From a bacterium (GTDB taxonomy: Bacteria; Patescibacteriota; Saccharimonadia; UBA4664; JBBRNT01), in the NCBI GenBank assembly GCA_043767845.1, contig JAYUFZ010000006.1, forward strand, positions 6,726-70,725: a DNA stretch of 64,000 nt, written 5' to 3'. Shown here piece by piece: positions 1 to 64,000 of the stretch. Position 1 is the first letter of the stretch. The number at the start of each line of letters is the position of its first letter. The position numbers and the translations under genes are program-made. The notes beneath the pieces were generated by a model. That model worked only from the letters and a program-made list of their open reading frames with translations, did no database searches and had not been told where the DNA came from.

Positions 1-42
1 CTGTTTTTTATATCCCTCGGGCTAGGGTAGGAATGTAATCGG

Positions 43-540
43 CTAGGTGAGTATGCTTTGGTCGCTGCGCACAAAGTAGCAGGTGTAGCCGCCGGGGTTC
101 TTTTGCAAGTAGTCCTGGTGGTAGGCCTCAGCTGTCCAGAACTTGCTGAATTTTTCCAGGCTGGTGACAACTGGATTTGGGTAGAGGCCTGAGGCGTTAA
201 CCATATCGATTACGCCTTTGACGGTAGCCAGCTCTTCCTCATCCTGGTAGAAAATAGCCGAGCGGTATGAGGTTCCACGGTCGTTGCCCTGCTGGTTGAG
301 GGTGGTGGGGTCGTGGATGCGAAAAAAGAAATCGAGCAAGGCTTTGTAGGTGGTCTGACCCGGATTATAGGTAATAGCTAATGTTTCGGCGTGGCCACGA
401 TGGTTCTCGTAGGTTGGGCTCTCATTATCGCCGCCGCAGTAACCGACCTCAGTATCGGTCACGCCTGGCAGTTGACGTACTAAGTCCTCAAGTCCCCAGA
501 AACAGCCGCCTGCTAGATAAATTGTTTTACTCTCAGCCAT
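43..540 (-). CDS. msrA: peptide-methionine (S)-S-oxide reductase MsrA
   Basis: 165 aa with the N-terminal GCFWG active-site motif and conserved MsrA core (YHQ/Y motifs). Full-length ORF. Confidence 0.9.
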   Translation of the reverse strand: MAESKTIYLAGGCFWGLEDLVRQLPGVTDTEVGYCGGDNESPTYENHRGHAETLAITYNPGQTTYKALLDFFFRIHDPTTLNQQGNDRGTSYRSAIFYQDEEELATVKGVIDMVNASGLYPNPVVTSLEKFSKFWTAEAYHQDYLQKNPGGYTCYFVRSDQSILT

Positions 541-615
541 GTCTCTCGCTTTCGAATTAACGTTTATTTCTTTTATGTAATAATACTATATTCGCTTCAC
601 GGCAAGCCGCTTAAA

Positions 616-1443
616 TTACTTAAAAGTGTCACAAGCGGCCGGTTTGCCAGACGTGTAGCCAGTATTGAACCACTGGACACGCTGCGCCGAGGAGCCGTGG
701 GTGAAGGTTTCCGGCCGCACCTGCCCCTGGGTTTGTTTTTGAATTTTGTCGTCACCGACGGCCGCAGCAGCATCTATTGCCTTATTGATCTCGCCGGGCG
801 CGAAAACGCCTTGCTGCGAGAGGGAGTAGGCCCAGACCCCAGCAAAGCAATCGGCTTGCAGCTCGACCGCAACGGAAATTTGATTGTCTGTTTGACGCTG
901 TTGTTCTGTACGCTTCATAATACCGAGCTGGTTTTGGACGTGGTGGCCGACCTCGTGGGCAATAACGTAGGCTTGGGCCACGTCGCTATTGCCGCCGCCC
1001 AACTTCTTGAGCTCATCGAAAAAGGTCTCATCAAGGTAAATAGTACTATCGAGTGGGCAGTAATGCGGCCCGACTTGCGACTGTGCCCCACCGCAAGCCG
1101 ACTGGGTAGCCGAACGGAAGAGTACCAGCTTCGGCTCGGTGTAGGCCTTGCCCGACTGGCTAAAGATACCGTGCCAGGTATCATTGGTCGATCCCAATAC
1201 TGTCGAAGTAAACTTCTCATAGTCGTCCACGCCGGCAAACTGGCTGCTTTGCTGCTGTCCTTGGGAGTTTTGCAGCTGGCCAAGTACGCCGCCAAGTGTA
1301 TTGGCGGCATCGCGGTGGCCGGTCAAGCTAAGAATTAGTACGGCAATAGCACCGATGCCACCGAGCCCGCCCAGAGCCAAGGGTGCATTGCTACGCCGGT
1401 CATCTACTGCGCCGCGGGTTGTGATCTTGCTCCAATCTGCCAT
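616..1443 (-). CDS. YpfJ-family putative neutral zinc metallopeptidase, membrane-anchored
   Basis: 275 aa with an N-terminal TM segment, a HEVGHH zinc-binding motif and the QADCFAG/WA pattern typical of the PF04228 YpfJ family. Confidence 0.7.
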   Translation of the reverse strand: MADWSKITTRGAVDDRRSNAPLALGGLGGIGAIAVLILSLTGHRDAANTLGGVLGQLQNSQGQQQSSQFAGVDDYEKFTSTVLGSTNDTWHGIFSQSGKAYTEPKLVLFRSATQSACGGAQSQVGPHYCPLDSTIYLDETFFDELKKLGGGNSDVAQAYVIAHEVGHHVQNQLGIMKRTEQQRQTDNQISVAVELQADCFAGVWAYSLSQQGVFAPGEINKAIDAAAAVGDDKIQKQTQGQVRPETFTHGSSAQRVQWFNTGYTSGKPAACDTFK

Positions 1444-1600
1444 ATCTATCCTTTCATTATGTATCAGCCTACAGTTGTGTTATTGAGCGGTCAGTAAGAT
1501 AAATCACTACCAGCTCTATTGGCGTATTCTGGCCAAATGAAAACACCCCCACAGGTTCGTGGGGGTGTCGGGTAATCGGTGGACGGCAGGTCTAGGAGTC

Positions 1601-2446
1601 CTACTCAGCCAAGTAGACTGAGGACAGGAGGCTACTTCCATCCTGGAAATCGAGCTGGTAGAGCTCGAGCCGGCCGTTGCCGGAGCGAAAGACGCGACGG
1701 CCCATGTTCTGGCGGTTGTCGTGGTCGGCGGTATCAAGCTCAGCGGCGCTGGCGGTGGTACTGGCCAAGGTCGTCGAACTGTCGAGGTGGGCATAGATGA
1801 TGTCCAACTCTTCGTAGTCATGCGCATTTGGGTGCTGGCTGCCGATGTCGCTGGAGTAGTCCATGCAGGTGCCCAGAGCTGCGCCGGTTTCGTCTTGGTG
1901 TCCGAGGCCGACGGTGTGGCCAATTTCCTGACACATGACATGGTTCTTCTCGGCCGTGTTGTTGTAGGCGGCCGTGTTGAAGTAGGTGTCATTCATCTTG
2001 GTCGTGCCCTGGGTGATGTGCCCATCAGCCGTGATCCAGATTTGGGCCAAGCCCAGCCAGCCGTTGCTTCCATACTTGGAATTGCAGACTTCCACTCGCC
2101 CAAGCGTCGCCCGGCAGGTTCGGTTGGGTTTGGCGGCGTTGGGGGCGATGACGGTGTTGAGGACATCGGAGGCCGACCAATCGGTCATGGCTGTCGAGAA
2201 CTGGGCTTGCCAGTTGTTGGACAGGTTGTTGCCGAGTTGGACCACAAATGGATTGCTTGTCCTGGCCCAGTGGTAGCCGCCCCAGGAGTGGGTGGCGTTG
2301 GCGGGCTGGGCGGCGAACAGGAGGCTGAGCATGGCGGCGAAAGCTACCAGGACGACGCCTCCGCGTCGCTTGCTTAGTGCACGGTTGAGACGTCGGGTGG
2401 GTAGCTGCTTGTTCACAGGTGCCTTTCGGAAGGTTTTTGATTTCAA
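1601..2446 (-). CDS. secreted metzincin-type zinc metalloprotease
   Basis: 281 aa with a signal peptide (basic n-region plus VVLVAFAAMLSLLFAAQPANA) and the extended HExxHxxGxxH motif (QEIGHTVGLGHQDE). Local GC is noticeably higher than the flanks. Confidence 0.7.
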   Translation of the reverse strand: MKSKTFRKAPVNKQLPTRRLNRALSKRRGGVVLVAFAAMLSLLFAAQPANATHSWGGYHWARTSNPFVVQLGNNLSNNWQAQFSTAMTDWSASDVLNTVIAPNAAKPNRTCRATLGRVEVCNSKYGSNGWLGLAQIWITADGHITQGTTKMNDTYFNTAAYNNTAEKNHVMCQEIGHTVGLGHQDETGAALGTCMDYSSDIGSQHPNAHDYEELDIIYAHLDSSTTLASTTASAAELDTADHDNRQNMGRRVFRSGNGRLELYQLDFQDGSSLLSSVYLAE

Positions 2447-2608
2447 GGTCCGATATACTATATACTAATATCCTAAATATGTCTATATTTTTCATTCGCG
2501 GCCGCCCAGACAACGATTACTGGATTGTATCCACAGGCGCTCGAATGCGGTACATTTTACCTCTAAATGCGGGCGAGTAGCGTACAATAATTTCAATAAA
2601 GGATTTAT

Positions 2609-2878
2609 ATGAAAGCAATACTTTTGAAAAACTTGAAACTTGTGGTGGCAGTCTGCACCGCCGCGGCAATTTTACTGGTGCTGGCTGGCTTCCTGGTGCC
2701 GCTGGGATCCTACGTCACTGCCAAGGGAATATGTGGCAATCAACACGAGAGCTCTTCCGTGCAACGGCTGCACCTGATCCGTGGCGATAGTCTAGAGAAA
2801 GTTAAGTCAGCAGATATTGAGCCGGGCCCGGCCGAAGGTTGCAAGCCTCTGGTTGTGTATTATCTATATTTTTTCTAA
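2609..2878 (+). CDS. small hypothetical signal-peptide/TM protein
   Basis: 89-aa ORF with an AAAGGA RBS 6 nt upstream and a hydrophobic N-terminus. No recognisable family. Confidence 0.35.
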   Translation: MKAILLKNLKLVVAVCTAAAILLVLAGFLVPLGSYVTAKGICGNQHESSSVQRLHLIRGDSLEKVKSADIEPGPAEGCKPLVVYYLYFF

Positions 2879-2994
2879 ACAAACAAGGCAGCTAAGCAAT
2901 ACTTGTGGCGGGTAGATGCGGCCGAGTAACGTGCCTCCTGTAAACTTTCCAAAAAATCGCTATACTTAGTGCAGATTCTAGCAGGGAAGTATCG

Positions 2995-5556
2995 ATGCCC
3001 AAGATGAAATCCACCACTAAACCAATGGCCTCGCAATTTAAGAGTCGAGTCGGTTTTTTGATGGGCGGCGGAGACATGGCTCGTCGCATCGAGCAATTTC
3101 CCTGGTCAGATAATAGGCTTGGTCCACTCCAAAGTTGGCAGCCCTACCTCAAACACGCCATAAGTTTTATATTGAATTCGCCTTTACGGACGGTGTTGTT
3201 GGTAGGCGACGACGGTATTATGATCTACAACGATGCTTACGCGGCATTTGCTGGGGAGCGGGACACTGACTTGCTTGGCTCCCAAGTCGCTGACGGGCTT
3301 CCGGAGGCAGCTGACTTTCATCGCCAGGTTTTAAAAGCCGTCTTAGCCGGCAAGACTGTAACCTATGTCGACCAGCAGTTAAAAAGCTATCGCCGGGCGA
3401 CGGATCAAGAGATGTGGATGGATCTTAACTACAGCCCGGTGCTCGACGATGGCGGCATGCCATTCGCTGTAGTAGGAGTAGTACTCGAAGCAACGAATCG
3501 GATAGTAGCCGAAAGCCGCCGCTCAACCACTGAAACCGCCCTACAAGCCGAACGCCAGCGTTTACATGACCTATTTATGCGTGCCCCGGGCGGAATTGCG
3601 ATTGTGACCGGCCCAGACCTGAGGTTCCAATTAGTAAATAAGCCTTTTCAGCAATTATTGGGTGCTGGACGCAATCTCGCAGGGCAGGCGCTCCTCGACG
3701 CCGTCAGCGATCTCGACCCCAAGCTCATAGAAATGATTCGACGAGTATCGTTTCAGGGTGAACGTTTTGAGGCGCATGAGCTTCCAGTGACCCTTGATTG
3801 GGACAGCGACGGCTCGCTAAAAACGAAATACTTGGACTTTATCTGCGAACCCTATATGGAGAATAACCAGCCCAATGGGCTGATTGCCTATATTTACGAT
3901 ATGACCCAGCAGGTGAAGTCACGCAAGGAAGTGGAGGATCAGAACAGGGTGTTGGAAATGTTGGCCGGGGGCTCTTCCTTCGAAACCACATTAGACTTTT
4001 TGATCCGTACGATAGAAATGCAATCATCAGATGGTATTCTGGGGTCGATATTATTAATGAGTGATGATGGTACATCGTTGCAGCACGGCAGTGGTCCCAG
4101 CTTGCCAGCCAGCTACTTGCGGGCTATTGATGGGATCGCCGTCGGGCCGAAAGTTGGTTCCTGCGGCACTGCAGCTTACCGGAAACAGCCCGTATTCGTC
4201 AGTGATATAGCAAGCGATCCGCTGTGGACCGATTTTCGTGAATTAGCGGCTGCCCATAGTCTCAAAGCATGCTGGTCGACGCCTATATTTGGCTCTGACA
4301 AGCAAGTACTTGGTACATTTGCCCTTTACTACCGTGACGTTCACCGGCCAACGGCCGAAGATAAGCATAGTATTGAATTTGTGACCAGGACGGCGGCCTT
4401 GATCATCGAACACAGTAAAGCCGAAGATCTGCTGCGCCAAAGTGAGGAACGCTTCAGGTTCATGGCCGAAACCCTGCCTCTCAAAATATTTACAGCCGAC
4501 GCTGGTGGCAAGATCACCTATTTCAACCCACAATGGTCAGAGTTTACCGGCAAAAGTATGAAGGTATTGATGCGCGATGGGGTGCGTATGTTTATGCATC
4601 CCGAGGACGCCCAGTCGAGCATGCAGACGTGGATGGCGGCCCTCAAAACTGGCACTCCACTGCAAAACGAACAGCGACTGCTGAGGCACGATGGCCAGTA
4701 TCGCCGCCATGTAAGCTTCGCGCGCCCCATGCGCGACAATAATGGCCGTATCATCAGCTGGTTTGGGTCGATGACCGACATAGAAGACGTTTTACAGACG
4801 GTAGTCCAAAAAGAAAAGCTTGAGATTATGACTGCCGGGCTCAAAGAACAAAGAGCTCAGCTGGTAGCCCTCAATAACGCAAAAGATGAGTTTATAACAC
4901 TGTCTTCGCATCAGCTACGTACGCCGGCCACCGCTGTAAAACAGTACATCCACCTGGTGCTAGGGGGTCATTTCGGTGCCTTGACGCCTGCGCAGTTACG
5001 TAGCTTAACGATTGCCTACGAAAGTAATGAGCGCCAACTCAATATTATCAATGACTTACTTAAGACTGCCCAGATCGACTCTAATCGCTACACGCTCAAG
5101 AAACAGAACCTCAGCATTGTGGAGGTATTGCGCGATGCAATCGCCGAAATGCAGTCTTCGCTGCGCCTCAAAGGCCAGGTAGTGAGCTTTGACCCACCAC
5201 GTGGCTTGCCCAAGCTATTGGCCGACCGCAGTGATCTCAATCTAGTGTTTATTAACCTGCTAGAGAATGCCAGCAAATACAGCTATCCCAATAGCGCCAT
5301 CGAAGTGATAGTCACCAAGAAACCTAAAGCGCTGGAAATAGCGATAATCGACGAAGGAGTCGGTATTGAAAAGCAGCACGGTAGGCGTATTTTTGAGAAG
5401 TTTACGCGTATCGATAATGAATTGTCCGATACGGTCAGCGGCACTGGCTTGGGGCTGTATTGGGTCAAGCGCATACTCGCGTTACACGGCGGGAGTATCA
5501 AGGTAATTTCCGAGCCCAAGCTTGGCTCGCGCTTCATCGTGAGCTTACCACTATGA
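2995..5556 (+). CDS. cytoplasmic multi-sensor histidine kinase (PAS-PAS-GAF-PAS-HisKA-HATPase)
   Basis: 853 aa with no TM segments. GAF-like block, HisKA H-box (SSHQLRTPATAV) and HATPase G-boxes (GTGLGLYWVKRIL). Its stop overlaps the start of the downstream receiver (ATGA). Confidence 0.85.
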   Translation: MPKMKSTTKPMASQFKSRVGFLMGGGDMARRIEQFPWSDNRLGPLQSWQPYLKHAISFILNSPLRTVLLVGDDGIMIYNDAYAAFAGERDTDLLGSQVADGLPEAADFHRQVLKAVLAGKTVTYVDQQLKSYRRATDQEMWMDLNYSPVLDDGGMPFAVVGVVLEATNRIVAESRRSTTETALQAERQRLHDLFMRAPGGIAIVTGPDLRFQLVNKPFQQLLGAGRNLAGQALLDAVSDLDPKLIEMIRRVSFQGERFEAHELPVTLDWDSDGSLKTKYLDFICEPYMENNQPNGLIAYIYDMTQQVKSRKEVEDQNRVLEMLAGGSSFETTLDFLIRTIEMQSSDGILGSILLMSDDGTSLQHGSGPSLPASYLRAIDGIAVGPKVGSCGTAAYRKQPVFVSDIASDPLWTDFRELAAAHSLKACWSTPIFGSDKQVLGTFALYYRDVHRPTAEDKHSIEFVTRTAALIIEHSKAEDLLRQSEERFRFMAETLPLKIFTADAGGKITYFNPQWSEFTGKSMKVLMRDGVRMFMHPEDAQSSMQTWMAALKTGTPLQNEQRLLRHDGQYRRHVSFARPMRDNNGRIISWFGSMTDIEDVLQTVVQKEKLEIMTAGLKEQRAQLVALNNAKDEFITLSSHQLRTPATAVKQYIHLVLGGHFGALTPAQLRSLTIAYESNERQLNIINDLLKTAQIDSNRYTLKKQNLSIVEVLRDAIAEMQSSLRLKGQVVSFDPPRGLPKLLADRSDLNLVFINLLENASKYSYPNSAIEVIVTKKPKALEIAIIDEGVGIEKQHGRRIFEKFTRIDNELSDTVSGTGLGLYWVKRILALHGGSIKVISEPKLGSRFIVSLPL

Positions 5557-5948
5557 AGACGGCCACAGTACTTATAATCGAGGATGAACAAATCCTCCAG
5601 GACGTTTATAGTCTCATCTTAGGTAGCAAGGGATATACTGTCGCAGTTGCCGAAAACGGTGCCGAAGGCTTAACCAAAATGAGAGCCGTAAAGCCGGATT
5701 TAATACTGCTCGACGTACTCATGCCAGTGATGGACGGCAAAGAATTCTTAAAAAATTTCGATGCAAGTGAATTTCCCTACACTAAGATCATAGCCTATAC
5801 CAATCTGTCGGACCGCCAAACCCAGCAAGAGATGGTCGAGCTCGGTGCCATGGAGTGTGTATTGAAGTCTAGTATGACGCCTGAAGACCTGCTCAATCTG
5901 GTGGGGCAGGTGCTGGAAACCGGCCATAAACATAAAAACAGGCCTTAG
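5553..5948 (+). CDS. single-domain response regulator (CheY-like receiver only)
   Basis: ATG at 5553 overlaps the HK stop (ATGA). Translation MKTATVLIIEDE...DLILLDVLMPVMDGKEF gives the receiver acidic pocket, phospho-Asp and K motifs. The protein stops after about 131 aa, with no output domain. Confidence 0.85.
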   Translation: MKTATVLIIEDEQILQDVYSLILGSKGYTVAVAENGAEGLTKMRAVKPDLILLDVLMPVMDGKEFLKNFDASEFPYTKIIAYTNLSDRQTQQEMVELGAMECVLKSSMTPEDLLNLVGQVLETGHKHKNRP

Positions 5949-5961
5949 CAGGCCTGTTTTT
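5934..5961. terminator. bidirectional intrinsic terminator hairpin
   Basis: AAAAACAGGCC-ttagca-GGCCTGTTTTT, a perfect stem flanked by A and T runs, between convergent genes. Confidence 0.6.
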
Positions 5962-5979
5962 ATTGGTAAGCTTGGACTA

Positions 5980-6801
5980 CTAGATGAGGCTTAGTAGAAA
6001 GTTGACCACTGGGTTGCCTTTGGCTTTGCCATTGCTTGCAAAGTAGCTAACGCAATCGCCCTGGTTCTTAAATACTGGTGCTTCCGAAGTTTTCCAGCCG
6101 CCATTCTTGCATTCGTCCTTGGAGTGCAGTACTACTGGATCGGGCTCGAAATCGTAGGTCGTCACGGCACTCGTGGTGTTGATGACGACTTTGTCGAGGT
6201 AGCCCGCTAGGCCCGTGTCGCTAACTGTAGTATCACCGACGTTGAGGGCAATGAAGCTGATGGTGCTACCGGCAGGCATGCCTGCTAGGGTGGCGGGACA
6301 GGTGACGCTTGAACGTGCCCGCACGTTGACCGGTGTGGCGGTCGAGCTAAACGACGCTGTCGTAAAGCTGCTCGTTGAGCCCGATGTCGGCGCGTAGTCG
6401 AAGCGGCAGTCATAGTAGGTGGTTGATGCCGGTAGATTAGTATAGACATTCAAATAGAATTGGTTGGCACTAGCCGCCGTACCATTGCCGGCGATCAAAA
6501 AGTCGTAGGACAGCGAATTGAAGTCTGACACCAAGCTGTTGAGCGTCTTGGCCATGATGAACTTATCGGCTGGCGTCGCCCCAATCGGCTGCACATAGAG
6601 GCTGCCTTGCCCGATGCTGGCCTGGTCTTTGTTGAATTCATAGGGCGTTTGGTTGGACGGGTCCGGGTTAAGCAGCCAGCCTTGGTGGTTCGACGGACTG
6701 ACCACGACGGTACTTGCTGCGGCCAAGGCTGCTGGCGATATCATGAGCACCGGCAGGGCTACGGCTAGCCCGGCGGCTATTTTCTTTAATGTTTGATACA
6801 T
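5980..6801 (-). CDS. secreted hypothetical protein
   Basis: Start placed at ATG 6801 (MYQTLKK...) because an AAAGGAGG RBS lies 7 nt upstream. Signal peptide AAGLAVALPVLMISPAALAAAS. Thr/Ser-rich mature protein. No family recognised. Confidence 0.6.
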   Translation of the reverse strand: MYQTLKKIAAGLAVALPVLMISPAALAAASTVVVSPSNHQGWLLNPDPSNQTPYEFNKDQASIGQGSLYVQPIGATPADKFIMAKTLNSLVSDFNSLSYDFLIAGNGTAASANQFYLNVYTNLPASTTYYDCRFDYAPTSGSTSSFTTASFSSTATPVNVRARSSVTCPATLAGMPAGSTISFIALNVGDTTVSDTGLAGYLDKVVINTTSAVTTYDFEPDPVVLHSKDECKNGGWKTSEAPVFKNQGDCVSYFASNGKAKGNPVVNFLLSLI

Positions 6802-6851
6802 AGATTCCTCCTTTAACCTTGCTAGCTTAGCAGCCCAGCGGCCCAATGGGT

Positions 6852-6877
6852 GTAACAATTGTTACAATATTGTTACG
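6852..6877. promoter_or_regulatory. operator-like compound palindrome
   Basis: GTAACAATTGTTAC is a perfect 14-bp palindrome, immediately followed by AATATTGTTAC, a third TTGTTAC half-site. It lies about 55-75 bp upstream of the 6801 start codon in a divergent promoter region. Confidence 0.4.
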
Positions 6878-7112
6878 TTTAAACACATGGTTTTTAGGAC
6901 TATACACGTCTCAGCTCGACAATTACTTTGCCCTGCTGACGCCAGAACAAAGAGGCGGATTGGCGCGCGTCCGATCTATTATCATAGAGGTTGTGCCAGA
7001 GGCCTTGCTCGTCAGCTGGTACTTACTCGCCGCGCCGCCATCGATAGGGCGTAGCTGGGGCGTGATATCGCTTATGGATGTAGTATAATGATGCCAAAGA
7101 GGAAAGCAATGC

Positions 7113-7880
7113 ATGTTTATACCATTATCTAGCCTGACCACGCTCGTCGGAGCAATAATAATGTTTGGGGCTTGGCTCTACGTCGGTAGCCGCCTCCAGT
7201 CTAGTGCTAGTGACGCCCAACAGCCGGTTCGCATGTTCCACAAGTTCTTTTTGTTCATGGCTATCTTCATGGTCTTCATGTGGCTGCCAAACTTCTGGCT
7301 TGCTCTAGCGCCAGAACGCTTTCCGCTGGCGATGGCGATTGGCTACGTGGTAGGCCATGTGTTTCTCTATATCGCTTTTTCCTACATTGCCCGGATGACT
7401 TGCCGGATTGTACCTAGGCTGAACTCTAAAGAAAAGCTGGTAACAATTGCCTGCTACATTCTGAGTGCGGTCATCACCGCCATTACTGCCATGACCATGA
7501 TCTGGGGCAAACAGCCAGCATATGACTATATTCATGGGGTAACGCTGCTGAACGCCTCGCCGATCGTTGGACCTTCAATCGGTATCTTTGCCTTGCTCAC
7601 GGTCATCCCGGCCGCGATTTTATTCATGATACACGCTTTCAAGTCACAGGGGAGTCGCCGTGTCCGTTCGTTGCTGCTCGGTATCGGGCTATTTGTGCTG
7701 ATGACCGGCGGGCCACTGCACGACAACGCCACGACAAGCACAATGTATATCATTGCCGATATCTCAGTAATTGCCGCCATGCTGGTGGTAGGTGTCGGTG
7801 TGGTCTACCGCCTGGAACAAAGCCTGGCTTTCTCCGAGCCAACACGGCCAGTTATGGCGCCATCATCTAACACTGTCTAA
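7113..7880 (+). CDS. polytopic integral membrane protein, hypothetical
   Basis: 255 aa with about 7 hydrophobic helices. TATAAT at 7084-7089 and AGAGGAAAG RBS 7 nt upstream of the ATG. Confidence 0.6.
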   Translation: MFIPLSSLTTLVGAIIMFGAWLYVGSRLQSSASDAQQPVRMFHKFFLFMAIFMVFMWLPNFWLALAPERFPLAMAIGYVVGHVFLYIAFSYIARMTCRIVPRLNSKEKLVTIACYILSAVITAITAMTMIWGKQPAYDYIHGVTLLNASPIVGPSIGIFALLTVIPAAILFMIHAFKSQGSRRVRSLLLGIGLFVLMTGGPLHDNATTSTMYIIADISVIAAMLVVGVGVVYRLEQSLAFSEPTRPVMAPSSNTV

Positions 7881-7966
7881 TAAGGACCGCGCCCTAAGCT
7901 GGTCAGCTGCTCCGAAGCTGCTTGCATAGCAGTAAGTCTTGGGCGTAACTCAATGCAGCCTATGGG

Positions 7967-9496
7967 CTAAAGCTGCTCAATAATAGTTGAGACTTCGGCT
8001 TGTACAACTTTGCCGTGGTCGCGGTCAAGCTTGCTAAAGGGCGGCACTTCTAGGTAGAACTTCGAGCCCTTATTGAGCTTGCTAGTGCACCAAACTTTGC
8101 CATTAAGCCGGTTAGCCAGCTCCAGGCAGAGGTATAACCCTAGACCGCTACCGCCAGTCTCGCGAATTCGAAAATCCTCTGAGCGGTAGAATTTCTCGAA
8201 TAAGTGCTTTTGGTCGCTCGCCGAAATACCGATGCCGCTATCTTCAACACTGTAGAGCACGCCCCCACCATGGCTCGGCTCGGCTTTGATAATGATGATT
8301 CCTTGCTTAGTGTATTTCAGGGCATTGCGCATGTAATTTTCTAAAATCTCCCGGATATGGTGCTCAGTGGAGAGGACGGTCGGGGTGCCAGCGCCGACAT
8401 TGTTCTTAATTACCAGGCCGGCGGATTCGGCTAGCGGAGTGAAGTCGCGTACCAGTTGGGCAACCATCACACCTGGGTCGACTGGCTCCAGGCGGACCTG
8501 GATATTATCGTTTTGGGCCTGGGACAGTGTCGTAAAGTCCTTGATGAGATTGGCCAAAAACAGGGTGTTGCGGTAGGCCTGCTCGACGAGCATGGCATTA
8601 TCGGCCGACAGCGAGCTCTTGGTCAAAAGAGCGGTTGAGAGAGCTGCTTCAATAATGCTGATCGGCGTCCGCAACTCATGAGAGGCAACCGAAATAAACT
8701 CCTCACGTTGCTGGTCGAGCGACTTTTGCTTGGTAATATCGCGAGCGGCCAAGATGTAGTTAGTGTCTCCCAGGTCCTCAAAACTTACCGGTGTAATGCT
8801 GATATCGAGTTCGACAGTGCTGCCGTCGGTATTAACGATCACCAGGTCACGGTGGCGTTGCGGCCCGGAATTACCTTTAACGATTGCCTGAAAAGTAACC
8901 GGCCCCTTGACCCGGTGTCGGAAGGGGAGCACATTCGATACATCTTGGCCTGCTAGGGAACCCTGCTCGGCCAGTCCAGCCAGCGAGTTGACTGCCGCGT
9001 TGGCGAGGACGATGTGCCCCTTGGCATCGATCACCAGCATCGCGTCATCGAGACTATTAAGTAGCGCCAGCAAGCGGTCACTTTCTATCCGGTTTTTAAC
9101 ACTCAAGCGCTCAAAGTCATCGCGCTCCTGGCGCTCGACGTGGGTTAGCCGCTCGGTCAGTAGCCCGATCAACAGCAGGATGAGCACACTGCCGAGACCG
9201 GCGCGTAGGGGGTCGAGAATAATAGGCGTGAAGGGGTGAGTCATGGTTAGCACCATGAGCCCGGCAAACTGGCCAGCTACCACTAGCAGCATGCCGTTGA
9301 TCGAGTACCAGTAGGTGGCCGAGATCAGAATTAGCACCAGCAAGCCGGTGTAGGGCGTATCGGCGCGACCGACCAAGAAGAGTAGTGAGAGCACGAAAAT
9401 ATTATCGATAATGAGCATACTAACCCGTGAGGCAAACAGCTTAACGCGCAGTAGGGCAGGGATGTAGCGGCTGAGATTGAAGATGACGCTGAGCAC
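7967..9496 (-). CDS. membrane sensor histidine kinase (TM-PAS-HisKA-HATPase)
   Basis: 509 aa with N-terminal TM helices. HisKA H-box SHELRTPISII and HATPase motifs (GGSGLGLYLCLELA). Confidence 0.85.
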   Translation of the reverse strand: MLSVIFNLSRYIPALLRVKLFASRVSMLIIDNIFVLSLLFLVGRADTPYTGLLVLILISATYWYSINGMLLVVAGQFAGLMVLTMTHPFTPIILDPLRAGLGSVLILLLIGLLTERLTHVERQERDDFERLSVKNRIESDRLLALLNSLDDAMLVIDAKGHIVLANAAVNSLAGLAEQGSLAGQDVSNVLPFRHRVKGPVTFQAIVKGNSGPQRHRDLVIVNTDGSTVELDISITPVSFEDLGDTNYILAARDITKQKSLDQQREEFISVASHELRTPISIIEAALSTALLTKSSLSADNAMLVEQAYRNTLFLANLIKDFTTLSQAQNDNIQVRLEPVDPGVMVAQLVRDFTPLAESAGLVIKNNVGAGTPTVLSTEHHIREILENYMRNALKYTKQGIIIIKAEPSHGGGVLYSVEDSGIGISASDQKHLFEKFYRSEDFRIRETGGSGLGLYLCLELANRLNGKVWCTSKLNKGSKFYLEVPPFSKLDRDHGKVVQAEVSTIIEQL

Positions 9497-9745
9497 GATC
9501 AGGCCATAGACTAGACCGGTTTGTGGTTCGTGAAAGGGGAAGCTAACCAGCGTGAATATAATGCAATACCAGCGGATCTGGCGGGTAATAGTCTCATAAT
9601 CCGGCCCTTTAGCCGTGGCGCGCGCGCTTAACGGCTTTCATGTGGAGTAGAGTATCGGTTCATTACTCTTATACTAGCACTAACTATGACCATGCCAAAG
9701 TGGGCATGTATTATTGCTTGATTGCTGGTATTGTTAGTAGTAATT

Positions 9746-10453
9746 ATGCCGACAAACAACCCCATGAATGAGTCAACGAACCCGCTTATCAAGCTTACTG
9801 GCATCACCAAGAGCTACCGTGATGGAAGTGGTGAGATACTGGCACTTAAGGATGTTAATCTCAGTATTCAGGCTGGCAGCAAAGTGGCTATTATGGGGCC
9901 AAGCGGCAGCGGCAAGAGCACGCTACTGCAGCTCATTGGCGGTTTGGACATCCCTACTACGGGCGAGGTAGTGGTTGATGGCAAACAAGTGCATAGCCAG
10001 AACGATAGCCAGATGAGCGACTACCGCAACCATTATATTGGCTTTATCTTTCAGACTTTTAACTTACAATCTTTCTATAATGCCGCGGAGAACGTTGCCC
10101 TGCCCCTGATCCTCGGCGGTATGCCACCGAAAGAAGCGCTTATTCGGGCTACTGAAGAATTAGCCAAAGTTGGCCTTGGCGATAAAGCTCATCGTATGCC
10201 CGCCCAGCTTTCTGGTGGCGAAATGCAGCGCGTAGCGATCGCCCGGGCCCTGGTGCATCGGCCGAAGGTAATATTAGCCGATGAACCGACGGCCAATCTT
10301 GACAAAGAAAATGCCGAGAATGTGCTTGGCCTTATGGGCCAGCTGGAATTACGCGATCAGGCACTCATCATTGTGACCCATGATGATCGAGTGGCCGCCC
10401 GCTTTGAACGCACCATTACCATCGATCACGGTGAAATACGGGGAGACAAATAG
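9746..10453 (+). CDS. ABC transporter ATP-binding protein (MacB/LolD/FtsE type)
   Basis: Walker [10 protein letters not shown], signature [15 protein letters not shown], Walker B ILADEPT. The ORF opens at TTG 9722. I chose ATG 9746; ATG 9767 is also possible. Confidence 0.8.
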
Positions 10454-10455
10454 TA

Positions 10456-12284
10456 TGGCAATGCCGCTTTCAGTAGCAATTTCCACCAGCCTGCGTAAAT
10501 ATCGACGCAAGAAATTACGAACCTTCTTCGGCATTGCCCCGACGGTGCTATTGTTTATTTTCATTGTGCTGCTTTCGGGCATAGCCGTCAGCGCTGATAA
10601 ATTTATCCACGATAGGGTGCTCTCCAAGATTGAGCAAAAAGAAGAGGTCTTTGAACTCAGTAAACAGTTTGGTTCGGGAACTGGTCCGGCTATCGCTGAT
10701 CCAAATAGCGACGCAGAGGACCCTACCAACTACTCGCTCGACGACCTAGCTAAGGTCAAAAAGATTAGCCATGTGGTCGATGTCCAGCCCGAGCGGCCAT
10801 TGCCAAATATGCTTGTTGCGACCCAAAGCTTGGTGGCGGGCAAGGAATTACAGCTGACCAATCTGGTTGGCGCCCCCGAAGACTTGGGGCGCCTATATAA
10901 CGCGGTTGACTTTAGCTATACCCCTGGCCAGCCCATCCCAATCATTATTAACCGCAGCATTTTTAACTACAGTAGTCTTGACTTCGCCGGTAAGACCGAT
11001 ATCGCACTTACCCAAAAAGATATGGCCGACCAAGCTAAGCAGCGTGAACTGAGTCCGCTCAAGACCAAGTTTTTGACTGACGACTATCAAAAGAGTGCCT
11101 TGCTCGGGAAAACCTTCTCTGCCACTGCTGGCGGCTTGCCCCGGGTCGCAGCCTACCTGGTAAAGACAACCAATAGCAAAGGCGACTATACCCAAACTTT
11201 CCATTCGTTTACGCCAGCTGAGAAATTGGCTGAGGTCAAGAAACAACGCGACAAGATTACTCCATACTGGGACTTTGATAAGCTTGGCAAAGGGGTGGAA
11301 CTACAGTTCAGAATAGCCGGCTTCAGCGAAAGTCAGGATAATGCTAATGAATATATTCCACTTGAGGCCAGCAGTCTGATTCTACAGCAGCTCTACGACC
11401 TGCAGCGGGCGGCCCGTACCAAGACCGTCATGCCCCAAGAACTCTACAACCTCAACTACAGCGGTTTACGACTCAGCAAGTCCAACCAGCTGTCGGCTAA
11501 TAGCGGCGGTTACTCACCGTATGCCGAGCTACTGCCAGCAAAGTATCAATACGAGGGGCAGTCGCCGACAATGCCCGAACCCATAGCTATCCCCGGCTGG
11601 CTTTACAAGGCCACTACTAAGAATGACGCTGTTACTCTCTCAGAAGTGGATGGTTTTATCATTAAGCCCGACAGCTTGGCGATTAAGGCTCTGGCTGTGC
11701 GGGTCGATGACGCCACTAACGCCGCCAAGGCTCAGAAAGAATTAGTAGCGGCCGGCTATCCGGAAGCCCAAAACACTGGTGGACTCACCAGCACGCTGCG
11801 TGGTTTGCGTAAGGGCCTCAGTACTGCCTTATTCTGGATTGTGGTGGTACTGACCTTTATCAATTCCCTGATTCTCATCTCGACAGTCAGCCGGACGGTA
11901 GCCGACGCGCAGCGTGAGATCGGTGTCTTTCGGGCGCTCGGTGCTAGAAAGCGCGATATCCGCAAGCTCTACGTCGTCTATAGTTCTTTGCAAACGGCTC
12001 TAGGAATTGGGGCGGGATTACTACTTGGGCTACTAGCTGTCTGGCCAGTCAGCAATTTCTTGGCCTCCAAAGCCAAGCTATTTTTACCAATCGATAGCTC
12101 GAGCGGCGAAGGAGCCTTTGGTTTTAACCTGAAGGTCAGCCCAGCGGATTTGCAGCACTTTGACTGGCAGAGGATTATTATCTATAGCCTAGCGCTGCTG
12201 TTTGTGACCATCATAGTCTCACTGATACCGGCGGCTCGGGCAGCGCGCATTAGCCCGGTCGAAGCTATCCGCCGGGCCGACTAG
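10456..12284 (+). CDS. ABC transporter permease, FtsX/MacB-like, with a large extracytoplasmic domain
   Basis: ATG at 10456 is 2 nt after the ATPase stop. N-terminal TM, about 400-aa extracellular region, then the C-terminal 3-TM FtsX-type bundle ending ...LIPAARAARISPVEAIRRAD. Confidence 0.8.
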
Positions 12285-12288
12285 TAGC

Positions 12289-13104
12289 GTGTCACTGACC
12301 CATAGCCAGTTTTTTCATCGCCTAGAAAGCCTACCACTCGGCAAATTGTGGGTTTTTGGCGTTAAACAAGCTTGGGCGGCGCTGTTTGGCGGGCTCATGT
12401 TGCTGGCGCTTATCGTCACCACCTATCTACCGCTACCCTGGCTGGGTCGCTACGACTGGCTGTTTCTGATAGCAATCGCCATCCAGCTGACTATGCTAGC
12501 CACGGGCCTGGAGCGGCCGCATGAAGTCATAACTATTATGACCTTCCACTTGGTCGGACTCGGTATGGAGCTGTTTAAAACCTCATCGACTATCGCGTCC
12601 TGGTCCTACCCTGGTTATGCCTTCTTTCACGCCGGACATGTACCGCTTTTTTCGGGCTTCATGTACGCGGCGGTTGGTAGCTACATCGCCCGTTCGTGGC
12701 GAGTGTTTGACCTAAAGTTCTCCAGCTATCCCAACAGGCTAGCGACCTTTCTGCTGGCGCTTGCTATTTATATCAATTTTTTCACTCACCACTATATTGT
12801 CGATATTCGTTACCTGCTGTTTGGCGTAATCCTGTATCTCTACGGCCGGGTAATGGTGAGTTATAAGCTCAACTTCCGGGTCCACCGGATGCCGATCGTG
12901 CTCGGCTTTGTGTTAATCGCGTTCTTCATTTGGTTAGCAGAAAATATTGCGACCTACGCTCGGATCTGGATCTATCCCAACCAACTGAGCCATTGGCGCT
13001 TAGTCGATATTAGTAAGCTTGGTTCGTGGCTGCTGCTTATGATCATTAGCTTCATCTTGGTCGACCTTTTGCAGTACTTGCGGACCAAATACCAGGCTCA
13101 CTAA
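12289..13104 (+). CDS. polytopic membrane protein, hypothetical
   Basis: GTG start 4 nt after the upstream stop. 271 aa with about 8 TM helices. Family not confidently recognised. Confidence 0.55.
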   Translation: MSLTHSQFFHRLESLPLGKLWVFGVKQAWAALFGGLMLLALIVTTYLPLPWLGRYDWLFLIAIAIQLTMLATGLERPHEVITIMTFHLVGLGMELFKTSSTIASWSYPGYAFFHAGHVPLFSGFMYAAVGSYIARSWRVFDLKFSSYPNRLATFLLALAIYINFFTHHYIVDIRYLLFGVILYLYGRVMVSYKLNFRVHRMPIVLGFVLIAFFIWLAENIATYARIWIYPNQLSHWRLVDISKLGSWLLLMIISFILVDLLQYLRTKYQAH

Positions 13105-13136
13105 GAAAGAGACCCAACGGGTCTCTTTCTTAGTGA
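13098..13136. terminator. intrinsic terminator with 17-bp perfect stem
   Basis: CACTAAGAAAGAGACCC-aacg-GGTCTCTTTCTTAGTG, immediately after the 13104 stop. Confidence 0.7.
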
Positions 13137-13385
13137 GAAACAATCTACTTATTTGATTGTTATGGCTGTGTTGGTTGTTGATGAGAACCCCTCTCAACCG
13201 TTCATTAGTAAGTCTCAGGCCACGCCGAACCGTTTGCGGTGCCGTGGGACGCAATAGTGCGCACTTCCAAAATCTCTCACTCGAGCTGTAGCCAAAGCTC
13301 AACTGCTAGGTCTAAAACACTGAAAGCGGGAAGAGGCCTGTCCCGTGAGGTTACAGGGGTGCGATTATAGTTTATAATATGGCCA

Positions 13386-13769
13386 ATGGGAAAAAACCAA
13401 CTTAGCAAAAGACAGATTGAAAACGAAGTTGTCTTTCGACGCGCCAATGAACGCGTCGAGCGTGGTATCGAGCACGAGAAGGCGGTTGCTCTGGAAAACG
13501 GTGATGATATTTCCGATCTCGATAACACACCGCTGCACTTTTACTGCGAATGTTCAGATGAAAACTGCAAAGAGCGAATTGTAATGACTCTAGGCGAATA
13601 CAAGACGCTCCATATCAATCGTAAGCAATTCATTATTAGTCCCGGCCACGAAGTACCGCGCATCGAGGATACGGTCAAGGAAAAAGCTCGCTATAGTGTT
13701 GTTAAAAAGCATTTTGTCCCACCAGAGGATATTACGGACTTGCAGCATACTAGTACTGGGAACGTCTAG
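13386..13769 (+). CDS. hypothetical protein with a Cys cluster (HFYCECSDENC)
   Basis: 127-aa ORF of charged, soluble character. Possible zinc-binding C-x-C...C motif. No family recognised. Confidence 0.5.
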   Translation: MGKNQLSKRQIENEVVFRRANERVERGIEHEKAVALENGDDISDLDNTPLHFYCECSDENCKERIVMTLGEYKTLHINRKQFIISPGHEVPRIEDTVKEKARYSVVKKHFVPPEDITDLQHTSTGNV

Positions 13770-13903
13770 TGGTGAGCGAGCAGTTTTAAGACAAGTGTCA
13801 GAAAAATGCTCAGCACAACACTGGTAAGCCAAAACACTTTAATAATAATCCGGCCAGACTGGTTATCCTCGGTGTACCTGCCGTTGGCGTATTTAATTCT
13901 CAT
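13766..13903 (-). CDS. 45-aa small hydrophobic protein (MRIKYANGRYTEDNQSGRIIIKVFWLTSVVLSIFLTLVLKLLAHH)
   Basis: Not in the ORF track because it is under 60 aa. GAGGTGAAAG RBS 5 nt upstream of the ATG. One predicted TM helix. Its 3' end overlaps the convergent 13386..13769 gene by 4 nt. Confidence 0.4.
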   Translation of the reverse strand: MRIKYANGRYTEDNQSGRIIIKVFWLTSVVLSIFLTLVLKLLAHH

Positions 13904-14016
13904 CTTTCACCTCATATTCATGGCAATGCGTGGAGCTTACTAGCTTGGGCGCAGGCTGGCTGTAAAAAATAACACACCGAGTCGCCGTTGCAGCCGCTAA
14001 CTGCTATGATGCTTGT

Positions 14017-14454
14017 ATGAAAGTACTCTTCGTTTGCCATTACAATGTTGGCCGCAGCCAGATGGCGGCGGCTATCTACAATAAATTGACTGGCGGCCAG
14101 GATGCCGATTCGGCAGGTACCGAGGTCGATAAGCCGGGGCAAACGCTTGCCCAGCGCAAACTCGAGCACACCGAGGAAACGAAGCACCTCTACACCTTTG
14201 ATGTGATGAAAGAAGTTGGCATCGACGTTTCCGGCAACATCAGGACGCGCCTTTCCGAGGCTATGCTTACAGGCTATGACAAAGTCGTCAATATGGCCGA
14301 GCCAGAGAACACACCAGATTGGCTTAGCAAGGCCGCGGGTTATGAGTACTGGCCGGTGCCAGACCCGGGTGGCATAAGCTATGATCTAACCAAGCAGGCG
14401 CGCGACGATATCAAGATTCGCGTCGAAAATCTGATCACCCAACACCCGAAGTAG
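14017..14454 (+). CDS. low-molecular-weight phosphotyrosine phosphatase / ArsC-type reductase family protein
   Basis: N-terminal P-loop VLFVCHYNVGRSQMA (C-x5-R-S). About 145 aa, typical of the LMW-PTP fold. Confidence 0.8.
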   Translation: MKVLFVCHYNVGRSQMAAAIYNKLTGGQDADSAGTEVDKPGQTLAQRKLEHTEETKHLYTFDVMKEVGIDVSGNIRTRLSEAMLTGYDKVVNMAEPENTPDWLSKAAGYEYWPVPDPGGISYDLTKQARDDIKIRVENLITQHPK

Positions 14455-14492
14455 CATAGGAGAATTGGAGTCAAGGCGAGTATAATCAAGCT

Positions 14493-15353
14493 ATGCATTT
14501 ACCCCATGATCTCGACTACCGCCCACTGCGTTTTTTCGACGCTGTGCTCATATTTCGAATCTGGGTAAAGCGACTACGACTTATCGCCGTACGCGTCGGT
14601 TTGGTCGCACTTATTGTCTGGGCTGGGGTATTTATTTGGCAGCATCCAGAATTTCATGATGTGAGCACTGGCGGCGGGGGGACTATCGACCTGGGGAGTG
14701 TCTTCGCTGCGATATTTGTCTACTGGCTACTCACCATAATAGGCACAGCGCTGGCTTGGATGCGGTTCGCCAGCGCCAATCGGCTGGTGGTCCAGACGGC
14801 TGAAGAGTCTGCTGAGCTAACCGGCCGGACAAGCTTTTTGCGACACTTTTCTATCGGCATGATGCCCATAAAAATGGGCGGTTGGCTGTTTGGCGCGCAG
14901 CTTTACAAAGAGGGCGGAGTTATTCGCTGGCGCGAGTACCACGCCGATCTCTGGTTGCGATACCGGCTAGAGGACTCATACAATTTGCCGCACATGGTAC
15001 TCGATGCTCGCCCCAGAGACAAGCAAAAGGCTGCCAATATCCACGCTCGGCTCGCGGGTCTGCAAGAGTTTACGCCAGAGGGTCAGGCTGGTAAGGAGTA
15101 TCGGATATTCGCTGAAAGCGGCCATCAGTCTGACGCGCTTGTCATCTTCACCCCAGATGTGCTAGCGTTGCTGCTCGACAAGTTGCCCGGCGTTGATGTT
15201 GAGCTGAATGGCCGCGATGTTTGGTTTGTGCTGCGCAACCCTCGACTCCAAACCAGCTCGGCTGAAAACTTCATAGTCGGGGTAGACGCTGTTTCGAGTA
15301 AGCTTGAGAAGCAGCTCGGATCGCTTACTGGAAAGCGGACACCCGTAAACTAG
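14493..15353 (+). CDS. hypothetical membrane protein
   Basis: 286 aa with two N-terminal TM helices and a soluble C-terminal domain. No family recognised. Confidence 0.5.
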   Translation: MHLPHDLDYRPLRFFDAVLIFRIWVKRLRLIAVRVGLVALIVWAGVFIWQHPEFHDVSTGGGGTIDLGSVFAAIFVYWLLTIIGTALAWMRFASANRLVVQTAEESAELTGRTSFLRHFSIGMMPIKMGGWLFGAQLYKEGGVIRWREYHADLWLRYRLEDSYNLPHMVLDARPRDKQKAANIHARLAGLQEFTPEGQAGKEYRIFAESGHQSDALVIFTPDVLALLLDKLPGVDVELNGRDVWFVLRNPRLQTSSAENFIVGVDAVSSKLEKQLGSLTGKRTPVN

Positions 15354-15404
15354 ACTAAGTTCACAACTCCCGTGCCCTAAACTGATCCAGAAAGTAGCTA
15401 CCAA

Positions 15405-15659
15405 ATGCGATTTTTCAAAGACAAAGCCGGCAAATACAAGCTCTGGCAAAGGCCTAATGTGCCTCTATCCGCCTGGTTCTTTTTTATGTTGATCTCGAGA
15501 TTTGTGCCGATGGCCCACATCCAATCCCTATCACAGTTTCTTTCGACAGCCTTTTTATTTACCTGGGCATACTTGGAAATCACCAGCGGGGCGAGCTACT
15601 TTAGGCGCCTACTCGGCTTGGTGATAATTGCCGGTATTATCGCCTCGCACGCTGGTTAA
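15405..15659 (+). CDS. small membrane protein, hypothetical
   Basis: 84 aa with two hydrophobic helices. No clear RBS. Confidence 0.35.
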   Translation: MRFFKDKAGKYKLWQRPNVPLSAWFFFMLISRFVPMAHIQSLSQFLSTAFLFTWAYLEITSGASYFRRLLGLVIIAGIIASHAG

Positions 15660-15695
15660 CCTGGCCGATTGCTGGAGTTGTAGTATTATTATGCT

Positions 15696-16067
15696 ATGAA
15701 GCAACCTCTCCTGTACCTGCGACTTGAAGGCCTGGCCATTTTCCTGGGAAGTATATTATTCTATGCCGAATTCGGTTTCGGCTGGTTGATGTTTGCCGGG
15801 CTATTACTGATAGTCGATCTGTCGATGCTCGGATATGTGAGTAGCCCTAAACTGGGCGCTCATATCTACAATATCGGGCACAGTTTGACGCTGCCGCTGG
15901 TGCTTTTGATCTATAGTTACACGCATGGGCTGCCGCTACTCGCCAGCTGGGCGCTCATCTGGGCGGCGCACATTGGCATGGACCGTGCCTTGGGCTATGG
16001 GCTCAAATTTAGCGACTCCTTCCAGCACACCCATCTAGGCACCATCGGTCGCCAGAAGCAGCCATGA
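15696..16067 (+). CDS. small polytopic membrane protein, hypothetical (possibly DUF4260-like)
   Basis: 123 aa, 3-4 TM helices, HIGMDRALGYGLK motif. Its stop overlaps the next gene's start (ATGA). Confidence 0.5.
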   Translation: MKQPLLYLRLEGLAIFLGSILFYAEFGFGWLMFAGLLLIVDLSMLGYVSSPKLGAHIYNIGHSLTLPLVLLIYSYTHGLPLLASWALIWAAHIGMDRALGYGLKFSDSFQHTHLGTIGRQKQP

Positions 16068-16609
16068 AAACGCGCTACGTAGCCTTTCTTCGTGGCATCA
16101 ATGTCGGCGGCCACAATGTTTCGATGGAGCATCTGAGGGGGTTGATCTCCGACCTCGGTTTGAGCGAAGTGCGCAGCTACATCCAGACCGGCAATATTTT
16201 CTTTGATGCTGAGTCCAGTGACCAGCACGGCTTAAGCCAAAAGGTTTACAGCCTTCTGGAAGCTAAGCTTGGCTACCGTGTGCCGACTTTTGTGCTCACC
16301 ATTGACGAGCTGGAGCACATTATTAACGCAGCACCATTTGGATCAATCGAGCTTACCGATGACACTCGCCATATGATTGTCTTTATCAATAAACCGCTCC
16401 CCCAAGGCACAAGCTATCCCTTGCTTTCCCCAAAAGGCGACTTTGAGGTGGTGGGCGCGACTGATGACGCCGCTTACGTAGTTGTCCATTTAACCAACGG
16501 CAAATTCCCCAGCTCCAATTTTCTAGAGAAAAACTTTGGGCTAGAAACCACTGGCCGCTTTTACCACACGGCTATCAAGATACTGGCGGCTGCCCAGACT
16601 GCTAGTTAA
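16064..16609 (+). CDS. DUF1697 family protein
   Basis: N-terminal YVAFLRGINVGGHN motif characteristic of DUF1697. 181 aa. Confidence 0.75.
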   Translation: MKTRYVAFLRGINVGGHNVSMEHLRGLISDLGLSEVRSYIQTGNIFFDAESSDQHGLSQKVYSLLEAKLGYRVPTFVLTIDELEHIINAAPFGSIELTDDTRHMIVFINKPLPQGTSYPLLSPKGDFEVVGATDDAAYVVVHLTNGKFPSSNFLEKNFGLETTGRFYHTAIKILAAAQTAS

Positions 16610-18587
16610 CGCCTGAGACTTCGTAGGTATCGGGCGTGCCCGCTTTTTTCTGCGAATCGGCTGTATTCTCCAGGTGCCCTTGCAGGTAGTAGGATCCGCA
16701 GGGTTTGGTGTTGCATTTGGCGCCGGCTCCGTTGGGGCCAACGGTAGCTTGGTAAGTATAGACGTAGGTACCGGTGTTTTTTGGGTCAACTGGCATGGCC
16801 GGCAAGTAGGCGGTTACCAAGGCACTTGAGAGATTTACATAGGATGAGCCTGGAGGATAGCTGTTTTCATCGTTAAAGTAGGTCTCCAGCGCGTTTTTGA
16901 CAGCCCGCAGGTCGGATTTACGCTGGGCATCACGGGCTCGGGCGGCACTGGAGCTTGACGAGCTATCCGGTGAGCTCACCGGGTGGACTTGGTATGGGCC
17001 GCCGCTCTCTAGGCAGGCGCTGAGTACATAGTCACGCTTCGTTGCGGTGACGGCGTAGGCGGCCGAGAAAGTATTGCTAGTGATGGGAGAGGCGCAGGCC
17101 GCCGCTAGAGCGTATTTGTTCCCAAGGTTGGATGTAGCCGACGCCCCAGTATCATAGGCCGTAAGCATGCTATCGACAGCGGCCGGGGTGGCTGGATACA
17201 CGCCGCCATTGTTTGAGGCGTATTGTTCAAGGTATGAGACCATCCGGCCAGCATCATTTTTGCGGGCAAGGTCGCGGCCAGCGGCAGTGTTTGGATCGGC
17301 AGAGCTTGACTCATCGATAGTGCCCCCAAAAAAGAGTGAGATTAAATCCTCAATCGGCTTGGCATTGGCTGGGGCGGTGATGGTTACTGGCTTATTGTAA
17401 GCACTGGTGTCCAAGCTGAGCTCGGCCGTTGCCTTTTCGGCCGCCTTGGTGGTAGTAGTAGTGACATGCACGGTGAGTCGGTCAAAACCGCCGCTCGTCC
17501 ATAGATCGTAGTCGACAGCCAGGTCCTTGAAGTCGTCGGCCGTCAGGTTGATCTTACAGTCGGCAGACAGATCCTTATTGGCCTTGTCGACAGCGTCTTT
17601 GAGGCCTGCGAAGTCCAAAGACGCCTTAAAATGTGTTACCAGATGGCCGTCGATTTTTTCGAATAGGCCAACTCGCTTCGAGTTTTTGAGCGGTAATTGA
17701 GTGAGGATTTGATTACCCAGGAATGATCCAGAGCCACCTTTTTTGGTAGATAGGCATTTATTTGCTTGGGTGGTCTGGCTATCGATCGGCACTTTGTACC
17801 AGTCTTTAAGGATTTGGACTGGTAGAAAACTACTTAGTACCCCGACGCTTTCAATCTTGAAGTAAAGGTTTTTATCGGTGGTAAGTATTTCTCCTTTGAC
17901 CGATCCATTGGTACTGCCGCTGGTGGCCGCTGCCAAAGTGTTTGTGCTGCCGCCATTGCTTAGGTCGCCGTCAAGCTTGAGGTCGAGCTTAGGGTTGGTC
18001 AGATCTTTAATGTCGTAGGCGCCATTGAGCTTCACATGTAATTTATAATCGCTGGTGGTCGAGCTAACAGTGCCGTTGAAAAGTCCAGTTTTGCTCATTG
18101 AAACTTTTACCAGGTAGTCTGCCAGGGCCTGCTTGGGAGCGATGAAAAGTCCGTGATATGCAAGTGCGCCACTAGCCACCAGTAAGACTACTACAAGGCC
18201 GAGGATCAGCCACTTGAGGCCGGGTTTAGCCTTGAGCGGGACGGGTGGGAGCATGGCGGAGACATTGCTCTGCGTCCAGTTGACTGGGGTGGCAACCACT
18301 TGTCCAGGTACCGAAACGGGCGACTGTGCGGTCGTGGGAGGTGTAGATGAAGGCTGTGTTGGGAGTATTGGCTGGGAGTAAGGTACGGCTGGAGCCGCGG
18401 CGATCGGTAAAGCCTGCGGGCTGACTGTTGGGTGGGTGATAGCTGGTGTCATGGCCGCGGGAGCGACGGGCGGGGCAGCTGGGGGCGGTTGCAGTGTGTT
18501 AGCAGGCGGGGGCGTAGTGGGCAGTTGAGCGGGCGGTTCTACGGACGGCGTGGGCGTGGTACTTGGTACGGCTGGTTCTGGAGGCAT
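16602..18587 (-). CDS. Pro-rich, TM-anchored surface protein with type-IV-pilin/pseudopilin-like globular domains
   Basis: 661 aa with a Pro/Thr/Ala-rich N-terminal region and a single TM (LKWLILGLVVVLLVASGALA). Two blocks resemble the post-helix part of GspG/type IV pilins (ARKNDAGRMVSYLEQYASNNGGVYP and ARDAQRKSDLRAVKNALETYFNDENSYPP ... DPKNTGTYVYTYQA ... CNTKPC). No prepilin G-F-T-L-I-E leader is present. Confidence 0.65.
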   Translation of the reverse strand: MPPEPAVPSTTPTPSVEPPAQLPTTPPPANTLQPPPAAPPVAPAAMTPAITHPTVSPQALPIAAAPAVPYSQPILPTQPSSTPPTTAQSPVSVPGQVVATPVNWTQSNVSAMLPPVPLKAKPGLKWLILGLVVVLLVASGALAYHGLFIAPKQALADYLVKVSMSKTGLFNGTVSSTTSDYKLHVKLNGAYDIKDLTNPKLDLKLDGDLSNGGSTNTLAAATSGSTNGSVKGEILTTDKNLYFKIESVGVLSSFLPVQILKDWYKVPIDSQTTQANKCLSTKKGGSGSFLGNQILTQLPLKNSKRVGLFEKIDGHLVTHFKASLDFAGLKDAVDKANKDLSADCKINLTADDFKDLAVDYDLWTSGGFDRLTVHVTTTTTKAAEKATAELSLDTSAYNKPVTITAPANAKPIEDLISLFFGGTIDESSSADPNTAAGRDLARKNDAGRMVSYLEQYASNNGGVYPATPAAVDSMLTAYDTGASATSNLGNKYALAAACASPITSNTFSAAYAVTATKRDYVLSACLESGGPYQVHPVSSPDSSSSSSAARARDAQRKSDLRAVKNALETYFNDENSYPPGSSYVNLSSALVTAYLPAMPVDPKNTGTYVYTYQATVGPNGAGAKCNTKPCGSYYLQGHLENTADSQKKAGTPDTYEVSGVN

Positions 18588-18663
18588 GCTGACCCTAAAT
18601 TACTTATGCTTATTGTCTGCTTGATTACGCTCAGCGTCAAATTAGCTGACCAGCAATAAATAC

Positions 18664-18692
18664 TTGCAAAATTAGCCAAAACATTGTAAAAT
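18664..18692 (+). promoter_or_regulatory. sigma70-like promoter (TTGCAA -17- TAAAAT) for the high-GC lipoprotein gene
   Basis: -35 TTGCAA at 18664-18669, 17-bp spacer, -10 TAAAAT at 18687-18692. Confidence 0.4.
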
Positions 18693-18782
18693 ACGTGGCG
18701 ACTTCCGCTTCCGGCGGGTAGTTCCTTCACCCACGCACAAGCGTGCCAACAGAAAGCTGCTTGCTTGAAAACACAGCGTCCC

Positions 18783-20585
18783 ATGCCAGCCCGCCGCCTG
18801 CTCCTGCTCTGTCTATTGGCCGCTTCGGCGGTCCTGATGGCGAGCTGCAGCATCGGCCTCAACCAGTCAATCTTGCTGCGTAGCGACATGCCCACCCAGG
18901 GTATGGAGGCCAACGTGGCTTATCGCATCACCTCGGCTCCCGATGGCAAGAGCGAGATCAACGAAGCGGTGCTCAGTGGCATGAACGATGTCAGCCCGCT
19001 GCCCTTGCTGACCACCACCTTCGGCAAGGGCGCCGGTACCGTGACCCAGCGCGTCCAAGCAACTGCCAGTGATGGCAGCGCCATGAACGTTCTCGGCATG
19101 ACCAAGCAACAGCTCGGTTTTGGCCTGCACGATGCCCTGACCGTCGACTCCGCCACCTACGAACTGCACGACGCCGCTGGCCTTCGGGTTTGCGGCGCCA
19201 AGGTTCGGATGCTGTGGTTGCCCGACGCTGCCAAATTCATTGCCGGCGATACCCGCAGCTGGGACGCTATCTGGTACTACGATGTACCGTGCGCAGCCGA
19301 CCAGCCCAAGCTGGACATTTCCCGAGCCACCTTCCACGCCCTGGTCATCACCCAGCAGTTCGCACCAAGGATCACTGGCAAGCCGTTGTTCTACAACCGC
19401 GGCAACAGCGTGACTATCGTTGGCGGACAGCCCGCCGCCTTTGCTGGTGGCTGGTGGACGCGCAACGCCCGCCCGGACAACGCCAACAGCATCCTCGGCG
19501 CCCAGGCTCTGGTAAAGAACCTGGTTGTCGATCTCGACCACAACGGCTGGATGAAGTTCAGCCCGAGTGGCCCGTACAAGGATAGCGCCTTGGTCTACTC
19601 CGCCGGCGACGCCGACGTCTACGCCAGCTTCAACCGCGCCTTCTTGGATCGCCAAGTCGACTACATCGTCAACTTCCGCTCCAGCCCCAGCCGCCCCTGG
19701 CGCAAGATCGTCGTCCATCCCATCTACAATCTGGAGTGGAATGACTTTGCCCAGAACTGGGAGGCCAGTAAGGGCTTCAACCCGTTGCATATCGACGACC
19801 GGCTGGACAAGAATGGCTTCCCCAAGGACGCCAACGACAGTGTCCTCAAGGAAGTCGAGACGGCTGGCTGCCAGAACTGCCCCAACCCGACGCTGGAGCA
19901 AATCCAGATCAAGGACGGCGACAGTGGCAAGGTGCTCTACGCCATGACCATCCGCGGCTACATCGGCGCCGAAAGTTCGATGGTGATGTTTGGCCAAGTG
20001 CCAGGCAGCCTGCAGAGCTTCAAGGACACGGCTTCCACCGAGGCCAAGACCACCGGCCTGTCCAGCTGTCCGATCCGCTACGACGACAAGGGTGAAGCCC
20101 TCGACGCCGACAAGCAGATCTCGGCCGGCGACTGTGCCAGACTGCTCCGTGAAGGTGCACTCTGGCAGCTGATTACCGAGGATCCGCACAAGTTTGGCTT
20201 CGACCTGGTCGGCCAATTCCGGGTGCGCGATGAAAGCCTCTGGAAGCAGGTTTGCTCCGGATCGGGTGACTCGCTGAGTTGCTCAACTATCCGCCAGACC
20301 AGCGACCTCAAGGCCAACTACCTCTTCGACGGCCTCGACGTCTCCAAACCCTGGACCGTCTTGCAGCTGCTCGGTGAGGTAGGCGTTCGCACGCTCGGCC
20401 TGAGCTACGCCAGTGGCCAGTTCGCTGGTTCCGGCCTGCTGTTCGGCATGTCGCAGCCGCTGATGCGCCAGCAGTATTTCGGGGGCATTACCGACCCGGA
20501 AATGGTCTTCGGCTTCGACGCCCGAGCCATGCAGCTCCCCAACACCCTGGGGCAGGCCGAAAACCTGCTCTACCCACCCAAGTAG
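18783..20585 (+). CDS. lipoprotein of unknown function, compositionally foreign (high GC)
   Basis: Start chosen at ATG 18783 (MPARRLLLLCLLAASAVLMASC, lipobox LMASC); the ORF also opens at TTG 18765. The gene is about 63-65% GC with strong GC3 bias (CTG/GCC/GGC/AAG codons) against roughly 50-55% flanks. No family recognised. Confidence 0.7.
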   Translation: MPARRLLLLCLLAASAVLMASCSIGLNQSILLRSDMPTQGMEANVAYRITSAPDGKSEINEAVLSGMNDVSPLPLLTTTFGKGAGTVTQRVQATASDGSAMNVLGMTKQQLGFGLHDALTVDSATYELHDAAGLRVCGAKVRMLWLPDAAKFIAGDTRSWDAIWYYDVPCAADQPKLDISRATFHALVITQQFAPRITGKPLFYNRGNSVTIVGGQPAAFAGGWWTRNARPDNANSILGAQALVKNLVVDLDHNGWMKFSPSGPYKDSALVYSAGDADVYASFNRAFLDRQVDYIVNFRSSPSRPWRKIVVHPIYNLEWNDFAQNWEASKGFNPLHIDDRLDKNGFPKDANDSVLKEVETAGCQNCPNPTLEQIQIKDGDSGKVLYAMTIRGYIGAESSMVMFGQVPGSLQSFKDTASTEAKTTGLSSCPIRYDDKGEALDADKQISAGDCARLLREGALWQLITEDPHKFGFDLVGQFRVRDESLWKQVCSGSGDSLSCSTIRQTSDLKANYLFDGLDVSKPWTVLQLLGEVGVRTLGLSYASGQFAGSGLLFGMSQPLMRQQYFGGITDPEMVFGFDARAMQLPNTLGQAENLLYPPK

Positions 20586-20602
20586 CCGGAACTCCCAGCC
20601 CC

Positions 20603-20653
20603 GCGGGCAGATATTTGATGATTCGTCATCAGACATCTGCCCGCTTTTGTTTT
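20603..20653 (+). terminator. rho-independent terminator (long interrupted hairpin plus T-tract)
   Basis: GCGGGCAGAT...TGATGA-ttcg-TCATCA...ATCTGCCCGC followed by TTTTGTTTT. Confidence 0.75.
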
Positions 20654-20726
20654 ACTAATTTTCTGGGCGCGCGAGCCAGGACGGTGATCTGCTCAAGTTC
20701 GGCCAAATCTGTGCTAGTATAGTCGC

Positions 20727-21527
20727 ATGTTACTTCCTGGCGCAGATATCGCCGCCTTTATCCAAGAACGCCATTTTCACAGCGCGCGCGGGCTCCGGCC
20801 CCGGGCGCATTTGGTCATATTAGAATTTCAAGCCAGCGGTCCGAGCGCTAGCTATATTAAGGCCAAACAGCGCTATGGCGAAGAAATTGGGGCAACTGTT
20901 GAGTACGTCCAGCTCGACCCTCAGCTTTCCACCGAGCAAGCCACCCAGCAACTGGAGCTCTACAATGCTCGGCCCGAAGTACACGGAATTATCATTCAGC
21001 TGCCGCTACCAGAGCAGATTGACCCCAAACGGCTGCTGAACACTATTGCCCCAACCAGAGATGTCGATGGCCTCGGAGATAAGGCGGTTTATAGCTCGGC
21101 CACGGCCACCGGTATTATGTGGCTTTTGGGCAGCCATGGCGTGGTTACTCGAGGGGCTAACGTCGCAGTTATCGGCCAGGGTCTAGCCGCCGGTAAGCCA
21201 GTAGCCGATATGCTCGAAGCAGCTGGCGCCGTGGTATCGCGTTGCGATATTCGCACTAAGAATCTAGAAGTTATTACCAAGGCTGCCCAAATTATCATTT
21301 CGGCTACCGGTCAACCCGGACTCATTACTAGAAGCATGGTTTCCGACGGCGCGGTTATTGTCGATGCCGGTGTTGGTATGCCCAAAGAAGGTGGCCTAAA
21401 AGGCGACGTCGACCCGGCTCTCTATGACGACCCTAGGCTGAAGGTCACCCCCGTCCCCGGCGGCGTCGGCCCCATGACCGTGGCGGCATTGTTCGAACAC
21501 TTGCTGGTCGCCGCCCGCAAAAAGTAA
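20727..21527 (+). CDS. folD: bifunctional methylenetetrahydrofolate dehydrogenase/cyclohydrolase FolD
   Basis: GIIIQLPLP and PVPGGVGPMTVA motifs. 266 aa. Confidence 0.9.
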   Translation: MLLPGADIAAFIQERHFHSARGLRPRAHLVILEFQASGPSASYIKAKQRYGEEIGATVEYVQLDPQLSTEQATQQLELYNARPEVHGIIIQLPLPEQIDPKRLLNTIAPTRDVDGLGDKAVYSSATATGIMWLLGSHGVVTRGANVAVIGQGLAAGKPVADMLEAAGAVVSRCDIRTKNLEVITKAAQIIISATGQPGLITRSMVSDGAVIVDAGVGMPKEGGLKGDVDPALYDDPRLKVTPVPGGVGPMTVAALFEHLLVAARKK

Positions 21528-22208
21528 CTATTTGGGCAGTTTCAGGCCGTAGATGAGCGCCATAATTTCTTGGGCAGTCTTATTGCTGCAGTCCATCGGC
21601 CGGCCAATAGTGATACTAGCCCGTCTGCCGAGCAGGTGCCCGGCGGTCCACTGGATGTGCATAGGGATAATCAAGACGTCGGGTTGCTTGGCTAATACCG
21701 CTACCCCGTGCTTAGCATAGGCAGTTCCCGGGATAGTGCGTCGTCCCTCAGGGAAGATATTGATGGTCTGATGTTTGGACAACAAGGATTGCGCCAGTTC
21801 CAGGCCATAGGGCATGCTATCGTGGCGGGTGGCAGGGAAGCAGCCAAAGGCTACCAAAAATGGATAGTAATACCATTTGGTGAAGAAAAATGAGTACACA
21901 AAAGAGCGGATTGGCGCCAGCTTTCGCCAGCTAGCAAAGGGGATTTGGCCGCTTAGTATAAAAGGGTCGAGCATACTTTGATGGTTGGGGGCAGTCACAT
22001 AGCCCTTATGAGGATCAATATCGTCCGGCTTCAGCAGAATATGGACTTTATCCACAAACAGCCAACCCAAAACACGCGGAATAAGCCACAGCATCACAAA
22101 CTGCACGGCTATCATGAAAGGTAAAAAGACCGCGTTCTGCAGTGCTGCCCCGGTAGTTTCTTGCCTAGGTTTTTCAACTGGAGTAGGAGCTAAAAAAGTG
22201 TTAGCCAT
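21528..22208 (-). CDS. plsC: 1-acyl-sn-glycerol-3-phosphate acyltransferase (PlsC family)
   Basis: NHQSMLD (HxxxxD) and FPEGRR acyltransferase motifs, with an N-terminal TM. Confidence 0.8.
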   Translation of the reverse strand: MANTFLAPTPVEKPRQETTGAALQNAVFLPFMIAVQFVMLWLIPRVLGWLFVDKVHILLKPDDIDPHKGYVTAPNHQSMLDPFILSGQIPFASWRKLAPIRSFVYSFFFTKWYYYPFLVAFGCFPATRHDSMPYGLELAQSLLSKHQTINIFPEGRRTIPGTAYAKHGVAVLAKQPDVLIIPMHIQWTAGHLLGRRASITIGRPMDCSNKTAQEIMALIYGLKLPK

Positions 22209-22315
22209 TTTTGTTTTACTTGTCTACCAATGCATCATAGGTCAAAAGGAAGGTTAGTACAAGATACGGAAGTGGCCTGGCGCGTGCGTTTGAAGCTATC
22301 CCCAAAAACCGCTTT

Positions 22316-22567
22316 TTATAGTGGATTCTTGAATTGCCCAATTTCCGATAGGTGTTTAAGCGCTGTTTCGACCTGGCCCAAGATACCTGGGCGGCTTTGT
22401 TCGATCTCGGCTTTATGGAGCCGCCAAGCGGCAGTTTCTGTGGCATCCAGGAAGTACATCCGAAGAATTGCTCGATCAGCTTCTGACAAACGGGCATATA
22501 TGCGCGGATGAAACTCAATAAAACTTTCAATTACACCCAGGCGTTCGAGGTATTTTTGATCGTCCAT
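22316..22567 (-). CDS. small HTH protein resembling sigma-70 region 4
   Basis: 83 aa. The segment LSEADRAILRMYFLDATE resembles the region-4/LuxR-type HTH consensus. No region-2 sequence is present. Confidence 0.4.
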   Translation of the reverse strand: MDDQKYLERLGVIESFIEFHPRIYARLSEADRAILRMYFLDATETAAWRLHKAEIEQSRPGILGQVETALKHLSEIGQFKNPL

Positions 22568-22723
22568 AGTCTTAGTATTATCCTATACCCCGTGGTCGGC
22601 TAGGTATTTGAGCACTTTGTCGAAATCATTAGCCTCATAGAGAAACCTTGATAATCCTATGCATATCATATTTAGGCGTTCGAAAAGGTTGTCGAAACCA
22701 ATTGTCTGTATCAGAATAAGCTC

Positions 22724-23539
22724 ATGGTTTCTCAAGTTAAACAATTATTCCGTTATCGGTCACTACTCACGAACAAGCAGCCCGATAATCTTGAGGTTAG
22801 AGTTATCAGTGACCCAAAATCACTCTTAGCGGCTAGGCAGCTTCATGCCCGGCGTTATTTACGGTGGGGTTACATTCAAGAAAGTGATATTGCAAGCAAC
22901 GGTACGATGAACCGGCATGCAGACCCATATGCTGGACACTCGATATACTTTGCAGTATTCGACAAATCCAAGGCGGGCACTCCACTCGTCGCTGTATCGC
23001 GACAGATCAAGCTGCGTCCAGGATCAAAATCTCACCATGATCTCCCAACCCTAGCTAACGTTCCACTTGGGAAAGAGGCCATAGAAGAGATCGAACGATA
23101 TACGCTGGGGGAATGTGTGGAAATCTCAGCACTCGTCAAAGACTCTGGAGTATCATCACTCGCCCCGCTCATGCTGTACAGGGCCATGTGGCATTATTCA
23201 CTTATGAACGGCCACAAGTTGTGGTTAATGGGTGTTGATCGAAGCGTTTATCGTCTTCTGGACGCTGTATTCGACAAATCTATCGAGCGAATTGGCGGAG
23301 AAGCATTTTACATGGGCAGTTTGGTAATTCCAGCTTCGGTGAGGATAGGCAATACGGTTGATAATATCATTCACGACCTCACCAGCAAGAACTTTACTGC
23401 CCTATTGTGGCAAAGGGATCTCGCACTGTTTTTGTGTGATGGGTTACCAAAGCAAGTTTTGAGTCCGGGTCAAATGAAACTTCTTGAGAAATCTGGGCAG
23501 CATGGCAAGCAGGCCTTGGAAGGCTTGGCCTATGAGTAG
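22724..23539 (+). CDS. hypothetical protein, possibly LuxI/FeeM-like N-acyltransferase (autoinducer-synthase superfamily)
   Basis: 271 aa. The N-terminal segment ARRYLRWGYIQESD...DPYAGHSIYFAVFD...VAVSRQIKL...VEISALV loosely follows the LuxI/FeeM R..F..LGW / E.D / D / R / E.S pattern. The assignment is tentative. Confidence 0.5.
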   Translation: MVSQVKQLFRYRSLLTNKQPDNLEVRVISDPKSLLAARQLHARRYLRWGYIQESDIASNGTMNRHADPYAGHSIYFAVFDKSKAGTPLVAVSRQIKLRPGSKSHHDLPTLANVPLGKEAIEEIERYTLGECVEISALVKDSGVSSLAPLMLYRAMWHYSLMNGHKLWLMGVDRSVYRLLDAVFDKSIERIGGEAFYMGSLVIPASVRIGNTVDNIIHDLTSKNFTALLWQRDLALFLCDGLPKQVLSPGQMKLLEKSGQHGKQALEGLAYE

Positions 23540-24413
23540 CAAGGAAAACGAGCGCCGCTTTGCCCGCAACCTAGGCTTTATTTCAGTTGATGAGCAGCGG
23601 AAACTTGCCGACGCGCGGGTTGGTATCGCGGGTTGTGGTGGCGATGGCGGGCAAGCTGCAGAAGCTTTAGCCCGTATGGGAGTGGGCGCTTTTGTATTAG
23701 CTGATCCTGAAATATTTGAACTGGAGAATATCAACCGCCAGTGCGCGGCAGAGGACGGAATAGGCGAGAACAAGGCAGAAGTAATCGCTAGACGTATTGC
23801 AAAGATTAACCCCCTAGCCAAGATTCGGGTTTATACCGAAGGGATTACGATTGCCAATATTACGAAATTTGTTGATGCGTCAGACATAATCGTAGACGAG
23901 TCGGACTTTACTGTTCCACACATTGGAATCGCCCTTGCCCGCGAAGCCCGCCGTCAGCACAAGGTTGTAGTTATGGGCTTAAACCTAGGCTTTGGAGGAC
24001 TTGTAACCTCATTTGTCCCGGGTCGAATGACGCTCGAGCGACGCTTAGGATATAGTACGACATCTGCAATTTCGGAAATAGAAGCTGATTCCAAAACCAG
24101 CGATTTACAGCCCTGGCGCTGGATACCAGCACTACCCGGTTATACTGACCTTGGCGCTTTGGCGCGCGTGGTAAGGGGTGAGATATCTGTACCTTCGGTC
24201 GTTCAGGGTGTGTTGCAGTGCGCAGCCATGACTTCAACTGAAGTCTATAAACACCTTACGGGAGGTAAAGGAGTGCATGTAGCGCCCGTATACCAGTGGA
24301 TCGATCCCAAGCAGGGTACCCAACGTCGTGTAAGAGCCTCGCGCATATCCTTTTACTCGACTTTACTGCGGATTGCAGCTAGGCGGTCACTCGGTCGTCG
24401 TAAAGTCTCCTAA
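23532..24413 (+). CDS. ThiF/MoeB/E1-like adenylyltransferase with C-terminal extension
   Basis: ATG 23532 overlaps the upstream stop by 8 nt. Nucleotide-binding VGIAGCGGDGGQAAEALARMGVG and LADPEIFELENINRQ motifs. No CxxC zinc knuckle. About 110 extra C-terminal residues. Confidence 0.8.
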   Translation: MSSKENERRFARNLGFISVDEQRKLADARVGIAGCGGDGGQAAEALARMGVGAFVLADPEIFELENINRQCAAEDGIGENKAEVIARRIAKINPLAKIRVYTEGITIANITKFVDASDIIVDESDFTVPHIGIALAREARRQHKVVVMGLNLGFGGLVTSFVPGRMTLERRLGYSTTSAISEIEADSKTSDLQPWRWIPALPGYTDLGALARVVRGEISVPSVVQGVLQCAAMTSTEVYKHLTGGKGVHVAPVYQWIDPKQGTQRRVRASRISFYSTLLRIAARRSLGRRKVS

Positions 24414-24449
24414 GTTTACCGAGAACTATTTGCTATACTAATAGCAGTT

Positions 24450-26669
24450 ATGCTTTTAAAGTTTATTGTGCTTGCCGTCGTTTGTCTGCTAAGCAGCGTT
24501 CTTGGCATATTTGTATTTATTAAAAACCCCAAAGATAAGACTTTTCGTGCTTTTGGTGGGTTTGTGCTTGCGACGAATCTCTGGCTGCTCTCTGACTTCT
24601 TAAGTAATAGCTTGTCGCTCCCAAAATCGACGGTTCTGCTCATGAACTATTTAACTCTGGCATTCCCGGTATTAGCCTTATATGTTTTGATCCTTTTCTG
24701 CCTCTACTTAACTAAAAGATTAGCGGGCATCCCACACCTCGGATTGCAGGTCATTGCCTTGGCAGCAGCAGTAGTTACAGCCCTCTGTTTTACTCCATAT
24801 TTTGTTCAAGATGTAGTCGCCAGTCAGGGCATCTATAAGATTACTTTTGGCCCCCTGATCAATATTTATTTCGGATACATTGTAGTAGGTATTATTATTG
24901 TAGGCATTGTCCTGGGGCGCAGTTATTTCTTGGCCAGAGCGGCTGAGCGAACGCGGCTGGGCTATGTCATTGCCAGTATTATTTTGGCCTTGGGCAGCGC
25001 ATTTATTACCAACTTGGCCGTTCCATTGATAGCCCACAATTTTAGTCTAGTAATCTATGCTCCCATTTCCGCACTTATCCTGACGATTGGATTCTCATAC
25101 GCTATTGTCAACCAGCGTCTGTTTGATATACGAGCAATTATTGCCCGCTCGGTGACCTATTTATTCCTCCTGGCAACACTGGCGACTATCTATGGCTTCA
25201 CTCTTTTTGGAATCTCTCAGCTGTTCTTCACGGACCGCAGCTCTTCACCGGTTGAGATCGCAACCTATATTGTCTTGGCGCTCATTCTATCATTTACGTT
25301 TCCGACCCTTCGGCAATTTTTTGAGCGTACGACTGACCGCATTTTCTTCAAAAATCGCTACGATACACAGGACGTTCTGGACAATGTGGGCAAGGTGCTA
25401 GTCCAGGAAATGGATATCGATGCTATGTTGCGAGATGTTCTTGAAGTAATTTGCAAACAAGTACATATTTCTCATGGCCAGTTCTTCATTTTTAACAGCG
25501 ATCGGATTTATAAGGTGGCTCACTTTGGCCCACTGCCTCAGCGACTCATTGTTGTACCAGAACTAGAGCATTTGCATAAACAGTTAATCCTTGCTGATGA
25601 AGTGGCCCCCGGAAAGCTCAAAGATATAATGAGTAGCCACAGCATTCGTTTGAGCAAAAGACTCCACACTAAGGACGATTTTGTCGGATTCTTACTTCTA
25701 GGCGACAAACTAAGTGGCGATATCTACTCAGATCAGGATGTGAAACTCATCGAAATCATGTCCTCGAGTCTAGCCATCGCTATCCAGAACGCCAAATCCT
25801 ATGAACAAATCCGCCAGTTCAACATCACTCTCCAAGAAAAAATCGAGCAGGCTACTAAGCGTTTGCGGGTGGCAAATGCCAACCTCAAGAGCCTCGATAA
25901 GGCCAAGGATGAGTTTATTTCGATGGCTTCACATCAGTTGCGCACGCCGCTGACGACCATTAAGGGCTATGTGTCGATGATTCTTGAGGGCGATACGGGG
26001 CCTATTACCGATGAGCAGAAGGAATTCCTGAACTACGCTTTTGCTGGTTCGGAGCGGATGGTTAGCTTGATCTCAGACTTGCTCAATGTCTCGAGGCTAG
26101 CTGCCGGCCGATTTATAATTGAGCGAACGCCGACCGATATCGTGGCGGTGGTGGCCGATGAGGTTCGTCAGCTGCAGTCGCACGCCGCAGCCAAAAACCT
26201 GCAACTGGTCTTTACGCCGCCTGCCACGCCGCTGGCTACTATCTCGATCGATGAGAACAAGACCAGGCAAGTCATGATGAACTTCATCGACAACGCCATT
26301 TACTACACTAAGGAAGGCAAGGTTAGCGTGGCAGTCGGCGAGAGCAAGGATATGGTTCGCTTTACCGTTACCGATACGGGCATCGGCGTGCCGAAGGACT
26401 CGCAGAACAAACTCTTTACCAAATTCTACCGTGCCGGCAATGCCCAAACTGTCCGACCGGACGGCACCGGGCTGGGCCTCTACTTGGCCAAGCGGGTTAT
26501 CGAGGACCAAGGTGGTACAATAGTCTTTGAAAGCCATGAGGGCAAGGGCAGCACGTTCGGGTTTGAAATACCGCTCCATGTGCCAGCCAGCACCGCGCCC
26601 AAGGCCACTGTCATTATTAGTAAGAAACATAGCCAGCCTGTCGCACTCAAGACAGAGAAGAAAGAATGA
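24450..26669 (+). CDS. sensor histidine kinase with N-terminal polytopic (7TM-type) sensor and GAF domain
   Basis: 739 aa. About 300-aa hydrophobic N-terminus, GAF-like middle, HisKA SHQLRTPLTTIKGYVSMIL, HATPase GTGLGLYLAKRVIEDQGG. Confidence 0.85.
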   Translation: MLLKFIVLAVVCLLSSVLGIFVFIKNPKDKTFRAFGGFVLATNLWLLSDFLSNSLSLPKSTVLLMNYLTLAFPVLALYVLILFCLYLTKRLAGIPHLGLQVIALAAAVVTALCFTPYFVQDVVASQGIYKITFGPLINIYFGYIVVGIIIVGIVLGRSYFLARAAERTRLGYVIASIILALGSAFITNLAVPLIAHNFSLVIYAPISALILTIGFSYAIVNQRLFDIRAIIARSVTYLFLLATLATIYGFTLFGISQLFFTDRSSSPVEIATYIVLALILSFTFPTLRQFFERTTDRIFFKNRYDTQDVLDNVGKVLVQEMDIDAMLRDVLEVICKQVHISHGQFFIFNSDRIYKVAHFGPLPQRLIVVPELEHLHKQLILADEVAPGKLKDIMSSHSIRLSKRLHTKDDFVGFLLLGDKLSGDIYSDQDVKLIEIMSSSLAIAIQNAKSYEQIRQFNITLQEKIEQATKRLRVANANLKSLDKAKDEFISMASHQLRTPLTTIKGYVSMILEGDTGPITDEQKEFLNYAFAGSERMVSLISDLLNVSRLAAGRFIIERTPTDIVAVVADEVRQLQSHAAAKNLQLVFTPPATPLATISIDENKTRQVMMNFIDNAIYYTKEGKVSVAVGESKDMVRFTVTDTGIGVPKDSQNKLFTKFYRAGNAQTVRPDGTGLGLYLAKRVIEDQGGTIVFESHEGKGSTFGFEIPLHVPASTAPKATVIISKKHSQPVALKTEKKE

Positions 26670-27124
26670 CTCGTATTACCTCACCTGCTGACTCACTCGA
26701 CAATCGCCCTGGTGCCGTGCTCTCCAACGGCAAAACTGTGCTAGTGGCCGAGGACGACCCTTTTATTTCTCGGATGTATGAAACCAAGCTGACCAACTCT
26801 GGCTATTATGTGGTGCTAGCCAATAATGGTCGCGACGCCTACGAGAAGATCAAGGACACTAAGCCGGATTTGCTGCTGCTCGACATAAATATGCCTGAGC
26901 TCTCGGGGTTTGAAGTCTTGGGCGCCCTGAACGGCGACGGCTACGATATGAGCACCACGCCAGTCATGGTGCTGACCAACTCCAGTAATATGGCCGACCG
27001 TAAAGTTGCCGAAAGCTATGGTGCCGAATACATGATCAAGGCCGAGCTTACCCCTCGCGCCGTACTGGAGCGCATCAATGCCAAGCTGGGAATCGACGCC
27101 CCGGGTACGGCGGTGGGCCAATGA
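26666..27124 (+). CDS. single-domain response regulator (receiver only)
   Basis: ATGA overlap with the HK stop. VLVAEDDPFI...LLLLDINMPELSGFEVL receiver motifs. 152 aa, with no output domain. Confidence 0.85.
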   Translation: MTRITSPADSLDNRPGAVLSNGKTVLVAEDDPFISRMYETKLTNSGYYVVLANNGRDAYEKIKDTKPDLLLLDINMPELSGFEVLGALNGDGYDMSTTPVMVLTNSSNMADRKVAESYGAEYMIKAELTPRAVLERINAKLGIDAPGTAVGQ

Positions 27125-27300
27125 TCACGGCCCTAGCTACCGCAGTAATTGTATTTCTTACGAGCTTTATTGGTCTTAACTTGGTCGAAGTCCAGATCCA
27201 TCGCATGACCAAGAACAAAGATACGAGCTACCGGACTGGGGTTTGGGTCTTTGCCTTGCTACTAGCCGGCTATGCCTTCGCTAGCAGCCTGGGTCGCTAG
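27121..27300 (+). CDS. 59-aa two-helix small membrane protein
   Basis: Not in the ORF track because it is under 60 aa. ATGA-coupled to the receiver gene. MITALATAVIVFLTSFIGLNLVEVQIHRMTKNKDTSYRTGVWVFALLLAGYAFASSLGR. Confidence 0.4.
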   Translation: MITALATAVIVFLTSFIGLNLVEVQIHRMTKNKDTSYRTGVWVFALLLAGYAFASSLGR

Positions 27301-27303
27301 AGA

Positions 27304-28449
27304 TTAGGGGAGCTTGAATACATCGCGTACCCGGTGCAGGCTAAAGATCGTCGCCGCTGTATGAATGGTGCCGGGTAGCGTCGATACGGCCGTAGCAAAT
27401 CCGGCCTCTCGGACCAACGCTTCAGTTGCGGCATTATAGCTACCGTAGGGATAGGCAAAGTGGCGCACTGGGTGGCCGAGTTGAGCCTCGAGCTGCGCTT
27501 TGCCCTCAAATACTTGAAAGCGCTGCATTGCTGGGGGCTGGGCGGGGAGATTGAGATGGTCGATGGTGTGGGCGGCGATAGTAATGAGTCCACTTTTGTC
27601 GAGCTCGCGCACTTGGTCCCAGGTTAAGTAGGCATCGCCACAGCCAATTGCTTGGCTGTAGTTACGTCCGGCCCCAATACAATAATTGCTAGCCGCTCCG
27701 CCTACAATAATGTAGTAGGTAGCTTTCATATTGTACTTTTTGAGCAGCCGGAAAGCTTCCATCTGGTTACCGAAGCCATCATCAAAGGTAATGACCACCG
27801 GCTTAGCTGGGAGGGCGACATCGTGTGAGTACATAGCCTGAGCGAGCATATCCAGGTCGATAGTGGTGTAGCCCTTTTGGATGAGGTCTTGGAGTTGGGC
27901 CTCGAAGTTGGCAGGAGTGTAATGGTAGATGAGGATAGGCGCTGTCAGGCTGAAGCCGTAGAGCGGTTCGACGGCAGGCGGGTTGGCGAGGCGCTCCTTA
28001 GACAAACGGGCAAGCTCGGCGCGCAAGGTATTGATTTCCGCTTGAAGGCTATTAATATCGGTCCGTGTCGACTTCAGCTCGCCGGCCTGCAGCTCAAACT
28101 GTATTTTGATGAGTTCCTGCTGCAGGCTTGAGGCGTCGACCACCCGCGTGCCGTAGCTGGTTTGCGTATCCTCGAGCTCTTTTATCTCGTTGCTCAGGCC
28201 TGCGACATCGCGCCGTAGGCCTTGGCGCACGATGCCGCTTGAATTGTCCTGCTGAACTCGTGGGGCAGTAGCAAGGTGGCTAATCTCGAAGTATAGCCCG
28301 CTGATGCAGATAATAAGTATACCGGCCACGAATGAGAACTTACTCCATAGCAGGCGGTGCTGGGCCCGGAAGTTGGCAAACTGAACCCGTAGCTGCCTTT
28401 TGGCGGCGGCCTCGAGCTGGGTCGTGGGGCGGTTTTTCTGTAATGCCAT
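27304..28449 (-). CDS. polysaccharide deacetylase (NodB homology) with N-terminal TM and coiled coil
   Basis: C-terminal domain with TFDDG and HTIDH motifs. Start placed at ATG 28449 (MALQKNRP...). The longer ORF start at 28545 would sit 9 nt from the tRNA. Confidence 0.75.
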   Translation of the reverse strand: MALQKNRPTTQLEAAAKRQLRVQFANFRAQHRLLWSKFSFVAGILIICISGLYFEISHLATAPRVQQDNSSGIVRQGLRRDVAGLSNEIKELEDTQTSYGTRVVDASSLQQELIKIQFELQAGELKSTRTDINSLQAEINTLRAELARLSKERLANPPAVEPLYGFSLTAPILIYHYTPANFEAQLQDLIQKGYTTIDLDMLAQAMYSHDVALPAKPVVITFDDGFGNQMEAFRLLKKYNMKATYYIIVGGAASNYCIGAGRNYSQAIGCGDAYLTWDQVRELDKSGLITIAAHTIDHLNLPAQPPAMQRFQVFEGKAQLEAQLGHPVRHFAYPYGSYNAATEALVREAGFATAVSTLPGTIHTAATIFSLHRVRDVFKLP

Positions 28450-28553
28450 TGTTCTCAGTTTACCTGCTGGAGCATGATACTCCAAGCCGGCAGGCATTCT
28501 GGTCTTGAGCAAAACGGCCTCCGGTGGTATGATATGCGGGTTCAAATCCAGTC

Positions 28554-28628
28554 GGTCCCATCGTCTAGGGGTTAGGACACCAGGTTTTCATCCTGGCAAC
28601 GCGGGTCCGAATCCCGCTGGGATCACCA
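28554..28628 (+). tRNA. tRNA-Glu (anticodon UUC)
   Basis: GGTCCCA acceptor, D-arm TCGTCTAGGGGTTAGGAC, anticodon loop TTTTCAT (UUC), T-arm GCGGGTCCGAATCCCGC, 3' TGGGATC-A-CCA encoded. Confidence 0.85.
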
Positions 28629-28665
28629 AAGAAATGACTCAGAGTTAGCTCTGAGTCATTTCTTT
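28629..28665. terminator. perfect 17-bp hairpin terminator directly after the tRNA
   Basis: AAAGAAATGACTCAGAG-ttagc-TCTGAGTCATTTCTTT. Confidence 0.65.
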
Positions 28666-28680
28666 GTATAGTACGAGTAC

Positions 28681-28856
28681 GGGATTCGGACCCGCGTTGG
28701 CGGGGACGGCAAAGAAGGGTAAAACCCGCTATCCCGCTGGGATCACCATACAAAAGCGCCTCACTTATGTGGGGTGTTTTTGTATGGTGTGGCTCACCGA
28801 GCCTCGGACCCGTAGGGCGCTTGCGCCCGAAGAAGGCGTAGCCGCTATCCCGCTGG
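28681..28856. repeat. tRNA-Glu-derived fragments: inverted T-arm copy, 18-bp direct repeat of the tRNA 3' end, and a third partial repeat
   Basis: 28681-28696 GGGATTCGGACCCGCG is the reverse complement of tRNA positions 28600-28615. 28731-28748 ATCCCGCTGGGATCACCA is identical to the tRNA 3' end at 28611-28628. 28842-28856 CCGCTATCCCGCTGG repeats 28726-28740. A hairpin lies between them (28745-28788, 11-bp arms). Confidence 0.6.
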
Positions 28857-29008
28857 TATTCGCAAGCGATTGGGCTGCTGGGCGATCATCCCAAGCGCCC
28901 CACAGACAATTTACTTATCTAGCTTAACCATTGTGAAATACGTTACAGCCTAACCATCTTTGCTCCTTTAAACTACTGAAGTGCGCTCAAGTAACGAGGA
29001 GGAATAGT

Positions 29009-30103
29009 ATGCATAAATTATTAAAGTACAGTGTGATTGCGGTGGCGTTGGTCAGTCTGGGGTCAGCAGGCTCAGCCCTTGCAGATAGCAATGGTAGTCA
29101 ATATGGCAATGGCCAAAACTGGTCAAGCTCATGGAACAATACCGGCTACAGTGGATCAATGAACACCACAAACCAATCAGCTGGAAGTGGCAATGCCAAC
29201 TCTAGCACTGGCTGGAACAGCTGGAACCCAACAGCTTGGCAGCAAAACGGCCAAGGCTTTGGCAACTGGTGGAATGGCTTGCTCGGCCAGATGAATCAAA
29301 ACATTGGATCATGGCACAACACCGGCAATAACACTAGCTGGTGCCCGAGTGGCGACAATTGGCAAAACAATTGGTCGAATTGGGATCCACAGATGTGGCA
29401 GCAGAACGGTTCATCGTGGGCAAACTGGTACGGCCAAATGCTCGGCCACATGACCAGTAACTACAACGGTTGGCAAAACGGCTGGAATGCTGGAAATAAC
29501 AATACAGGTAATGCCTGGAACAACGGCAACAGCGGTACCGGAGTACAAGTCTGGGGCGGTAGCGGCGCAGGTGTACAAAGTGGCAATGGCCAAGCAGGTA
29601 CCAATGCCACAATCGGCACAACTGGCCCAGGTTCCTACAATGTGATCGATACTAATCGAAACAATAGCCAATACATTGAAAACAGCAATACGGTCGCAGT
29701 CAATAATCGCAGCACCCAGGACGCCATGAGCGGCAGCGCCAACGTCAGCGGCAATACTATTGGCGGCAATGCCTCTACTGGCTCTGCCGGTAACAACAAC
29801 ACGACGGCTACCCAAGTGGCTGTCTCAAACCCGACGATGTCTGGCGGGCAAGGCACGGGGTCTAACGGTAGCGGCTACTATGCTATCGGCATAACAGGAC
29901 CAAACTCCACCAACCGTATTCAGGCGAGTGATTCGTCGAATTACTATTCGCGGACAAGCAACAATGTGCAAGTATCGAACGATAATAATCAATACGCGCA
30001 CAGCGGTAATGCCAATGTCAGCGGTAATACTATCGGTGGGAGCGCCACGAGTGGCTCAGCCTATAACAACAACTCAGCGCAAACCGGCGTACAAATCCAC
30101 TAA
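29009..30103 (+). CDS. secreted Asn/Gly/Trp/Gln-rich low-complexity repeat protein
   Basis: Signal peptide AVALVSLGSAGSALA. The first half holds W-containing short repeats (NWxxxW, WQQNG). The second half holds two long imperfect repeats (...SGSANVSGNTIGGNASTGSAGNNNT... and ...SGNANVSGNTIGGSATSGSAYNNNS...). Confidence 0.75.
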   Translation: MHKLLKYSVIAVALVSLGSAGSALADSNGSQYGNGQNWSSSWNNTGYSGSMNTTNQSAGSGNANSSTGWNSWNPTAWQQNGQGFGNWWNGLLGQMNQNIGSWHNTGNNTSWCPSGDNWQNNWSNWDPQMWQQNGSSWANWYGQMLGHMTSNYNGWQNGWNAGNNNTGNAWNNGNSGTGVQVWGGSGAGVQSGNGQAGTNATIGTTGPGSYNVIDTNRNNSQYIENSNTVAVNNRSTQDAMSGSANVSGNTIGGNASTGSAGNNNTTATQVAVSNPTMSGGQGTGSNGSGYYAIGITGPNSTNRIQASDSSNYYSRTSNNVQVSNDNNQYAHSGNANVSGNTIGGSATSGSAYNNNSAQTGVQIH

Positions 30104-30263
30104 TAATAGTGATGTAGCCTAAGTTGGCCCGATAGTTGAGGAGAAGCACCTTCTTATGAGGGTGCTTCTCTCGTTTGGCGACTATAGGATAAAGCTAATA
30201 TAACTTGCAGGCAGCGCACTGTTGTAAAGCTTGAGGAAGTAGCCTATCATAAGCGCAATAGCC

Positions 30264-31484
30264 ATGGCGAAAACAAAAGGTCACATCCATAAAGCCCATA
30301 TCGTACTCGACTACCTCGTTCTGAAGTCGGGGATAGCGCTGATGAGCTTTTTGGCGGCTTATCTCTTCCTGGCATCCTCGCCGATCCCTAAGCTTTTTGC
30401 GGCTAGCACGCCGACCATCGCTGTGCCGAGCTACTTTTACCCAGGCCCACTTTGGACGCAAATGAGCAGTGCTGGTTCAAAGGTCGGAATCGCCATTATC
30501 AACCCTAGCAGTGGCCCGGGGGGTTCGGCCGACCCGAATTATGTCGCTGCCATTAACGCTGCCCGAGCTAGGGGTATCAAGGTGCTCGGCTACGTCTCGA
30601 CTGGCTATGGAGCTAAGGGCTCTGTCTTAAGCGACATTAGCACCTACTACTCACAATATACGCTTGATGGCATATTCCTCGATGAAGGTCCGACCGACTG
30701 CGGGTTGGTCAGCCAGTACCGGGGCTATGTCGCTGCGATCCGCGCCAAGGGCGGGATAAGCGTTATCAATCCTGGTACCATGCCTCAATCGTGCTGGGGT
30801 GATGTTGGCGATACACTGATGGTTTATGAGGGCAATGCTTCATCGTACTTAGCCTTCACGCCACCGGCCTGGACCAAAAACTATCCACCGACCAAGTTCT
30901 GGCACGCTGTTTACGAAGCGTCGGCTAGCCAGCTAGCTGCTATCATGAAGCACGCATCCGATATTGACGCTGGCTACATTTATGTGACGGACGATAACAA
31001 TACGCCAGCTGCAGGCGAAACCTATGGCAACCCATACGACACACTACCGAGTTACTGGTCAGACGAAGTTGGTAGTGCAGCCACAGCGCCCACGAACCCC
31101 TCAAACCCGACCAACCCTAGCAACCCAACGAACCCAGCGCCCGTCGTACCCGATATAGTAACAAAACCAGCCGACGGTAAGAAATTCACCTGTGACGCGA
31201 CAAGTATCTCGACCCCTGGCTTGCTGGACCTACTCAAGGCTGCCGGCTGTGAGGGCAGCGATAGGAACCCGATATTTTCGCTGCTGCAAGCCGTCATTAA
31301 CTGGCTGACTGGTATTCTGGGCGGCCTGGCCGTGCTGGCTATTATTGTGGCTGGTATCCAATATATTACCTCCCAGGGCTCACCCGACGCGCTCAGGCAG
31401 GCTAAATCACGGATTACCGCGGCGGTTGTCGGTTTGATTATACTGAGTATTATGTTCTTCCTGCTCAAGCTGATCGGCATCTAA
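30264..31484 (+). CDS. spherulin-4-like (GH-like) extracytoplasmic domain fused through a PT-repeat linker to a C-terminal two-helix pilin/VirB2-like membrane hairpin
   Basis: N-terminal TM/signal, a domain with the YFYPG...W pattern of the spherulation-specific family 4, a (P-[TS]-N)x5 linker (encoded by a 15-bp tandem DNA repeat near 31093-31137), then AVINWLTGILGGLAVLAIIVAGIQYITSQGSPDALRQAKSRITAAVVGLIILSIMFFLLKLIGI. Confidence 0.7.
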   Translation: MAKTKGHIHKAHIVLDYLVLKSGIALMSFLAAYLFLASSPIPKLFAASTPTIAVPSYFYPGPLWTQMSSAGSKVGIAIINPSSGPGGSADPNYVAAINAARARGIKVLGYVSTGYGAKGSVLSDISTYYSQYTLDGIFLDEGPTDCGLVSQYRGYVAAIRAKGGISVINPGTMPQSCWGDVGDTLMVYEGNASSYLAFTPPAWTKNYPPTKFWHAVYEASASQLAAIMKHASDIDAGYIYVTDDNNTPAAGETYGNPYDTLPSYWSDEVGSAATAPTNPSNPTNPSNPTNPAPVVPDIVTKPADGKKFTCDATSISTPGLLDLLKAAGCEGSDRNPIFSLLQAVINWLTGILGGLAVLAIIVAGIQYITSQGSPDALRQAKSRITAAVVGLIILSIMFFLLKLIGI

Positions 31485-31486
31485 TA

Positions 31487-31514
31487 TTGACAGAATCCAG
31501 AAAAAGTAGATAAT
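31487..31514 (+). promoter_or_regulatory. sigma70-like promoter (TTGACA, 16-17 bp spacer, ATAATA)
   Basis: -35 TTGACA at 31487-31492. -10 (G)ATAAT(A) around 31508-31514. Predicted TSS about 31521-31524. Confidence 0.4.
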
Positions 31515-31521
31515 ACCTAGA

Positions 31522-31796
31522 GGCGCAGTAACGGCCTGGTGTCCCAGTCCCGCCCATGGTGGGGCTGCAATCAGGGTTCGATCCCCTGACCTAGCTGGCA
31601 AACGGTGATTTTGTGAAGTGCAAACGAGTGACTATGTCAACGTCGGGCACCGCTCCAGAGTCACGAGGCATAGCCCGACCCGCAACCGCGTGGTTTGTTT
31701 ACTAAGTTTTGCGCTAGGGAAGGTATTAGCTATTTGCACACCTTCCCGACCCGGTATTATGCCTAATAAAAAGCCCCAAAATCATGAGGGCTTTTT
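31522..31796 (+). ncRNA. unclassified structured small RNA, about 275 nt, between a promoter and an intrinsic terminator
   Basis: No ORF. It contains a canonical tRNA T-arm hairpin CAGGG-UUCGAUC-CCCUG (31571-31587) immediately preceded by GGGGCUG (31560-31566), a tmRNA-like 5' signature. I could not find a matching 3' acceptor/CCA domain, and the tag frame is unconvincing. Confidence 0.35.
31769..31796 (+). terminator. intrinsic terminator
   Basis: AAAAGCCC-caaaatcatga-GGGCTTTT followed by TTAT. Confidence 0.6.
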
Positions 31797-31905
31797 ATGT
31801 TCGGAAAGCAGTTTCCAGGTATTTGGGGGTTTATATCATAAGCATTTTCGGCTATACTATAAACCGAAATTATTATGCGCTATCAAACACAAATGAGGAT
31901 TACCA

Positions 31906-33318
31906 TTGCTCGCTTCCATATTCAAACGCACTAAGATTGTAGCCACCGTTGGGCCGGCGACCAGTTCTCCCGAGAAGTTGCACGCTATCATTGCAGCTGG
32001 GGTAAATGGTATCCGGCTGAATTTGTCCCATGGGACCCATGCCGAGCACTTGCAAGTCATCGAACATGTCCGGGCCATTAGCAAAAAGCTAGCCAAGCCG
32101 ATAGCCATAATCGCTGACCTCCAGGGACCAAAAATCCGCGTCGGTAAATTGCCAGCCGATGGCGTGCCGTTGATCCGCGGCCACCTGGTGAAGTTCGGCT
32201 ACAAAGCCGACTTCGAGTCGACGGCCATCATTCCTATCCAGCATGACTTTTCCGGAAATGTGGCTGGTGGCCAGACTATGTACCTCAACGATGGGCTGTA
32301 CGCCGTCGAGATCATTGAAGTTGTCGAAGGGGTGGTGATGGGTAAGGTCCAGGTGCCAGGCATTCTTACCTCGAACAAGGGCATAAACCTGCCAGATGCC
32401 GTTTTTGATGGTGATATTTTGACCAAAAAAGACATTACCGATATCGAGTTCGCTGCCGTGAACGATGTCGACTATATCGCATTATCATTCGTCCAGACCG
32501 CCAAGGATATTACCAGTCTCAAGGCCCGCTTAAAACGCCTCGGTTCCGACGCCGCCGTGATCGCCAAGATTGAAACCAAGGCCGCCGTAGCCGATCTGGA
32601 AGCAATCGTCCAGGCCAGTGATGCCGTGATGGTGGCTCGTGGTGATCTGGCTATCGAAGTGACCAATGAAGCGGTGCCGATCATCCAGCGACAGATTATC
32701 GACCTAGGCCGCCTGTACCGCAAAAATGTCATCGTGGCTACTCAAATGCTTGAATCAATGATTAGCTCCCCGCAGCCGACCCGGGCCGAGGTTAGTGACG
32801 TGGCTAATGCTGTCATGTACGGTGCCGACGCCGTAATGCTCTCCGGCGAAACGGCTATGGGCCAGTTCCCAGTCGAGACCATCGCCATGATGAAGCGGGT
32901 TATCTGCTACACCGAAGAATCCACCCTGCGCTGGCACTACGACTATAACTTCAAGATCGAACAACCCAAAAAGTATGCCGTTCCTGCCGCAGCCGTCTTG
33001 CTGGCCCGCCAGACTGACGCTTCCGTCATTATTGCCGAAACCAGCTCGGGCGCGACTGCTCGTAATATCTCCAGCTTCCGGCCGGCCGTGCCGATCATTA
33101 TGGCCACCCACAACAGACGGGTTTATAACCAACTGGCCATTGTCTGGGGTGGCAAGTCTTACTATTTCCCTAAACCGCATGGCGCCGCCGGTATTGTTAT
33201 TGAGCAGCTCAAAGTCGCCGGTAATGTGAAGCGCAAAGACGCTGTGGTGCTGGCCTACGGCCATACCCCCGGTGTATCCGGTGGTACCGATACAATCCAG
33301 CTCAAAATCGTCGAGTAA
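31906..33318 (+). CDS. pyk: pyruvate kinase
   Basis: TTG start with a TGAGGA RBS 7 nt upstream. N-terminal RTKIVATVGP and further pyruvate kinase core motifs (MVARGDLAIE, ATQMLESM). 470 aa. Confidence 0.9.
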   Translation: MLASIFKRTKIVATVGPATSSPEKLHAIIAAGVNGIRLNLSHGTHAEHLQVIEHVRAISKKLAKPIAIIADLQGPKIRVGKLPADGVPLIRGHLVKFGYKADFESTAIIPIQHDFSGNVAGGQTMYLNDGLYAVEIIEVVEGVVMGKVQVPGILTSNKGINLPDAVFDGDILTKKDITDIEFAAVNDVDYIALSFVQTAKDITSLKARLKRLGSDAAVIAKIETKAAVADLEAIVQASDAVMVARGDLAIEVTNEAVPIIQRQIIDLGRLYRKNVIVATQMLESMISSPQPTRAEVSDVANAVMYGADAVMLSGETAMGQFPVETIAMMKRVICYTEESTLRWHYDYNFKIEQPKKYAVPAAAVLLARQTDASVIIAETSSGATARNISSFRPAVPIIMATHNRRVYNQLAIVWGGKSYYFPKPHGAAGIVIEQLKVAGNVKRKDAVVLAYGHTPGVSGGTDTIQLKIVE

Positions 33319-33380
33319 TCCTAGCGCCCCAGCCACAGCTAAGCTACACTACATGTAATTACAAGTCTCTAGGAGGGTTA

Positions 33381-34562
33381 GTGGACAAGAAAACTATTCG
33401 TGATATTGATGTGGCCAGTAAGCGGATTGTACTGCGGGTCGACTATAACGTCCCGGTCGAGGATGGGGTAGTGACTGACTCGCTGCGAATTGCCGCCGGT
33501 AAACCGACCATTGATTACTTACTGGAGCAGGGTTGTTCATTGGTCCTAATAAGCCACCTCGGTGAACCCAAGAATGGCCCTGAGTCGCAGTTTAGCCTGG
33601 AGCCAGTAGGCGTAAAAGCCAGCGAAGTGCTTGGAAAAGCTGTCACCTTCGTCTCCGACTGTATTGGTGCGGAAACGGCCAAGATTGTTGCTGACATGAA
33701 ACCGGGTGACATCGTTCTGCTGGAGAATTTACGCTTCCATCCCGAAGAATCGGCCAACGACGAGGCTTTCGCAAAAACTCTGGCTAGCTATGGAGAAGTT
33801 TATGTTGACGACGCCTTTGCCGTTATCCACCGAGCGCACGCCTCGCTTGTGGGTATTACGGCCTTTTTGCCGAGCGTTGCTGGGTTTTTGGTCGAAAAAG
33901 AGGTTAATTCAATCAGTAAGGCTATAGATAACCCGACCCGACCGCTGGTCGCCGTCATTGGTGGAGCTAAGATTAATAGTAAGATCGAAGTACTCAAGAA
34001 CCTTATCCCTCGGGTAAACGCTTTATTTATCGGTGGTGCCATGGCCAATACCTTTCTGGCCGCCAAAGGACTAGCCGTTGGCAAAAGCCTGTACGAACCT
34101 GATCAGATTGAAGTAGCCAAAGACATTATTGGCCAAGCTAGTTTGGCCGGGATTGGGCTTTTCTTGCCACTCGATGTGGTAGTGACCGATAATCTCGAGA
34201 TGGCGACCGGGGTGCGCACGGTGGGTGTCAGCGAGGTAGGGGAGGGCGATATTATTGCTGACCTTGGGCCCGACTCGGTAAACCAACTCGATGAACTACT
34301 CGCCCAGAAGGGGACGGTTATTTGGAATGGGCCACTGGGCATTACTGAGACTGCCGCTTTTGCCGCCGGCTCCAAGCTACTGGCTGATAAAATTATTGCC
34401 TCAGGTGTTACCAGTATTATTGGCGGTGGCGATACGGCCGGCTATGTTGATGGTGCTGGGCTTCACGACGAATTCACGCTGGTCTCGACTGGTGGCGGCG
34501 CCTCACTGGAATTGATGAGCGGTAAGAAGCTGCCTGGTGTCGAAGCTTTGTTAGATGCCTAA
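33381..34562 (+). CDS. pgk: phosphoglycerate kinase
   Basis: GTG start with an AGGAGGG RBS. RVDYNVP, ISHLGEP and GGGAS/GGGD motifs. 393 aa. Confidence 0.9.
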   Translation: MDKKTIRDIDVASKRIVLRVDYNVPVEDGVVTDSLRIAAGKPTIDYLLEQGCSLVLISHLGEPKNGPESQFSLEPVGVKASEVLGKAVTFVSDCIGAETAKIVADMKPGDIVLLENLRFHPEESANDEAFAKTLASYGEVYVDDAFAVIHRAHASLVGITAFLPSVAGFLVEKEVNSISKAIDNPTRPLVAVIGGAKINSKIEVLKNLIPRVNALFIGGAMANTFLAAKGLAVGKSLYEPDQIEVAKDIIGQASLAGIGLFLPLDVVVTDNLEMATGVRTVGVSEVGEGDIIADLGPDSVNQLDELLAQKGTVIWNGPLGITETAAFAAGSKLLADKIIASGVTSIIGGGDTAGYVDGAGLHDEFTLVSTGGGASLELMSGKKLPGVEALLDA

Positions 34563-34602
34563 TCTCAAATTTCTGCCACTGCATTAATCCATCCAGACCT
34601 AC

Positions 34603-34627
34603 AACATTCTGCCACTGGCAGAATGTT
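34603..34627. promoter_or_regulatory. 25-bp near-perfect palindrome in the pgk-tpiA spacer
   Basis: AACATTCTGCCA-c-TGGCAGAATGTT. An 11-bp direct repeat TTCTGCCACTG also occurs at 34571-34581 and 34608-34618. No T-tract follows it, so it is not a classic terminator. Confidence 0.3.
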
Positions 34628-34660
34628 GCCCCAAAACCATAAGCAGTTTATGATAGTTTT

Positions 34661-35431
34661 ATGAATAAGTTAATAGTTGCCAACTGGAAGATGAACATGA
34701 CGCCCAAGGAGGCGGTGCTCTTTTTGAACCGGCTCGAGCCTTTGGTTGAGAGCAAACACCATCTGGATGTGGTCATTTGTCCACCCTATATTGATCTCTA
34801 CCCAATGTCACTGGAGATTACTAAGGACAAATTCCAGCTCGGCAGCCAGGATATCCACTACCTTGACGCCGGTCCGCACACCGGTGATATCTCTGGGCCT
34901 CTGCTGCACGGACTGGCCGATTACGCCATCATTGGCCATTCCGAGCGCCGGGCATCGCACAACGAGACCGATCAAATCGTGGCCGCCAAGGTTGCCGCCG
35001 CGGTGCGTAGTAGCATAATCCCGATTCTCTGTATTGGCGACCGCCTGATAGATCGCGAGGAGGGCCTGTCGCGCAACGTCGTAAGCAACCAGCTGGAGAC
35101 GGCTCTGAGCATGGTTACGGAAGATGAGATTAAAAATGTCGTCGTGGTCTATGAGCCAGTCTGGGCTATTAGTAAAGGCGACGGCCACGGACAATCAGCG
35201 ACACCCGACATTGTGGCGCCTATGATCAAGGCCATGCGCCAAACCCTCAATGACCTCTATCATAGTGCGGTTGGCGACCGTGTCACGATTATCTACGGAG
35301 GCAGCGTCAATCCGGACAACACCAAGGCTTACTTGGAGGTTGCTGGGCTAAACGGCCTGCTGGTCGGCGGCGCGAGCCTGAACTACCAAGAGTTTGCCAA
35401 AATTATCCAGATAGCTTCGGATCTCAGCTAA
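34661..35431 (+). CDS. tpiA: triosephosphate isomerase
   Basis: VANWKMN N-terminus, catalytic IGHSERR and YEPVWAIS/GGS motifs. 256 aa. Confidence 0.9.
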   Translation: MNKLIVANWKMNMTPKEAVLFLNRLEPLVESKHHLDVVICPPYIDLYPMSLEITKDKFQLGSQDIHYLDAGPHTGDISGPLLHGLADYAIIGHSERRASHNETDQIVAAKVAAAVRSSIIPILCIGDRLIDREEGLSRNVVSNQLETALSMVTEDEIKNVVVVYEPVWAISKGDGHGQSATPDIVAPMIKAMRQTLNDLYHSAVGDRVTIIYGGSVNPDNTKAYLEVAGLNGLLVGGASLNYQEFAKIIQIASDLS

Positions 35432-35450
35432 AAACAAAGAACTGCCCGCT

Positions 35451-36515
35451 ATGACACCCCAAAAACCTGTCGACAATCAGCTCATCGAACCTGAGTTGCC
35501 CGAGGCGCCTCCGATTCACACCGACCAGCCAACCGGACTTGACCCACAGCCGGCCATGCTGGAGTCTGGCCGACGCTGGAGGTTACTAAAACGTCGTGCT
35601 GGGCGCCGGGCCTCAAGCCACTTTCGAATTATTCTGGTACTCATCCCAGTGGTTGCCCTGGTGGTGGTTAGTTTATATCTCGTATCGGCCTATGCCGCAT
35701 ATCGCAGTATGGCCTTGCGTCTGGCCAGGCCAACGCCGCTGTCCTATGAGGGCAACCTAGTCTTTAGTGGGCAGGACTTTTTGCAAGCCTACAATTCCGA
35801 CATGGGTTTTCAAGGCGATTTTAACCCCCCGCAGCCGCCCCTGGGGCAGGCTCTGAGTGGTAGCTTTGTTGGCAAGTGGGCTGGTCAAAACTACAGTGGT
35901 GAGTATACCTATGTAGACAAAACTGCTGCTTTCAGGCTGCGCGGCGATACCATGCCGGTGCTGCGCTACCGACAGGCGCCGATCTTCTATCCACTACACA
36001 GCGACCAATACTATAGCGCGCAGCCGTCAAGCAGCCTCTGGGGACTGATGTGCCAAAATGTAACGCCCGCCCAAAACCCAAAGTCGGCCGACCTATACCG
36101 CCTACTACGCCAGGTAAAGCCAAAGCTATCGTGGGTGAACCCGGCGGCAGTCTCCGGGGGTCGCCTTACAGCCAATTTCCAAGGCGATTTTGAGTCTACT
36201 CACTTTCAGCAGATCGCCGAAAGTCTGGAAAGTTTCTTGCCAGCCGGCTGCAACTTAGGAACCTTTGGTTTTTCGTCGGCCGACGCGGCGCACTTTAAGC
36301 TGCATTTTGATGTCTGGGCCAGTAGCGCCAGGGACACATTCCTTTTGACTTTGTCTGATCCAACGCTGGGGGCCCAGCTCAAGCTGAAAATCGCGTTGAC
36401 CTATCATCCGGAGCGCGCATCTATTGTCCAAGCACAAGCGACAACAAACTTAAATGGGGTTATACTGGATCTTGAAAAGCGCTACCTGAGTCTCGGCCAG
36501 ATAGAAGGGAATTAG
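35451..36515 (+). CDS. hypothetical membrane-anchored protein
   Basis: 354 aa with a charged N-terminus, one TM (ILVLIPVVALVVVSLYLV) and an extracytoplasmic domain. No family recognised. Confidence 0.55.
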   Translation: MTPQKPVDNQLIEPELPEAPPIHTDQPTGLDPQPAMLESGRRWRLLKRRAGRRASSHFRIILVLIPVVALVVVSLYLVSAYAAYRSMALRLARPTPLSYEGNLVFSGQDFLQAYNSDMGFQGDFNPPQPPLGQALSGSFVGKWAGQNYSGEYTYVDKTAAFRLRGDTMPVLRYRQAPIFYPLHSDQYYSAQPSSSLWGLMCQNVTPAQNPKSADLYRLLRQVKPKLSWVNPAAVSGGRLTANFQGDFESTHFQQIAESLESFLPAGCNLGTFGFSSADAAHFKLHFDVWASSARDTFLLTLSDPTLGAQLKLKIALTYHPERASIVQAQATTNLNGVILDLEKRYLSLGQIEGN

Positions 36516-36587
36516 AAAAAGAAAATGATTGACAAAAACCGAACTAAATACGAACATACAAGTATTGAACTAAGCAAGGGGAAAGCA

Positions 36588-37769
36588 ATGCGTCGTTTTG
36601 TGGCAGTAGTATCTAGTGTGTTAATAAGTCTCAGCGGTTTAGCTTCGGTTTCGCCGGTTAGCGCCGCAGCAGTAAAGACCCAAAATGTCTGTAATGCTCG
36701 GGCTTCTACGGCAGCAGCAAAGTGCTTATCACGGGCCAGAACCGGCACCGGCGGCTATCCACAAGCCCTAAACGCGCCCTCAGGGATGACCCCGGCGCAG
36801 ATTCGTGGGGCCTATGAGCTGAGTACTGACGGCGACCCCACAACTGCATTGGCCGTTGTGGTTGCCTACGACAACCCGGCTATTAAGCACGACCTCGACA
36901 TCTACAGCCAGCAGTTTGGCTTACCAGTTCTGCCGAGTTGCAGTCTGACTATCACCCAGGGTTGTTTTATGAAAGTCGACCAACGTGGCGGAATGCGTTA
37001 TCCGGCCGTTGATAATGGCTGGGCCCTTGAGTCCTCGATGGATGTGGAGATCGCCCACGCTACTTGCCCAGCTTGCAAGCTCATCTTAGTGGAGGCTGAT
37101 ACCGCTAGCTACTCGAACCTTGCTACGGCAGTAGACCGGGCAGCCACACTCGGTGCGAAGGCAATTTCCAATTCCTATGGCGGGGGCGAATCCTTTTTCC
37201 AAACTTTCTATGATCGCTCTTATAGTCACCCAGGTGTCATGATCACCGCTAGTGCCGGCGATAGCGGCTATGGAGTTAGCTATCCAGCCGCCTCCCCGAC
37301 GGTAATAGCTGTTGGTGGCACCACACTGCGTCTCGATTCTAGCGGCAAATATCAGAGCGAGTCGGCTTGGTCGGGAACGGGTAGCGGCTGTAGCCGCTAT
37401 GAAACAAAGGCCAGCTGGCAAAAAGACACTGGTTGCCGCAGGCGAACTACTTCCGATGTCTCAGCCGTCGCCGATCCAGCAACCGGCGCTTCGGTCTTTG
37501 ATAGCCTGGGTTATGGTGGGACCAGTGGCTGGTTCACGCTTGGGGGTACCAGTCTATCATCGCCAATCATAGCTGGTGTTTATGCCTTAGCAGCTTCAGC
37601 TAGCGGTTCGGGCGCTTCTAGCCTCTACGCCAAAGCAAATAGTAGTAATACCCATGATGTCACCAGCGGCCAAAATGCCAGCTGTGGCACCTATTTGTGC
37701 AAGGCCGTGACTGGCTATGACGGGCCAACAGGCGTCGGTAGTCCAAGGGGCATCACAGCCTTCCAGTAG
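36588..37769 (+). CDS. S53 (sedolisin/kumamolisin-like) or S8-related serine peptidase, secreted
   Basis: Start at ATG 36588 (MRRFVAVVSSVLISLSGLASVSPVSA signal) with an AAGGGGA RBS. Pro-domain-like MTPAQIRGAYEL, then DVSAVADPATG and GTSLSSPIIAG (GTSxxxP catalytic Ser motif). Confidence 0.7.
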   Translation: MRRFVAVVSSVLISLSGLASVSPVSAAAVKTQNVCNARASTAAAKCLSRARTGTGGYPQALNAPSGMTPAQIRGAYELSTDGDPTTALAVVVAYDNPAIKHDLDIYSQQFGLPVLPSCSLTITQGCFMKVDQRGGMRYPAVDNGWALESSMDVEIAHATCPACKLILVEADTASYSNLATAVDRAATLGAKAISNSYGGGESFFQTFYDRSYSHPGVMITASAGDSGYGVSYPAASPTVIAVGGTTLRLDSSGKYQSESAWSGTGSGCSRYETKASWQKDTGCRRRTTSDVSAVADPATGASVFDSLGYGGTSGWFTLGGTSLSSPIIAGVYALAASASGSGASSLYAKANSSNTHDVTSGQNASCGTYLCKAVTGYDGPTGVGSPRGITAFQ

Positions 37770-37958
37770 CCTAAATCAAACCGCCCCATTCTCTGGGAAT
37801 AGGGCGGAAGTGGTAGGTCTAGTTTGAGGTTCGAGCTAGTGACAAGCAGGCCACGACCATCAAGAAGCAGTAAGACAGTAGGACGCAGAGCATCCGGAGG
37901 TAGAAGGCTGGGCCAAATTGCTTGTACAGCCCATCTACCAGTAGCTCAGCAACCATCA

Positions 37959-38297
37959 TCAAACTTGGACTGGGGGCGGAGCGGCGATGGTCAGGCTTAT
38001 GAGCAAGCCATCTCGACCAAACCTTGCTTCAATGCCTTGCCCATCACGGTCACCAAGGCACTCGCCGTGTAGCAGTGTCCCACCGTCCGAGACCGCCTCT
38101 TGAACCTCAAGGCGGGCAACGAAGTGGTCTGGATCGGCAATAGTCGAAAACGATACTGCCGTCTTACCGGCAGCCAGCGCCGTGGTTAAGTTTGGACAAT
38201 CATGGACTATCAGCTGATAGGACCGTGAGGATGAGCGGTTGCGGGTTGGCAGCTCAGTTACCACTACGGCTCGAGTCTTGGGCATGGTCTCTAGCAT
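37959..38297 (-). CDS. hypothetical protein
   Basis: 112-aa ORF, more protein-like than the overlapping plus-strand ORF 37824..38072. No family recognised. Confidence 0.35.
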   Translation of the reverse strand: MLETMPKTRAVVVTELPTRNRSSSRSYQLIVHDCPNLTTALAAGKTAVSFSTIADPDHFVARLEVQEAVSDGGTLLHGECLGDRDGQGIEARFGRDGLLISLTIAAPPPVQV

Positions 38298-38408
38298 CTA
38301 GGCCTCCAAAGGCGTACGCTCACCGGCGATGAGATGGCGTTATATTAGCCTCGAGCGCTGCCTAAGTCAAGGTTAACAGCTTCGTCCTAACAGGTTAAAC
38401 TAGATCTA

Positions 38409-40562
38409 ATGCATGAATTACTCAAAGACTTAAATGAGCCTCAGCGGCTAGCTGTTGAGGCTACCGAAGGGCCAGTGTTGATGCTGGCTGGCGCCGGCAG
38501 TGGTAAGACCAAGGCTTTGACGCACCGCATTGCTTACTTAGTACAGGCCAAAAAAGTCAGTCCTATCAATATTCTGGCCGTTACTTTTACCAATAAAGCG
38601 GCCGGGGAGATGCGTGGCCGGGTGCTCCGGCTTTTGGCCTTGCGCGAAGATAATCGCAGCTACTTGCCCTTTATTGGTACTTTCCACTCGATCTGTGTAC
38701 GGCTCTTGCGTCGTGAGGCGACAGCCATTGGTCTCGCGCCCGGGTTTATTATTTACGACGCGGCCGATGCCCAGAGCGCCATCAAGGCCGCCATGCGCCG
38801 CCTAGGCATCGATGAGAAACAGTATCACCCCAGCATGATGGCTGGGCTTATCTCTAGTGCCAAGAACGAGCTACTCGACGCCAAGGCCTATTCCGGCATG
38901 GCCTACGGGCAAGTCCAGCAGATGGCGGCCAGGGTTTACGCTACCTACGACCGTATCTTGCGTGAAGCTGGCGCGCTTGATTTCGACGACTTGATTTTCG
39001 AAGTAGTCAAAATGCTTCGCAATCATCCAGATATTTTAGAGAAGTATCAGCAGCAGTTTCGCTATATCATGGTCGATGAGTACCAAGACACCAACAGCGC
39101 CCAATATCAGCTCACCAAACTATTGGCTCAAAAACATCGCAATATCTGTGTGGTTGGTGATGACTGGCAGAGTATTTATTCCTGGCGAGGCGCGAATTTT
39201 CAAAACATTCTTGATTTTGAGAAGGACTACAGCGATGCTAGGGTGGTCAAGCTGGAGCAAAATTATCGCTCCACAAAAAATATCCTAGACGCCGCGCACA
39301 GTGTAATCTCAAAAAATGCCCTTCGGAGCGATAAAGAACTGTGGACCGAAGCCGGGGAGGGTCCAGCTATCGAAATTCAGCAGGCCTACAATGAGATCCA
39401 GGAAGGTGAGCATGTCGTTCGGCTCATTCAACGCTATCAGGTAGAAGACAAACTGCAGTTGAGTGATTTCGCCGTTCTGTACCGCACGAATGCCCAGTCG
39501 CGCAGTCTTGAAGAGGCTTTTTTGAGGGCCAACATGCCATACAAGATTGTCGGTGGGACGCGCTTTTACGAGCGCAAAGAAATAAAAGATATCTTGGCTT
39601 ACTTGCGGTTTATCTATCAGCCAGCCGATATGGTCAGCTTTAGCCGTATCATCAACGTCCCAGCTCGTGGGCTTGGTGACAAAAGCCTCCAGTATTTTGA
39701 GCAGGCTCGCCTCGAGCGACAAACCGAAGACAGTTTAAGTGGCACGCTACAAGTTTTGCTAGAAGCTGATCAAATCCGTGGACTGTTACCGAAAGCGCAG
39801 ACCGCGCTGGTGAAGTTTGGACAATTAATCGAATATTTTGCCGAGGCAGCCAAGGTCAAGCCGGTGAGTGAACTGGTCGAGCTCATCCTCAAAAAAAGCG
39901 GATACCTCGATGCCCTCGACGATGGCACTGTCACGGCTGGCGACCGCATCGAAAACGTCAAGGAACTGATCTCGGTAGCAAGGACCTATGACCAGCTTGG
40001 ACTGGAAGGCTTTTTAGAAGAAATAGCACTGATCGCCGATCTCGACAACTACTCGACCGACATGAACGCAGTTACCCTCATGACACTGCATGCCGCTAAA
40101 GGTTTGGAGTTTCCAATCGTTGTAATGCCGGGCATGGAAGAGGGGATTTTCCCACACTCCAGGACCCAGTTCGACGCCAGTGAGCTCGAGGAGGAGCGCC
40201 GGCTCTGCTATGTCGGGATGACTCGGGCCAAGCACCGACTAGTGCTGATGCACGCCAGTTCACGCTTGCTTTACGGCAAAACTATGCACAACCCACCATC
40301 ACGCTTTTTGGCCGACATACCCGCGGTGCTGCTCCAGGCTCAGACCGCGGGCCCGCTAAGCTCGGTTGGCAGAGAAGCCTACCGCCCGCCGCAACTCACC
40401 AAGGCTGCCGACCTTTCGGCTGGAGACCGTATTCGGCACGCTAAATTCGGCGAGGGGATTGTGGCCGCTATCGAGGGCGATGAGCTGACTGCCACGTTCG
40501 CTGGGCTCGGTAGTAAGCGGCTCAGCCTCAGCTTTGCACCCATCGAGAAGCTGCCTGGCTAG
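38409..40562 (+). CDS. pcrA: ATP-dependent DNA helicase PcrA/UvrD (superfamily 1A)
   Basis: GAGSGKT Walker A, DEYQDTN, the QNYRST motif and the C-terminal region. 717 aa. Confidence 0.9.
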   Translation: MHELLKDLNEPQRLAVEATEGPVLMLAGAGSGKTKALTHRIAYLVQAKKVSPINILAVTFTNKAAGEMRGRVLRLLALREDNRSYLPFIGTFHSICVRLLRREATAIGLAPGFIIYDAADAQSAIKAAMRRLGIDEKQYHPSMMAGLISSAKNELLDAKAYSGMAYGQVQQMAARVYATYDRILREAGALDFDDLIFEVVKMLRNHPDILEKYQQQFRYIMVDEYQDTNSAQYQLTKLLAQKHRNICVVGDDWQSIYSWRGANFQNILDFEKDYSDARVVKLEQNYRSTKNILDAAHSVISKNALRSDKELWTEAGEGPAIEIQQAYNEIQEGEHVVRLIQRYQVEDKLQLSDFAVLYRTNAQSRSLEEAFLRANMPYKIVGGTRFYERKEIKDILAYLRFIYQPADMVSFSRIINVPARGLGDKSLQYFEQARLERQTEDSLSGTLQVLLEADQIRGLLPKAQTALVKFGQLIEYFAEAAKVKPVSELVELILKKSGYLDALDDGTVTAGDRIENVKELISVARTYDQLGLEGFLEEIALIADLDNYSTDMNAVTLMTLHAAKGLEFPIVVMPGMEEGIFPHSRTQFDASELEEERRLCYVGMTRAKHRLVLMHASSRLLYGKTMHNPPSRFLADIPAVLLQAQTAGPLSSVGREAYRPPQLTKAADLSAGDRIRHAKFGEGIVAAIEGDELTATFAGLGSKRLSLSFAPIEKLPG

Positions 40563-40627
40563 CTGCAGTTACTAGCGACTTGCTCGGAAATAGCTTATGC
40601 TTGAGGCAATTAGTGAGGCTTCTTTAG

Positions 40628-43054
40628 ATGTTATGGCTGTTATTGATAGTCGCTGGAATCATTTTGTTTGTAGCCCGCGCGAATCCGTCAAATAACAAGG
40701 GAGGCAGCAACTCTGGTGGTTTTGCAGACCCGGCCACCAAGAGCCGGGTCGCCCACGACCTGGAGCAGCTGGCAGCCAGGCCGGAGTTAATCGCCTACCA
40801 GCTAAGTCTTCGCTCAGCAGTGCAGTACCTACGACTGGGCATTATCACCAATCATTCGCTCGCGCCGACAGCCACACCCGAAGCTGGGCCGGTCATCCAG
40901 CAAGTGTCTGCCTCGGTAGCCGGGCAAGTAACTCCGCCCAGCGCGCAATCCGCTGCCGGTTCCATAATGAGCCAACCGCTGACCAGCGAAGCAGCCTTCA
41001 AGGCGTTAGAAAACATCAACACTTTACTTTATTTGGGAGCTTTCATTTTTGTGGTCTCGGCCAGTCTCTTTGTGGGCTTAGCCGGTACCTCAGGGGCATT
41101 CAAGACGGCCTTCGTTGTACTTCTGTCGCTTGCCTTTTATGGTCTTGGCTTGTGGCTCTTTACTTGTACGATCCGCCTGAAGCCGGCTGGCACAACCTTC
41201 GTAGCCATCGGCCAAGTGCTCGCGCCACTAGCTGGGCTGGCGGCCTACCAAGTAATGTTTGAGGCTACTCACGGCCCGGCTATCTGGCTGATCACCTCGG
41301 CCATCAGCCTAGCGATGTACGTGTTAGCGCTTCGGGTTGTTCGTCAAACCTACATCACCTACTTCATGGCCTTTACTGTCCTTTCGCTTTTCGAGTCGGG
41401 GGTGGCCGTGCTTGGCGCGCCTGTTGAATACTATGCCTGGGGTATGTCGCTGGTATCGATAGTTTTTCTTTTTGTTGCCCGAAAAGTGCTTGGAAGTAAA
41501 GAATTCAGTGAACCATTTGCGGTAAGTGCCCAGATATTCATGCCGGTTGCGCTCTTGATAGCCATCGGTCAGATACCGCAGAATGGCTTACTCGCGACCG
41601 GCGTAACCCTCTTGATTGCCGCTTGTTATTACTATTTGGCACAGATGTTGACCGAAGTCCCTAGCGAAAGTGAGCTCTATATAGCACTAGCGGCTATCTT
41701 GCTACCGCTCGGCGCTGGCTTTGTTCTTACTTCGCAACAATCAAGCTTGCTTGCCATAGCACTTGTGGCGGTTGTGATAGGGGCCTTTGAGACATTGGGT
41801 GCGGGTCTCATTGCTGGCCAGGGCCAACGTGGGAAAACAGACATTATCGCTACAATTGGCGGCCTTTGTGTATTGCTGGCAGCCGTAGTGGTTTTGCAGC
41901 AACCAACGGCGCTTTTAGCCCTGCTGGCCGTCGCGGCCATTACTAACTTTGCCAGCCATTACCTCTACCGGGCCTGGAGCAATCTACTCCTGACTATCCT
42001 GGCTGTTTTGAGCCTGCCGGCCGTTGGCGTGCTGCGGGTTTGGGAGCCAGCACAGAGTAGCCTTATTCTAGCGTTCGCCTATCTGGTGCTTGGTGTAATC
42101 CTGCTAGTCTATCGCTCGAGCTTGAAGAGCTGGTCGGCAGAACATAACACCGTCGCCATCTTTGGCTACTGCGTTGCACTGACTGCGAGTCTTGGTAGCG
42201 GGCTTATGCTGGGCCACGACTGGGCGGCTTTGATTGCCATTTTGGTAATGATGGCGACCGTGCTAGCCAGTGAGGTTGAGCGGCAAGCCCAAGTCATCAG
42301 CCTTAGTGTCGGCCTGCTCTACCTTTCGGTTTATCAGCTACTATTACTATTTGCTACTGAACCAAGCGCCTACGGCTGGGTATTTTTGGCGCTGGCCTTG
42401 GCCATGTACGGCGCAGGGCGAGCCTCTGGCCTGGCTACTGGGCGTTGGCAGATTATCCGCTATGGCGGGCTCGTGGCTGCCTATCTGGCGGCGCTGACCG
42501 GGTTGTCTCTTGACCTGGGCTTGCAACTATCGGCCATTTGCGGGCTCTTTGTAGCCGGTTTATTGAGCTGGTACGAGGCCAGGGCTACGGCCGCGGGTGA
42601 AGCCTATATCTATGGCTCCGGTGCCGTATTAATGCTGGCCGTCGATTGGCTACTGTACTATGCCGGCATCCATGAGACCCAAGTCTATACTCATCTGTGG
42701 GCGGCCTACTTTGCCTTCCTGGCCTATCGTTACCAGCAAAAGGGCAAACAAGCCGAGAGCGACCAGCTCATCATAATAGCCCTCGGTAGCGTCACCATAC
42801 CTCTGGCCCTTCAGGCATTGGGCGATGTCGGTAGCGCCTATGGGCTGCTACTCATTATCGAGGGCGTGCTGCTGGTACTAGCCGGCATTGCATCGCGCAA
42901 ACGCACTGTCCAATATTGGGGGATCGCCACGGCGGTTTTGTCGATTCTGTACCAACTGCGCGGCCTATGGTATGTGACGCTTGGCGCTATCGGGCTGGGG
43001 ATAATCGGCTTGGCCGTAGCGCTGCTGCTGCGCCGCGAGCAACCCAAGCTGTAG
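40628..43054 (+). CDS. large polytopic integral membrane protein, hypothetical
   Basis: 808 aa with well over 20 hydrophobic helices and little soluble sequence. No family recognised. Confidence 0.7.
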   Translation: MLWLLLIVAGIILFVARANPSNNKGGSNSGGFADPATKSRVAHDLEQLAARPELIAYQLSLRSAVQYLRLGIITNHSLAPTATPEAGPVIQQVSASVAGQVTPPSAQSAAGSIMSQPLTSEAAFKALENINTLLYLGAFIFVVSASLFVGLAGTSGAFKTAFVVLLSLAFYGLGLWLFTCTIRLKPAGTTFVAIGQVLAPLAGLAAYQVMFEATHGPAIWLITSAISLAMYVLALRVVRQTYITYFMAFTVLSLFESGVAVLGAPVEYYAWGMSLVSIVFLFVARKVLGSKEFSEPFAVSAQIFMPVALLIAIGQIPQNGLLATGVTLLIAACYYYLAQMLTEVPSESELYIALAAILLPLGAGFVLTSQQSSLLAIALVAVVIGAFETLGAGLIAGQGQRGKTDIIATIGGLCVLLAAVVVLQQPTALLALLAVAAITNFASHYLYRAWSNLLLTILAVLSLPAVGVLRVWEPAQSSLILAFAYLVLGVILLVYRSSLKSWSAEHNTVAIFGYCVALTASLGSGLMLGHDWAALIAILVMMATVLASEVERQAQVISLSVGLLYLSVYQLLLLFATEPSAYGWVFLALALAMYGAGRASGLATGRWQIIRYGGLVAAYLAALTGLSLDLGLQLSAICGLFVAGLLSWYEARATAAGEAYIYGSGAVLMLAVDWLLYYAGIHETQVYTHLWAAYFAFLAYRYQQKGKQAESDQLIIIALGSVTIPLALQALGDVGSAYGLLLIIEGVLLVLAGIASRKRTVQYWGIATAVLSILYQLRGLWYVTLGAIGLGIIGLAVALLLRREQPKL

Positions 43055-43162
43055 TCTCCCTACAGATTTGACAGTGTTTATGCTTCGCGCTAGAATGGCT
43101 TAAGTAAACAAAGACCCTAGCAAAAATAAAAGCTCGCCAAGTAATACTTAGAGGCTTCTATT

Positions 43163-44392
43163 TTGCGAAACGCATACACGCTGGTGGTCCAACGCTTTCT
43201 TAGGGTTCCATCCCGCATCCGACTGCTCAGCACAGCATTTGTGGTTATTATTATCACTGTCTACGGCCTCTCCTCGGGCCTTTTCCTGGCCAAAAATCAA
43301 GCCTTTGCTGATGCCTCACGGGTGGTGAGTGTCTATTTCGATGGTGACAAACGAGTCATTAGTACCGACGCCAATACGGTCGGTGAGGCCATCAACCGGG
43401 CCGGCGTCGACCTGGGTCCTGATGATTTAGTCGAGCCGGCGGCCGATACCAAGCTCCCGCAAGGATACTTCAATATCAACGTCTATCGCGCCCGCCCAGT
43501 TGTCGTCGTTGATGGCGCCAAAAGCTATCAGCTGCGTAGTGCCTTCCAGAGCAGCCGCTTAATCGTGACTGCCGCCGGTCTCATTACCTTCCCAGAAGAT
43601 ACCTATCGTTCCGAAGTTGTCACTAATTTTGTCGGTGACGGTACGGTCGGTGAGAAAGTCACCATCATCCGCTCCAAGCCGCTGCAGATCAACGTCGATG
43701 GCAAAAACATGCTCGTCCATAGCCAGGGCCCAACCGTTGGAGATGTTTTGAAGGAAAAGACAGTCTCGCTGGGCGAGAAGGACACCATTGCACCAGATTT
43801 ATCGACACTGGTGACGCCGGGCTTAGTTATAACCATTACCCGTGTGGCCGAAGTTGAGACAAAGGTACTCGAAGTAATTACTCGGTCGTCGCAAACGCTG
43901 CCCGACCCCAGCCAGCCGGTTGGCTTTAATAAGGTTAAAACCGAGGGTTCAGATGGTAAGCGGACCGTCACCTATCTCATCCATTATCGCAACGGTGTCG
44001 AGATTAAGCGTGACACCCTGAAGATTGAAGGCGAAGTTAAGCCCGTTACCAAAGTGGTGCTCGAAGGCACCAAGGTTATTTTCCCGGGATCGATTGAGTA
44101 CTGGCGACCGAAAGTCGAAGTTGAGGCGGCCAAGTGGGGCGTTGACCCGAACCGTATGCTGCGTATTATGGCTTGTGAGTCGGGTGGTGACGCCAGTAAT
44201 TATAATGGCCGCAGGGCAGGCATTAGCCCGCAGCAAGCTATCAAAGACAATCGGGCTATCGGCCTCTTCCAGTTCAAGCCAACCACCTGGGACAACTCCG
44301 GTGGTGGCGATATCTGGGACGGCAATAGGCAGGTTGAGGTGGCGGCTTGGAAGATGGGGAATTATGGCTTCACCGCCTGGGAGTGCAAATAG
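43163..44392 (+). CDS. RpfB/YabE-like protein (DUF348 repeats + G5 + transglycosylase-like domain)
   Basis: N-terminal TM, repeated about 50-aa segments of DUF348 type (VVSVYFDGDKRVISTDANTVGEAI...), and a C-terminal Rpf-type lytic transglycosylase signature (MACESGGDASNYN...GLFQF). Confidence 0.75.
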   Translation: MRNAYTLVVQRFLRVPSRIRLLSTAFVVIIITVYGLSSGLFLAKNQAFADASRVVSVYFDGDKRVISTDANTVGEAINRAGVDLGPDDLVEPAADTKLPQGYFNINVYRARPVVVVDGAKSYQLRSAFQSSRLIVTAAGLITFPEDTYRSEVVTNFVGDGTVGEKVTIIRSKPLQINVDGKNMLVHSQGPTVGDVLKEKTVSLGEKDTIAPDLSTLVTPGLVITITRVAEVETKVLEVITRSSQTLPDPSQPVGFNKVKTEGSDGKRTVTYLIHYRNGVEIKRDTLKIEGEVKPVTKVVLEGTKVIFPGSIEYWRPKVEVEAAKWGVDPNRMLRIMACESGGDASNYNGRRAGISPQQAIKDNRAIGLFQFKPTTWDNSGGGDIWDGNRQVEVAAWKMGNYGFTAWECK

Positions 44393-44629
44393 TACGAGCT
44401 CAGGATTTCGCGCATTACTTTGCCATCAGCTCCAGTGCTCGCTCACCGTATTATTAAATACGCCTCACTCCGCGCTTCGCTGATTCCGTGTACTGCATCG
44501 AAATCCTGAGCTCGTAATGCTCGAAGTTGCTTCACTGTCTCCGCGCACTGCATCATCCTTAGACCTGTATAATGCCCGGTTATGGGCGGTGGCGAATGGG
44601 CGGTGGGAAATGCTATAGTAGATAATCCT

Positions 44630-46444
44630 ATGAAACTCACTAAACAAATTAGTAAAACCAGTCGTGATCTGAGCCGGACAATTATCCGGGTCATTGTGAT
44701 GAATTGGCGGGTTTCACCGACGCTCTACATCATCCAGCTAATCCTTAATGTTGTGCTGGGCTTTGTGCCACTACTGAGCGCTGGGGTGGCCGGATTGTCG
44801 CTCGGCGCGATCAGCTCCTATATTGCCGGCCAGGCCATCTCGCGTAGTTATCTAGACCTATTGGTCGGCGGGGTAGTGGCCCTCGGCCTCATCTCCACGC
44901 AGCTGGGGTACCTAGAAAGCTATATCGACCAGCTTTTCCAGGTACGCTTTGACGGCTATATCCAGCGCCAGCTATTCCAAAAGTTCGCCTCGCTCGACCA
45001 GTCCTACTACGAGGATCGGGACTTTAACAATAAGCTCAATAAGATTAATCAGAATATCTACTCGCTACGCAGCCTCAATAAAAATCTCTTCTCGGTGGTC
45101 AGCGCCATAGTGAGCCTGGTAACTGCCGGTGTGGCGGTCTTTATCCTCAAGCCTATACTGGTAGTAATCATCATTATTGCCATCCTGCCAGTGCTCATTA
45201 TCGAAGTCCAAACCAGTATGAAGCGTTGGCGCAATTGGGACGAGAAGGGCGACGATTGGCGGCGGCAATGGTATTTGCGCTGGATGCTGCTCGATGTGAA
45301 CCGTATCAAAGAGATTAAACTCTACTTGCTTGGCGACTTCTTTCTCGACAAATGGCAGCACCACTTCGACGCCTCGCGCAAAACCGAGCTTGCTATTGAG
45401 AAATCTGCCCAAAAACAGCGTGCTTTGAGCGGCTTTGTGGATGCTGGCACGCAGATTGGTATCCAGCTCTGGCTGCTCGGTAAGGTGCTGGCCCGCAATG
45501 GCTTTGGCCTCGGCCAGTTCGTCTTTTACCGCCAAGTTATCCAGGGCTTTTCAGTGGCTAGCAGCATGCTGGTCAGTAATCTCCATAATATGCAGGAGAA
45601 TAGCCTATACGTGAACGATTACTTCGATGTCTTAGCCTTGGAGTCACGGTTGCCGCAGCCGAAGCAGGCTATCAAACTGACCAGTAAAGTCCCGCGTATT
45701 GAATTCCGCGACGTTTCTTTTAGCTATCCGAAGTCCAAGCAAAAAGTCATTAAGCACTTATCCTTTGTAATAGAACCGGGCGAGGACGTCGCCCTGGTGG
45801 GGGAGAATGGCGTAGGTAAGTCGACAATCGTCAAACTGTTAATGCGCTTCTATGACCCAACCGAGGGGCAAATCCTTGTCGACGGGCATGATCTAAAAGA
45901 TGTTGACCCAAAAACTTGGTACACGCACGTCGGCGTGCTCTTTCAAGACTTTAACCAGTACATTGCCTTCAGTGCCTCGGACAATATCGCCGTTGGCCGA
46001 GTCGGTGATGGCGGCGGTGATAAGACCATCAAAGCAGCCGCCGATCTGGCTGGCGCGTCATCATATATTAGCAAGTACGAGACTGGTTTCGACACCATTC
46101 TCGACAAATCCTACAAAGGTGGAGCCGAGCCGTCAGGTGGCCAGTGGCAGCGCATTGCGCTAGCCCGAGCTTTCTATCGCCAGGCGAGCGTTATGATTCT
46201 CGATGAGCCAACCTCGGCTATCGATGCCAAGGGTGAATACGAGATATTCAAGCGTATTGCCGAGTCGCAAAAGACCAAGACGACCATCATTATTTCGCAC
46301 CGTTTTAGCGCTGTCCGTAACGCCCACAAGATTTTGGTACTAGAAAATGGCGAACTCATCCAGGCCGGTACGCATCAGGAGCTGGTAGCATCCGATGGCC
46401 TGTATCGAACGATGTTTGAGTTGCAAGCCGAAGGGTATCGTTAG
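44630..46444 (+). CDS. ABC exporter, fused permease + ATP-binding protein (MsbA-like half transporter)
   Basis: Six-TM N-terminal domain, then Walker A GENGVGKST, signature PSGGQWQRIALARAF, Walker B ILDEPT. Start chosen at MKLTKQ (44630); the ORF opens at 44582. Confidence 0.8.
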   Translation: MKLTKQISKTSRDLSRTIIRVIVMNWRVSPTLYIIQLILNVVLGFVPLLSAGVAGLSLGAISSYIAGQAISRSYLDLLVGGVVALGLISTQLGYLESYIDQLFQVRFDGYIQRQLFQKFASLDQSYYEDRDFNNKLNKINQNIYSLRSLNKNLFSVVSAIVSLVTAGVAVFILKPILVVIIIIAILPVLIIEVQTSMKRWRNWDEKGDDWRRQWYLRWMLLDVNRIKEIKLYLLGDFFLDKWQHHFDASRKTELAIEKSAQKQRALSGFVDAGTQIGIQLWLLGKVLARNGFGLGQFVFYRQVIQGFSVASSMLVSNLHNMQENSLYVNDYFDVLALESRLPQPKQAIKLTSKVPRIEFRDVSFSYPKSKQKVIKHLSFVIEPGEDVALVGENGVGKSTIVKLLMRFYDPTEGQILVDGHDLKDVDPKTWYTHVGVLFQDFNQYIAFSASDNIAVGRVGDGGGDKTIKAAADLAGASSYISKYETGFDTILDKSYKGGAEPSGGQWQRIALARAFYRQASVMILDEPTSAIDAKGEYEIFKRIAESQKTKTTIIISHRFSAVRNAHKILVLENGELIQAGTHQELVASDGLYRTMFELQAEGYR

Positions 46445-47125
46445 GTGGCGGCTGGCACCAGCAGCGTGTTGAAGCCATTGAGGCGCTTGATAGGGCGTCT
46501 GTTTGGACCGGTGGTCGTCATCTGTCTTTTTTCAGGCATAGCGATGAGCGCCGTGGTCTTATTCATCTACGGCTCGGCCGTGTCGCACCAGTATCGATCG
46601 ATCGACAGTCTGCCGACACACCGCGTAGCCATACTGTTTGGCGCGCAGGTCCGCCCCGACCATAGTCTCTCGCCAATGTTAGCCGATCGGGTCGATGGGG
46701 GTATTGCGCTCTATCAAGCCGGCAAAGTAAAAAAGTTGTTAATGACTGGTGATAATAGCACGACGCACTACGATGAGGTCACCGCCATGAAGGATTATGC
46801 GGTTAGCAGGGGTATCCCCGGGGCGGACATTGGCCTAGACTATGCCGGTTTTAACACCTACGACAGTTGCTATCGTGCCAAGGCAATTTTCGGTCTGAGC
46901 GATGCGATTCTTGTGACCCAGGCCTACCATATGCCCCGGGCGCTCTACACCTGCCGCCATCTCGGTGTTAAAGCTGCCGGCTACGCCATTGAAGATTTTT
47001 CTAAGTACCCTAATCTGAGATATAGCTACACATTGCGCGAATGGTTAAGTGACCAAAAGACATGGTGGAATATCAACGTACTGCATCCCGGTCCAAAGTT
47101 TTTAGGCGACCCGGTCCATATCTAG
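46445..47125 (+). CDS. SanA/YdcF (DUF218) family membrane protein
   Basis: GTG start 1 nt after the upstream stop. N-terminal TM and a DUF218-type core (LLMTGDNSTTHYDEVTAMKDYA...). Confidence 0.6.
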   Translation: MAAGTSSVLKPLRRLIGRLFGPVVVICLFSGIAMSAVVLFIYGSAVSHQYRSIDSLPTHRVAILFGAQVRPDHSLSPMLADRVDGGIALYQAGKVKKLLMTGDNSTTHYDEVTAMKDYAVSRGIPGADIGLDYAGFNTYDSCYRAKAIFGLSDAILVTQAYHMPRALYTCRHLGVKAAGYAIEDFSKYPNLRYSYTLREWLSDQKTWWNINVLHPGPKFLGDPVHI

Positions 47126-47155
47126 GGCATCAAAACAAAAGCCACCGAAAGATGG

Positions 47156-47623
47156 CTAGCTGTACAACCGCTTAATGCAGTTGTCTGCTTGTTGTGACAG
47201 GGTGTTGTAGATGGCAAGGAAAGCGGGCAGGCATTCTGCGCGAGCCTTATCAAATACCTCTTTCTGGGAATTGCGCAACGCCAGGCGCAGTATACTGCGG
47301 TGAAGTGGGCTGTTGCTGGCGAAGGGTTGTGCCAGAAAGATTTGCCAACTGGCCTCGGTGAGCTGGTGATAGAGCGCCATGCGGTTGCTTGGAAAGAGTT
47401 CATCGACCATGACCAGCTTGTAGTAGAACTCGTGGAGCTGGTGGATCTTGCGGAGGGCACTTTGGGCTGAGCTTTCAGCGACCGTCGGTTCGTCCTCGGA
47501 GGTAACCCAGACTCCAGGACCACCTTCATCCCAGTCGGCGGCAACCGCCCGGTCAATATCTTCGTCAGTTGGCCGTGGTGGGCGCATGCGGGGTGTCATG
47601 TCGTCGTTAGGGTTTATTGGCAT
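47156..47623 (-). CDS. hypothetical protein
   Basis: Start placed at ATG 47623 (MPINPND...) because an AAGGAAAG RBS lies upstream. The ORF track extends to 47668. No family recognised. Confidence 0.45.
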   Translation of the reverse strand: MPINPNDDMTPRMRPPRPTDEDIDRAVAADWDEGGPGVWVTSEDEPTVAESSAQSALRKIHQLHEFYYKLVMVDELFPSNRMALYHQLTEASWQIFLAQPFASNSPLHRSILRLALRNSQKEVFDKARAECLPAFLAIYNTLSQQADNCIKRLYS

Positions 47624-47730
47624 GTACTTTCCTTCGGCTTGGCGAATCAGAACCAGGGGATGATACAATATTTAGCCCAAATTGTCGAGATCACTTGGCG
47701 TTTGGCCATCTGGACGTGTAAGATACAGGT

Positions 47731-48561
47731 ATGGATTTGACCAATATTAATGACTTGCGCGACGCCCTCAGGCTGGCTGGGTTGAAGCCAAAAAAGAGCT
47801 TGGGGCAGCATTTTTTGGTTGATCGGGCCAGTTTGGAGGCGGTGATTGATGCCGCCGAAGTAGGGGCGGGGGACACCGTTCTAGAAATAGGCCCCGGCTT
47901 GGGTGTCATGACCTTCCCGCTGCTTAAGCGGGCGGGCAAGCTAGTCGCGGTCGAAACTGATCATGATCTGGCCGAATTGTTGCGCCGCACAGAGGCGGGT
48001 AATCTAGAGGTCATAGAGTCGGACATCATGAATTTCGATCTACGCCAGATCAAAAGTGACTACAAAGTTGTCGCCAATATCCCTTACTATCTGACCTCGC
48101 CAATCTTCCGTCTTTTGCTTGAAGCTGCGCATAAGCCGACGGTCGTTTCGGTACTGATCCAGAAAGAGGTCGCCGAGCGAATCGTGGCCCGTCCCGGCAA
48201 GATGTCGATTTTGGCCTTGAGTATCCAGTATTACGCCAAAGCCGAGCTGGTGCGGGTCGTTGAAAGGCACAAGTTTTGGCCAGCCCCACAGGTTGACTCG
48301 GCTATTTTGCGCCTCGAGGTTTACCCGAAACCGCTCTTCCAGGCCGATGCCGACGCGTTATTTCGCCTCATCAAAGCCGGCTTTGGCGAGAAGCGCAAAC
48401 AACTAAAGAACTCTTTGTCCGGCGGACTCAATATTACTGCCGACGCCGTGACTGCTCTGCTCGCGGCCGCAGATATTTTGCCAACCGCTCGCGCCCAGGA
48501 ACTTGACCTGGCGGCCTGGGAACGCTTATATACAGCTGTCACTAAGGCCCGGTTCCTATGA
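47731..48561 (+). CDS. rsmA: 16S rRNA (adenine1518-N6/adenine1519-N6)-dimethyltransferase RsmA/KsgA
   Basis: LGQHFLVD N-terminal motif, SAM-binding LEIGPGLG and a NIPY-type motif. 276 aa. Confidence 0.9.
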   Translation: MDLTNINDLRDALRLAGLKPKKSLGQHFLVDRASLEAVIDAAEVGAGDTVLEIGPGLGVMTFPLLKRAGKLVAVETDHDLAELLRRTEAGNLEVIESDIMNFDLRQIKSDYKVVANIPYYLTSPIFRLLLEAAHKPTVVSVLIQKEVAERIVARPGKMSILALSIQYYAKAELVRVVERHKFWPAPQVDSAILRLEVYPKPLFQADADALFRLIKAGFGEKRKQLKNSLSGGLNITADAVTALLAAADILPTARAQELDLAAWERLYTAVTKARFL

Positions 48562-49379
48562 GGCGTTTTTTGTCGCGGCTTTTTTCATCGATCGCAACCT
48601 TGCTGATATCCAGCTTGATTATAGCCTGGATCATAAACGTGACCTTACTATCGAGCGCCTATCTCGTGTCGAGTGCCGACCATAGCGGCCTGTTCCGTGA
48701 GCTGTCCGCTCAGCTGCCAACCCTCATCTTCCCGGGCAAGACGGCCGATTCGTTGCGCTTGCAAGCTGAGTTGAGCCGCCAACTAAGCCCGGCGATTGTC
48801 CGTTCCGAATCGCAAACTTTTCTAGGTAGTCTCGAGTCCTATGTGCGCGAAGGCGGGAGTTTGCCAACCGCGCCCTTTGCTAAGACTATAAATTCGCTCG
48901 ACAGCGACAGGCTGCCGGATGCCGCCGCCGACCACCCGGTGGACAACCCCACGCTAATCTCCATCCACCGCTGGTATATGGTGGTCCACGAGTGGTTTAT
49001 TCGCCTGGTGTTGATCGCTCTCGCAGCAGCCCTTTTGGTCCTTGCTCTGCAGTCGAAGCGTTTGCTTTCGACTATCATCCGAATGGCGTTTACCATCCTC
49101 CTGAGCTTGGTTATTAGCTATGTTAGCTTCAAGGCGCTGCCGAGTCTGGTGGCCGATAGGATGCAGCTCGGGCCGGACCTGGCACCGACACTTCCTGTCC
49201 TCAAGGCTTGGTTGACGCAGGTAGTTGCCGGCATGAATAGTCTGGTAGTGAAGTCGGGCATTATTGTCCTGGCGGTAGCCGCAGCCTTGGCAGTTCTTTC
49301 GTTCGCTATGCAGCACAGCAAGCGCGGCGGTGAGATTAAGGGCTTAGACGACAAGGCTAGCCGAGCCAGCGATTTCTAG
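48558..49379 (+). CDS. hypothetical membrane protein
   Basis: 273 aa with TM helices at both ends. ATGA overlap with rsmA. Confidence 0.55.
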   Translation: MRRFLSRLFSSIATLLISSLIIAWIINVTLLSSAYLVSSADHSGLFRELSAQLPTLIFPGKTADSLRLQAELSRQLSPAIVRSESQTFLGSLESYVREGGSLPTAPFAKTINSLDSDRLPDAAADHPVDNPTLISIHRWYMVVHEWFIRLVLIALAAALLVLALQSKRLLSTIIRMAFTILLSLVISYVSFKALPSLVADRMQLGPDLAPTLPVLKAWLTQVVAGMNSLVVKSGIIVLAVAAALAVLSFAMQHSKRGGEIKGLDDKASRASDF

Positions 49380-49437
49380 CCCCCAGAACCCTCCCAGATC
49401 TGTTGTTTATCTGCAGCACAACCGCTATGATAGAAAG

Positions 49438-51351
49438 GTGCAAGCCACAAGAAAGATCCAAATATGTACCGGGATCACGCTATGGCTGATGGCTTTTGCT
49501 GTCAGCCTATTTCCGGTGGCGGTAGGCGCGGTCACCAACTTTACGTATGATACGACAGTTACCTATGCCGTAAGCAGCGACGGGACAACCAATGTTCACG
49601 AGCATTACAGTATCACCAATAATACTGCCCGTCAGTACCTTACTGAGCTTAAACTGCAGACCCCGGTCGAAACACTAAGCGATCTCAAAGTAAGCTACAG
49701 CGACGGTGGGGCTATCACTGCCACCACTGCCAAGCGGGCCACAGTTCGTGACGGCCTCAGCTACGACTATGCTGAAATCGATATTATGTTCCCGCGCCAG
49801 ACCTACGGTTCCGGTCGGGTGTGGGAGTTCGACCTAACCTATAGCGCCAAGGGGCTGGTCGATAGTCGGGGTGGCGGGCATACGGTCTTCATTCCATCGA
49901 TTGAGGCGGGGGATAGTGGTGATGCCTATAAAGTAACACTTGAGGTCCCTGAAAGCTTTGGTACGGCCCACTTCTCCGGTGCTAAGTCGGCCTCTGGCGG
50001 GTTGCTAGACGGCAAACAATTCTTCAATTTCGATAAAGCTGACCTGCTTGCCCACTCCCTGGCGCTGGTTTTTGGCGATAGCACTATCTACCGAGTGAAC
50101 ATGAATTACCCCCTGACCAACGACGGCCCGTTGGCCAAAACTTTTACCATTAGTCTACCGCCAGACCTGAATAACCAACACGCTGTCGTCACAAAACTCA
50201 CCCCAGAGCCACTCAATACTCGTCTTGATCCCGATGGCAACGTGCTGGCCGACTACCGCCTGAAAGCCGGTGAGCACCTGACAGTCAAGACCGATATCGA
50301 AAGCGAGGTCAAGTACCTGGAATACGACACCACAAAAAGCAAAAAACTGGCCAATATTCCAGCTGAGCTGGTCCGCCAGTACACTTCTAGCTCGCGTTTT
50401 TGGCAGACTGGTGGGGTAGTTGGTGAGGCCGCCAAAAAGCTCAATGACCCGAATGCGCCGGTTATCGACAATGTCAAAGCTATGTATCAATTCGTTGTCG
50501 ACCGCCTGACCTACAATAAAAATAAGATTCAATTCAACTATCGCCAAGGGGCCACTAAGGCGTTTACTAACCCGACTAATGTGGTTTGCTTGGAATATGC
50601 CGATTTGCTGATTGCCATGCTGCGCAGCCAGGGTATTCCGGCCCGCATGCCAATTGGCTATGCCTACAGCGGTGGGCTGAAGAACACCGACAGTGTGGCT
50701 GACTCGCTCCACGCCTGGGTCGAGGCCTATGTGCCAGGTGTCGGCTGGATGACACTTGACCCTACTTGGGGTAAAAAGTTCGACAACTTCGGTAAGTCTG
50801 ATATGGATCATGTGGCCTTTGCTGTTTGGGGCACTAGCGATGAGTTGCCCGGCGCTGTCATGGCCGGGGGGAGTGACACTGGCTACCAGTACGAATCAGC
50901 AGTGCTCGATTATACTACTAAGCTTAGCCTGCCTACCGGTTCGGCCAAGGTGAACTTCCAACGCTACCTGATACTCCCCTTCGTCAGCTACGACCGGGTG
51001 ACCACTGAGTCACTCCCGGGTGTGGCCAGTGATGGCAATGTCTTGCAACTCGAAGGCCGGACAGTCCAGCTTGGTTCGCTCGCGCCGTCGCAAAAAACCA
51101 AACAGGGATGGTTCAATGTTGGATTGCGTTGGAGTAATAAGGGTACGATCAAATTCGGGCGCACCAGTGCCGGAGGTTTGGGGGTTTTGGCTCAAGCCAG
51201 TGCCAAGGTTATCTACTGGCCATTGTTTGTTTTTCTCGGCTGCTTGGTATTTGCAGCCATCGCGGCCGCTGTGGTAAGATTACTGCCACGAAAAAACAAG
51301 CCTGGTCTCATAGCAAGCGATGACGACTTTGCCAAACGGAATGCCGCCTAA
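49438..51351 (+). CDS. transglutaminase-like cysteine protease superfamily protein, anchored at both termini
   Basis: N-terminal signal/TM, a core with a Cys...His...Asp arrangement (VVCLEYADLL ... LHAWVEAYVPGVGWMTLDPTWG), and a C-terminal TM (WPLFVFLGCLVFAAIAAAVV). Confidence 0.75.
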   Translation: MQATRKIQICTGITLWLMAFAVSLFPVAVGAVTNFTYDTTVTYAVSSDGTTNVHEHYSITNNTARQYLTELKLQTPVETLSDLKVSYSDGGAITATTAKRATVRDGLSYDYAEIDIMFPRQTYGSGRVWEFDLTYSAKGLVDSRGGGHTVFIPSIEAGDSGDAYKVTLEVPESFGTAHFSGAKSASGGLLDGKQFFNFDKADLLAHSLALVFGDSTIYRVNMNYPLTNDGPLAKTFTISLPPDLNNQHAVVTKLTPEPLNTRLDPDGNVLADYRLKAGEHLTVKTDIESEVKYLEYDTTKSKKLANIPAELVRQYTSSSRFWQTGGVVGEAAKKLNDPNAPVIDNVKAMYQFVVDRLTYNKNKIQFNYRQGATKAFTNPTNVVCLEYADLLIAMLRSQGIPARMPIGYAYSGGLKNTDSVADSLHAWVEAYVPGVGWMTLDPTWGKKFDNFGKSDMDHVAFAVWGTSDELPGAVMAGGSDTGYQYESAVLDYTTKLSLPTGSAKVNFQRYLILPFVSYDRVTTESLPGVASDGNVLQLEGRTVQLGSLAPSQKTKQGWFNVGLRWSNKGTIKFGRTSAGGLGVLAQASAKVIYWPLFVFLGCLVFAAIAAAVVRLLPRKNKPGLIASDDDFAKRNAA

Positions 51352-52796
51352 TGCCTAAATACTTTTTATCAACTTCAATTGCCTACGCCAATGCCAAACC
51401 ACACTTGGGTCACGCCCTGGAGGCGCTGCAGGCCGATGTTTTGGCACGTTTCCATAGGGGCCTGGGCGAGGACGTGTTCTTTGTGACCGGCACCGATGAG
51501 CACGGCGATAAGCTTCAGCGGGCGGCCACGGCCCAAGGCCTTGAGCCCCGAGCTTTGGTCGACAAGGTAAGTTTGGAGTTCACTGAGCTTTATTCGAGCC
51601 TAAATATTAGTTTTGATCGGTTCATCCGTACCACCGACGCCGACCACAAGAAGGCGGCTCAAAAACTCTGGAAAGCTTGCCAAAAAGATATCTATAAATC
51701 CAGCTACAGTGGGCTCTATTGTGTTGGCGAAGAGCGCTTTTTGACCGAGAAAGAGTTGGTAGATGGCAAGTGCCCCGATCACAACACTGTCCCCGAGAAA
51801 CTGACTATCGATAGCTACTTCTTCCGGCTCAGTAAGTACCAGGGACTCATCGAGCGCTTGATCGAAAGTGATGGACTCAAGATCTATCCCGAGTCGCGCA
51901 AGAATGAAATGCTACAGTTTGTGCGTGGCGGCCTGGAAGATGTCAGCATTTCTCGGTCTAAAGACCGATTAAACTGGGGTATCGATGTGCCTGATGACCC
52001 GACGCATGTCATGTACGTCTGGTTCGACGCCTTAGCCAACTATATTACCGCTGCTGGGTATGTCGCGGAAGGCGATAGTTTTGATAGCTGGTGGCCAGCC
52101 GATATGCATTGTATCGGCAAAGACATCCTGCGTTTTCATGCCGTGCTCTGGCCGGCGATGCTACTTTCGGCTGGTCTTGCGACCCCCAAAGCACTCAATG
52201 TCCATGGTTTTATCACTTCTGAAGGTCAGAAAATGAGCAAGAGCCTTGGCAATGTGGTTGACCCGGCGGAAATGATTAAGGCCTACCGGGCAGATGCTTT
52301 GCGCTATTATCTACTGCGTGAGATTCCGAGTGGCGCAGATGGTGACTTTTCTCAGCAACGCTTCGACACGCTCTACAACAGTGATTTAGCCAATGACTTG
52401 GGTAATCTCTTGCAGCGAACCAGTGTCATGGCTACCAAATATTTTGATGGTAAACTTGAGAATATTCCAGACACCATGCACGACGAAGCCGCCTACCGTG
52501 AGCATATTACCAACCTGCGTTTCGAGCGGGCTCTCGAAGAGGTCTGGCGGCTGGTGCGTTCAGTGAACCAGCTCATCGACACCGAGAAACCATGGGAACT
52601 GGCTAAGTCCGACCAAAAGCAACTGGCCTGGGTGATGGGGCAGATCATAGCTGACCTACGACAAGTCGGCCAGCTTCTTTTGCCATTTCTGCCCCAGACG
52701 GCTGGTGATATTATTCGCACCATTGGCGGCAACCAGGTCGACACGACAATCGGCATCATGTTCCCTAAGAGCTCCACAAGCGCAGAGAGCGTCTAG
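51351..52796 (+). CDS. metG: methionyl-tRNA synthetase (short form)
   Basis: Class I HLGH motif (PHLGHALE) and KMSKS (KMSKSLGNVV). 481 aa. Confidence 0.9.
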   Translation: MPKYFLSTSIAYANAKPHLGHALEALQADVLARFHRGLGEDVFFVTGTDEHGDKLQRAATAQGLEPRALVDKVSLEFTELYSSLNISFDRFIRTTDADHKKAAQKLWKACQKDIYKSSYSGLYCVGEERFLTEKELVDGKCPDHNTVPEKLTIDSYFFRLSKYQGLIERLIESDGLKIYPESRKNEMLQFVRGGLEDVSISRSKDRLNWGIDVPDDPTHVMYVWFDALANYITAAGYVAEGDSFDSWWPADMHCIGKDILRFHAVLWPAMLLSAGLATPKALNVHGFITSEGQKMSKSLGNVVDPAEMIKAYRADALRYYLLREIPSGADGDFSQQRFDTLYNSDLANDLGNLLQRTSVMATKYFDGKLENIPDTMHDEAAYREHITNLRFERALEEVWRLVRSVNQLIDTEKPWELAKSDQKQLAWVMGQIIADLRQVGQLLLPFLPQTAGDIIRTIGGNQVDTTIGIMFPKSSTSAESV

Positions 52797-53569
52797 TGGC
52801 TGCCCCTGACCTGTTCGATAGTCACGCGCACATCCACCACGCGCCACTCGCAAGTGAGATGGAGGCAGTTGTTGCCAGATCACGTGCTGCTGGTGTTAGC
52901 GGTATGCTGGTGGTCGGTTGCGACACCGAAGATAGCGCTAAGGCGATACAGGCTGCGGACATGTTTGAGGGCACCTGGGTCGGGGTCGGCTTTCATCCGC
53001 ACGAGGCCCATCGTGGCCCCGCAGCTTGGCAGGGATTGGCTAGCCTAGCAAGTGCCCCAAAAGTACGGGCAGTGGGCGAGTGTGGCCTCGACTACTACCG
53101 CAACCTCAGTGAAAAAGCCGATCAAGAAGCCGCTTTCAGGTTCCAAATCGAGCTTGCCCTGGATCACCACCTCCCGATGGTCTGGCATATTCGTGAGGCC
53201 TTCGATGATTTTTTTCGCATCATCGATGAATATCCGGGCGTAAGGGGAGTAGTTCATAGCTTTACCGACCACCGGGCCAATATGGAAAAGGCCGTCGAGC
53301 GCGGCTTCACTATCGCCCTCAACGGCATTATGACGTTCACCAAAGACGCTGGCCAACTCGAAGCTGCTCGCCACATCCCATTAGAAAAATTAATACTCGA
53401 AACCGACAGCCCCTACCTGGCCCCGGTACCCCTGCGCGGCAAGCCCAACGAGCCGGCCTATATAGCCCATACCGCGGCTTTTTTATCCAAACTGCGCCAA
53501 GAATCTATCGAAGATCTGGCTACACAGACCACCCGTAATAGCCGGTTGCTTTTTGGCCTCGACGACTAG
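52796..53569 (+). CDS. tatD: TatD-family metal-dependent hydrolase (DNase)
   Basis: LFDSHAHI N-terminus, VGECGLDYY and further TatD motifs. 257 aa. Confidence 0.85.
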   Translation: MAAPDLFDSHAHIHHAPLASEMEAVVARSRAAGVSGMLVVGCDTEDSAKAIQAADMFEGTWVGVGFHPHEAHRGPAAWQGLASLASAPKVRAVGECGLDYYRNLSEKADQEAAFRFQIELALDHHLPMVWHIREAFDDFFRIIDEYPGVRGVVHSFTDHRANMEKAVERGFTIALNGIMTFTKDAGQLEAARHIPLEKLILETDSPYLAPVPLRGKPNEPAYIAHTAAFLSKLRQESIEDLATQTTRNSRLLFGLDD

Positions 53570-53572
53570 CTA

Positions 53573-54709
53573 CTACTCGGCGATGAAGTAGTCGAAGCCG
53601 ATTTGCGGATTGGGGACAGAGACTGAGGCGCCAACGATTTTATTAGCAGTATACAGCTTGAAGCCAGCACTAGTCCTGGTGATGTAATACTGCATTTGTC
53701 CCGCTTCACGGCCGACGGGTGTCAGGTTAATGCGCGGGATTTTGCTGTAGCCAGCGCCAAAGGTAACAGTTGCAAGCAGCCCGCAAGTATTAGGGTCCAC
53801 CCCAACCACGGGAGTACAGGTAGCTCCAACTCCACTATCGTTGCCGGGGGTGATAACTATGGTACCGGTCGTATCATTGCCACTGACCGACGACGTACCT
53901 GAAGTCCCAAGCGTGTTTGTATTGTAGCTCAGGCTAGGGCCTGGGCCGCCTGAAATGTAGTGGCCGTTGATGGCCAGCGGTCCATTCAGCGTGGCATTCT
54001 TGAAGTTGATAGTATTGACGGTGAGGCTCCCAGCAATCGAAGCGTTGTTTAAGACATTGAGGCTACCGCCAACAGTCAAGGCGCTCGACATAGTGACCGC
54101 GCCTTGAATACTTACGGCGCCAGCGACAGCCAGCGTACTCTTGACGCTCGTGGCATTGAGCGTGGAATTGCCTGCCACATTCAGCTCCGAAAGGCTGGTA
54201 CTGCCAGCCGTCAGTCCAGCGAGGGTTGTGGCGCTCACGACATTCAGCTTGCCGCCAATACTGGCGTCTTTATCTACCTGAATTTTATTTTTAAATTGGG
54301 TGAACGGGGCAATGATTAGCGTCCCAAAACTCTCACCTATAGTAGCCGTCTTACTGTTGAGCTTATTAATTTCTTCGACACTCAGACTTTCAGGGTTATA
54401 GCCAGTTGGCGTGACGGCTTTCTGATTCCTGGACTTCAGGATGAAATAAATTGCCGCCACATTGGCCGCTATGATAAACAGCACAATAATAACGCCGAAT
54501 ATCGTCGCCCGAGCGCTCAAGTGGATTGTGCGTTTGGGCGTCAGCGGCTTGTTGGGCGTTAAATCATGAATATTATTTGGATCAGCCTTGCCAGAATCAG
54601 CTTCGGCGAGCTTGTCACTGGCACCAGAAAGCTCAACAGCGGCTGGAGTAGCAGTAGTTTGGGGAGCGCCGTTAGGCGATTGATTCTTTTCGGGCTTGTC
54701 GTCGGCCAT
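53573..54709 (-). CDS. membrane-anchored beta-helix-repeat protein (bactofilin/adhesin-head-like repeats)
   Basis: 378 aa with a charged N-terminus, one TM, then about 200 aa of roughly 17-residue repeats with the G-x-L-x-V / A-G-x-x-S-L pattern (...ASIGGKLNVVSATTLAGLTAGSTSLSELNVAGNSTLNATSV...). Confidence 0.6.
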   Translation of the reverse strand: MADDKPEKNQSPNGAPQTTATPAAVELSGASDKLAEADSGKADPNNIHDLTPNKPLTPKRTIHLSARATIFGVIIVLFIIAANVAAIYFILKSRNQKAVTPTGYNPESLSVEEINKLNSKTATIGESFGTLIIAPFTQFKNKIQVDKDASIGGKLNVVSATTLAGLTAGSTSLSELNVAGNSTLNATSVKSTLAVAGAVSIQGAVTMSSALTVGGSLNVLNNASIAGSLTVNTINFKNATLNGPLAINGHYISGGPGPSLSYNTNTLGTSGTSSVSGNDTTGTIVITPGNDSGVGATCTPVVGVDPNTCGLLATVTFGAGYSKIPRINLTPVGREAGQMQYYITRTSAGFKLYTANKIVGASVSVPNPQIGFDYFIAE

Positions 54710-54828
54710 AGCTCACAACTGTCTCATAATAACTCTTATAATACTGGTTATGCTAGGTGTGAGCAAGCGGAGGCTATACAAGCCGCGCGGTAGTTGCGGA
54801 TCGTAGACAGATAGGGCAGTATAAGCAT

Positions 54829-55554
54829 ATGCATGTTTACAGGCGTTTTTTTGTGTGGGTGCTAGTAGGTTGGCTCGCGGTGCCAGGCCTAGTTTGGGCT
54901 GACGATTTGAAAAGTACGAATTACCAAATCCAGGAGAGTTTTGTGGGCGGTGGTGGCCGTATCGATGAAAGTTCGACAAACTTTCACGCCGCCGAATCGA
55001 TCGGCGACGCAGCTGTAGGCGATTCTGCTTCCACAAACCTACAGACGAAGTCTAGCTATACGACCACAAGTGATCCAGCGCTGACCTTCATTGTAGACAA
55101 CGGCGGGACAGTAAATTTCGGAGCGCTATCACCAACAGTCATGACCTACGCCACTTCAACCTTTCGGGTCATCAACTACACCAGCTACGGGTATCAAATA
55201 ATTATTACTGGCACCACGCCAAGCAATGGGCCCCACAGTATACCAGCACTTTCCACGCTGACGTCGCCGTCGATTGGTACCGAGCAATACGGCATAAACC
55301 TGGTGGCCAACAGCGGTTTTGGCGCCAACCCGCTCCAGGTACCATCAAGTAGCTTTAGCTATGGTGTAGCCCAGGGCCCCGACTACAACGTCGCTGACCA
55401 GTATAAGTTTGTTAGCGGCGATACTATTGCCAGCGCCCCGAAAAGCTCAGGTGAGACCGACTACACCATTTCGCATATTATTAATGTCTCGGCCCTCACC
55501 CTCGGCGGCCTGTATAGCTCCGGCCACGAACTTATCTGCATCGGCACTTATTAG
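54829..55554 (+). CDS. secreted SCPU/Csu-pilin-like protein, short paralog (P0)
   Basis: Signal peptide FVWVLVGWLAVPGLVWA. LTFIVDNGGTVNFGALSPT strand/FG motif, QYGINLV motif, and a C-terminus ...GGLYSSGHELICIGTY homologous to the ICTATF ends of the four longer paralogs. Confidence 0.65.
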   Translation: MHVYRRFFVWVLVGWLAVPGLVWADDLKSTNYQIQESFVGGGGRIDESSTNFHAAESIGDAAVGDSASTNLQTKSSYTTTSDPALTFIVDNGGTVNFGALSPTVMTYATSTFRVINYTSYGYQIIITGTTPSNGPHSIPALSTLTSPSIGTEQYGINLVANSGFGANPLQVPSSSFSYGVAQGPDYNVADQYKFVSGDTIASAPKSSGETDYTISHIINVSALTLGGLYSSGHELICIGTY

Positions 55555-55733
55555 GGATAGGGCGCAAGAGCGATAAGCCCATGGTAAGTAGTTTGACAAT
55601 GTTGTATCAACTACCACGCATATTTGTATTAATTACAACGAATCGCTATCTGATTTTTACGAAATAGCTGTTGACTGCTTTATTCCGCTAATGCTAAGCT
55701 AGTAACAGTCTATATTTGTGAATTAAGGATTTT

Positions 55734-56795
55734 ATGGCGGGTCGTCTCTCAATTCAGGGAAACCGAATTATAACCTGGACCAGTGTTTGGATTATGGCAA
55801 TTTACCTCTTTGCCCCGCTCACTGCATCCGCTGCTCAATTTACTTCGCGTAAGATTACGCTTGGCAGCTCGGCATTCTCGGCGGTAACTACCCATAAGTT
55901 TGATTTTGTCGTGCCAGTGGGCGGCGGTGGGAGCGTTGGGTCGATCCAGTTTTTGTATTGCCTCGCGGCTTCTGGTTCCTGTGTCACTCCTACAGGGTTG
56001 TCGACAACAAGTGCCACAATTTCAGCCCAGAGCGGTGCGACTGGTTTTACTATGGTTAACACCACAAATGGCGCACCCTACCTTACGCGCGCTGCCAGTG
56101 CCATTTCAGCGTCTACAGTGCTCAGCTATACGCTCGGAGTTGTTACTAACCCGAATATAGCAAATGAAACTTTTTATATTCGCATAAGTTACTTTACTGC
56201 CACGAATGCCACTGGCTCAGCACTGGATACTGGTATCGTTGCAGCCAGTACCGCTGCGCAGATTGTCGTAACAGCCCATGTCGATGAAATACTCATCTTT
56301 TGCGTTTATACTGGCGCGAATTGCGCGGCCGGCGGCACCACGGTCACGCTGGGTACTGTGACGCCTACAGTCACGGGTGTAGGTATATCCTATATGGATG
56401 CTGGTACCAATGCCGGTAGTGGCTACAGTATCCAGTACACAGCTCCAACACTGACTTCCGGTGCTAATACCATTACGGCCATCGGCACAACAGCCACTAC
56501 TTCGGTGGTTGGGACCGCCCAATTCGGTATCAATGCCACAGGGCCGAATGCCACCCCTACCGTCACTGGTTCACAAACACCAAGCGGCATCGCCCCTATC
56601 GGTAGCGCGGCAACGAATTACAATACTGCCGACAATTATGCTTTTGTTGCCAGCACGCTGACTACCGTCGCGACCTCCTCGGGTGCAGCTAACACCACCA
56701 AATTCTCTGTGTCATATCTGGCCAATGTTAACTCGTCACAAGCTGCTGGGGATTACACCTCAACCTTCACTTATATTTGTACGGCTACATTCTAA
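55734..56795 (+). CDS. secreted SCPU/Csu-pilin-like two-domain protein, paralog P1 (type A)
   Basis: AAGGA RBS 4 nt upstream. Signal peptide, conserved mature N-terminus AAQFTSRKITLGSS, Cys pairs (C-x6-C and C-x6-C), the QFGINA motif, and C-terminus AAGDYTSTFTYICTATF. About 75% identical to P4. Confidence 0.7.
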   Translation: MAGRLSIQGNRIITWTSVWIMAIYLFAPLTASAAQFTSRKITLGSSAFSAVTTHKFDFVVPVGGGGSVGSIQFLYCLAASGSCVTPTGLSTTSATISAQSGATGFTMVNTTNGAPYLTRAASAISASTVLSYTLGVVTNPNIANETFYIRISYFTATNATGSALDTGIVAASTAAQIVVTAHVDEILIFCVYTGANCAAGGTTVTLGTVTPTVTGVGISYMDAGTNAGSGYSIQYTAPTLTSGANTITAIGTTATTSVVGTAQFGINATGPNATPTVTGSQTPSGIAPIGSAATNYNTADNYAFVASTLTTVATSSGAANTTKFSVSYLANVNSSQAAGDYTSTFTYICTATF

Positions 56796-57904
56796 TGGGA
56801 AAAATCATGAACAAACAGATAGAACTCAAAAGAAAAATCTCCCAAATCGTTCTTGTCGCGATGACGCTCGCTATGCTGCCGGTCACCAATGCTTCTGCCG
56901 CCCAGATTACTGCCCGTAAACTGACGCTTGGTTCCTCGGCCTCGGCGACAGCTACTACCTATAATTTCGTGTTCACACTGCCAACAGCTACAGCCGTCAA
57001 GTCAGCGCGCTTCCAGGTTTGCTCCACGGCATCTGGCTCTTGTACTGTGCCTAATCTCTGGGCCAATACAGGCGCAACGCTTGGTAGTTTTACCAATATT
57101 GGTACCGGCTTTACTGTCGACCTGGCATCGAATGCTGACAGCTTAGGTATGACAAGCGCGGCTAACTCAACGGCACCGACGTCGCCCGTAACCGTGCAAT
57201 TCAATAATGTGACCAACCCTACTCTAACCACGCAGCCATTTAGCTTCTATGTACGGATTGCTACGTATTCATCTAATACCTATACCGGAGCGCTCGATAC
57301 TGGTGTAGTTGCGGCAGCTATCGTAAATCAGATCACGCTTACTGGTACCATGCCTGAGTCGCTCATCTTCTGTACGGGCGGCACAGTGACAGGCACTGAT
57401 TGCTCGACGGCTACGAGCGGTGCCGTGTCGTTCAACCAGTTCTTTTCACCCACAACTACCGCGACCGCGACATCGCAAATGGTTGCTTCGACTAATGCTG
57501 GTACGGGATATGTCATTACCGTGAGCGGTGCGACGATGACCTCCGGTGGTAGCACGATTACCGCCATGAGCTCATCGACAACATCTGTCATTGGTACGAG
57601 ACAATTCGGTCTCAATCTAGTCAGCAATGCTACGCCAGCAATTGGAGCCGCAGTAACCCCTGCCTCAAGCGCATCCGGCGGATCAACGCTACAAGCTAAT
57701 CCCGCTACCGGTTACGGGGCTGCCGACAACTTTAAGTTCCTAACTGGAGATACAGTAGCCAACTCGGACTTCCAAACTGGTGGCACAAATCGCGCCAGCG
57801 ACGCGCAGAATTATACTGTTTCCTACATAGTAAATGTAAATGGTAGTTTAGCCGCAGGCGTATACACGACGACGCTGTCTTACATCTGTACTGCCACATT
57901 CTAG
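56795..57904 (+). CDS. secreted SCPU/Csu-pilin-like two-domain protein, paralog P2 (type B)
   Basis: ATG 56795 overlaps the P1 stop (TAATG); alternatives are TTG 56777 and ATG 56807. Mature N-terminus AAQITARKLTLGSS, C-x6-C and C-x9-C pairs, QFGLNLV, C-terminus AAGVYTTTLSYICTATF. About 80% identical to P3. Confidence 0.7.
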   Translation: MGKIMNKQIELKRKISQIVLVAMTLAMLPVTNASAAQITARKLTLGSSASATATTYNFVFTLPTATAVKSARFQVCSTASGSCTVPNLWANTGATLGSFTNIGTGFTVDLASNADSLGMTSAANSTAPTSPVTVQFNNVTNPTLTTQPFSFYVRIATYSSNTYTGALDTGVVAAAIVNQITLTGTMPESLIFCTGGTVTGTDCSTATSGAVSFNQFFSPTTTATATSQMVASTNAGTGYVITVSGATMTSGGSTITAMSSSTTSVIGTRQFGLNLVSNATPAIGAAVTPASSASGGSTLQANPATGYGAADNFKFLTGDTVANSDFQTGGTNRASDAQNYTVSYIVNVNGSLAAGVYTTTLSYICTATF

Positions 57905-57996
57905 TCGAGCCTGATAGCGCCCTTTCAACAAAAAAGTAAATAAGTGTAAAAATCAGCTTGAAAAAGTTGTTGACATGATAATGCTAATGCTGCACA

Positions 57997-59151
57997 ATGG
58001 CATCAAGTACACAAAAAACAAAAGAACGAGCAAAACAAATGTACAAACAGAAGTCCACTAAAATACAACAGCTACAAGTTCGAATAGCCCAGATAGTTGT
58101 TATTGTCTTGGGCTTTAGTCTGTTGCCGTTATCCACGGCTCAAGCTGCGCAAATTACTGCTCGTAAACTAACGCTCGGTTCGTCCGCATCTGCCGCAGCA
58201 ACAACCTATAGTTTCCAATATACCCTGCCGACAGGCACGGCGGTTAAATCGGTGCGCTACCAGTTTTGTACACTTGCATCTGGTGCCTGCACAGTTCCTG
58301 GATCGTGGGTAAATACTGGCGCTACCCTCACAAGCTTTACCAATATCGGGACTGGCTTCGCTGTGGACTTAGCAACCAACGCCGATAGTCTCGGCATGAC
58401 CAGCGCGGCAAATTCTACAGCTCCGTCGTCCCCAGTGTCCGTACAGTTTAGCAATGTGACAAACCCTACCTCTGTCACTCAACCATTTAGCTTCTATGTA
58501 CGCATCTTCACCTACTCAACAAACACATACACCGGCGCACTTGACAGCGGCGTTGTCGCAGCGGCAATCAATCAACAAATAACTTTGACCGGCACCATGC
58601 CCGAATCACTCGTCTTTTGTACCGGTGCTACCGTCACAGGTACGGACTGTACAACTGCAACCTCTGGAGCAATAAGTTTCGGGACACTCTTCTCTCCAAC
58701 ATCAACATCCGTCACAACGTCGCAAATGGTAGCCTCAACAAATGCCGGGACAGGATATGTTATCACGGTCAACGGCGCGACAATGACATCTGGTGGTAAT
58801 ACCATAGCTGCTATGGGCTCGACTACTACTTCTCAACTCGGCGTCAGCCAGTTCGGTCTCAACCTAGTAGTCAATACTGTACCGTCGGTCGGGACAGCTA
58901 TTGCGCCAACGTCTAGTGCCCTAGGTGGTTCTACGCTTCAAGCTAATCCTTCAAGTAACTACGGCACAGCCGACAACTTCAAATTCACCAGCGGTGACAC
59001 TATAGCCAACTCAGACTTCCAAACTGGTGGTACAAACCGAGCAACAGATGCCCAAAACTATACCATTTCCTACATCGTGAATGTCCCAGGTAGCCAGGGA
59101 GCAGGTACCTATACGACAACCCTGACCTACATTTGTACAGCCACTTTCTAA
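57997..59151 (+). CDS. secreted SCPU/Csu-pilin-like two-domain protein, paralog P3 (type B)
   Basis: Same architecture as P2. A possible promoter (TTGACA -17- CACAAT, 57970-57998) would favour the internal ATG 58039 (MYKQKST...) as the real start. Confidence 0.7.
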   Translation: MASSTQKTKERAKQMYKQKSTKIQQLQVRIAQIVVIVLGFSLLPLSTAQAAQITARKLTLGSSASAAATTYSFQYTLPTGTAVKSVRYQFCTLASGACTVPGSWVNTGATLTSFTNIGTGFAVDLATNADSLGMTSAANSTAPSSPVSVQFSNVTNPTSVTQPFSFYVRIFTYSTNTYTGALDSGVVAAAINQQITLTGTMPESLVFCTGATVTGTDCTTATSGAISFGTLFSPTSTSVTTSQMVASTNAGTGYVITVNGATMTSGGNTIAAMGSTTTSQLGVSQFGLNLVVNTVPSVGTAIAPTSSALGGSTLQANPSSNYGTADNFKFTSGDTIANSDFQTGGTNRATDAQNYTISYIVNVPGSQGAGTYTTTLTYICTATF

Positions 59152-59204
59152 AAGCCAAAACTGTCCACTAAAAGTCCGAAAAACCCCAAAACAAAACGAA
59201 AACA

Positions 59205-60269
59205 ATGAAAACTACAAAATCAAAAATCAATCGAATAGACCGCATCAGGCACATCCTCGCCAAAATATTGATAGCGGCTACTATCATCGGGCTCACCCCC
59301 TTAACTGCCCAAGCTGGTTTCCAACCCAGGTCAGTATTACTCGGTAGTTCAGCTATATCAGTAGTAACGACTCATAGGTTTTCACTCACAGCCATTAATG
59401 GTGGTAGTGTTGGTTCAATCCAGTTTCTGTACTGCACCAGTGCTTCGGGGACTTGCACGACGCCTACTGGACTTTCGACTACCAGCGCGACCTTATCAGC
59501 GCAGTCCGGTGCTACCGGCTTCACCATGACGAATACCACCAATGGCGCACCATATATCACGCGAGCAGCATCAAGTATCACGGCGTCAACACCAATCAGC
59601 TATACGCTGGGTGTCATTACCAACCCATCAACCACCAATACCAGCTTCTTCATCCGCATTTCAACCTTTACTGCTACCAACGCCACGGGTTCGGCACTCG
59701 ATGCCGGTGTCGTGGCGGCCAGCACTGCAGCTCAGGTAGTGGTCAACGCCCATGTCGATGAGATTATCACCTTCTGTGTATACACTGGCGCCAACTGTGC
59801 TGCCGCTGGAGCAACTGTCGACCTAGGTACACTCACACCAACGACGACCGGCGTCGGCGTATCGTACATGGACGCTGGTACCAATGCTGGCAGCGGCTTC
59901 GCAGTCCAATACAACGGTCCGACGCTGACCTCCGGTGGTAACACGATCAGCTCGATCGGAGGCACTGCCACCACCTCGACAGTTGGGCTCGCCCAGTTTG
60001 GTATCAATGCCACTGGTACAAACGCCACTCCAGCCGTGACCGGCTCACAGACTCCGAGTGGTGTTGCGCCAATCGGCAGCGCCGCAACGAACTACGACGT
60101 CGCCGATACCTATGCTTTCGTGGCTAGTACGCCCACAACGCTGGCTACATCAAGCGGGGCCGCTAATACTACGAAGTATTCAGTCTCTTACGTATCAAAC
60201 ATCAACTCCTCCCAGGCCGCCGGTGATTACACGACAACAATTACTTACATCTGCACTGCTACTTTCTAG
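59205..60269 (+). CDS. secreted SCPU/Csu-pilin-like two-domain protein, paralog P4 (type A)
   Basis: Same architecture as P1. C-terminus AAGDYTTTITYICTATF. Confidence 0.7.
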   Translation: MKTTKSKINRIDRIRHILAKILIAATIIGLTPLTAQAGFQPRSVLLGSSAISVVTTHRFSLTAINGGSVGSIQFLYCTSASGTCTTPTGLSTTSATLSAQSGATGFTMTNTTNGAPYITRAASSITASTPISYTLGVITNPSTTNTSFFIRISTFTATNATGSALDAGVVAASTAAQVVVNAHVDEIITFCVYTGANCAAAGATVDLGTLTPTTTGVGVSYMDAGTNAGSGFAVQYNGPTLTSGGNTISSIGGTATTSTVGLAQFGINATGTNATPAVTGSQTPSGVAPIGSAATNYDVADTYAFVASTPTTLATSSGAANTTKYSVSYVSNINSSQAAGDYTTTITYICTATF

Positions 60270-60286
60270 CCCGCAACAAAAACTAG

Positions 60287-60316
60287 TTTACAGGACTAGC
60301 TCTCCACGGCTATAAT
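60287..60316 (+). promoter_or_regulatory. strong sigma70-like promoter (TTTACA -18- TATAAT) giving a near-leaderless transcript
   Basis: -10 TATAAT ends at 60316 and the ATG of the next gene is at 60324. No room for a Shine-Dalgarno sequence. Confidence 0.45.
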
Positions 60317-60323
60317 AGCCTTA

Positions 60324-61349
60324 ATGCTTAAACGTTTTTCCGCACTTACTTTGGTGCTTTGCCAAACAATGCTTTTCGTTATTGCGCCGATAGCCAATGC
60401 CGCAAGTGCTGCTACCAATAGTGGGCAGGGGATAGAGCTTTCTCCGCCAGTTATCGAGATTAAGGCCGATCCTGGCCAGATCGTTACTGGCGAAATTAAG
60501 CTGCGCAATATTACCAAGAACGACCTAATAGCCAAAAGTAAAGTTGACGATTTCGCGGCCAAAGGTGAAGACGGCCAGCCCCAAATCCTGCTTGACGAAA
60601 CGACAACAACTCGCTTTTCACTCAAGACCTGGATCCAGCCAATAGCTAATCTGCGATTAGCTCCCCAGAAGATAGAAACCATCAAGTTCAGTATTAATGT
60701 GCCTCGTAATGCTGAGCCCGGCGGGCATTTTGGCGTCATCCGCTTTACCGCGCAGCCTCCAGAGCTGGAGGGGACCGGGGTGGCACTATCCGCTAGTATA
60801 GGCTCTTTAATTCTGCTCAATGTATCCGGTGACGCCAAGGAGGGGGCTAGTATCGCAAGCTTTAAGGTCGCCCAAATTACGACAGGTTGGGAAAAAGTTA
60901 TCAGGGGTGACGGCGGTCTGGATGTCGGCCTGCAAGACGGTAGCTTTTTCGAGTATGGCCCGGTCCGCTTCACTACGCGTGTCAAAAACGAGGGGAATGT
61001 GCAGGTCAAGCCAGTCGGCACGATAGATGTGTTCAATATTTTCGGTATGAAAGTCGCTAGTCTCAAGATGAACGATCCTGCCCGCAACGTTTTGCCGGAG
61101 AGTATTCGTAAGTTTGACACCGATTGGAAGCAACACTGGCTCATCGGCTACTTCAAGGCCAGGGCCAACCTAACCTATGGTGCCTCAAACAAAGCCCTTA
61201 TTAGCTCGACAGTTGGCTTCTGGGTAGTTCCTTACAAGCTCATTGCATTAATAGTACTCGGCCTCATTCTGCTGCTCATCGTCATGCGTAGCGCCCTACG
61301 TCGTTACAACCGCTACATCATCGCCCAAGCCCGCAAACATCGTCGCTAG
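60324..61349 (+). CDS. signal-peptide protein with Ig/PapD-chaperone-like N-domain and C-terminal TM + Arg-rich tail (DUF916/CscA-like architecture)
   Basis: Signal peptide LVLCQTMLFVIAPIANAASA. The N-terminal pattern GIELSPPVIEIKADPGQIVTGEIKLRN ... WIQPIANLRLAPQKIETIKFSI resembles pilus-chaperone strands. C-terminus LIALIVLGLILLLIVMRSALRRYNRYIIAQARKHRR. Confidence 0.6.
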   Translation: MLKRFSALTLVLCQTMLFVIAPIANAASAATNSGQGIELSPPVIEIKADPGQIVTGEIKLRNITKNDLIAKSKVDDFAAKGEDGQPQILLDETTTTRFSLKTWIQPIANLRLAPQKIETIKFSINVPRNAEPGGHFGVIRFTAQPPELEGTGVALSASIGSLILLNVSGDAKEGASIASFKVAQITTGWEKVIRGDGGLDVGLQDGSFFEYGPVRFTTRVKNEGNVQVKPVGTIDVFNIFGMKVASLKMNDPARNVLPESIRKFDTDWKQHWLIGYFKARANLTYGASNKALISSTVGFWVVPYKLIALIVLGLILLLIVMRSALRRYNRYIIAQARKHRR

Positions 61350-61494
61350 TATAGCCCTGTTTCTGATCTTAATTATTTATGAGTCCTGACTACTCAAGTT
61401 ATTTATAGAAGGGCAAAAGTAGAAATACCAACAATAGGTGATAAGAAAGGTGGTGTGATAGGGCGATATGGGCCAGCCTTTCCAGGTGTACATC

Positions 61495-61527
61495 GATGGG
61501 GCGGTGTGTATCTGATGCCCCATTTCC
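61495..61527 (+). terminator. weak hairpin, possible terminator
   Basis: GATGGGGC-(14-nt loop)-GCCCCATT, followed by only a short T run. Confidence 0.3.
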
Positions 61528-61595
61528 GTCTGCCGTTACCCATTCAAGATTGTTAAGCTTAGTGCTATAATAATTCTAACCAAAAGTAAACAAAA

Positions 61596-62603
61596 ATGGT
61601 TATCCAAACAAAGATCCTACATCACCAGCACAGTGGCAAGCTTAAGCCCCACCGCCACACCTCATACGCGGGGTTATTTTTCATGCTCATGCTCTGCGGT
61701 CTTGCCTTGCTCACAATTACCCAGGCCACTTATGGCGCCCATCCCGACCCTGGCATCGGCACTATCGGTCTTAAGGGTGTTGTCCCCGGCAAAGCACCGA
61801 CTGTGGCGGCCGTTATCAACAGCCCACGCAATGGGACGCGCTTTACTACGATTCCCGTACCGGTGACTGGGACATGCCCACAAAATACCATAGTTGAGAT
61901 ATTCAAAAACGGTATTTTTGCCGGCTCAGATTATTGTAAGGATGATCAAACTTTTTCGATCCAAGTTGACTTGTTGATAGGGGCCAACGACGTTGTGGCT
62001 AAGGTCTTCGATGCCCTCGACCAGGCTGGTCCAGATTCAAACACCATTACTCTGTACTACGATGTGCAGCCGGCGGCGCCATTATTTGTGCTATCAGCGC
62101 CAAATGCTCTACCCGACGATTATCAGCAATTCGTTTTACGTACCAACGCGGTGTACCGTGGCTCATTTGCCGGCGACCCGGTGAAAGTGGTTATTGACGT
62201 TATAGGCGGTATAGCACCATACGCATTAATTATCGACTGGGGTGATGGTAAGACTGACCTCGTAAGCCGCGAAAATAAAGAGAGCTTTACAACTGAGCAT
62301 ATCTTCGGCAAACCGGGTGTCTACCAGGCCATCATCAAGGGAACTGATTCCAAAAATAAAACTGCCTATCTGCAAACCACAATCCTGGTCAATGGCCAAT
62401 CCGACTTGGCCGCCGGCACCACTGTCACTACGACGGCAACGGCAACCAAGAGCTTGCTACTAGCCTGGCCAATGTGGATCCTACTTTTCCTAGTCTTTAT
62501 TAGCTTCTGGCTTGGAGAACGGCACGAAAAAACAGTGCTACGTCGCCGCGGCCAATTGGTGACGGCCAACAGTGGCATGAAAGCTGGTCCCACGAAAGCC
62601 TAA
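61596..62603 (+). CDS. double-anchored extracytoplasmic protein with PKD-like domain
   Basis: Promoter TTCAAG -17- TATAAT at 61543-61571. N-terminal TM, IIDWGDGKTD (PKD WxxGDG-like) segment, Thr-rich stalk, and a C-terminal TM (LLLAWPMWILLFLVFISFWL). Confidence 0.6.
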   Translation: MVIQTKILHHQHSGKLKPHRHTSYAGLFFMLMLCGLALLTITQATYGAHPDPGIGTIGLKGVVPGKAPTVAAVINSPRNGTRFTTIPVPVTGTCPQNTIVEIFKNGIFAGSDYCKDDQTFSIQVDLLIGANDVVAKVFDALDQAGPDSNTITLYYDVQPAAPLFVLSAPNALPDDYQQFVLRTNAVYRGSFAGDPVKVVIDVIGGIAPYALIIDWGDGKTDLVSRENKESFTTEHIFGKPGVYQAIIKGTDSKNKTAYLQTTILVNGQSDLAAGTTVTTTATATKSLLLAWPMWILLFLVFISFWLGERHEKTVLRRRGQLVTANSGMKAGPTKA

Positions 62604-62766
62604 AAAAGAGCCATTTTTCAGATACAAAATGCTTGTGGTCTAGGCACGAAATTGTTATGCTATATGGGTAACAAAGTTAGCGTGGCAAGTGTCTTTTAGC
62701 AAGAGCTTACAAGGTGGTAATACGCAAACTAGTGGAAATGGCCGGTCCCTACGGGTAGGGACACGT

Positions 62767-64000
62767 GTGCTGCTACTAGTGCTTTTTGCTGTAAATTCTT
62801 TTCTCCCATTCGACGCTGTGACAGGCAAGTTCTTCGGCTTTAGCGACGCGCCCACTGCTCAAGCAGCAGCTGGCGTGAACAGCTCGATCAACTTCCAAGC
62901 ACGCTTGCTCAATAGCGCCGGCGCCACCGTCCCAGATGGCCTTTACAACATGCAGTTCAAGATTTACCACGACGGGACAGGCTGTGTGTCGAGCGGCTCG
63001 TCGCCCTGTGGTGGCACCTTGGACTGGACCGAATCATGGCTCAACAACGCCACCAACGGCGTGACTGTACGCAATGGTTATTTCTCGGTCTACCTCGGCT
63101 CGATTACGAGCTTTGGCGGCGCCGTGGACTTCAACCAAGATACCCTCTGGCTATCGATCAATGTTGGTAGCACTAACGGCAGCTGTACGCCATTCACTGG
63201 CTGTTCCGGCGATGGTGAAATGCTCCCCTTCAAGCGTCTAGCAGCCAACGCCTACTCGAATAATTCGGCCCAGCTTGGAGGTCTCGACAAAACCCAATTT
63301 GTGCAGCTCGGCCAGGGTCTGCAGGCCGACACCTCGAACAGCAATGCCTCGATCGCTATCAATAAAACTGGGTCGGCCAACATTCTTGACCTCCAAAAGG
63401 CCGGCTCAACTGTCGCCCTACTCAGTAATACCGGCGCCTTAACGCTCACCAATACGGCTAATTCATCAGCGGCTTTCCAGGTTCAGAATTCAAGCGGACA
63501 AGCAATTTTCAATGTTGATACTACCAACGCCAAGATTGGCACGCCAAACTCCACCGTAGCAACTACCCGTGACCTCAAGATTGCCACTGGTGACGCCTCG
63601 AGCGGCACAAACTTGAGTTCCGGCAACCTTACCATCGATACCGGTACAAAGACGGGTAGTGGAACTGCTGGCTCAATCAGCATTGGCGGCGTAAATGCGC
63701 CACAAATTACTTTCAAGGTGGTCAGTGGCGCCAATTCGACGACAGTCAACTTCACTACGCCGACAGCCACGAACTCGATCAATTTCCCTGACGCTGGTGG
63801 CACGGTTTGTACGACTATTTCAACCACTTGCGGCAGCGTCTATGGCTCGGCTGGGAGTTTCGTGACGCTTCAGGCCAGCACACCGGGAACCGCCCAAACT
63901 GGTAGCTCAAACATAACCGGCACAGCCATTGTCGGCACTAATCTCATAACCCCACTGGCCCAGACTACCGACCAAACCGCCGCCTCCACCAACTCTGCTA
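62767..64000 (+). CDS. giant Thr/Ser/Asn/Gly-rich cell-surface protein, 5' part (runs off the window end)
   Basis: The reading frame stays open from 62644 to the window end (more than 410 codons). Candidate starts are GTG 62689 (MASVFSKSLQ...RVGTR + hydrophobic stretch) or GTG 62767. The sequence has beta-rich repeats typical of large adhesin-like surface proteins. It is absent from the ORF track because it has no stop. Confidence 0.55.
   Translation, partial: MLLLVLFAVNSFLPFDAVTGKFFGFSDAPTAQAAAGVNSSINFQARLLNSAGATVPDGLYNMQFKIYHDGTGCVSSGSSPCGGTLDWTESWLNNATNGVTVRNGYFSVYLGSITSFGGAVDFNQDTLWLSINVGSTNGSCTPFTGCSGDGEMLPFKRLAANAYSNNSAQLGGLDKTQFVQLGQGLQADTSNSNASIAINKTGSANILDLQKAGSTVALLSNTGALTLTNTANSSAAFQVQNSSGQAIFNVDTTNAKIGTPNSTVATTRDLKIATGDASSGTNLSSGNLTIDTGTKTGSGTAGSISIGGVNAPQITFKVVSGANSTTVNFTTPTATNSINFPDAGGTVCTTISTTCGSVYGSAGSFVTLQASTPGTAQTGSSNITGTAIVGTNLITPLAQTTDQTAASTNSA

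Follow-up and report, generated by a model that had tools for sequence, protein, structure and literature searches.

A putative N-acyl amino acid synthase and ThiF-type cyclase gene pair adjoining a membrane sensor kinase in a Saccharibacteria-type bacterium

Results

Organization of the operon

The window (the whole 64-kb stretch of DNA analyzed) contains, at positions 22724 to 27300 on the plus strand, an operon of five tightly coupled genes that encode a synthase, a ThiF-family protein, a 7TM histidine kinase, a receiver, and a 59-aa peptide. Independent gene calls on a public contig gave the same genes. These, and one divergent neighbor, are as follows.

22724..23539, plus strand: N-acyl amino acid synthase-like protein, FeeM/LuxI-fold GNAT, 271 aa, divergent subfamily (model, Foldseek, profiles)
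23532..24413, plus strand: ThiF-family adenylating enzyme, apparently of the oxazolone-cyclase clade, stand-alone, 293 aa, without an oxidase domain (PF00899, NCBIfam, model)
24450..26669, plus strand: sensor histidine kinase with a sensor of about 7 to 8 TM segments, a weak GAF-like middle, HisKA, and HATPase_c (Pfam, hydropathy)
26666..27124, plus strand: receiver-only response regulator, ATGA overlap with the kinase (PF00072, E = 1.2e-20)
27121..27300, plus strand: 59-aa membrane peptide with two hydrophobic segments, ATGA overlap with the receiver (junction, hydropathy scan, tblastn)
21528..22208, minus strand: PlsC-type acyltransferase with one TM segment and an HX4D motif, divergently adjacent (PF01553, E = 2.7e-13)

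The first two genes overlap by 8 nt (ATGAGTAG), the 293 residues of the second being counted from its ATG, which agrees with the translational coupling described in the original prediction. ATGA overlaps join the kinase to the receiver and the receiver to the 59-aa peptide, and the two hydrophobic segments of the latter fit the two-helix membrane peptide that had been proposed; the receiver, likewise as proposed, carries no output domain. The PlsC-type gene was overlooked in that first reading. An 83-aa open reading frame divergently upstream, described there as a sigma-region-4-like helix-turn-helix protein, has no Pfam match at E ≤ 10 and no meaningful PDB match. As it also has no counterpart in any related locus, it was dropped as a member of the module.

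The 271-aa protein has a FeeM/LuxI-like fold

The autoinducer synthase and N-acyl amino acid synthase motifs that had been quoted for the 271-aa protein were all found in its sequence, and the fold proposed from them was recovered by structural comparison. The AlphaFold model of the protein (pLDDT 85), compared with the PDB by Foldseek, ranked FeeM (2g0b; E = 3.2e-8) first and LasI (1ro5) second. Among eight members of the synthase family, seven gave weak matches to PF21926 (FeeM; best E = 1.1e-6) and three to PF13444. The window synthase itself scored 12.6 bits against PF21926 (E = 0.12), under the Pfam gathering threshold of 27 bits; it gave no match passing the Pfam threshold to PF00765 (Autoind_synth) and no match to the OlsB NCBIfam model. 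The E-x-S-R of LuxI is replaced in the window synthase by E-I-S-A (E-I-S-A/G in the family alignment, A1), so that the arginine is missing.

The narrow family profile (A1) retrieved 645 cluster representatives, and neither it nor the window synthase alone gave meaningful PDB sequence matches. A broader profile of ThiF-linked synthases (A3), in which the window synthase family is included, matched LasI, BjaI, RpaI, TofI, and EsaI with E values down to 1.4e-10; the reach to the acyl-homoserine-lactone (AHL) synthases therefore needed the broader profile. Together, these data support the assignment of the 271-aa protein as a FeeM/LuxI-fold acyltransferase that is homologous to AHL synthases at the superfamily level.

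The ThiF protein resembles oxazolone cyclases

The second protein matches PF00899 (ThiF) with an E value of 8.5e-34, and its model (pLDDT 93) shows the ThiF/MoeB fold. The nucleotide loop noted in the original prediction is present, as GxGGDGG, among the invariant adenylation residues (R12, N13, GxGGDGG, D58, N68-R69-Q70, K81, and D122-E123), and the CxxC is indeed absent, cysteines occurring only at positions 35, 71, and 230. The catalytic Asp motif, the one hit by the D217A mutation that abolishes cyclization in TrzS (PMC12856293), is intact. A C-terminal extension of about 110 aa had also been claimed and has to be withdrawn: the Pfam match spans residues 11 to 269, and the alignment of the model with Escherichia coli ThiF has 271 columns. 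Within this fold the C-terminal half is specific to the subfamily, being common to PRK08223, PRK14851, and PRK14852, and it matches this group only; matches to the ThiF and MoeB models fall in the N-terminal Rossmann half.

The NCBIfam models rank as PRK08223 > PRK14851 > PRK14852 > ThiF for the window protein, and the ranking is identical for ThiFs from oxidase-containing clusters. The window ThiF is 44% identical to that of a tyz-like locus in a Mycobacteriales metagenome-assembled genome (MAG) (L017). In a rough NJ tree, oxidase-less ThiFs are interspersed with ThiFs that carry an Acg-family flavin oxidase as a fused domain or have one encoded next to them; the oxidase is a separate protein in L017 and L006, and L033 encodes a ThiF-oxidase fusion that passes the PRK08223 cutoff with 379 bits. 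By these comparisons the window ThiF appears to belong to the TyzB/OxzB/TrzS clade, placed through the models and the ThiFs of oxidase-linked loci rather than through the TyzB and OxzB sequences themselves.

Its best PDB sequence match is TcdA (E = 2e-16). TcdA (tRNA ct6A synthase) and the ThiF-family cyclodehydratases MccB and PaaA share the adenylation core with it but act on tRNA or peptides with other partners, and the match extends over the N-terminal half only. TcdA-type enzymes offer an analogy for adenylate-then-cyclize chemistry on the carboxylate of an N-acylated amino acid (PMC12596934). AclA (PDB 9egb), for which a literature search returned no paper, is a close structural neighbor of the model.

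Domain searches and the neighboring gene calls revealed no ubiquitin-like, E2, or JAB gene near the operon, in line with the original prediction. No cognate beta-grasp protein with a C-terminal Gly-Gly was found at 20.7 to 28.5 kb or in related loci.

No flavin oxidase was found in the window

Every characterized acyl-oxazolone system includes a flavin oxidase. A tblastn search of the 64-kb window with the L017 oxidase (nitroreductase superfamily) gave no match at E < 1, and the Pfam domains of the neighboring genes are other than flavin oxidase; the gene could still lie elsewhere in the genome. One sister Saccharimonadia locus, L006, does encode such an oxidase; its gene adjoins the PlsC gene in the same orientation.

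The pair recurs and the kinase follows it

The window was assigned to Saccharimonadia from its synteny and 33 to 66% identity with loci of named MAGs. Beyond the source genome, metagenome loci with ThiF relatives were compared, and in 14 of 16 a synthase was detected beside ThiF or fused to it. L030 is a 15th by inspection only: the open reading frame upstream of its ThiF shows the synthase motifs, although the hidden Markov search did not recognize it. The pair was also found in one Firmicutes MAG and one Mycobacteriales MAG, and in L023 the two genes are naturally fused. Both the synthase fold and the recurrence of the pair, on the absence of which the original prediction was to be given up, were thus observed.

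A multipass sensor kinase had been proposed next to the pair. The 7TM part of that description is borne out (HisKA_7TM, 36.3 bits against a cutoff of 28.6 bits), and a crude hydropathy scan shows about eight hydrophobic segments in the first 290 residues; the GAF part is not, the match falling below the cutoff (E = 0.024). HisKA and HATPase_c matches complete the kinase. Orthologues lie directly 3' of the synthase and tailoring gene in L001, L003, L006, L008 to L010, and L012 to L014, and in the same position in L018, L021, L023 to L025, and L029. The receiver is 62 to 66% identical in L001, L003, L006, L010, and L013, and tblastn found the 59-aa peptide conserved in L006 (E = 2e-9) and L010 (E = 2e-12).

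The order of synthase, tailoring enzyme, and 7TM kinase is kept across divergent Saccharibacteria-type loci. The kinase is directly downstream, with overlapping or short junctions, across three synthase subfamilies, whether ThiF, a methyltransferase, or no tailoring gene stands in between. A SAM methyltransferase replaces ThiF in the sister loci L008, L009, L012, and L013. Outside the Saccharibacteria-type loci, the pair is found near GGDEF-HD genes in L016 and farther from them in L026 and L028, and it is fused to a cNMP-binding domain in L017 and L033. Most of the kinase-linked loci probably come from one lineage, as they share a FolD-RR synteny, so that common descent, and not functional maintenance, may account for the kinase order.

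Each of the 11 distinct related loci with the synthase subfamily of the window has the PlsC-type gene next to it in divergent orientation; the gene is present in L001 to L013 and absent from L014, L016 to L018, and L021 to L029. Since it is a conserved neighbor only where this subfamily occurs, its membership of the module is uncertain. Polysaccharide deacetylase and FolD genes flank the operon and are syntenic in the same related loci.

Discussion

Relation to known systems

The original prediction knew of no described pairing of a LuxI-like with an E1-like protein. Such pairs have in fact been published: OxzA/OxzB of Pseudoalteromonas rubra, an N-acyl amino acid synthase and a ThiF-type cyclase in an acyl-oxazolone pathway (bioRxiv 10.1101/2020.06.11.147165); TyzA/TyzB/TyzC (Rv2336, Rv2338c, and Rv2337c) of the acyl-tyrazolone pathway of Mycobacterium tuberculosis (PMC10404671); TrzA/TrzS (Rv1356c/Rv1355c), like OxzA/OxzB a synthase with a ThiF-nitroreductase fusion (PMC12856293); and the stieleriacine-type NAS-ThiF-nitroreductase clusters (PMC12479983). 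For the first three, which are homologous to the pair described here, biochemistry is available in the same reports.

The closest parallels differ in layout and content. Like TyzABC, the window encodes the FeeM/BjaI-fold synthase as a separate protein and the ThiF-type cyclase, of about 300 aa, as a stand-alone one, and L017 has a tyz-like set of oxidase, ThiF, and synthase. Unlike TyzABC, it lacks a TyzC-type flavin oxidase, its synthase belongs to a divergent subfamily (marked by E-I-S-A/G), and the translationally coupled synthase and ThiF genes share a strand, tyzA and tyzBC being divergent; moreover, a two-component system is co-transcribed and the host is a Saccharibacteria-type CPR bacterium. 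With OxzAB and TrzAS the window shares an operon in which the synthase gene directly precedes ThiF, and its ThiF is of the same clade by the PRK08223/PRK14851 models, but at 293 aa, compared with about 680 to 720 aa, it lacks the fused oxidase domain. In TrzAS, signaling genes also adjoin the pair. The NasY-ThiF-nitroreductase(-methyltransferase) clusters of the stieleriacines, thalassotalic acids, and kyonggic acids (PMC12479983) likewise combine synthase, ThiF, and optional tailoring genes, with a methyltransferase as an alternative or extra gene as in the four sister loci; they differ in having a nitroreductase and dehydrotyrosine products, and no kinase linkage is reported for them. Methyltransferases of Stieleria clusters modify the tyrosine ring or its oxygen (PMC12479983), and for this reason the notion that the methyltransferase found in place of ThiF indicates capping of the carboxylate was reduced to a side remark.

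The features of an acyl-oxazolone cassette found here are a FeeM/LuxI-fold synthase beside ThiF and a ThiF-type cyclase with an intact Asp motif; those of LuxI/LuxR quorum sensing (PF00765, E-x-S-R, and an adjacent LuxR-type receptor) were not found. The enzyme pair is thus known, and what differs is the missing oxidase, the methyltransferase swap in sister loci, and the conserved sensor-kinase link, which suggests a role for such lipids.

A lipid-tailoring pathway joined to a sensor

We somewhat favor the interpretation that the operon joins a two-enzyme lipid-tailoring pathway, with N-acylation followed by adenylation and cyclization, to a two-component sensor that responds to the product or regulates it. 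From its fold and homology, the 271-aa enzyme would N-acylate an amino acid using an acyl thioester donor. ThiF, by homology to TyzB, OxzB, and TrzS, would then adenylate the free carboxylate of the N-acyl amino acid, leading to cyclodehydration. The predicted product is a saturated, reactive 2-alkyl-oxazol-5(4H)-one (azlactone), or whatever forms on capture of that activated species; with a flavin oxidase absent from the window, it would differ from the conjugated tyrazolone or tryptazolone of the known systems. Gene order suggests that the 7TM kinase, the receiver, and the 2-TM peptide may respond to this lipid or regulate it. The outcome would be a pair of synthase and membrane sensor laid out like LuxM/LuxN or CqsA/CqsS. 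In these Vibrio systems the autoinducer synthase gene adjoins that of a multipass membrane histidine kinase which binds a lipophilic signal; the likeness, which is one of layout only, is that of a synthase beside a kinase with a TM-helix-bundle sensor and almost no periplasmic domain.

Several points count against this interpretation. The window synthase stays under the Pfam thresholds and lacks the Arg of ExSR, and the flavin oxidase common to all characterized systems was not found in the window. Saturated azlactones are hydrolytically labile and, to our knowledge, Saccharibacteria generally lack fatty-acid synthesis, which bears on the acyl donor. The stieleriacine producers point in the same direction, as no oxazolone was found in them despite a ThiF gene (PMC12479983). 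In favor of the interpretation, a saturated cyclized intermediate is seen with TrzS R540A, whose oxidase is disabled, or under limited O2 (PMC12856293).

The original prediction went further, to a module that synthesizes a signal and senses it, and the conserved order of synthase, ThiF, and 7TM kinase is consistent with this. We advance only tentatively, as a possibility well short of probable, that the synthase/ThiF lipid, whether an acyl-oxazolone formed without the oxidase or a derivative of it, is a self-made signal with the co-transcribed 7TM kinase as its receptor.

It is also possible, if rather unlikely, that the two enzymes act as proposed but the product is a structural or stress-related membrane lipid and no signal at all, with a kinase that monitors the envelope or is unrelated and a gene order that is inherited synteny. 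Tyrazolones and tryptazolones accumulate mainly inside cells, have a role tied to stress, and have shown no signaling phenotype (PMC12856293; bioRxiv 10.1101/2020.06.11.147165). The synteny of FolD and polysaccharide deacetylase shows that gene order is generally conserved in the lineage, and the receivers have no output domain that would point to a regulated target. However, the kinase stays immediately downstream while synthase subfamily and tailoring enzyme change, and unrelated lineages place other signaling domains beside or on the pair.

Synthesis of an aminolipid in the manner of OlsB/OlsA or GlsB/GlsA, in which FeeM-like N-acylation would be followed by addition of a second acyl chain by PlsC and a head-group change by ThiF or the methyltransferase, is improbable. 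The GNAT clan of these proteins also contains the OlsB-type enzymes (PF13444), whose model three of the eight family members weakly match, PlsC is divergently adjacent in each of the 11 loci with the window subfamily, and in L006 it shares its orientation with the oxidase gene beside it. Yet PlsC is missing wherever other synthase subfamilies keep the synthase-ThiF-kinase order, and it could be a housekeeping lysophosphatidate acyltransferase; the OlsB model, moreover, finds no match in the window synthase. This pathway is kept as a minor alternative only, because PlsC lies outside the wider conserved core.

That the 271-aa protein is a true LuxI-type, SAM-using AHL synthase and ThiF is functionally unrelated to it is very improbable, even though solved AHL synthases are reached by profile A3 and LasI is the second-best structural match. 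FeeM is the best, PF00765 is not matched, and the Arg of ExSR is replaced; ThiF needs a free carboxylate, which an AHL does not have, and its coupling to the synthase is translational, widely conserved, and in one case a fusion. The neighbors, moreover, are a kinase and a receiver, with no LuxR-type receptor among them.

Finally, the ThiF/MoeB fold, the intact adenylation site, and the ThiF and MoeB matches over the Rossmann half would suit a classical E1-like role, in which the ThiF protein activates a ubiquitin-like protein or a sulfur carrier of the ThiS/MoaD type. This was rejected as barely credible, since the protein lacks CxxC, no partner (ubiquitin-like/ThiS/MoaD, E2, JAB, or rhodanese domains) was found near the operon, the C-terminal half matches the PRK08223/14851/14852 group only, and the constant partner of ThiF is an acyltransferase.

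Significance

The favored pathway of N-acylation and cyclization would extend the synthase-ThiF chemistry to Saccharibacteria-type bacteria and Firmicutes. ThiFs of this clade commonly lack an oxidase, and this points to uncharacterized chemistry leading to a saturated azlactone or to products derived from an activated N-acyl amino acid. The physiological role of acyl-oxazolones has been called "a major unresolved question," with signaling only speculated on; c-di-GMP genes adjoin trzAS, and the authors of that work raise a signaling role (PMC12856293). The operon and its relatives provide a concrete, testable candidate for such a role. If the lipid is indeed a signal and the kinase its receptor, the acyl-oxazolone/N-acyl amino acid class would have its first assigned receptor, and the swaps of ThiF, methyltransferase, and oxidase between loci would be a means of signal diversification. 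As far as literature searches show, no autoinducer-type circuit has been described before in Saccharibacteria/CPR bacteria, and this would then be the first; nothing relevant was returned for N-acyl amino acids, LuxI, or autoinducer synthases in Saccharibacteria or Patescibacteria. A lipid signal with its sensor would bear on how these ultra-small episymbiotic bacteria perceive their host or their kin.

Organization of the operon

Between positions 22724 and 27300, five closely packed genes lie on the + strand, and the same gene calls are found on a public contig whose proteins are identical.

Genes of the operon and its upstream neighbor (window coordinates)
21528-22208, divergent, upstream of the operon: PlsC-type acyltransferase (domain match)
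22724-23539, +: ORF, synthase-like protein, 271 aa
From ATG 23532, +: ORF, ThiF-family protein, 293 aa
24450-26669, +: ORF, histidine kinase, 739 aa; 36-nt gap after the ThiF gene
26666-27124, +: ORF, receiver, 152 aa; ATGA overlap with the kinase gene
27121-27300, +: ORF, 59-aa peptide; ATGA overlap with the receiver gene

The start codon of the ThiF gene at 23532 gives an 8-nt overlap with the end of the 271-aa gene (ATGAGTAG), and no promoter-like or terminator-like matches fall within the junctions of the five genes. The G+C content is 46-47% at 22-26 kb, versus about 52% for the window. The kinase exceeds the Pfam threshold for HisKA_7TM and also matches HisKA and HATPase_c, with a sub-threshold GAF match. 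A crude hydropathy scan placed about eight hydrophobic segments within its residues 1-290 and two in the 59-aa peptide. No output domain was found in the receiver with Pfam.

The PlsC-type acyltransferase had been overlooked in the original prediction. The unusually long gap of 516 bp that separates its gene from the synthase gene is occupied by an 83-aa ORF (22316-22567, -), whereas the corresponding gap in related loci measures 53-187 bp and contains nothing comparable to this ORF. The earlier assignment of this ORF to a helix-turn-helix protein is without Pfam or PDB support, and the ORF, missing in every related locus, may be a lineage-specific insertion or no gene at all.

The synthase belongs to the FeeM/LuxI superfamily

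Taken alone, the 271-aa protein has no Pfam match and matches TIGR03694 only marginally. Its family seemed rare in a word-indexed search (8 matches), and an exhaustive search gave 645 cluster representatives at E<=0.001. PF21926 (FeeM) was weakly matched by seven of eight aligned members and PF13444 by three. The alignment-based AlphaFold model (pLDDT 85, pTM 0.85) has FeeM (2g0b, E 3.2e-8) as its nearest solved structure, followed by LasI, BjaI, TofI and generic GNATs. When the family was aligned with the acyltransferases adjoining ThiF relatives in other lineages, one Asp and one Arg were invariant and E-x-S near-invariant, and the resulting profile matched LasI, BjaI, RpaI, TofI, MesI and EsaI (E 1.4e-10 to 6e-4). 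The window synthase subfamily has Ala or Gly where the "E-x-S-R" motif of LuxI has Arg. Because of the FeeM-best model and the profile matches to acyl-homoserine lactone synthases, the description "LuxI/FeeM-like" holds at the level of superfamily and fold; it does not extend to family level, since the protein falls below the thresholds of both Pfam models.

The ThiF protein groups with oxidase-linked cyclases

PF00899 spans residues 11-269 of the ThiF protein (E 8.5e-34), and the top NCBIfam models, PRK08223 (166 bits), PRK14851 and PRK14852, span residues 6-268, while ThiF, MoeB and TcdA models match the N-terminal Rossmann half only. PRK14851 and PRK14852 are longer models; Acg-family FMN oxidoreductases match the positions further along, so both models represent fusions of ThiF with an oxidase. 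One metagenomic ThiF-oxidase fusion (L033) exceeds the PRK08223 cut-off with 379 bits. ThiF proteins encoded apart from their oxidase in a Mycobacteriales MAG (L017) and in the related locus L006 rank the NCBIfam models as the window protein does; the latter shares 44% identity with the L017 protein over 280 residues. In a rough neighbor-joining tree, oxidase-less and oxidase-linked ThiFs are interspersed, and the window ThiF lies within the clade that holds the oxidase-linked cyclases.

Conservation in this subfamily runs the full length of the protein. No variation occurs at the positions expected to take part in ATP binding and adenylation (R12-N13, GxGGDGG, D58, N68-R69-Q70, K81 and D122-E123), and the adenylation site of the window protein is intact. 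The CxxC motif is absent, as originally noted. The supposed C-terminal extension is instead part of the fold: an alignment of the model (pLDDT 93) with E. coli ThiF extends across 271 columns. AclA from Tenacibaculum discolor (PDB 9egb/9egc), a recently solved ThiF-fold enzyme deposited "in complex with substrate", is one of the nearest neighbors of the window ThiF in both structure and sequence; a literature search gave no paper on it.

A conserved core with an exchangeable tailoring enzyme

The synthase-family search gave eight GTDB loci, all but one labelled Candidatus Saccharimonadia, Saccharimonadales or Saccharimonas. The remaining one (L011, DATLJN010000054.1) is labelled Magnetospirillaceae, yet its genes run FolD, receiver, PlsC, synthase as in Saccharimonadia, and the contig was probably mis-binned. 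Genes typically follow the order FolD, receiver (-), PlsC (-), synthase, one variable slot, 7TM kinase, receiver, in some loci a small peptide, and polysaccharide deacetylase (-). ThiF occupies the slot in the window, L001, L003/L005, L006 and L010; L002 has nothing there, and in four sister Saccharimonadia loci a class-I SAM methyltransferase stands at exactly the ThiF position.

Class-I SAM methyltransferases between synthase and kinase
L008: 8820-9806
L009: 8758-9483
L012: about 8783-9475
L013: 8674-9414

Synthase and methyltransferase are fused in some family members; the database proteins listed with the methyltransferase observation are P0024, P0043 and P0102. In one lineage, a 157-aa hydrophobic protein without a Pfam match lies between synthase and ThiF (L003:6798-7271).

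A tblastn search (E<1) detected no flavin oxidase anywhere in the 64-kb window. Unlike the window, the Saccharimonadia MAG locus L006 has the full set of synthase, ThiF and oxidase, because an Acg-family FMN oxidoreductase (6276-7223, -), 41% identical to the tyz-like L017 oxidase, adjoins its PlsC-type acyltransferase in the same orientation.

Where the synthase is of another subfamily (L014, L018, L021, L023-L025 and L029), PlsC is missing and synthase, ThiF and kinase are kept, L014 and L018 representing two further lineages; most of these loci also keep an upstream divergent receiver. The conserved core is thus synthase, tailoring enzyme and 7TM kinase, with PlsC and the 83-aa ORF outside it, and the adjacency of the enzyme pair to a multi-pass kinase is conserved.

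A metagenome scan with the ThiF alignment gave 16 loci, in 14 of which local annotation placed the synthase directly ahead of ThiF or in fusion with it. In a fifteenth (L030), an upstream 271-aa ORF missed by the HMM has the synthase motifs by eye. Synthase and ThiF, translationally coupled in the window, are naturally fused elsewhere: L023:5128-6792 is a single 554-aa ORF with the synthase part (FeeM/Acetyltransf_5/Autoind_synth) at residues 56-183 and ThiF at 268-499, followed by a 7TM kinase. This fusion supports the two enzymes working together.

The pair also occurs with second-messenger domains. A Firmicutes MAG (L016) encodes a 200-aa LuxI/FeeM protein and ThiF between two GGDEF-HD proteins. 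The L017 cluster comprises oxidase, ThiF and a FeeM-cNMP-binding fusion (6876-8024), and in L033 a synthase-cNMP protein (1083-2519) stands alongside the ThiF-oxidase fusion; these two fusions suggest lipid synthesis under cNMP control. In four loci, ThiF relatives have GGDEF and/or HD-type proteins of c-di-GMP turnover in their vicinity, echoing the c-di-GMP genes that adjoin trzAS in M. tuberculosis.

GGDEF/HD-type genes near ThiF relatives
L016: 854-2776 and 4947-7148, directly flanking the synthase-ThiF pair
L026: 1677-4079, 1-2 kb away
L028: 237-1331, 1-2 kb away
L036: 3539-4243, after a distant ThiF without a detected synthase

Other genes in the window

An unusual fusion, in a 406-aa protein (30264-31484, +), joins a Spherulin4 domain (E 1.3e-37) to a type IV secretion pilin domain (T4SS_pilin/TrbC) at the C terminus. 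The 364-aa protein at 29009-30103 (+) is without a Pfam match and extremely rich in N, G, S and W, with repeated "SGNANVSGNTIGG"-like segments and a hydrophobic N terminus resembling a signal peptide. Two further large ORFs, 16602-18587 (-, 661 aa) and 18765-20585 (+, 606 aa), also have no Pfam match. The 606-aa ORF has a lipoprotein-like appearance, its hydrophobic N terminus ending in Cys, and lies within a stretch of 57-59% G+C, versus 46-47% in the operon.

Proposed pathway and sensing

Both enzymes have a demonstrated fold and superfamily, and the enzymology of the pair is precedented. The synthase-ThiF logic was first demonstrated for OxzA/OxzB of Pseudoalteromonas rubra (bioRxiv 10.1101/2020.06.11.147165) and later for TrzA/TrzS (PMC12856293). 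In M. tuberculosis, TyzA, with FeeM and BjaI as nearest structural neighbors, N-acylates Tyr or Phe, the nitroreductase-superfamily flavin oxidase TyzC desaturates the product, and the 318-aa ThiF homologue TyzB carries out an ATP-driven cyclization to the acyl-oxazolone (PMC10404671). According to a 2025 review, OxzB alone among ThiF-like enzymes has a small molecule as its known substrate (PMC12596934). Because these systems were already published, the original prediction was wrong to claim that no such pairing had been described; its observations were largely correct, and its reading of the operon as a module that makes and senses a small-molecule signal is supported in part.

By this precedent, the synthase would make an N-acyl amino acid, whose carboxylate ThiF would adenylate and then cyclize. 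With no oxidase, the product would be a saturated oxazolone, a species that appeared as an intermediate when TrzS carried R540A or when O2 was limiting (PMC12856293). A saturated oxazolone is itself a reactive acyl donor, so the actual end product may be derived from it.

The synthase-kinase arrangement recalls LuxM/LuxN and CqsA/CqsS, a likeness of layout only. The kinase is a candidate sensor of the pathway lipid. Such a role agrees with the finding that, in other phyla, the pair is associated with GGDEF-HD and cNMP-binding domains, and with published speculation on oxazolones as signals (PMC12856293). Inherited synteny is a serious alternative explanation of the kinase linkage, because most kinase-linked loci probably belong to one lineage.

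The locus is an oxidase-less, oxazolone-type synthase-ThiF cassette that shares one operon with a two-component sensor in a Saccharibacteria-type genome. Its novel, testable features are the conserved association with a sensor and the modular exchange of ThiF, methyltransferase and oxidase, both of which bear on what oxazolone-type lipids do.

Follow-up and report, generated by a model that had tools for sequence, protein, structure and literature searches.

A possible worn-down att scar made of miniature units behind a tRNA-Glu gene of a Saccharimonadia bacterium

The window, i.e., the whole 64 kb stretch of DNA analysed here, carries a single tRNA gene called by ARAGORN and Rfam, an intact tRNA-Glu(UUC) with an encoded CCA at 28554-28628 on the + strand. 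The gene corresponds to one ARAGORN call, tRNA-Glu(ttc), and to an Rfam tRNA score of 59.4 bits against a threshold of 29, in agreement with an earlier note on this DNA that had described it as intact. Its promoter, found by a promoter scan, is predicted at 28505-28533 on the same strand (TTGAGC-17-TATGAT with a TG extension). A counterpart is kept in contig L005 of the closest relative (85% over 40 nt), and by eye the promoters before the tRNA in two other relatives, L002 (TTGATC-17-TATCGT) and L007 (TTGAGT-17-TATCGT), resemble that of the window. In L005 (27-230), about 165 extra nt lie between the promoter and the tRNA relative to the window.

The first copy of a core sequence, ATCCCGCTGGGATCACCA (28611-28628, + strand), is made up of the final 18 nt of the tRNA. 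It starts with the last two bases of the T-loop, ends with the CCA and includes the dyad ATCCC-GCT-GGGAT. The second copy lies at 28731-28748 on the + strand and is identical to the first at 18/18 positions, so that the exact 18-bp direct repeat of the tRNA 3' end, CCA included, is found as the earlier note had reported it. The core has just these two sites in the 64 kb, even when three mismatches are allowed, against a chance expectation of 0.08, and two sites were obtained in 0/100 shuffles. A third, decayed copy, ATCCCGCTGGTATTCGCA, is located at 28847-28864 (+ strand); 14 of its 18 positions are identical to the core, and 28847-28859 match the tRNA at 12/13. Taken alone, this copy is not above chance (score of 21 against a median best shuffle score of 20). 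It stands in register with copies 1 and 2, with spacings of 120 and 116 nt, and CCGCT precedes both copy 2 and copy 3, which extends the similarity to a 15-nt match, CCGCTATCCCGCTGG. The third partial repeat of 15 bp that had been proposed is thus retained for its register and its extended match, and not for its own similarity to the core, which is no better than that of shuffled sequence. The distances between the repeats, 102 and 98 nt, are free of ORFs.

Two strong hairpins sit among the repeats, again as first described. Hairpin H1 (28627-28666, + strand) has 18 perfect pairs and a terminator-like form, with an A-tract, a stem and a T-tract, and folds at -27.3 kcal/mol (z = -8.5 against shuffles). 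Hairpin H2 (28744-28789, + strand) has 21 pairs and is far stronger on the + strand (-34.4 kcal/mol, z = -9.8) than on the - strand (-22.0 kcal/mol), because three of the pairs are G-U on the + strand. No sequence similarity is detectable between H1 and H2 (p = 0.95). Neither was listed by a scan with a terminator consensus, their T-runs being placed within long stems; what fits terminators is their position, their succession of A-tract, stem and T-tract, and their homology to the terminators of relatives.

Downstream of H1 lies an inverted copy of tRNA positions 44-63 (28680-28704, - strand), exact at 20/20 positions over 28680-28699 and 92% identical over 25 nt. The inverted T-arm copy of the earlier note is therefore real and longer than the 16 bp assigned to it. 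It takes part with H1 in an imperfect palindrome of 103 nt (28597-28699), in which 20 outer and 18 inner base pairs are perfect, and the 10-13 nt between both perfect segments differ completely. A decayed inverted T-arm-like segment recurs at 28795-28812 (- strand), where it is 78% complementary to tRNA positions 28602-28619 of the window. Regarding the spacers, E1 (28686-28730, + strand) consists of TCGGACCCG (28686-28694), N17, AAGAAGG (28712-28718), N7 and CCGCT (28726-28730), while E2 (28804-28846, + strand) consists of TCGGACCCG (28804-28812), N17, AAGAAGG (28830-28836), N5 and CCGCT (28842-28846), i.e., the shared formula TCGGACCCG-N17-AAGAAGG-N5/7-CCGCT. In local alignment of E1 with E2, 20/2000 shuffles were equally good (p ~0.01). 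Both junctions into the core are identical, CCGCT running directly into ATCCCGCTGG.

Altogether, two and a half tandem units of about 118 bp (120 and 116 nt) are found behind the tRNA-Glu, each in the order 18-nt core, terminator-like hairpin, TTTGTATRGT, inverted T-arm-like segment, shared blocks and next core. The tRNA-derived pieces match at 38/38 positions in unit 1 against 28/36 at the end of unit 2, decay being greater farther from the tRNA. When the spacers, the region after copy 3 and the small-RNA locus described below were compared by BLAST with 130 loci and the window, only T-arm matches were returned, and hence there is no evidence of a dispersed repeat or MITE family. Two further candidates were discarded: a spacer plus core as a pseudo-tRNA (a weak minus-strand tRNA-Sec match, 18 bits, E = 4.9) has no acceptor 5' strand, and for a Casposon-like or CRISPR-like target duplication there are neither terminal inverted repeats nor Cas1 here.

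Logan contigs of the window's species and of a related species break inside the tRNA, as they might if the arrangement had arisen by misassembly where co-occurring species share the same tRNA. Such an artefact is extremely unlikely, since L001, a k=31 unitig that was assembled independently, agrees with the window base for base from 28605 onward and passes unbroken from the T-loop through the units into the genes for pyruvate kinase (PK), PGK and TIM, every repeat being shorter than k. The arrangement is therefore not peculiar to one assembly.

The genes on either side of the locus are kept across the group, with a histidine kinase, a response regulator and a polysaccharide deacetylase on one side, PK, PGK and TIM on the opposite side, and the tRNA-Glu between both blocks. 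It had been proposed in the earlier note to look for an empty site at the same tRNA-Glu in relatives, on the understanding that repeats present in all of them would speak against integration scars. In a scan of a genome collection, the sole species genome with the 29-nt 3' part of the tRNA was L002, a Candidatus Saccharimonadia MAG, and the protein relatives of the window genes are likewise labelled Saccharimonadia. In L002 the tRNA is identical at 75/75 positions and is followed by a single terminator and then by the next gene, PK being 61% identical. Nine related Saccharimonadia tRNA-Glu loci each have a single tRNA, with fragment repeats in 0/9, and no tRNA fragments occur within 6 kb of the tRNA-Glu in L002, L007, L122, L123 and L124. 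In four metagenome contigs (L022, L032, L057 and L075) the tRNA is identical at 74/75 positions and present in one copy each. By sequence comparison, the L002 locus is an empty site and the repeats are private to the window's lineage; far from being shared by all relatives, they are absent from the nine related loci, and consequently are not a conserved RNA.

This distribution bears on the view that the region is a functional element, either tandem terminators insulating the downstream gene or an RNA. A minus-strand RNA would be complementary over 18 nt to the 3' end of the tRNA-Glu; in a plus-strand RNA, the T-arm could pair with its inverted copy in a long helix. Taken as a whole, the region folds much more stably than shuffled sequence does (z = -9 and -12), the G-U pairs of H2 are kept solely on the + strand, and sequence blocks are conserved at fixed spacing, all of which would be in keeping with a function. 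Nevertheless, such a function appears very unlikely given that the element is absent from every relative examined, that E1 and E2 fold like shuffles (z = -1.2 and +0.2), and that no Rfam family is matched beyond the tRNA itself.

The relatives also indicate which of the terminators is the older. In L123 and L124, the terminators native to the tRNA-Glu can be aligned with H2 and about 15 nt beyond it (p <= 0.001), and H2 is on this alignment orthologous to the native terminator of relatives and the ancestral terminator of the window tRNA-Glu. The native 3' end has therefore been displaced: core 2 and H2 are taken to be the original 3' end and terminator, ahead of which H1, E1 and a core were inserted, and it follows from the orthology that about 120 bp were inserted with an 18-bp target duplication. 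The orthology covers copy 2 only, and nothing terminator-like follows copy 3. A likeness to the terminator native to the tRNA-Glu of L123 is seen for H1 as well (p = 0.001).

The 3' flank of the tRNA is variable within the group, lineage-specific genes being found there in L007, L122, L123 and the window. Contigs L032 and L075 are near-identical upstream and through the tRNA and diverge about 15 nt after the CCA; higher-GC DNA lies on the 3' side of the tRNA in L075 and L057. The closest relative is the organism of L005 and L121 (PK 86% in L121); its contigs L005 and L006 stop inside the tRNA, and L121 begins inside the pilin gene. Look-ups with the deacetylase, the N/W-rich protein and the pilin-fusion protein of the window returned L001 only or nothing. 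When 27304-33318 of the window is set against the relatives, the tRNA together with the block of genes on its 3' side is found in both orientations between the deacetylase and PK: the tRNA adjoins the deacetylase in the window, L005 and L123, and adjoins PK in L002, L007, L122 and L124. End-points of an inversion could not be mapped. In Thermococcales, the pTN3 integrase brings about inversion between inverted tRNA-derived att sites (PMC5495485). The present locus is similar in having an inverted tRNA fragment beside the tRNA and, among relatives, a tRNA plus 3' cargo block in either orientation, but differs in that the window has no integrase and the inverted piece, of 20 nt, is separated by 63 nt from its partner. 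An integrase-driven inversion between att sites may be related to the inverted fragment.

A duplication is also seen at the other end of the gene. In L123 (1100-1186) and L007 (5830-6025), the tRNA leader with the first 8 nt of the tRNA-Glu (GGTCCCAT), then ACTTTGT..., occurs a second time, 68 nt ahead of the real tRNA in L123 and 161 nt ahead of it in L007. The two leader duplicates are homologous, 0/1000 shuffles being equally good, and give the impression that sequence was inserted or replaced at the gene's 5' end. A junction motif shared by unit 1 and the upstream insert of L123, CTTTGTATAG, has p = 0.02 before multiple-test correction and is not relied on.

How the units arose can be considered with or without a recombinase. 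Local replication errors would need none: a foldback or template switch at the terminator palindrome would have copied the T-arm in reverse, and unequal exchange between short repeats would then have duplicated the core-terminator-spacer unit in place. H1 indeed centres the 103-nt palindrome, the two units are of almost equal size, both hairpins belong to the native terminator family, and there is neither an integrase nor cargo between the repeats. This explanation is nevertheless rather unlikely, as the unselected core 2 is still identical at every position while any similarity of H1 to H2 is lost; that the core is intact between unrelated flanks argues against an old neutral tandem duplicate. 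The wholly different 10-13 nt between the perfect segments of the palindrome fit poorly with a simple foldback, no trace of the units is seen in relatives, and decay grows with distance from the tRNA, where copies born of a single duplication would be equal in age.

Alternatively, DNA taken up from another Saccharimonadia species could have recombined at the locus, the identical tRNA serving as a homologous anchor and the other end being joined at the 18-nt core, so that the insert would be the donor's terminator and downstream sequence. The near-identity of the tRNA in distant relatives (74-75 of 75 positions, even where PK is 61% identical, as in L002), the breaks of Logan contigs within the tRNA, which are ascribed to a relative of the window's species that was assembled from SRR23617225 as well, and the likeness of H1 to the native terminator of L123 would all suit such an exchange, in which E1 and E2 would be orthologous downstream sequences. 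The two junctions, however, fall at exactly the same base (CCGCT, then AT), which points to a site-specific rather than an illegitimate join, and an E-like module after the terminator occurs in none of the relatives examined; recombination between species is thus improbable.

The reading favoured here, to which about an even chance is given, is that the repeats are decayed att-type scars of serial site-specific insertions at the tRNA-Glu 3' end. A displaced tRNA 3' fragment is the standard mark of an attR, repeated integration gives tandem arrays, and a block of identity from the T-loop to the CCA is the classic trace of integrases that target tRNA 3' ends (PMC9897764; PMC7192596). At the present locus, the identity of both junctions favours a site-specific join, the three spacer blocks at fixed spacing (N17 in both) have the look expected of related attP arms, and the rise in decay with distance, from 38/38 to 28/36, is what serial integration beside the tRNA predicts. 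The empty site in L002, the displaced native terminator and the variable 3' flank in the group count in its favour as well. The agency of a recombinase, and the former presence of larger elements between the repeats, are both what we infer from this pattern.

By this account of serial insertion, a site-specific recombinase, most likely of the tyrosine integrase type that uses the part of tRNA genes from the T-loop to the 3' end, would have joined incoming DNA to the tRNA within the core. The incoming DNA would have brought its own copy of the core and the terminator H1, leaving the tRNA intact, and the old 3' end with its native terminator (core 2 and H2) would have been moved about 120 bp downstream. 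Core 3 would be the leftover of an earlier event of the same kind, and the scar closest to the tRNA the youngest. The element bodies and any integrase gene would since have been lost, about 100 bp of arm sequence being left per event.

Several features sit uneasily with att scars. Both elements would need to have shrunk to about 100 bp; an attP core should mimic the half-site of the tRNA, which the sequence just left of the core does not resemble; foreign arms would not be expected to look like native Saccharimonadia terminators, as H1 and H2 do; an exact inverted copy of the T-arm is no usual part of an att site; relatives with variable 3' cargo show no att repeats; and an integrase, a gene between the repeats and a matching attP are all missing. 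Integration followed by excision, moreover, leaves no scar. The repeated integration and excision put forward in the earlier note hence carries over in its first half, serial insertion, at the even chance given above, while excision has to be replaced by loss of the element bodies.

P4-type integrases leave 16-20-bp repeats of tRNA 3' ends, e.g., at leuX, selC and asn in enterobacterial pathogenicity islands. Like tRNA-integrated islands of this kind, the locus has an intact tRNA, then a direct 18-bp copy of its 3' end (T-loop to CCA), and an empty site in relatives. Unlike them, the window has no integrase, about 100 bp of gene-free sequence separates the repeats, and all repeats lie within 300 bp, before the neighbouring genes and not around them. 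With regard to the logic of Islander mapping (PMC7192596), an intact tRNA and a displaced direct fragment are present whereas an integrase and 2 kb of cargo are absent; with regard to attR fragments (discussed in PMC9897764), an empty site in relatives and native downstream sequence (copy 2) are present and an attP is absent. Another parallel is offered by tandem IGE arrays and their degraded forms (PMC7192596), in which att cores likewise follow in series 3' of one tRNA or tmRNA gene with the older copies farther away and more decayed, although the known units are multi-kb each and carry an integrase, as opposed to units of about 118 bp in the window.

The earlier note had already seen no integrase in the window, and a motif search and Pfam scans of 20 window ORFs were both negative. 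The search it proposed for elements carrying the 18-bp core gave none in the data covered: no attP partner was detected in viral contigs or in 110 metagenome loci with the 18-mer, and in none of these metagenome loci does CCGCT stand ahead of the core. Two viral 18-mer matches considered as attP were both complete tRNA-Glu genes inside phage tRNA arrays, and viral matches to the arm blocks or to arm-plus-core patterns were due to chance, inside coding sequence.

Neither do the repeats enclose a multi-gene cargo of at least 2 kb, and up to 32000 no further tRNA fragment closes an island before PK. The two downstream genes that had been regarded as possible remaining cargo, an N/W-rich gene (29009-30103) and a Spherulin4-pilin fusion gene (30264-31484), both lie to the right of all three repeats, and the pilin C-terminal gene is common to the closest relative. 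There (L121), the pilin C-terminal gene likewise stands side by side with the small-RNA gene and PK, and because of this conserved neighbourhood it and the small RNA near 31500 are regarded as residents and not as recent cargo. Nothing marks the locus of that small RNA, likened to a second integration hotspot in the earlier note, as a site of integration. The protein encoded at 29009-30103 is an N/W/G/S-rich secreted protein with no Pfam family. The full architecture of the other, a Spherulin4 domain fused to a T4SS-pilin C-terminal domain, is without a close homologue; the best homologue of the Spherulin4 domain shows 49% identity across 56% of the protein, and the source-named Spherulin4 matches are few and all from non-CPR taxa. 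The Spherulin4 domain may have been acquired, with no link to the repeats.

The small-RNA locus itself, at 31487-31800, has a strong promoter (TTGACA-16-GATAAT) followed by a non-coding RNA of about 270 nt that ends at a terminator, with a closing helix GGCGCAG/UUGCGCU and a T-arm-like hairpin, CAGGGTTCGATCCCCTG. It is kept in L121 (205-490) with 79% identity, where one hairpin is swapped for a different one and 5/46 predicted pairs are compensatory; neither an Rfam family nor an ARAGORN call was obtained for it. Elsewhere in the window, a run of seven ORFs of 335-384 aa without Pfam match extends over 53573-62603, and the GC skew turns negative across the stretch that holds it.

A variant of the insertion reading holds the units of about 118 bp to be complete non-autonomous mini-elements, acted on in trans by a recombinase from elsewhere, but it is judged very improbable. 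Each cassette would then supply a new 3' end for the tRNA together with a terminator, and its short arm would hold the inverted T-arm and recombinase-binding blocks, the latter corresponding to the formula shared by the spacers. Arrays of tRNA-Glu fragments and terminators with a period of about 102 nt, found in unrelated phyla, would be the same phenomenon.

Such arrays were observed in tandem after an intact tRNA-Glu(CUC) in unrelated contigs (L056:5900-6290, L065:476-860, L034:1-181, L118 and L066), their unit being a 5'-truncated tRNA-Glu(UUC)-like copy with its own terminator; in L063 (3385-3560) and L087 (474-600) the same kind of unit follows a bare 3' fragment and no intact tRNA was called. 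The window resembles them in that the same 18-nt 3' end recurs, copies are followed by their own terminator and the period is near 100 nt. Their units are about 90% alike and hold some 60 nt of directly oriented tRNA sequence, whereas in the window the direct part is just 18 nt long, an inverted T-arm piece is added, and the units otherwise differ. Ten ORFs adjacent to the arrays were checked and included no integrase; one array is followed by a type I restriction methylase gene. Other oddities were met in the same contig collection. In L021, L035, L053, L072, L094 and L103, tRNA-Glu-like sequences carry a hairpin insertion of about 19 nt in the T-loop, of the form GGGTTCG[TTAGCC...GGCT.ATAAA]AATCCCGC. 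In more than 10 contigs (L019, L026, L028, L033, L047, L098, L100, L120 and others), TAAAATCAGGCGGAATACGCTC is fused to the 3' half of tRNA-Glu(CUC) from the anticodon loop on, and this fusion may be the attP or attR of a family of elements that targets the anticodon loop.

As it stands, the locus is best read as a decayed att scar at a tRNA gene, unusual in being built of miniature units. No new mechanism is revealed by it, this type of scar being well known and ordinary. Should the reading as att scars be true, it would bear the trace of DNA once inserted site-specifically at a tRNA gene of a Saccharimonadia (CPR) genome, in a window without an integrase, and the 3' flank of the tRNA-Glu would be a variable spot between two conserved gene blocks. 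It could then be of use for mapping gene gain in reduced genomes, and would warn annotators of the tRNA fragments that occur here.

Follow-up and report, generated by a model that had tools for sequence, protein, structure and literature searches.

The closest described systems to the protein analysed here are surface proteins built from repeats or from families of related domains. In curli, unanchored and surface-attached paralogues (CsgA and CsgB) are used together, and the curlin protein is a parallel solenoid of five ~19–23-residue repeats with a period of ~22 aa. Among the chaplins of Streptomyces (PF03777) the long proteins are sortase-anchored and the short ones are secreted, and the chaplin domain itself is ~40 aa long, hydrophobic and contains two Cys. 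The G5-E repeats of SasG and Aap make up rod-like, sortase-anchored proteins from elongated three-stranded beta units.

CPR/Patescibacteria account for a large share of bacterial diversity, and to our knowledge their surface molecules are largely uncharacterised, type IV pili apart. All cultivated CPR/Patescibacteria are described, in the one account drawn on here, as living attached to other microbes (PMC11623550). We have analysed a Trp-rich repeat protein encoded by a Saccharimonadia bacterium within a 64-kb stretch of DNA, which we refer to throughout as the window. The analysis defines a sizeable family (~1,900 clusters) that is uncovered by curated libraries or solved structures, and offers a covariation-supported structural model of its repeat unit as a long hairpin, conserved on one side only. 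The hairpin tip appears to be an insertion hot-spot that gives different members different heads, which in the window protein is a new Trp-rich helical domain. Genes of the core family occur in clusters that combine anchored with unanchored paralogues, and two of these clusters adjoin a sortase. Taken together, these findings provide concrete candidates for the surface architecture of Saccharibacteria or for their attachment to hosts.

Results

Comparison with described surface proteins

The window protein resembles CsgA and CsgB in that it is secreted and contains imperfect repeats rich in Asn, Gln, Gly and Ser, with a conserved polar or small face in both cases, and the wider family of repeat units to which it belongs likewise pairs unanchored with surface-attached paralogues. 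It differs from them, however, in having a unit period of ~75 aa as opposed to ~22 aa, in the antiparallel hairpin register of the unit where curli has a parallel solenoid, and in its helical Trp domain; moreover, no csgEFG-like genes are found near the window gene. When the protein was searched against Pfam at E ≤ 10 there was no match to Curlin_rpt (PF07012), and when the unit profile, A4, was aligned with E. coli CsgA hhalign returned a probability of 0.2%. The second half of the protein had been likened to curli repeats in the original prediction, and we conclude that the label 'curli-like amyloid', tempting though it is, is unsupported and should be corrected.

Other systems show a partial likeness. 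As with the chaplins, the same domain is found in sortase-anchored and in free secreted paralogues, and a sortase is alongside in some of the unit-family loci, but the units of the family are ~75 aa and polar, the window protein has only one Cys, and it gave no match to the chaplin profile PF03777 (Pfam, E ≤ 10). The tandem ~75-aa units of the family are predicted to form long few-stranded sheets, and there are relatives with LPxTG-type anchors, both of which recall SasG and Aap. A Foldseek search of the PDB placed FapC (9u4u) at the top, although this match was not significant (E = 0.018, probability 0.13, TM 0.08–0.14) and FapC has no sequence similarity to the window protein. Likewise, no CBM, lectin or wall-binding family was matched in sequence searches of Pfam, NCBIfam and PHROGs. 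Judged on its sequence, the window protein shows none of the testable hallmarks of the curlin, chaplin, CBM or sortase-substrate families, and in its way of working it would come closest to the surface proteins, built from repeats, that are found in Gram-positive-type envelopes.

The gene and its secreted product

The gene occupies positions 29009..30103 of the window on the forward strand and comprises 364 codons, from an ATG start to a stop codon at 30101–30103. Direct reading of the sequence reveals a ribosome-binding site, AGGAGG, on the same strand at 28997..29002, 6 nt 5' of the ATG. Residues 1–25 (29009..29083, +) are predicted to be a Sec-type signal peptide: the N-terminus, MHKLLKYSVIAVALVSLGSAGSALA|DS, shows the expected n/h/c arrangement, with MHKLLK followed by a hydrophobic core (mean Kyte-Doolittle hydropathy of 1.86 over aa 7–20) and an A-x-A cleavage site (ALA|D), and there is no lipobox Cys. 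The homologues have equivalent N-termini, and there are full-length orthologues at 37–44% identity that retain invariant Trp, Pro and Gly positions. With its ribosome-binding site, signal peptide and conserved homologues, the ORF is a real gene.

The protein had been described as almost entirely N, G, S, W, Q and T. These are indeed the dominant residues (N 18.7%, G 15.9%, S 14.3%, T 8.2%, Q 7.1% and W 5.2%), but their sum of 69.5% shows that the description was overstated. Charged residues (D/E/K/R) make up only 14 of the 364, and a single Cys is present in the entire protein. All 19 Trp fall within aa 38–182, in keeping with the Trp-rich first half that had been noted. The C-terminus, '...AQTGVQIH', comes immediately after the last repeat unit (unit 3), where we found neither a sorting signal, that is an LPxTG-like motif followed by a hydrophobic segment and a basic tail, nor a membrane anchor. 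The window protein is a secreted member of its family and has no anchor of its own.

The C-terminal repeats belong to a large unnamed family

Two complete repeat units of ~75 aa were detected with the unit profile, namely unit 2 at aa 201–277 (29609..29839, +; domain E = 7e-26) and unit 3 at aa 292–364 (29882..30100, +; domain E = 2.4e-26), the latter forming the C-terminus. The two units are 51% identical, and their local alignment score of 176 compares with 53 ± 8 for composition-preserving shuffles (z = 15.7), 0 of 1000 of which reached it. A tRNA-Glu(UUC) gene lies upstream of the ORF at 28554–28628, and its 3' end recurs in partial copies at 28731–28754 and 28847–28870, confirming the tRNA scars that had been reported nearby. 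On the strength of the shuffle tests, the features of the ORF and these scars, we conclude that the observation of a secreted repeat protein is confirmed and that an artefact of composition is excluded.

A search of 5.8 billion proteins identified 39 relatives of the window protein, all of them unannotated, and organism names were attached to two of the 39 (Parcubacteria and Saccharibacteria). Common to the relatives is a unit of ~75 aa with the consensus SIxxTGPxSxNxI...NxNNVxVxNxNxQxAxSGxANVSGNTxGGSAxSGxAxNxNxTxTxVxxxN, and we define the unit family by profile A4. When a 30-unit profile was run against 1.84 billion cluster representatives, all of which were scored, 1,911 proteins were recovered at E ≤ 1e-3, of which 240 reached E ≤ 1e-30; the family size of ~1,900 is thus a count of clusters at 50% identity, and the taxa represented are Saccharimonadia and Parcubacteria.

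At E ≤ 10, 0 Pfam families were matched by the window protein, and searches of Pfam, NCBIfam and PHROGs with the window protein or with eight diverse relatives gave nothing relevant, the sole exception being the N-terminus of one relative (P0080), which touches DUF2613. Sequence searches of the PDB using the protein, the unit profile and the profile of the Trp-rich module described below were also without significant result, the best hit being a 28-residue stretch of a Bap-like protein (E = 0.026). All of the database entries for the family read 'hypothetical protein', and no description of it was found in the literature on Saccharibacteria amyloid or LPXTG/sortase proteins, Patescibacteria asparagine-rich proteins or DUF2613. 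Since there are 1,911 representatives, no relevant Pfam, NCBIfam or PHROGs match and no PDB sequence match, the family is sizeable but undescribed. Both the unit family and the Trp domain appear to be new, in that neither is present in the curated libraries, solved structures or literature searched.

In the common architectures among 178 members of the family, a signal peptide is followed by two units (48 members) or three units (40 members) and the last unit is the C-terminal end. The window protein shares the layout of these UU and UUU relatives, with a signal peptide at the N-terminus and its final unit at the C-terminus, and it has two complete ~75-aa units matching profile A4, where membership calls for at least one. 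We conclude that, to judge from these matches, the window protein is a member of a large unnamed family of putative beta-hairpin repeat surface proteins.

The unit is predicted to form a long antiparallel hairpin

Each unit starts with I-x-x-TGPxSxN and continues into a core of ~22 + 22 residues, in which NxNxVxVxNxNxQxAxSGxAxV is joined through an SGNT turn to GGxAxSGxAxNxNxTxTxVxVxN. Conservation alternates strictly along the strands, one face being conserved (Asn, Gln, Val, Ala, Gly) and the other variable. The conserved face consists of N25, N27, V29, V31, N33, N35, Q37, A39, S41-G42, A44 and V46 in strand 1, and of G53, A55, S57-G58, A60, N62, N64, T66, T68, V70, V72 and N74 in strand 2. 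It can be seen that this pattern is palindromic about the invariant turn S47-G48-N49-T50, and therefore the positions of every conserved pair sum to 99.

Covariation was assessed by MI/APC on 376 non-redundant units. The top covarying pair overall was 37–62, and 7 of the 25 top covarying pairs satisfied i + j = 99, where ~0.2 would be expected by chance. This register was the best among all antiparallel registers and stood out from the other cross-strand pairs (Mann-Whitney p = 1.8e-5, or p = 1.5e-4 for conserved-face positions alone), although subfamily structure can inflate covariation measured by MI, several of the pairs that scored high were off-register, and the variable, solvent-exposed face gave no signal. 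The parallel alternative suggested by the repeated AxSGxA motif, which was compared as offset 16 within one unit, showed no enrichment (mean 0.008 vs 0.043). Two AlphaFold runs, made with alignments of 40 and 85 sequences, agreed on a 15-residue strand in each unit and, after it, a long hairpin, with strands of 15–30 residues, and these beta units were modelled at a pLDDT of only 55–70; in unit 2 the long strands were predicted at aa 210–240, 244–247 and 260–273. Taken together, the covariation and the AlphaFold models at this level of pLDDT indicate that the unit is a long antiparallel hairpin, one face of which is conserved.

A Trp-rich helical domain at the hairpin tip

The Trp-rich half of the protein contains two copies of a module, copy 1 at aa 66–108 (29204..29332, +; WNSWNPTAWQQNGQGFGNWWNGLLGQM...; module HMM E = 1.2e-8) and copy 2 at aa 118–161 (29360..29491, +; WQNNWSNWDPQMWQQNGSSWANWYGQMLGHM...; E = 1e-15). 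The module has the motif W-x-x-W-[DN]-P-x-x-W-Q-x-x-G-x-S-[FY]-x-x-W, after which comes a long helix, and it is found in one or two copies per relative. That it has been duplicated is clear from the alignment of aa 60–112 with aa 113–170, which scored 129 against 60 ± 9 for shuffles (z = 7.6, 0/1000).

AlphaFold, with the 85-sequence alignment, modelled aa 71–160 as helical at a pLDDT of 85–96. The helices of copy 1 were placed at aa 69–79 and 84–101 (pLDDT 85–89) and those of copy 2 at aa 122–132 and 137–158 (pLDDT 92–96). Across seven orthologues, which elsewhere share 35–43% identity, ten Trp, two Pro and several Gly of this half are invariant, including W69, W87 and W88 in copy 1 and W118, W122, W125, W130, W140 and W159 in copy 2. 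Both long helices are significantly amphipathic (p = 0.004 for that of copy 2), their Trp, Tyr, Met and Leu residues lining a single stripe. An amyloid-like composition had been ascribed to this half as well, a view that does not survive the finding of a conserved domain that is confidently predicted to be helical. A hydrophobic core or an interface would account for the predicted fold and the amphipathic placing of the aromatic residues no less well than the stacking of Trp on sugars, and these residues may simply build the core of the domain.

The two modules are flanked by what appear to be the halves of a further unit, unit 1. Its N-terminal half, aa 26–65 (29084..29203, +), retains the motif 'NTTNQSAGSGNA', although its TGPxSxN head is gone; in alignments with orthologues it pairs with the first part of a split unit, and the match to the family HMM is weak (profile positions 18–47, 9.8 bits). 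The C-terminal half, aa 162–182 (29492..29554, +; GNNNTGNAWNNGNSGTGVQVW), was placed by orthologue alignment, where it falls opposite the 'GGxAxSGxAxNxNxTxxVxI' of the split units (HMM positions 51–72, 7.4 bits; shuffle z = 4.4). Since the family HMM sees both halves only weakly, we regard unit 1 as decayed.

The Trp module was present in 25 of the 178 family members, and in 24 of the 25 it was located within a split unit, at profile positions ~48–53. This site corresponds to the hairpin tip in 24/24 of the Trp-bearing members other than the window protein. In another 12 of the 178 members a unit is split by a different insert, and when P0046, P0048 and P0049 were read by eye a Cys-rich insert was found at the same hairpin-tip site. 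We conclude that the hairpin tip is an insertion hot-spot. The window protein scores as WWUU, with unit 1 falling under profile detection, compared with u<WW>uUU in its relatives, and its insert lies between profile positions ~48 and ~52 as in the rest of the Trp-module subfamily, the flanking half-units having been placed by orthologue alignment. No matches were obtained when the Trp-module alignment was searched against the 5.8-billion-protein collection, which is probably due to a word-index limit. According to these alignments and models, the Trp-rich half is best described as two conserved helical modules of ~42 aa, arranged in tandem at the predicted hairpin tip of the decayed unit 1.

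Anchored paralogues and genomic neighbourhoods

In relatives with a single unit the C-terminus consists of LPQTG, LPNTG, LPNTS or LAPTS, then a TM segment and finally a basic tail; a sorting signal of this type is present in P0035, P0036 and the ORFs at L010 6678-7193 and L012 5104-5670. The relatives of 600–800 aa have a C-terminal TM anchor. Members of the core family are clustered at three loci (L005, L010/11 and L012/13), which encode a single-unit protein ending in LPQTG, LPNTS or LAPTS with a TM segment and basic tail, a ~160-aa Ser/Thr/Asn-rich protein that is N-terminally anchored, a ~195-aa two-unit (UU) protein, and a four-unit protein of 600–800 aa with a C-terminal TM anchor. A sortase (PF04203) adjoins the clusters at L010/11 and L012/13. 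A fourth locus, L015, is partial: besides the small Ser/Thr/Asn-rich protein it encodes the two-unit and the large proteins, but it lacks the anchored single-unit protein. These clusters, with their predicted anchors, are the main evidence that the family acts at the cell surface, and they support such a role. An extracellular or surface structural protein, as originally proposed, is plausible in the light of the signal peptide, the LPxTG-type signals or TM anchors of relatives and the neighbouring sortases.

The window gene, by comparison, stands alone, with tRNA-Glu on one side and a gene for a Spherulin4-domain/T4SS-pilin fusion protein (30264–31484) downstream on the other, and no other unit-bearing ORF, paralogue or anchored paralogue was found within the 64-kb window. 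A polysaccharide deacetylase is encoded at 27304–28545 on the minus strand, and further neighbours include a histidine kinase/response regulator pair upstream and pyruvate kinase downstream. A phage origin was considered and rejected, there being no PHROG or viral fold matches. We did note that a polysaccharide deacetylase lies ~3.3 kb upstream in L017–L019 and that a LytR_cpsA_psr gene is found near the orthologue at L006.

Discussion

The reading that we prefer, to which we would assign a probability of about one half, is that the window protein is an unanchored subunit of a cell-surface stalk or lattice of a Saccharimonadia bacterium, and that it displays a Trp-rich head. The conserved faces of the units would pack together, within the chain and/or against the units of wall- or membrane-anchored paralogues, so that a stiff stalk or lattice of beta units would stand on the cell surface. 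Against packing with anchored paralogues stand the absence of any such gene from the 64-kb window and the stand-alone position of the Trp-type genes. At the distal tip, the Trp-rich domain would be the exposed functional head, where it might bind an envelope glycan, the host surface or a membrane interface, or might mediate tip-to-tip association. A bolder version, which is speculative and which we consider improbable as it stands, is that the family forms the building set of an undescribed CPR surface fibre or sheath that is sortase-linked in some loci. The anchored members (the single unit with its LPxTG-like signal and the four-unit TM protein) would hold or nucleate this structure, the two- and three-unit members would extend it via their conserved faces, and the window gene would encode a specialised subunit whose Trp-cored helical tip contacts the host cell or its envelope in an episymbiotic way of life.

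An alternative account of the same packing faces is that the protein is a functional-amyloid or fibre subunit. The units of many copies, stacking on their conserved Asn/Gln/Ala/Gly faces, would build a cross-beta fibre outside the cell, and the wall- or membrane-anchored paralogues would nucleate or anchor it, on the pattern of CsgB/CsgA or of the long and short chaplins. The N/Q/G/S-rich and almost uncharged composition, the single, strictly conserved face of small residues and Asn on each hairpin, and the uncertainty of AlphaFold about the units as monomers (pLDDT 55–70) are all consistent with stacking of this kind, as are the clustering of anchored with unanchored paralogues in related genomes, two loci of which have a sortase alongside, and the appearance of FapC as the best, though non-significant, Foldseek match in the PDB (E = 0.018). 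However, the protein shows no similarity in sequence or profile to curlin or any other Pfam amyloid family, the covariation within a unit follows an antiparallel register whereas curli and Fap stack in parallel, the units are few and fixed in number (2–3) and end exactly at the C-terminus, and about a third of the window protein is taken up by a predicted folded helical domain. We therefore regard an amyloid fibre as doubtful. It is far harder still to maintain that the ORF is spurious or a decaying, functionless stretch of low complexity: unit 1 has clearly degenerated and the gene lies beside duplicated tRNA 3'-end fragments, but there is a strong ribosome-binding site and signal peptide, the Trp, Pro and Gly of the full-length orthologues are invariant, and the family profile matches the units at E~1e-26. 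This conservation effectively refutes the suggestion.

Two further explanations concern the Trp domain, and both are compatible with the stalk or lattice model, from which they differ only in the ligand. In one of them the domain is lectin-like, with exposed Trp stacking on sugars of the bacterium's own or the host's wall and the beta units acting as a spacer. Ten invariant Trp within ~100 residues would suit such a function, as would the polysaccharide deacetylase and Spherulin4-domain neighbours of the window gene and the deacetylase and LytR_cpsA_psr genes near related loci, but a carbohydrate- or wall-binding protein of this sort is nonetheless improbable, given that no CBM, lectin or wall-binding family is matched, that the domain is predicted to be alpha-helical, unlike most CBMs, with its aromatic residues on one amphipathic stripe as in a core, and that the neighbourhood is not conserved among orthologues. 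For the proposed secreted repeat protein of amyloid-like composition, the original prediction named two refuting results, the lack of internal periodicity and a confident match to a globular carbohydrate-binding module family; neither was obtained, since the shuffle tests show that periodicity is present and no CBM family was matched. The other explanation is that the head is membrane-active, its amphipathic Trp-rich helices entering the interface of the host's or the bacterium's own membrane in the manner of Trp-rich interfacial peptides, in which case the protein would help an episymbiont to attach to its host or to damage it. In its favour are the significant amphipathicity of the long helices, the favourable Wimley-White interfacial free energies summed over them (-3.5 and -5.0 kcal/mol), and the description of cultivated Saccharibacteria as obligate episymbionts (PMC11623550). 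The basis for this idea is, however, composition alone, the domain is predicted with confidence to adopt a compact helical fold, and there is no similarity to known membrane-active families, all of which makes it highly unlikely.

The form with two Trp modules is rare, being found at three loci when one genome per species was examined (185,579 species), all of them in Saccharimonadia MAGs, and at seven loci among 241 million metagenome records. Conserved synteny of the Trp-type genes was considered and rejected, as the neighbours differ between loci, and the single feature that recurs near these genes or their relatives is a two-component system, which is present in the window, at L008 and at L014. 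Similar neighbourhoods were nevertheless seen for a single-module protein (P0025, at L008) and a plain three-unit protein (P0002, at L014), both genes being flanked by GluRS/DUF3048 on one side and by a block of PAS kinase, response regulator, pseudouridine synthase and EngA on the other. The similarity of these two neighbourhoods is consistent with the Trp type having arisen through insertion into a gene with three units.

Insertions at the hairpin tip and a suggested origin of the Trp type

Comparison of two loci outside the window suggests how members carrying the Trp-rich helical module arose. The Trp-module member P0025 (L008, 6001-6990) and the plain three-unit member P0002 (L014, 8001-8861) lie in similar neighbourhoods, with GluRS and DUF3048 on one flank and a PAS histidine kinase, a response regulator, a pseudouridine synthase and EngA on the opposite flank. 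This similarity suggests that the Trp type originated by insertion into a three-unit gene. The Trp module is not the only insert found in the family, as the relatives P0046, P0048 and P0049 have Cys-rich inserts of about 40-70 amino acids at the hairpin tip, the same site that is occupied by the Trp domain in the window protein. Since both kinds of insert share this one position, the hairpin tip seems to serve the family generally as a site for display.

When Pfam matches were considered, residues 9-43 of P0080, a two-unit relative, matched DUF2613 (PF11021; 26.6 bits against a Pfam cut-off of 22.1), and the matching stretch comprises the signal peptide and the 'TGPNSHN' start. The window protein itself gave no match to DUF2613, a short family of unknown function.

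Paralogue clusters in related loci

Clusters of beta-unit paralogues were found at L005 (4992-10285), L010 (6067-10510), L012 (5104-10543) and L015 (6409-10139), with a sortase (PF04203) adjoining those of L010 and L012. The members are a protein with one beta unit and an LPxTG-like sorting signal (in L005, L010 and L012; L015 is without this anchored single-unit gene), an N-anchored S/T/N-rich protein of ~160 amino acids, a ~195-amino-acid protein with two beta units, and a four-unit protein of 600-800 amino acids with a C-terminal transmembrane segment. They may represent a CPR locus for surface assembly that has not been described before. Intact gyrB and gyrA are immediately upstream of the L005 cluster; in L015 the adjoining gyrA and gyrB (12588-17107) are split into about ten short ORFs, probably reflecting a frameshift-rich assembly.

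Genes and repeats surrounding the window gene

Two-component systems lie a few kb or less from family genes at three independent loci, namely the window (24450-27300), L008 (1074-3406 and 8158-10126) and L014 (9455-12260), and this proximity could be either a regulatory link or coincidence. The window system encodes a HisKA_7TM-type kinase (24450-26669) and a response regulator (26666-27124), and the stop of the latter overlaps a predicted 59-amino-acid membrane ORF (27121-27300).

Upstream of the window gene is a tRNA-Glu(UUC) (28554-28628), and the region with repeated tRNA 3' ends spans 28554-28903. Direct partial copies of the tRNA 3' end, ATCCCGCTGGGATCACCA, are present at 28731-28754 (92%) and 28847-28870 (67%), at spacings of 120 and 116 nt, and the T-arm region recurs in inverted orientation at 28680-28704. 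A hairpin lies 3' of each of the first two 3'-end copies, that at 28627-28666 having a perfect 18-bp stem. These copies may be leftovers of integration events at the tRNA, or tandem tRNA copies that have since decayed.

The downstream neighbour (30264-31484, + strand) encodes a fusion protein, recognised by domain matches, in which a Spherulin4 domain (PF12138, E=1e-37) and a linker of PTNPSN repeats are joined to a membrane segment at the C-terminus that is T4SS-pilin/TrbC-VirB2-like (PF18895, E=2e-10).
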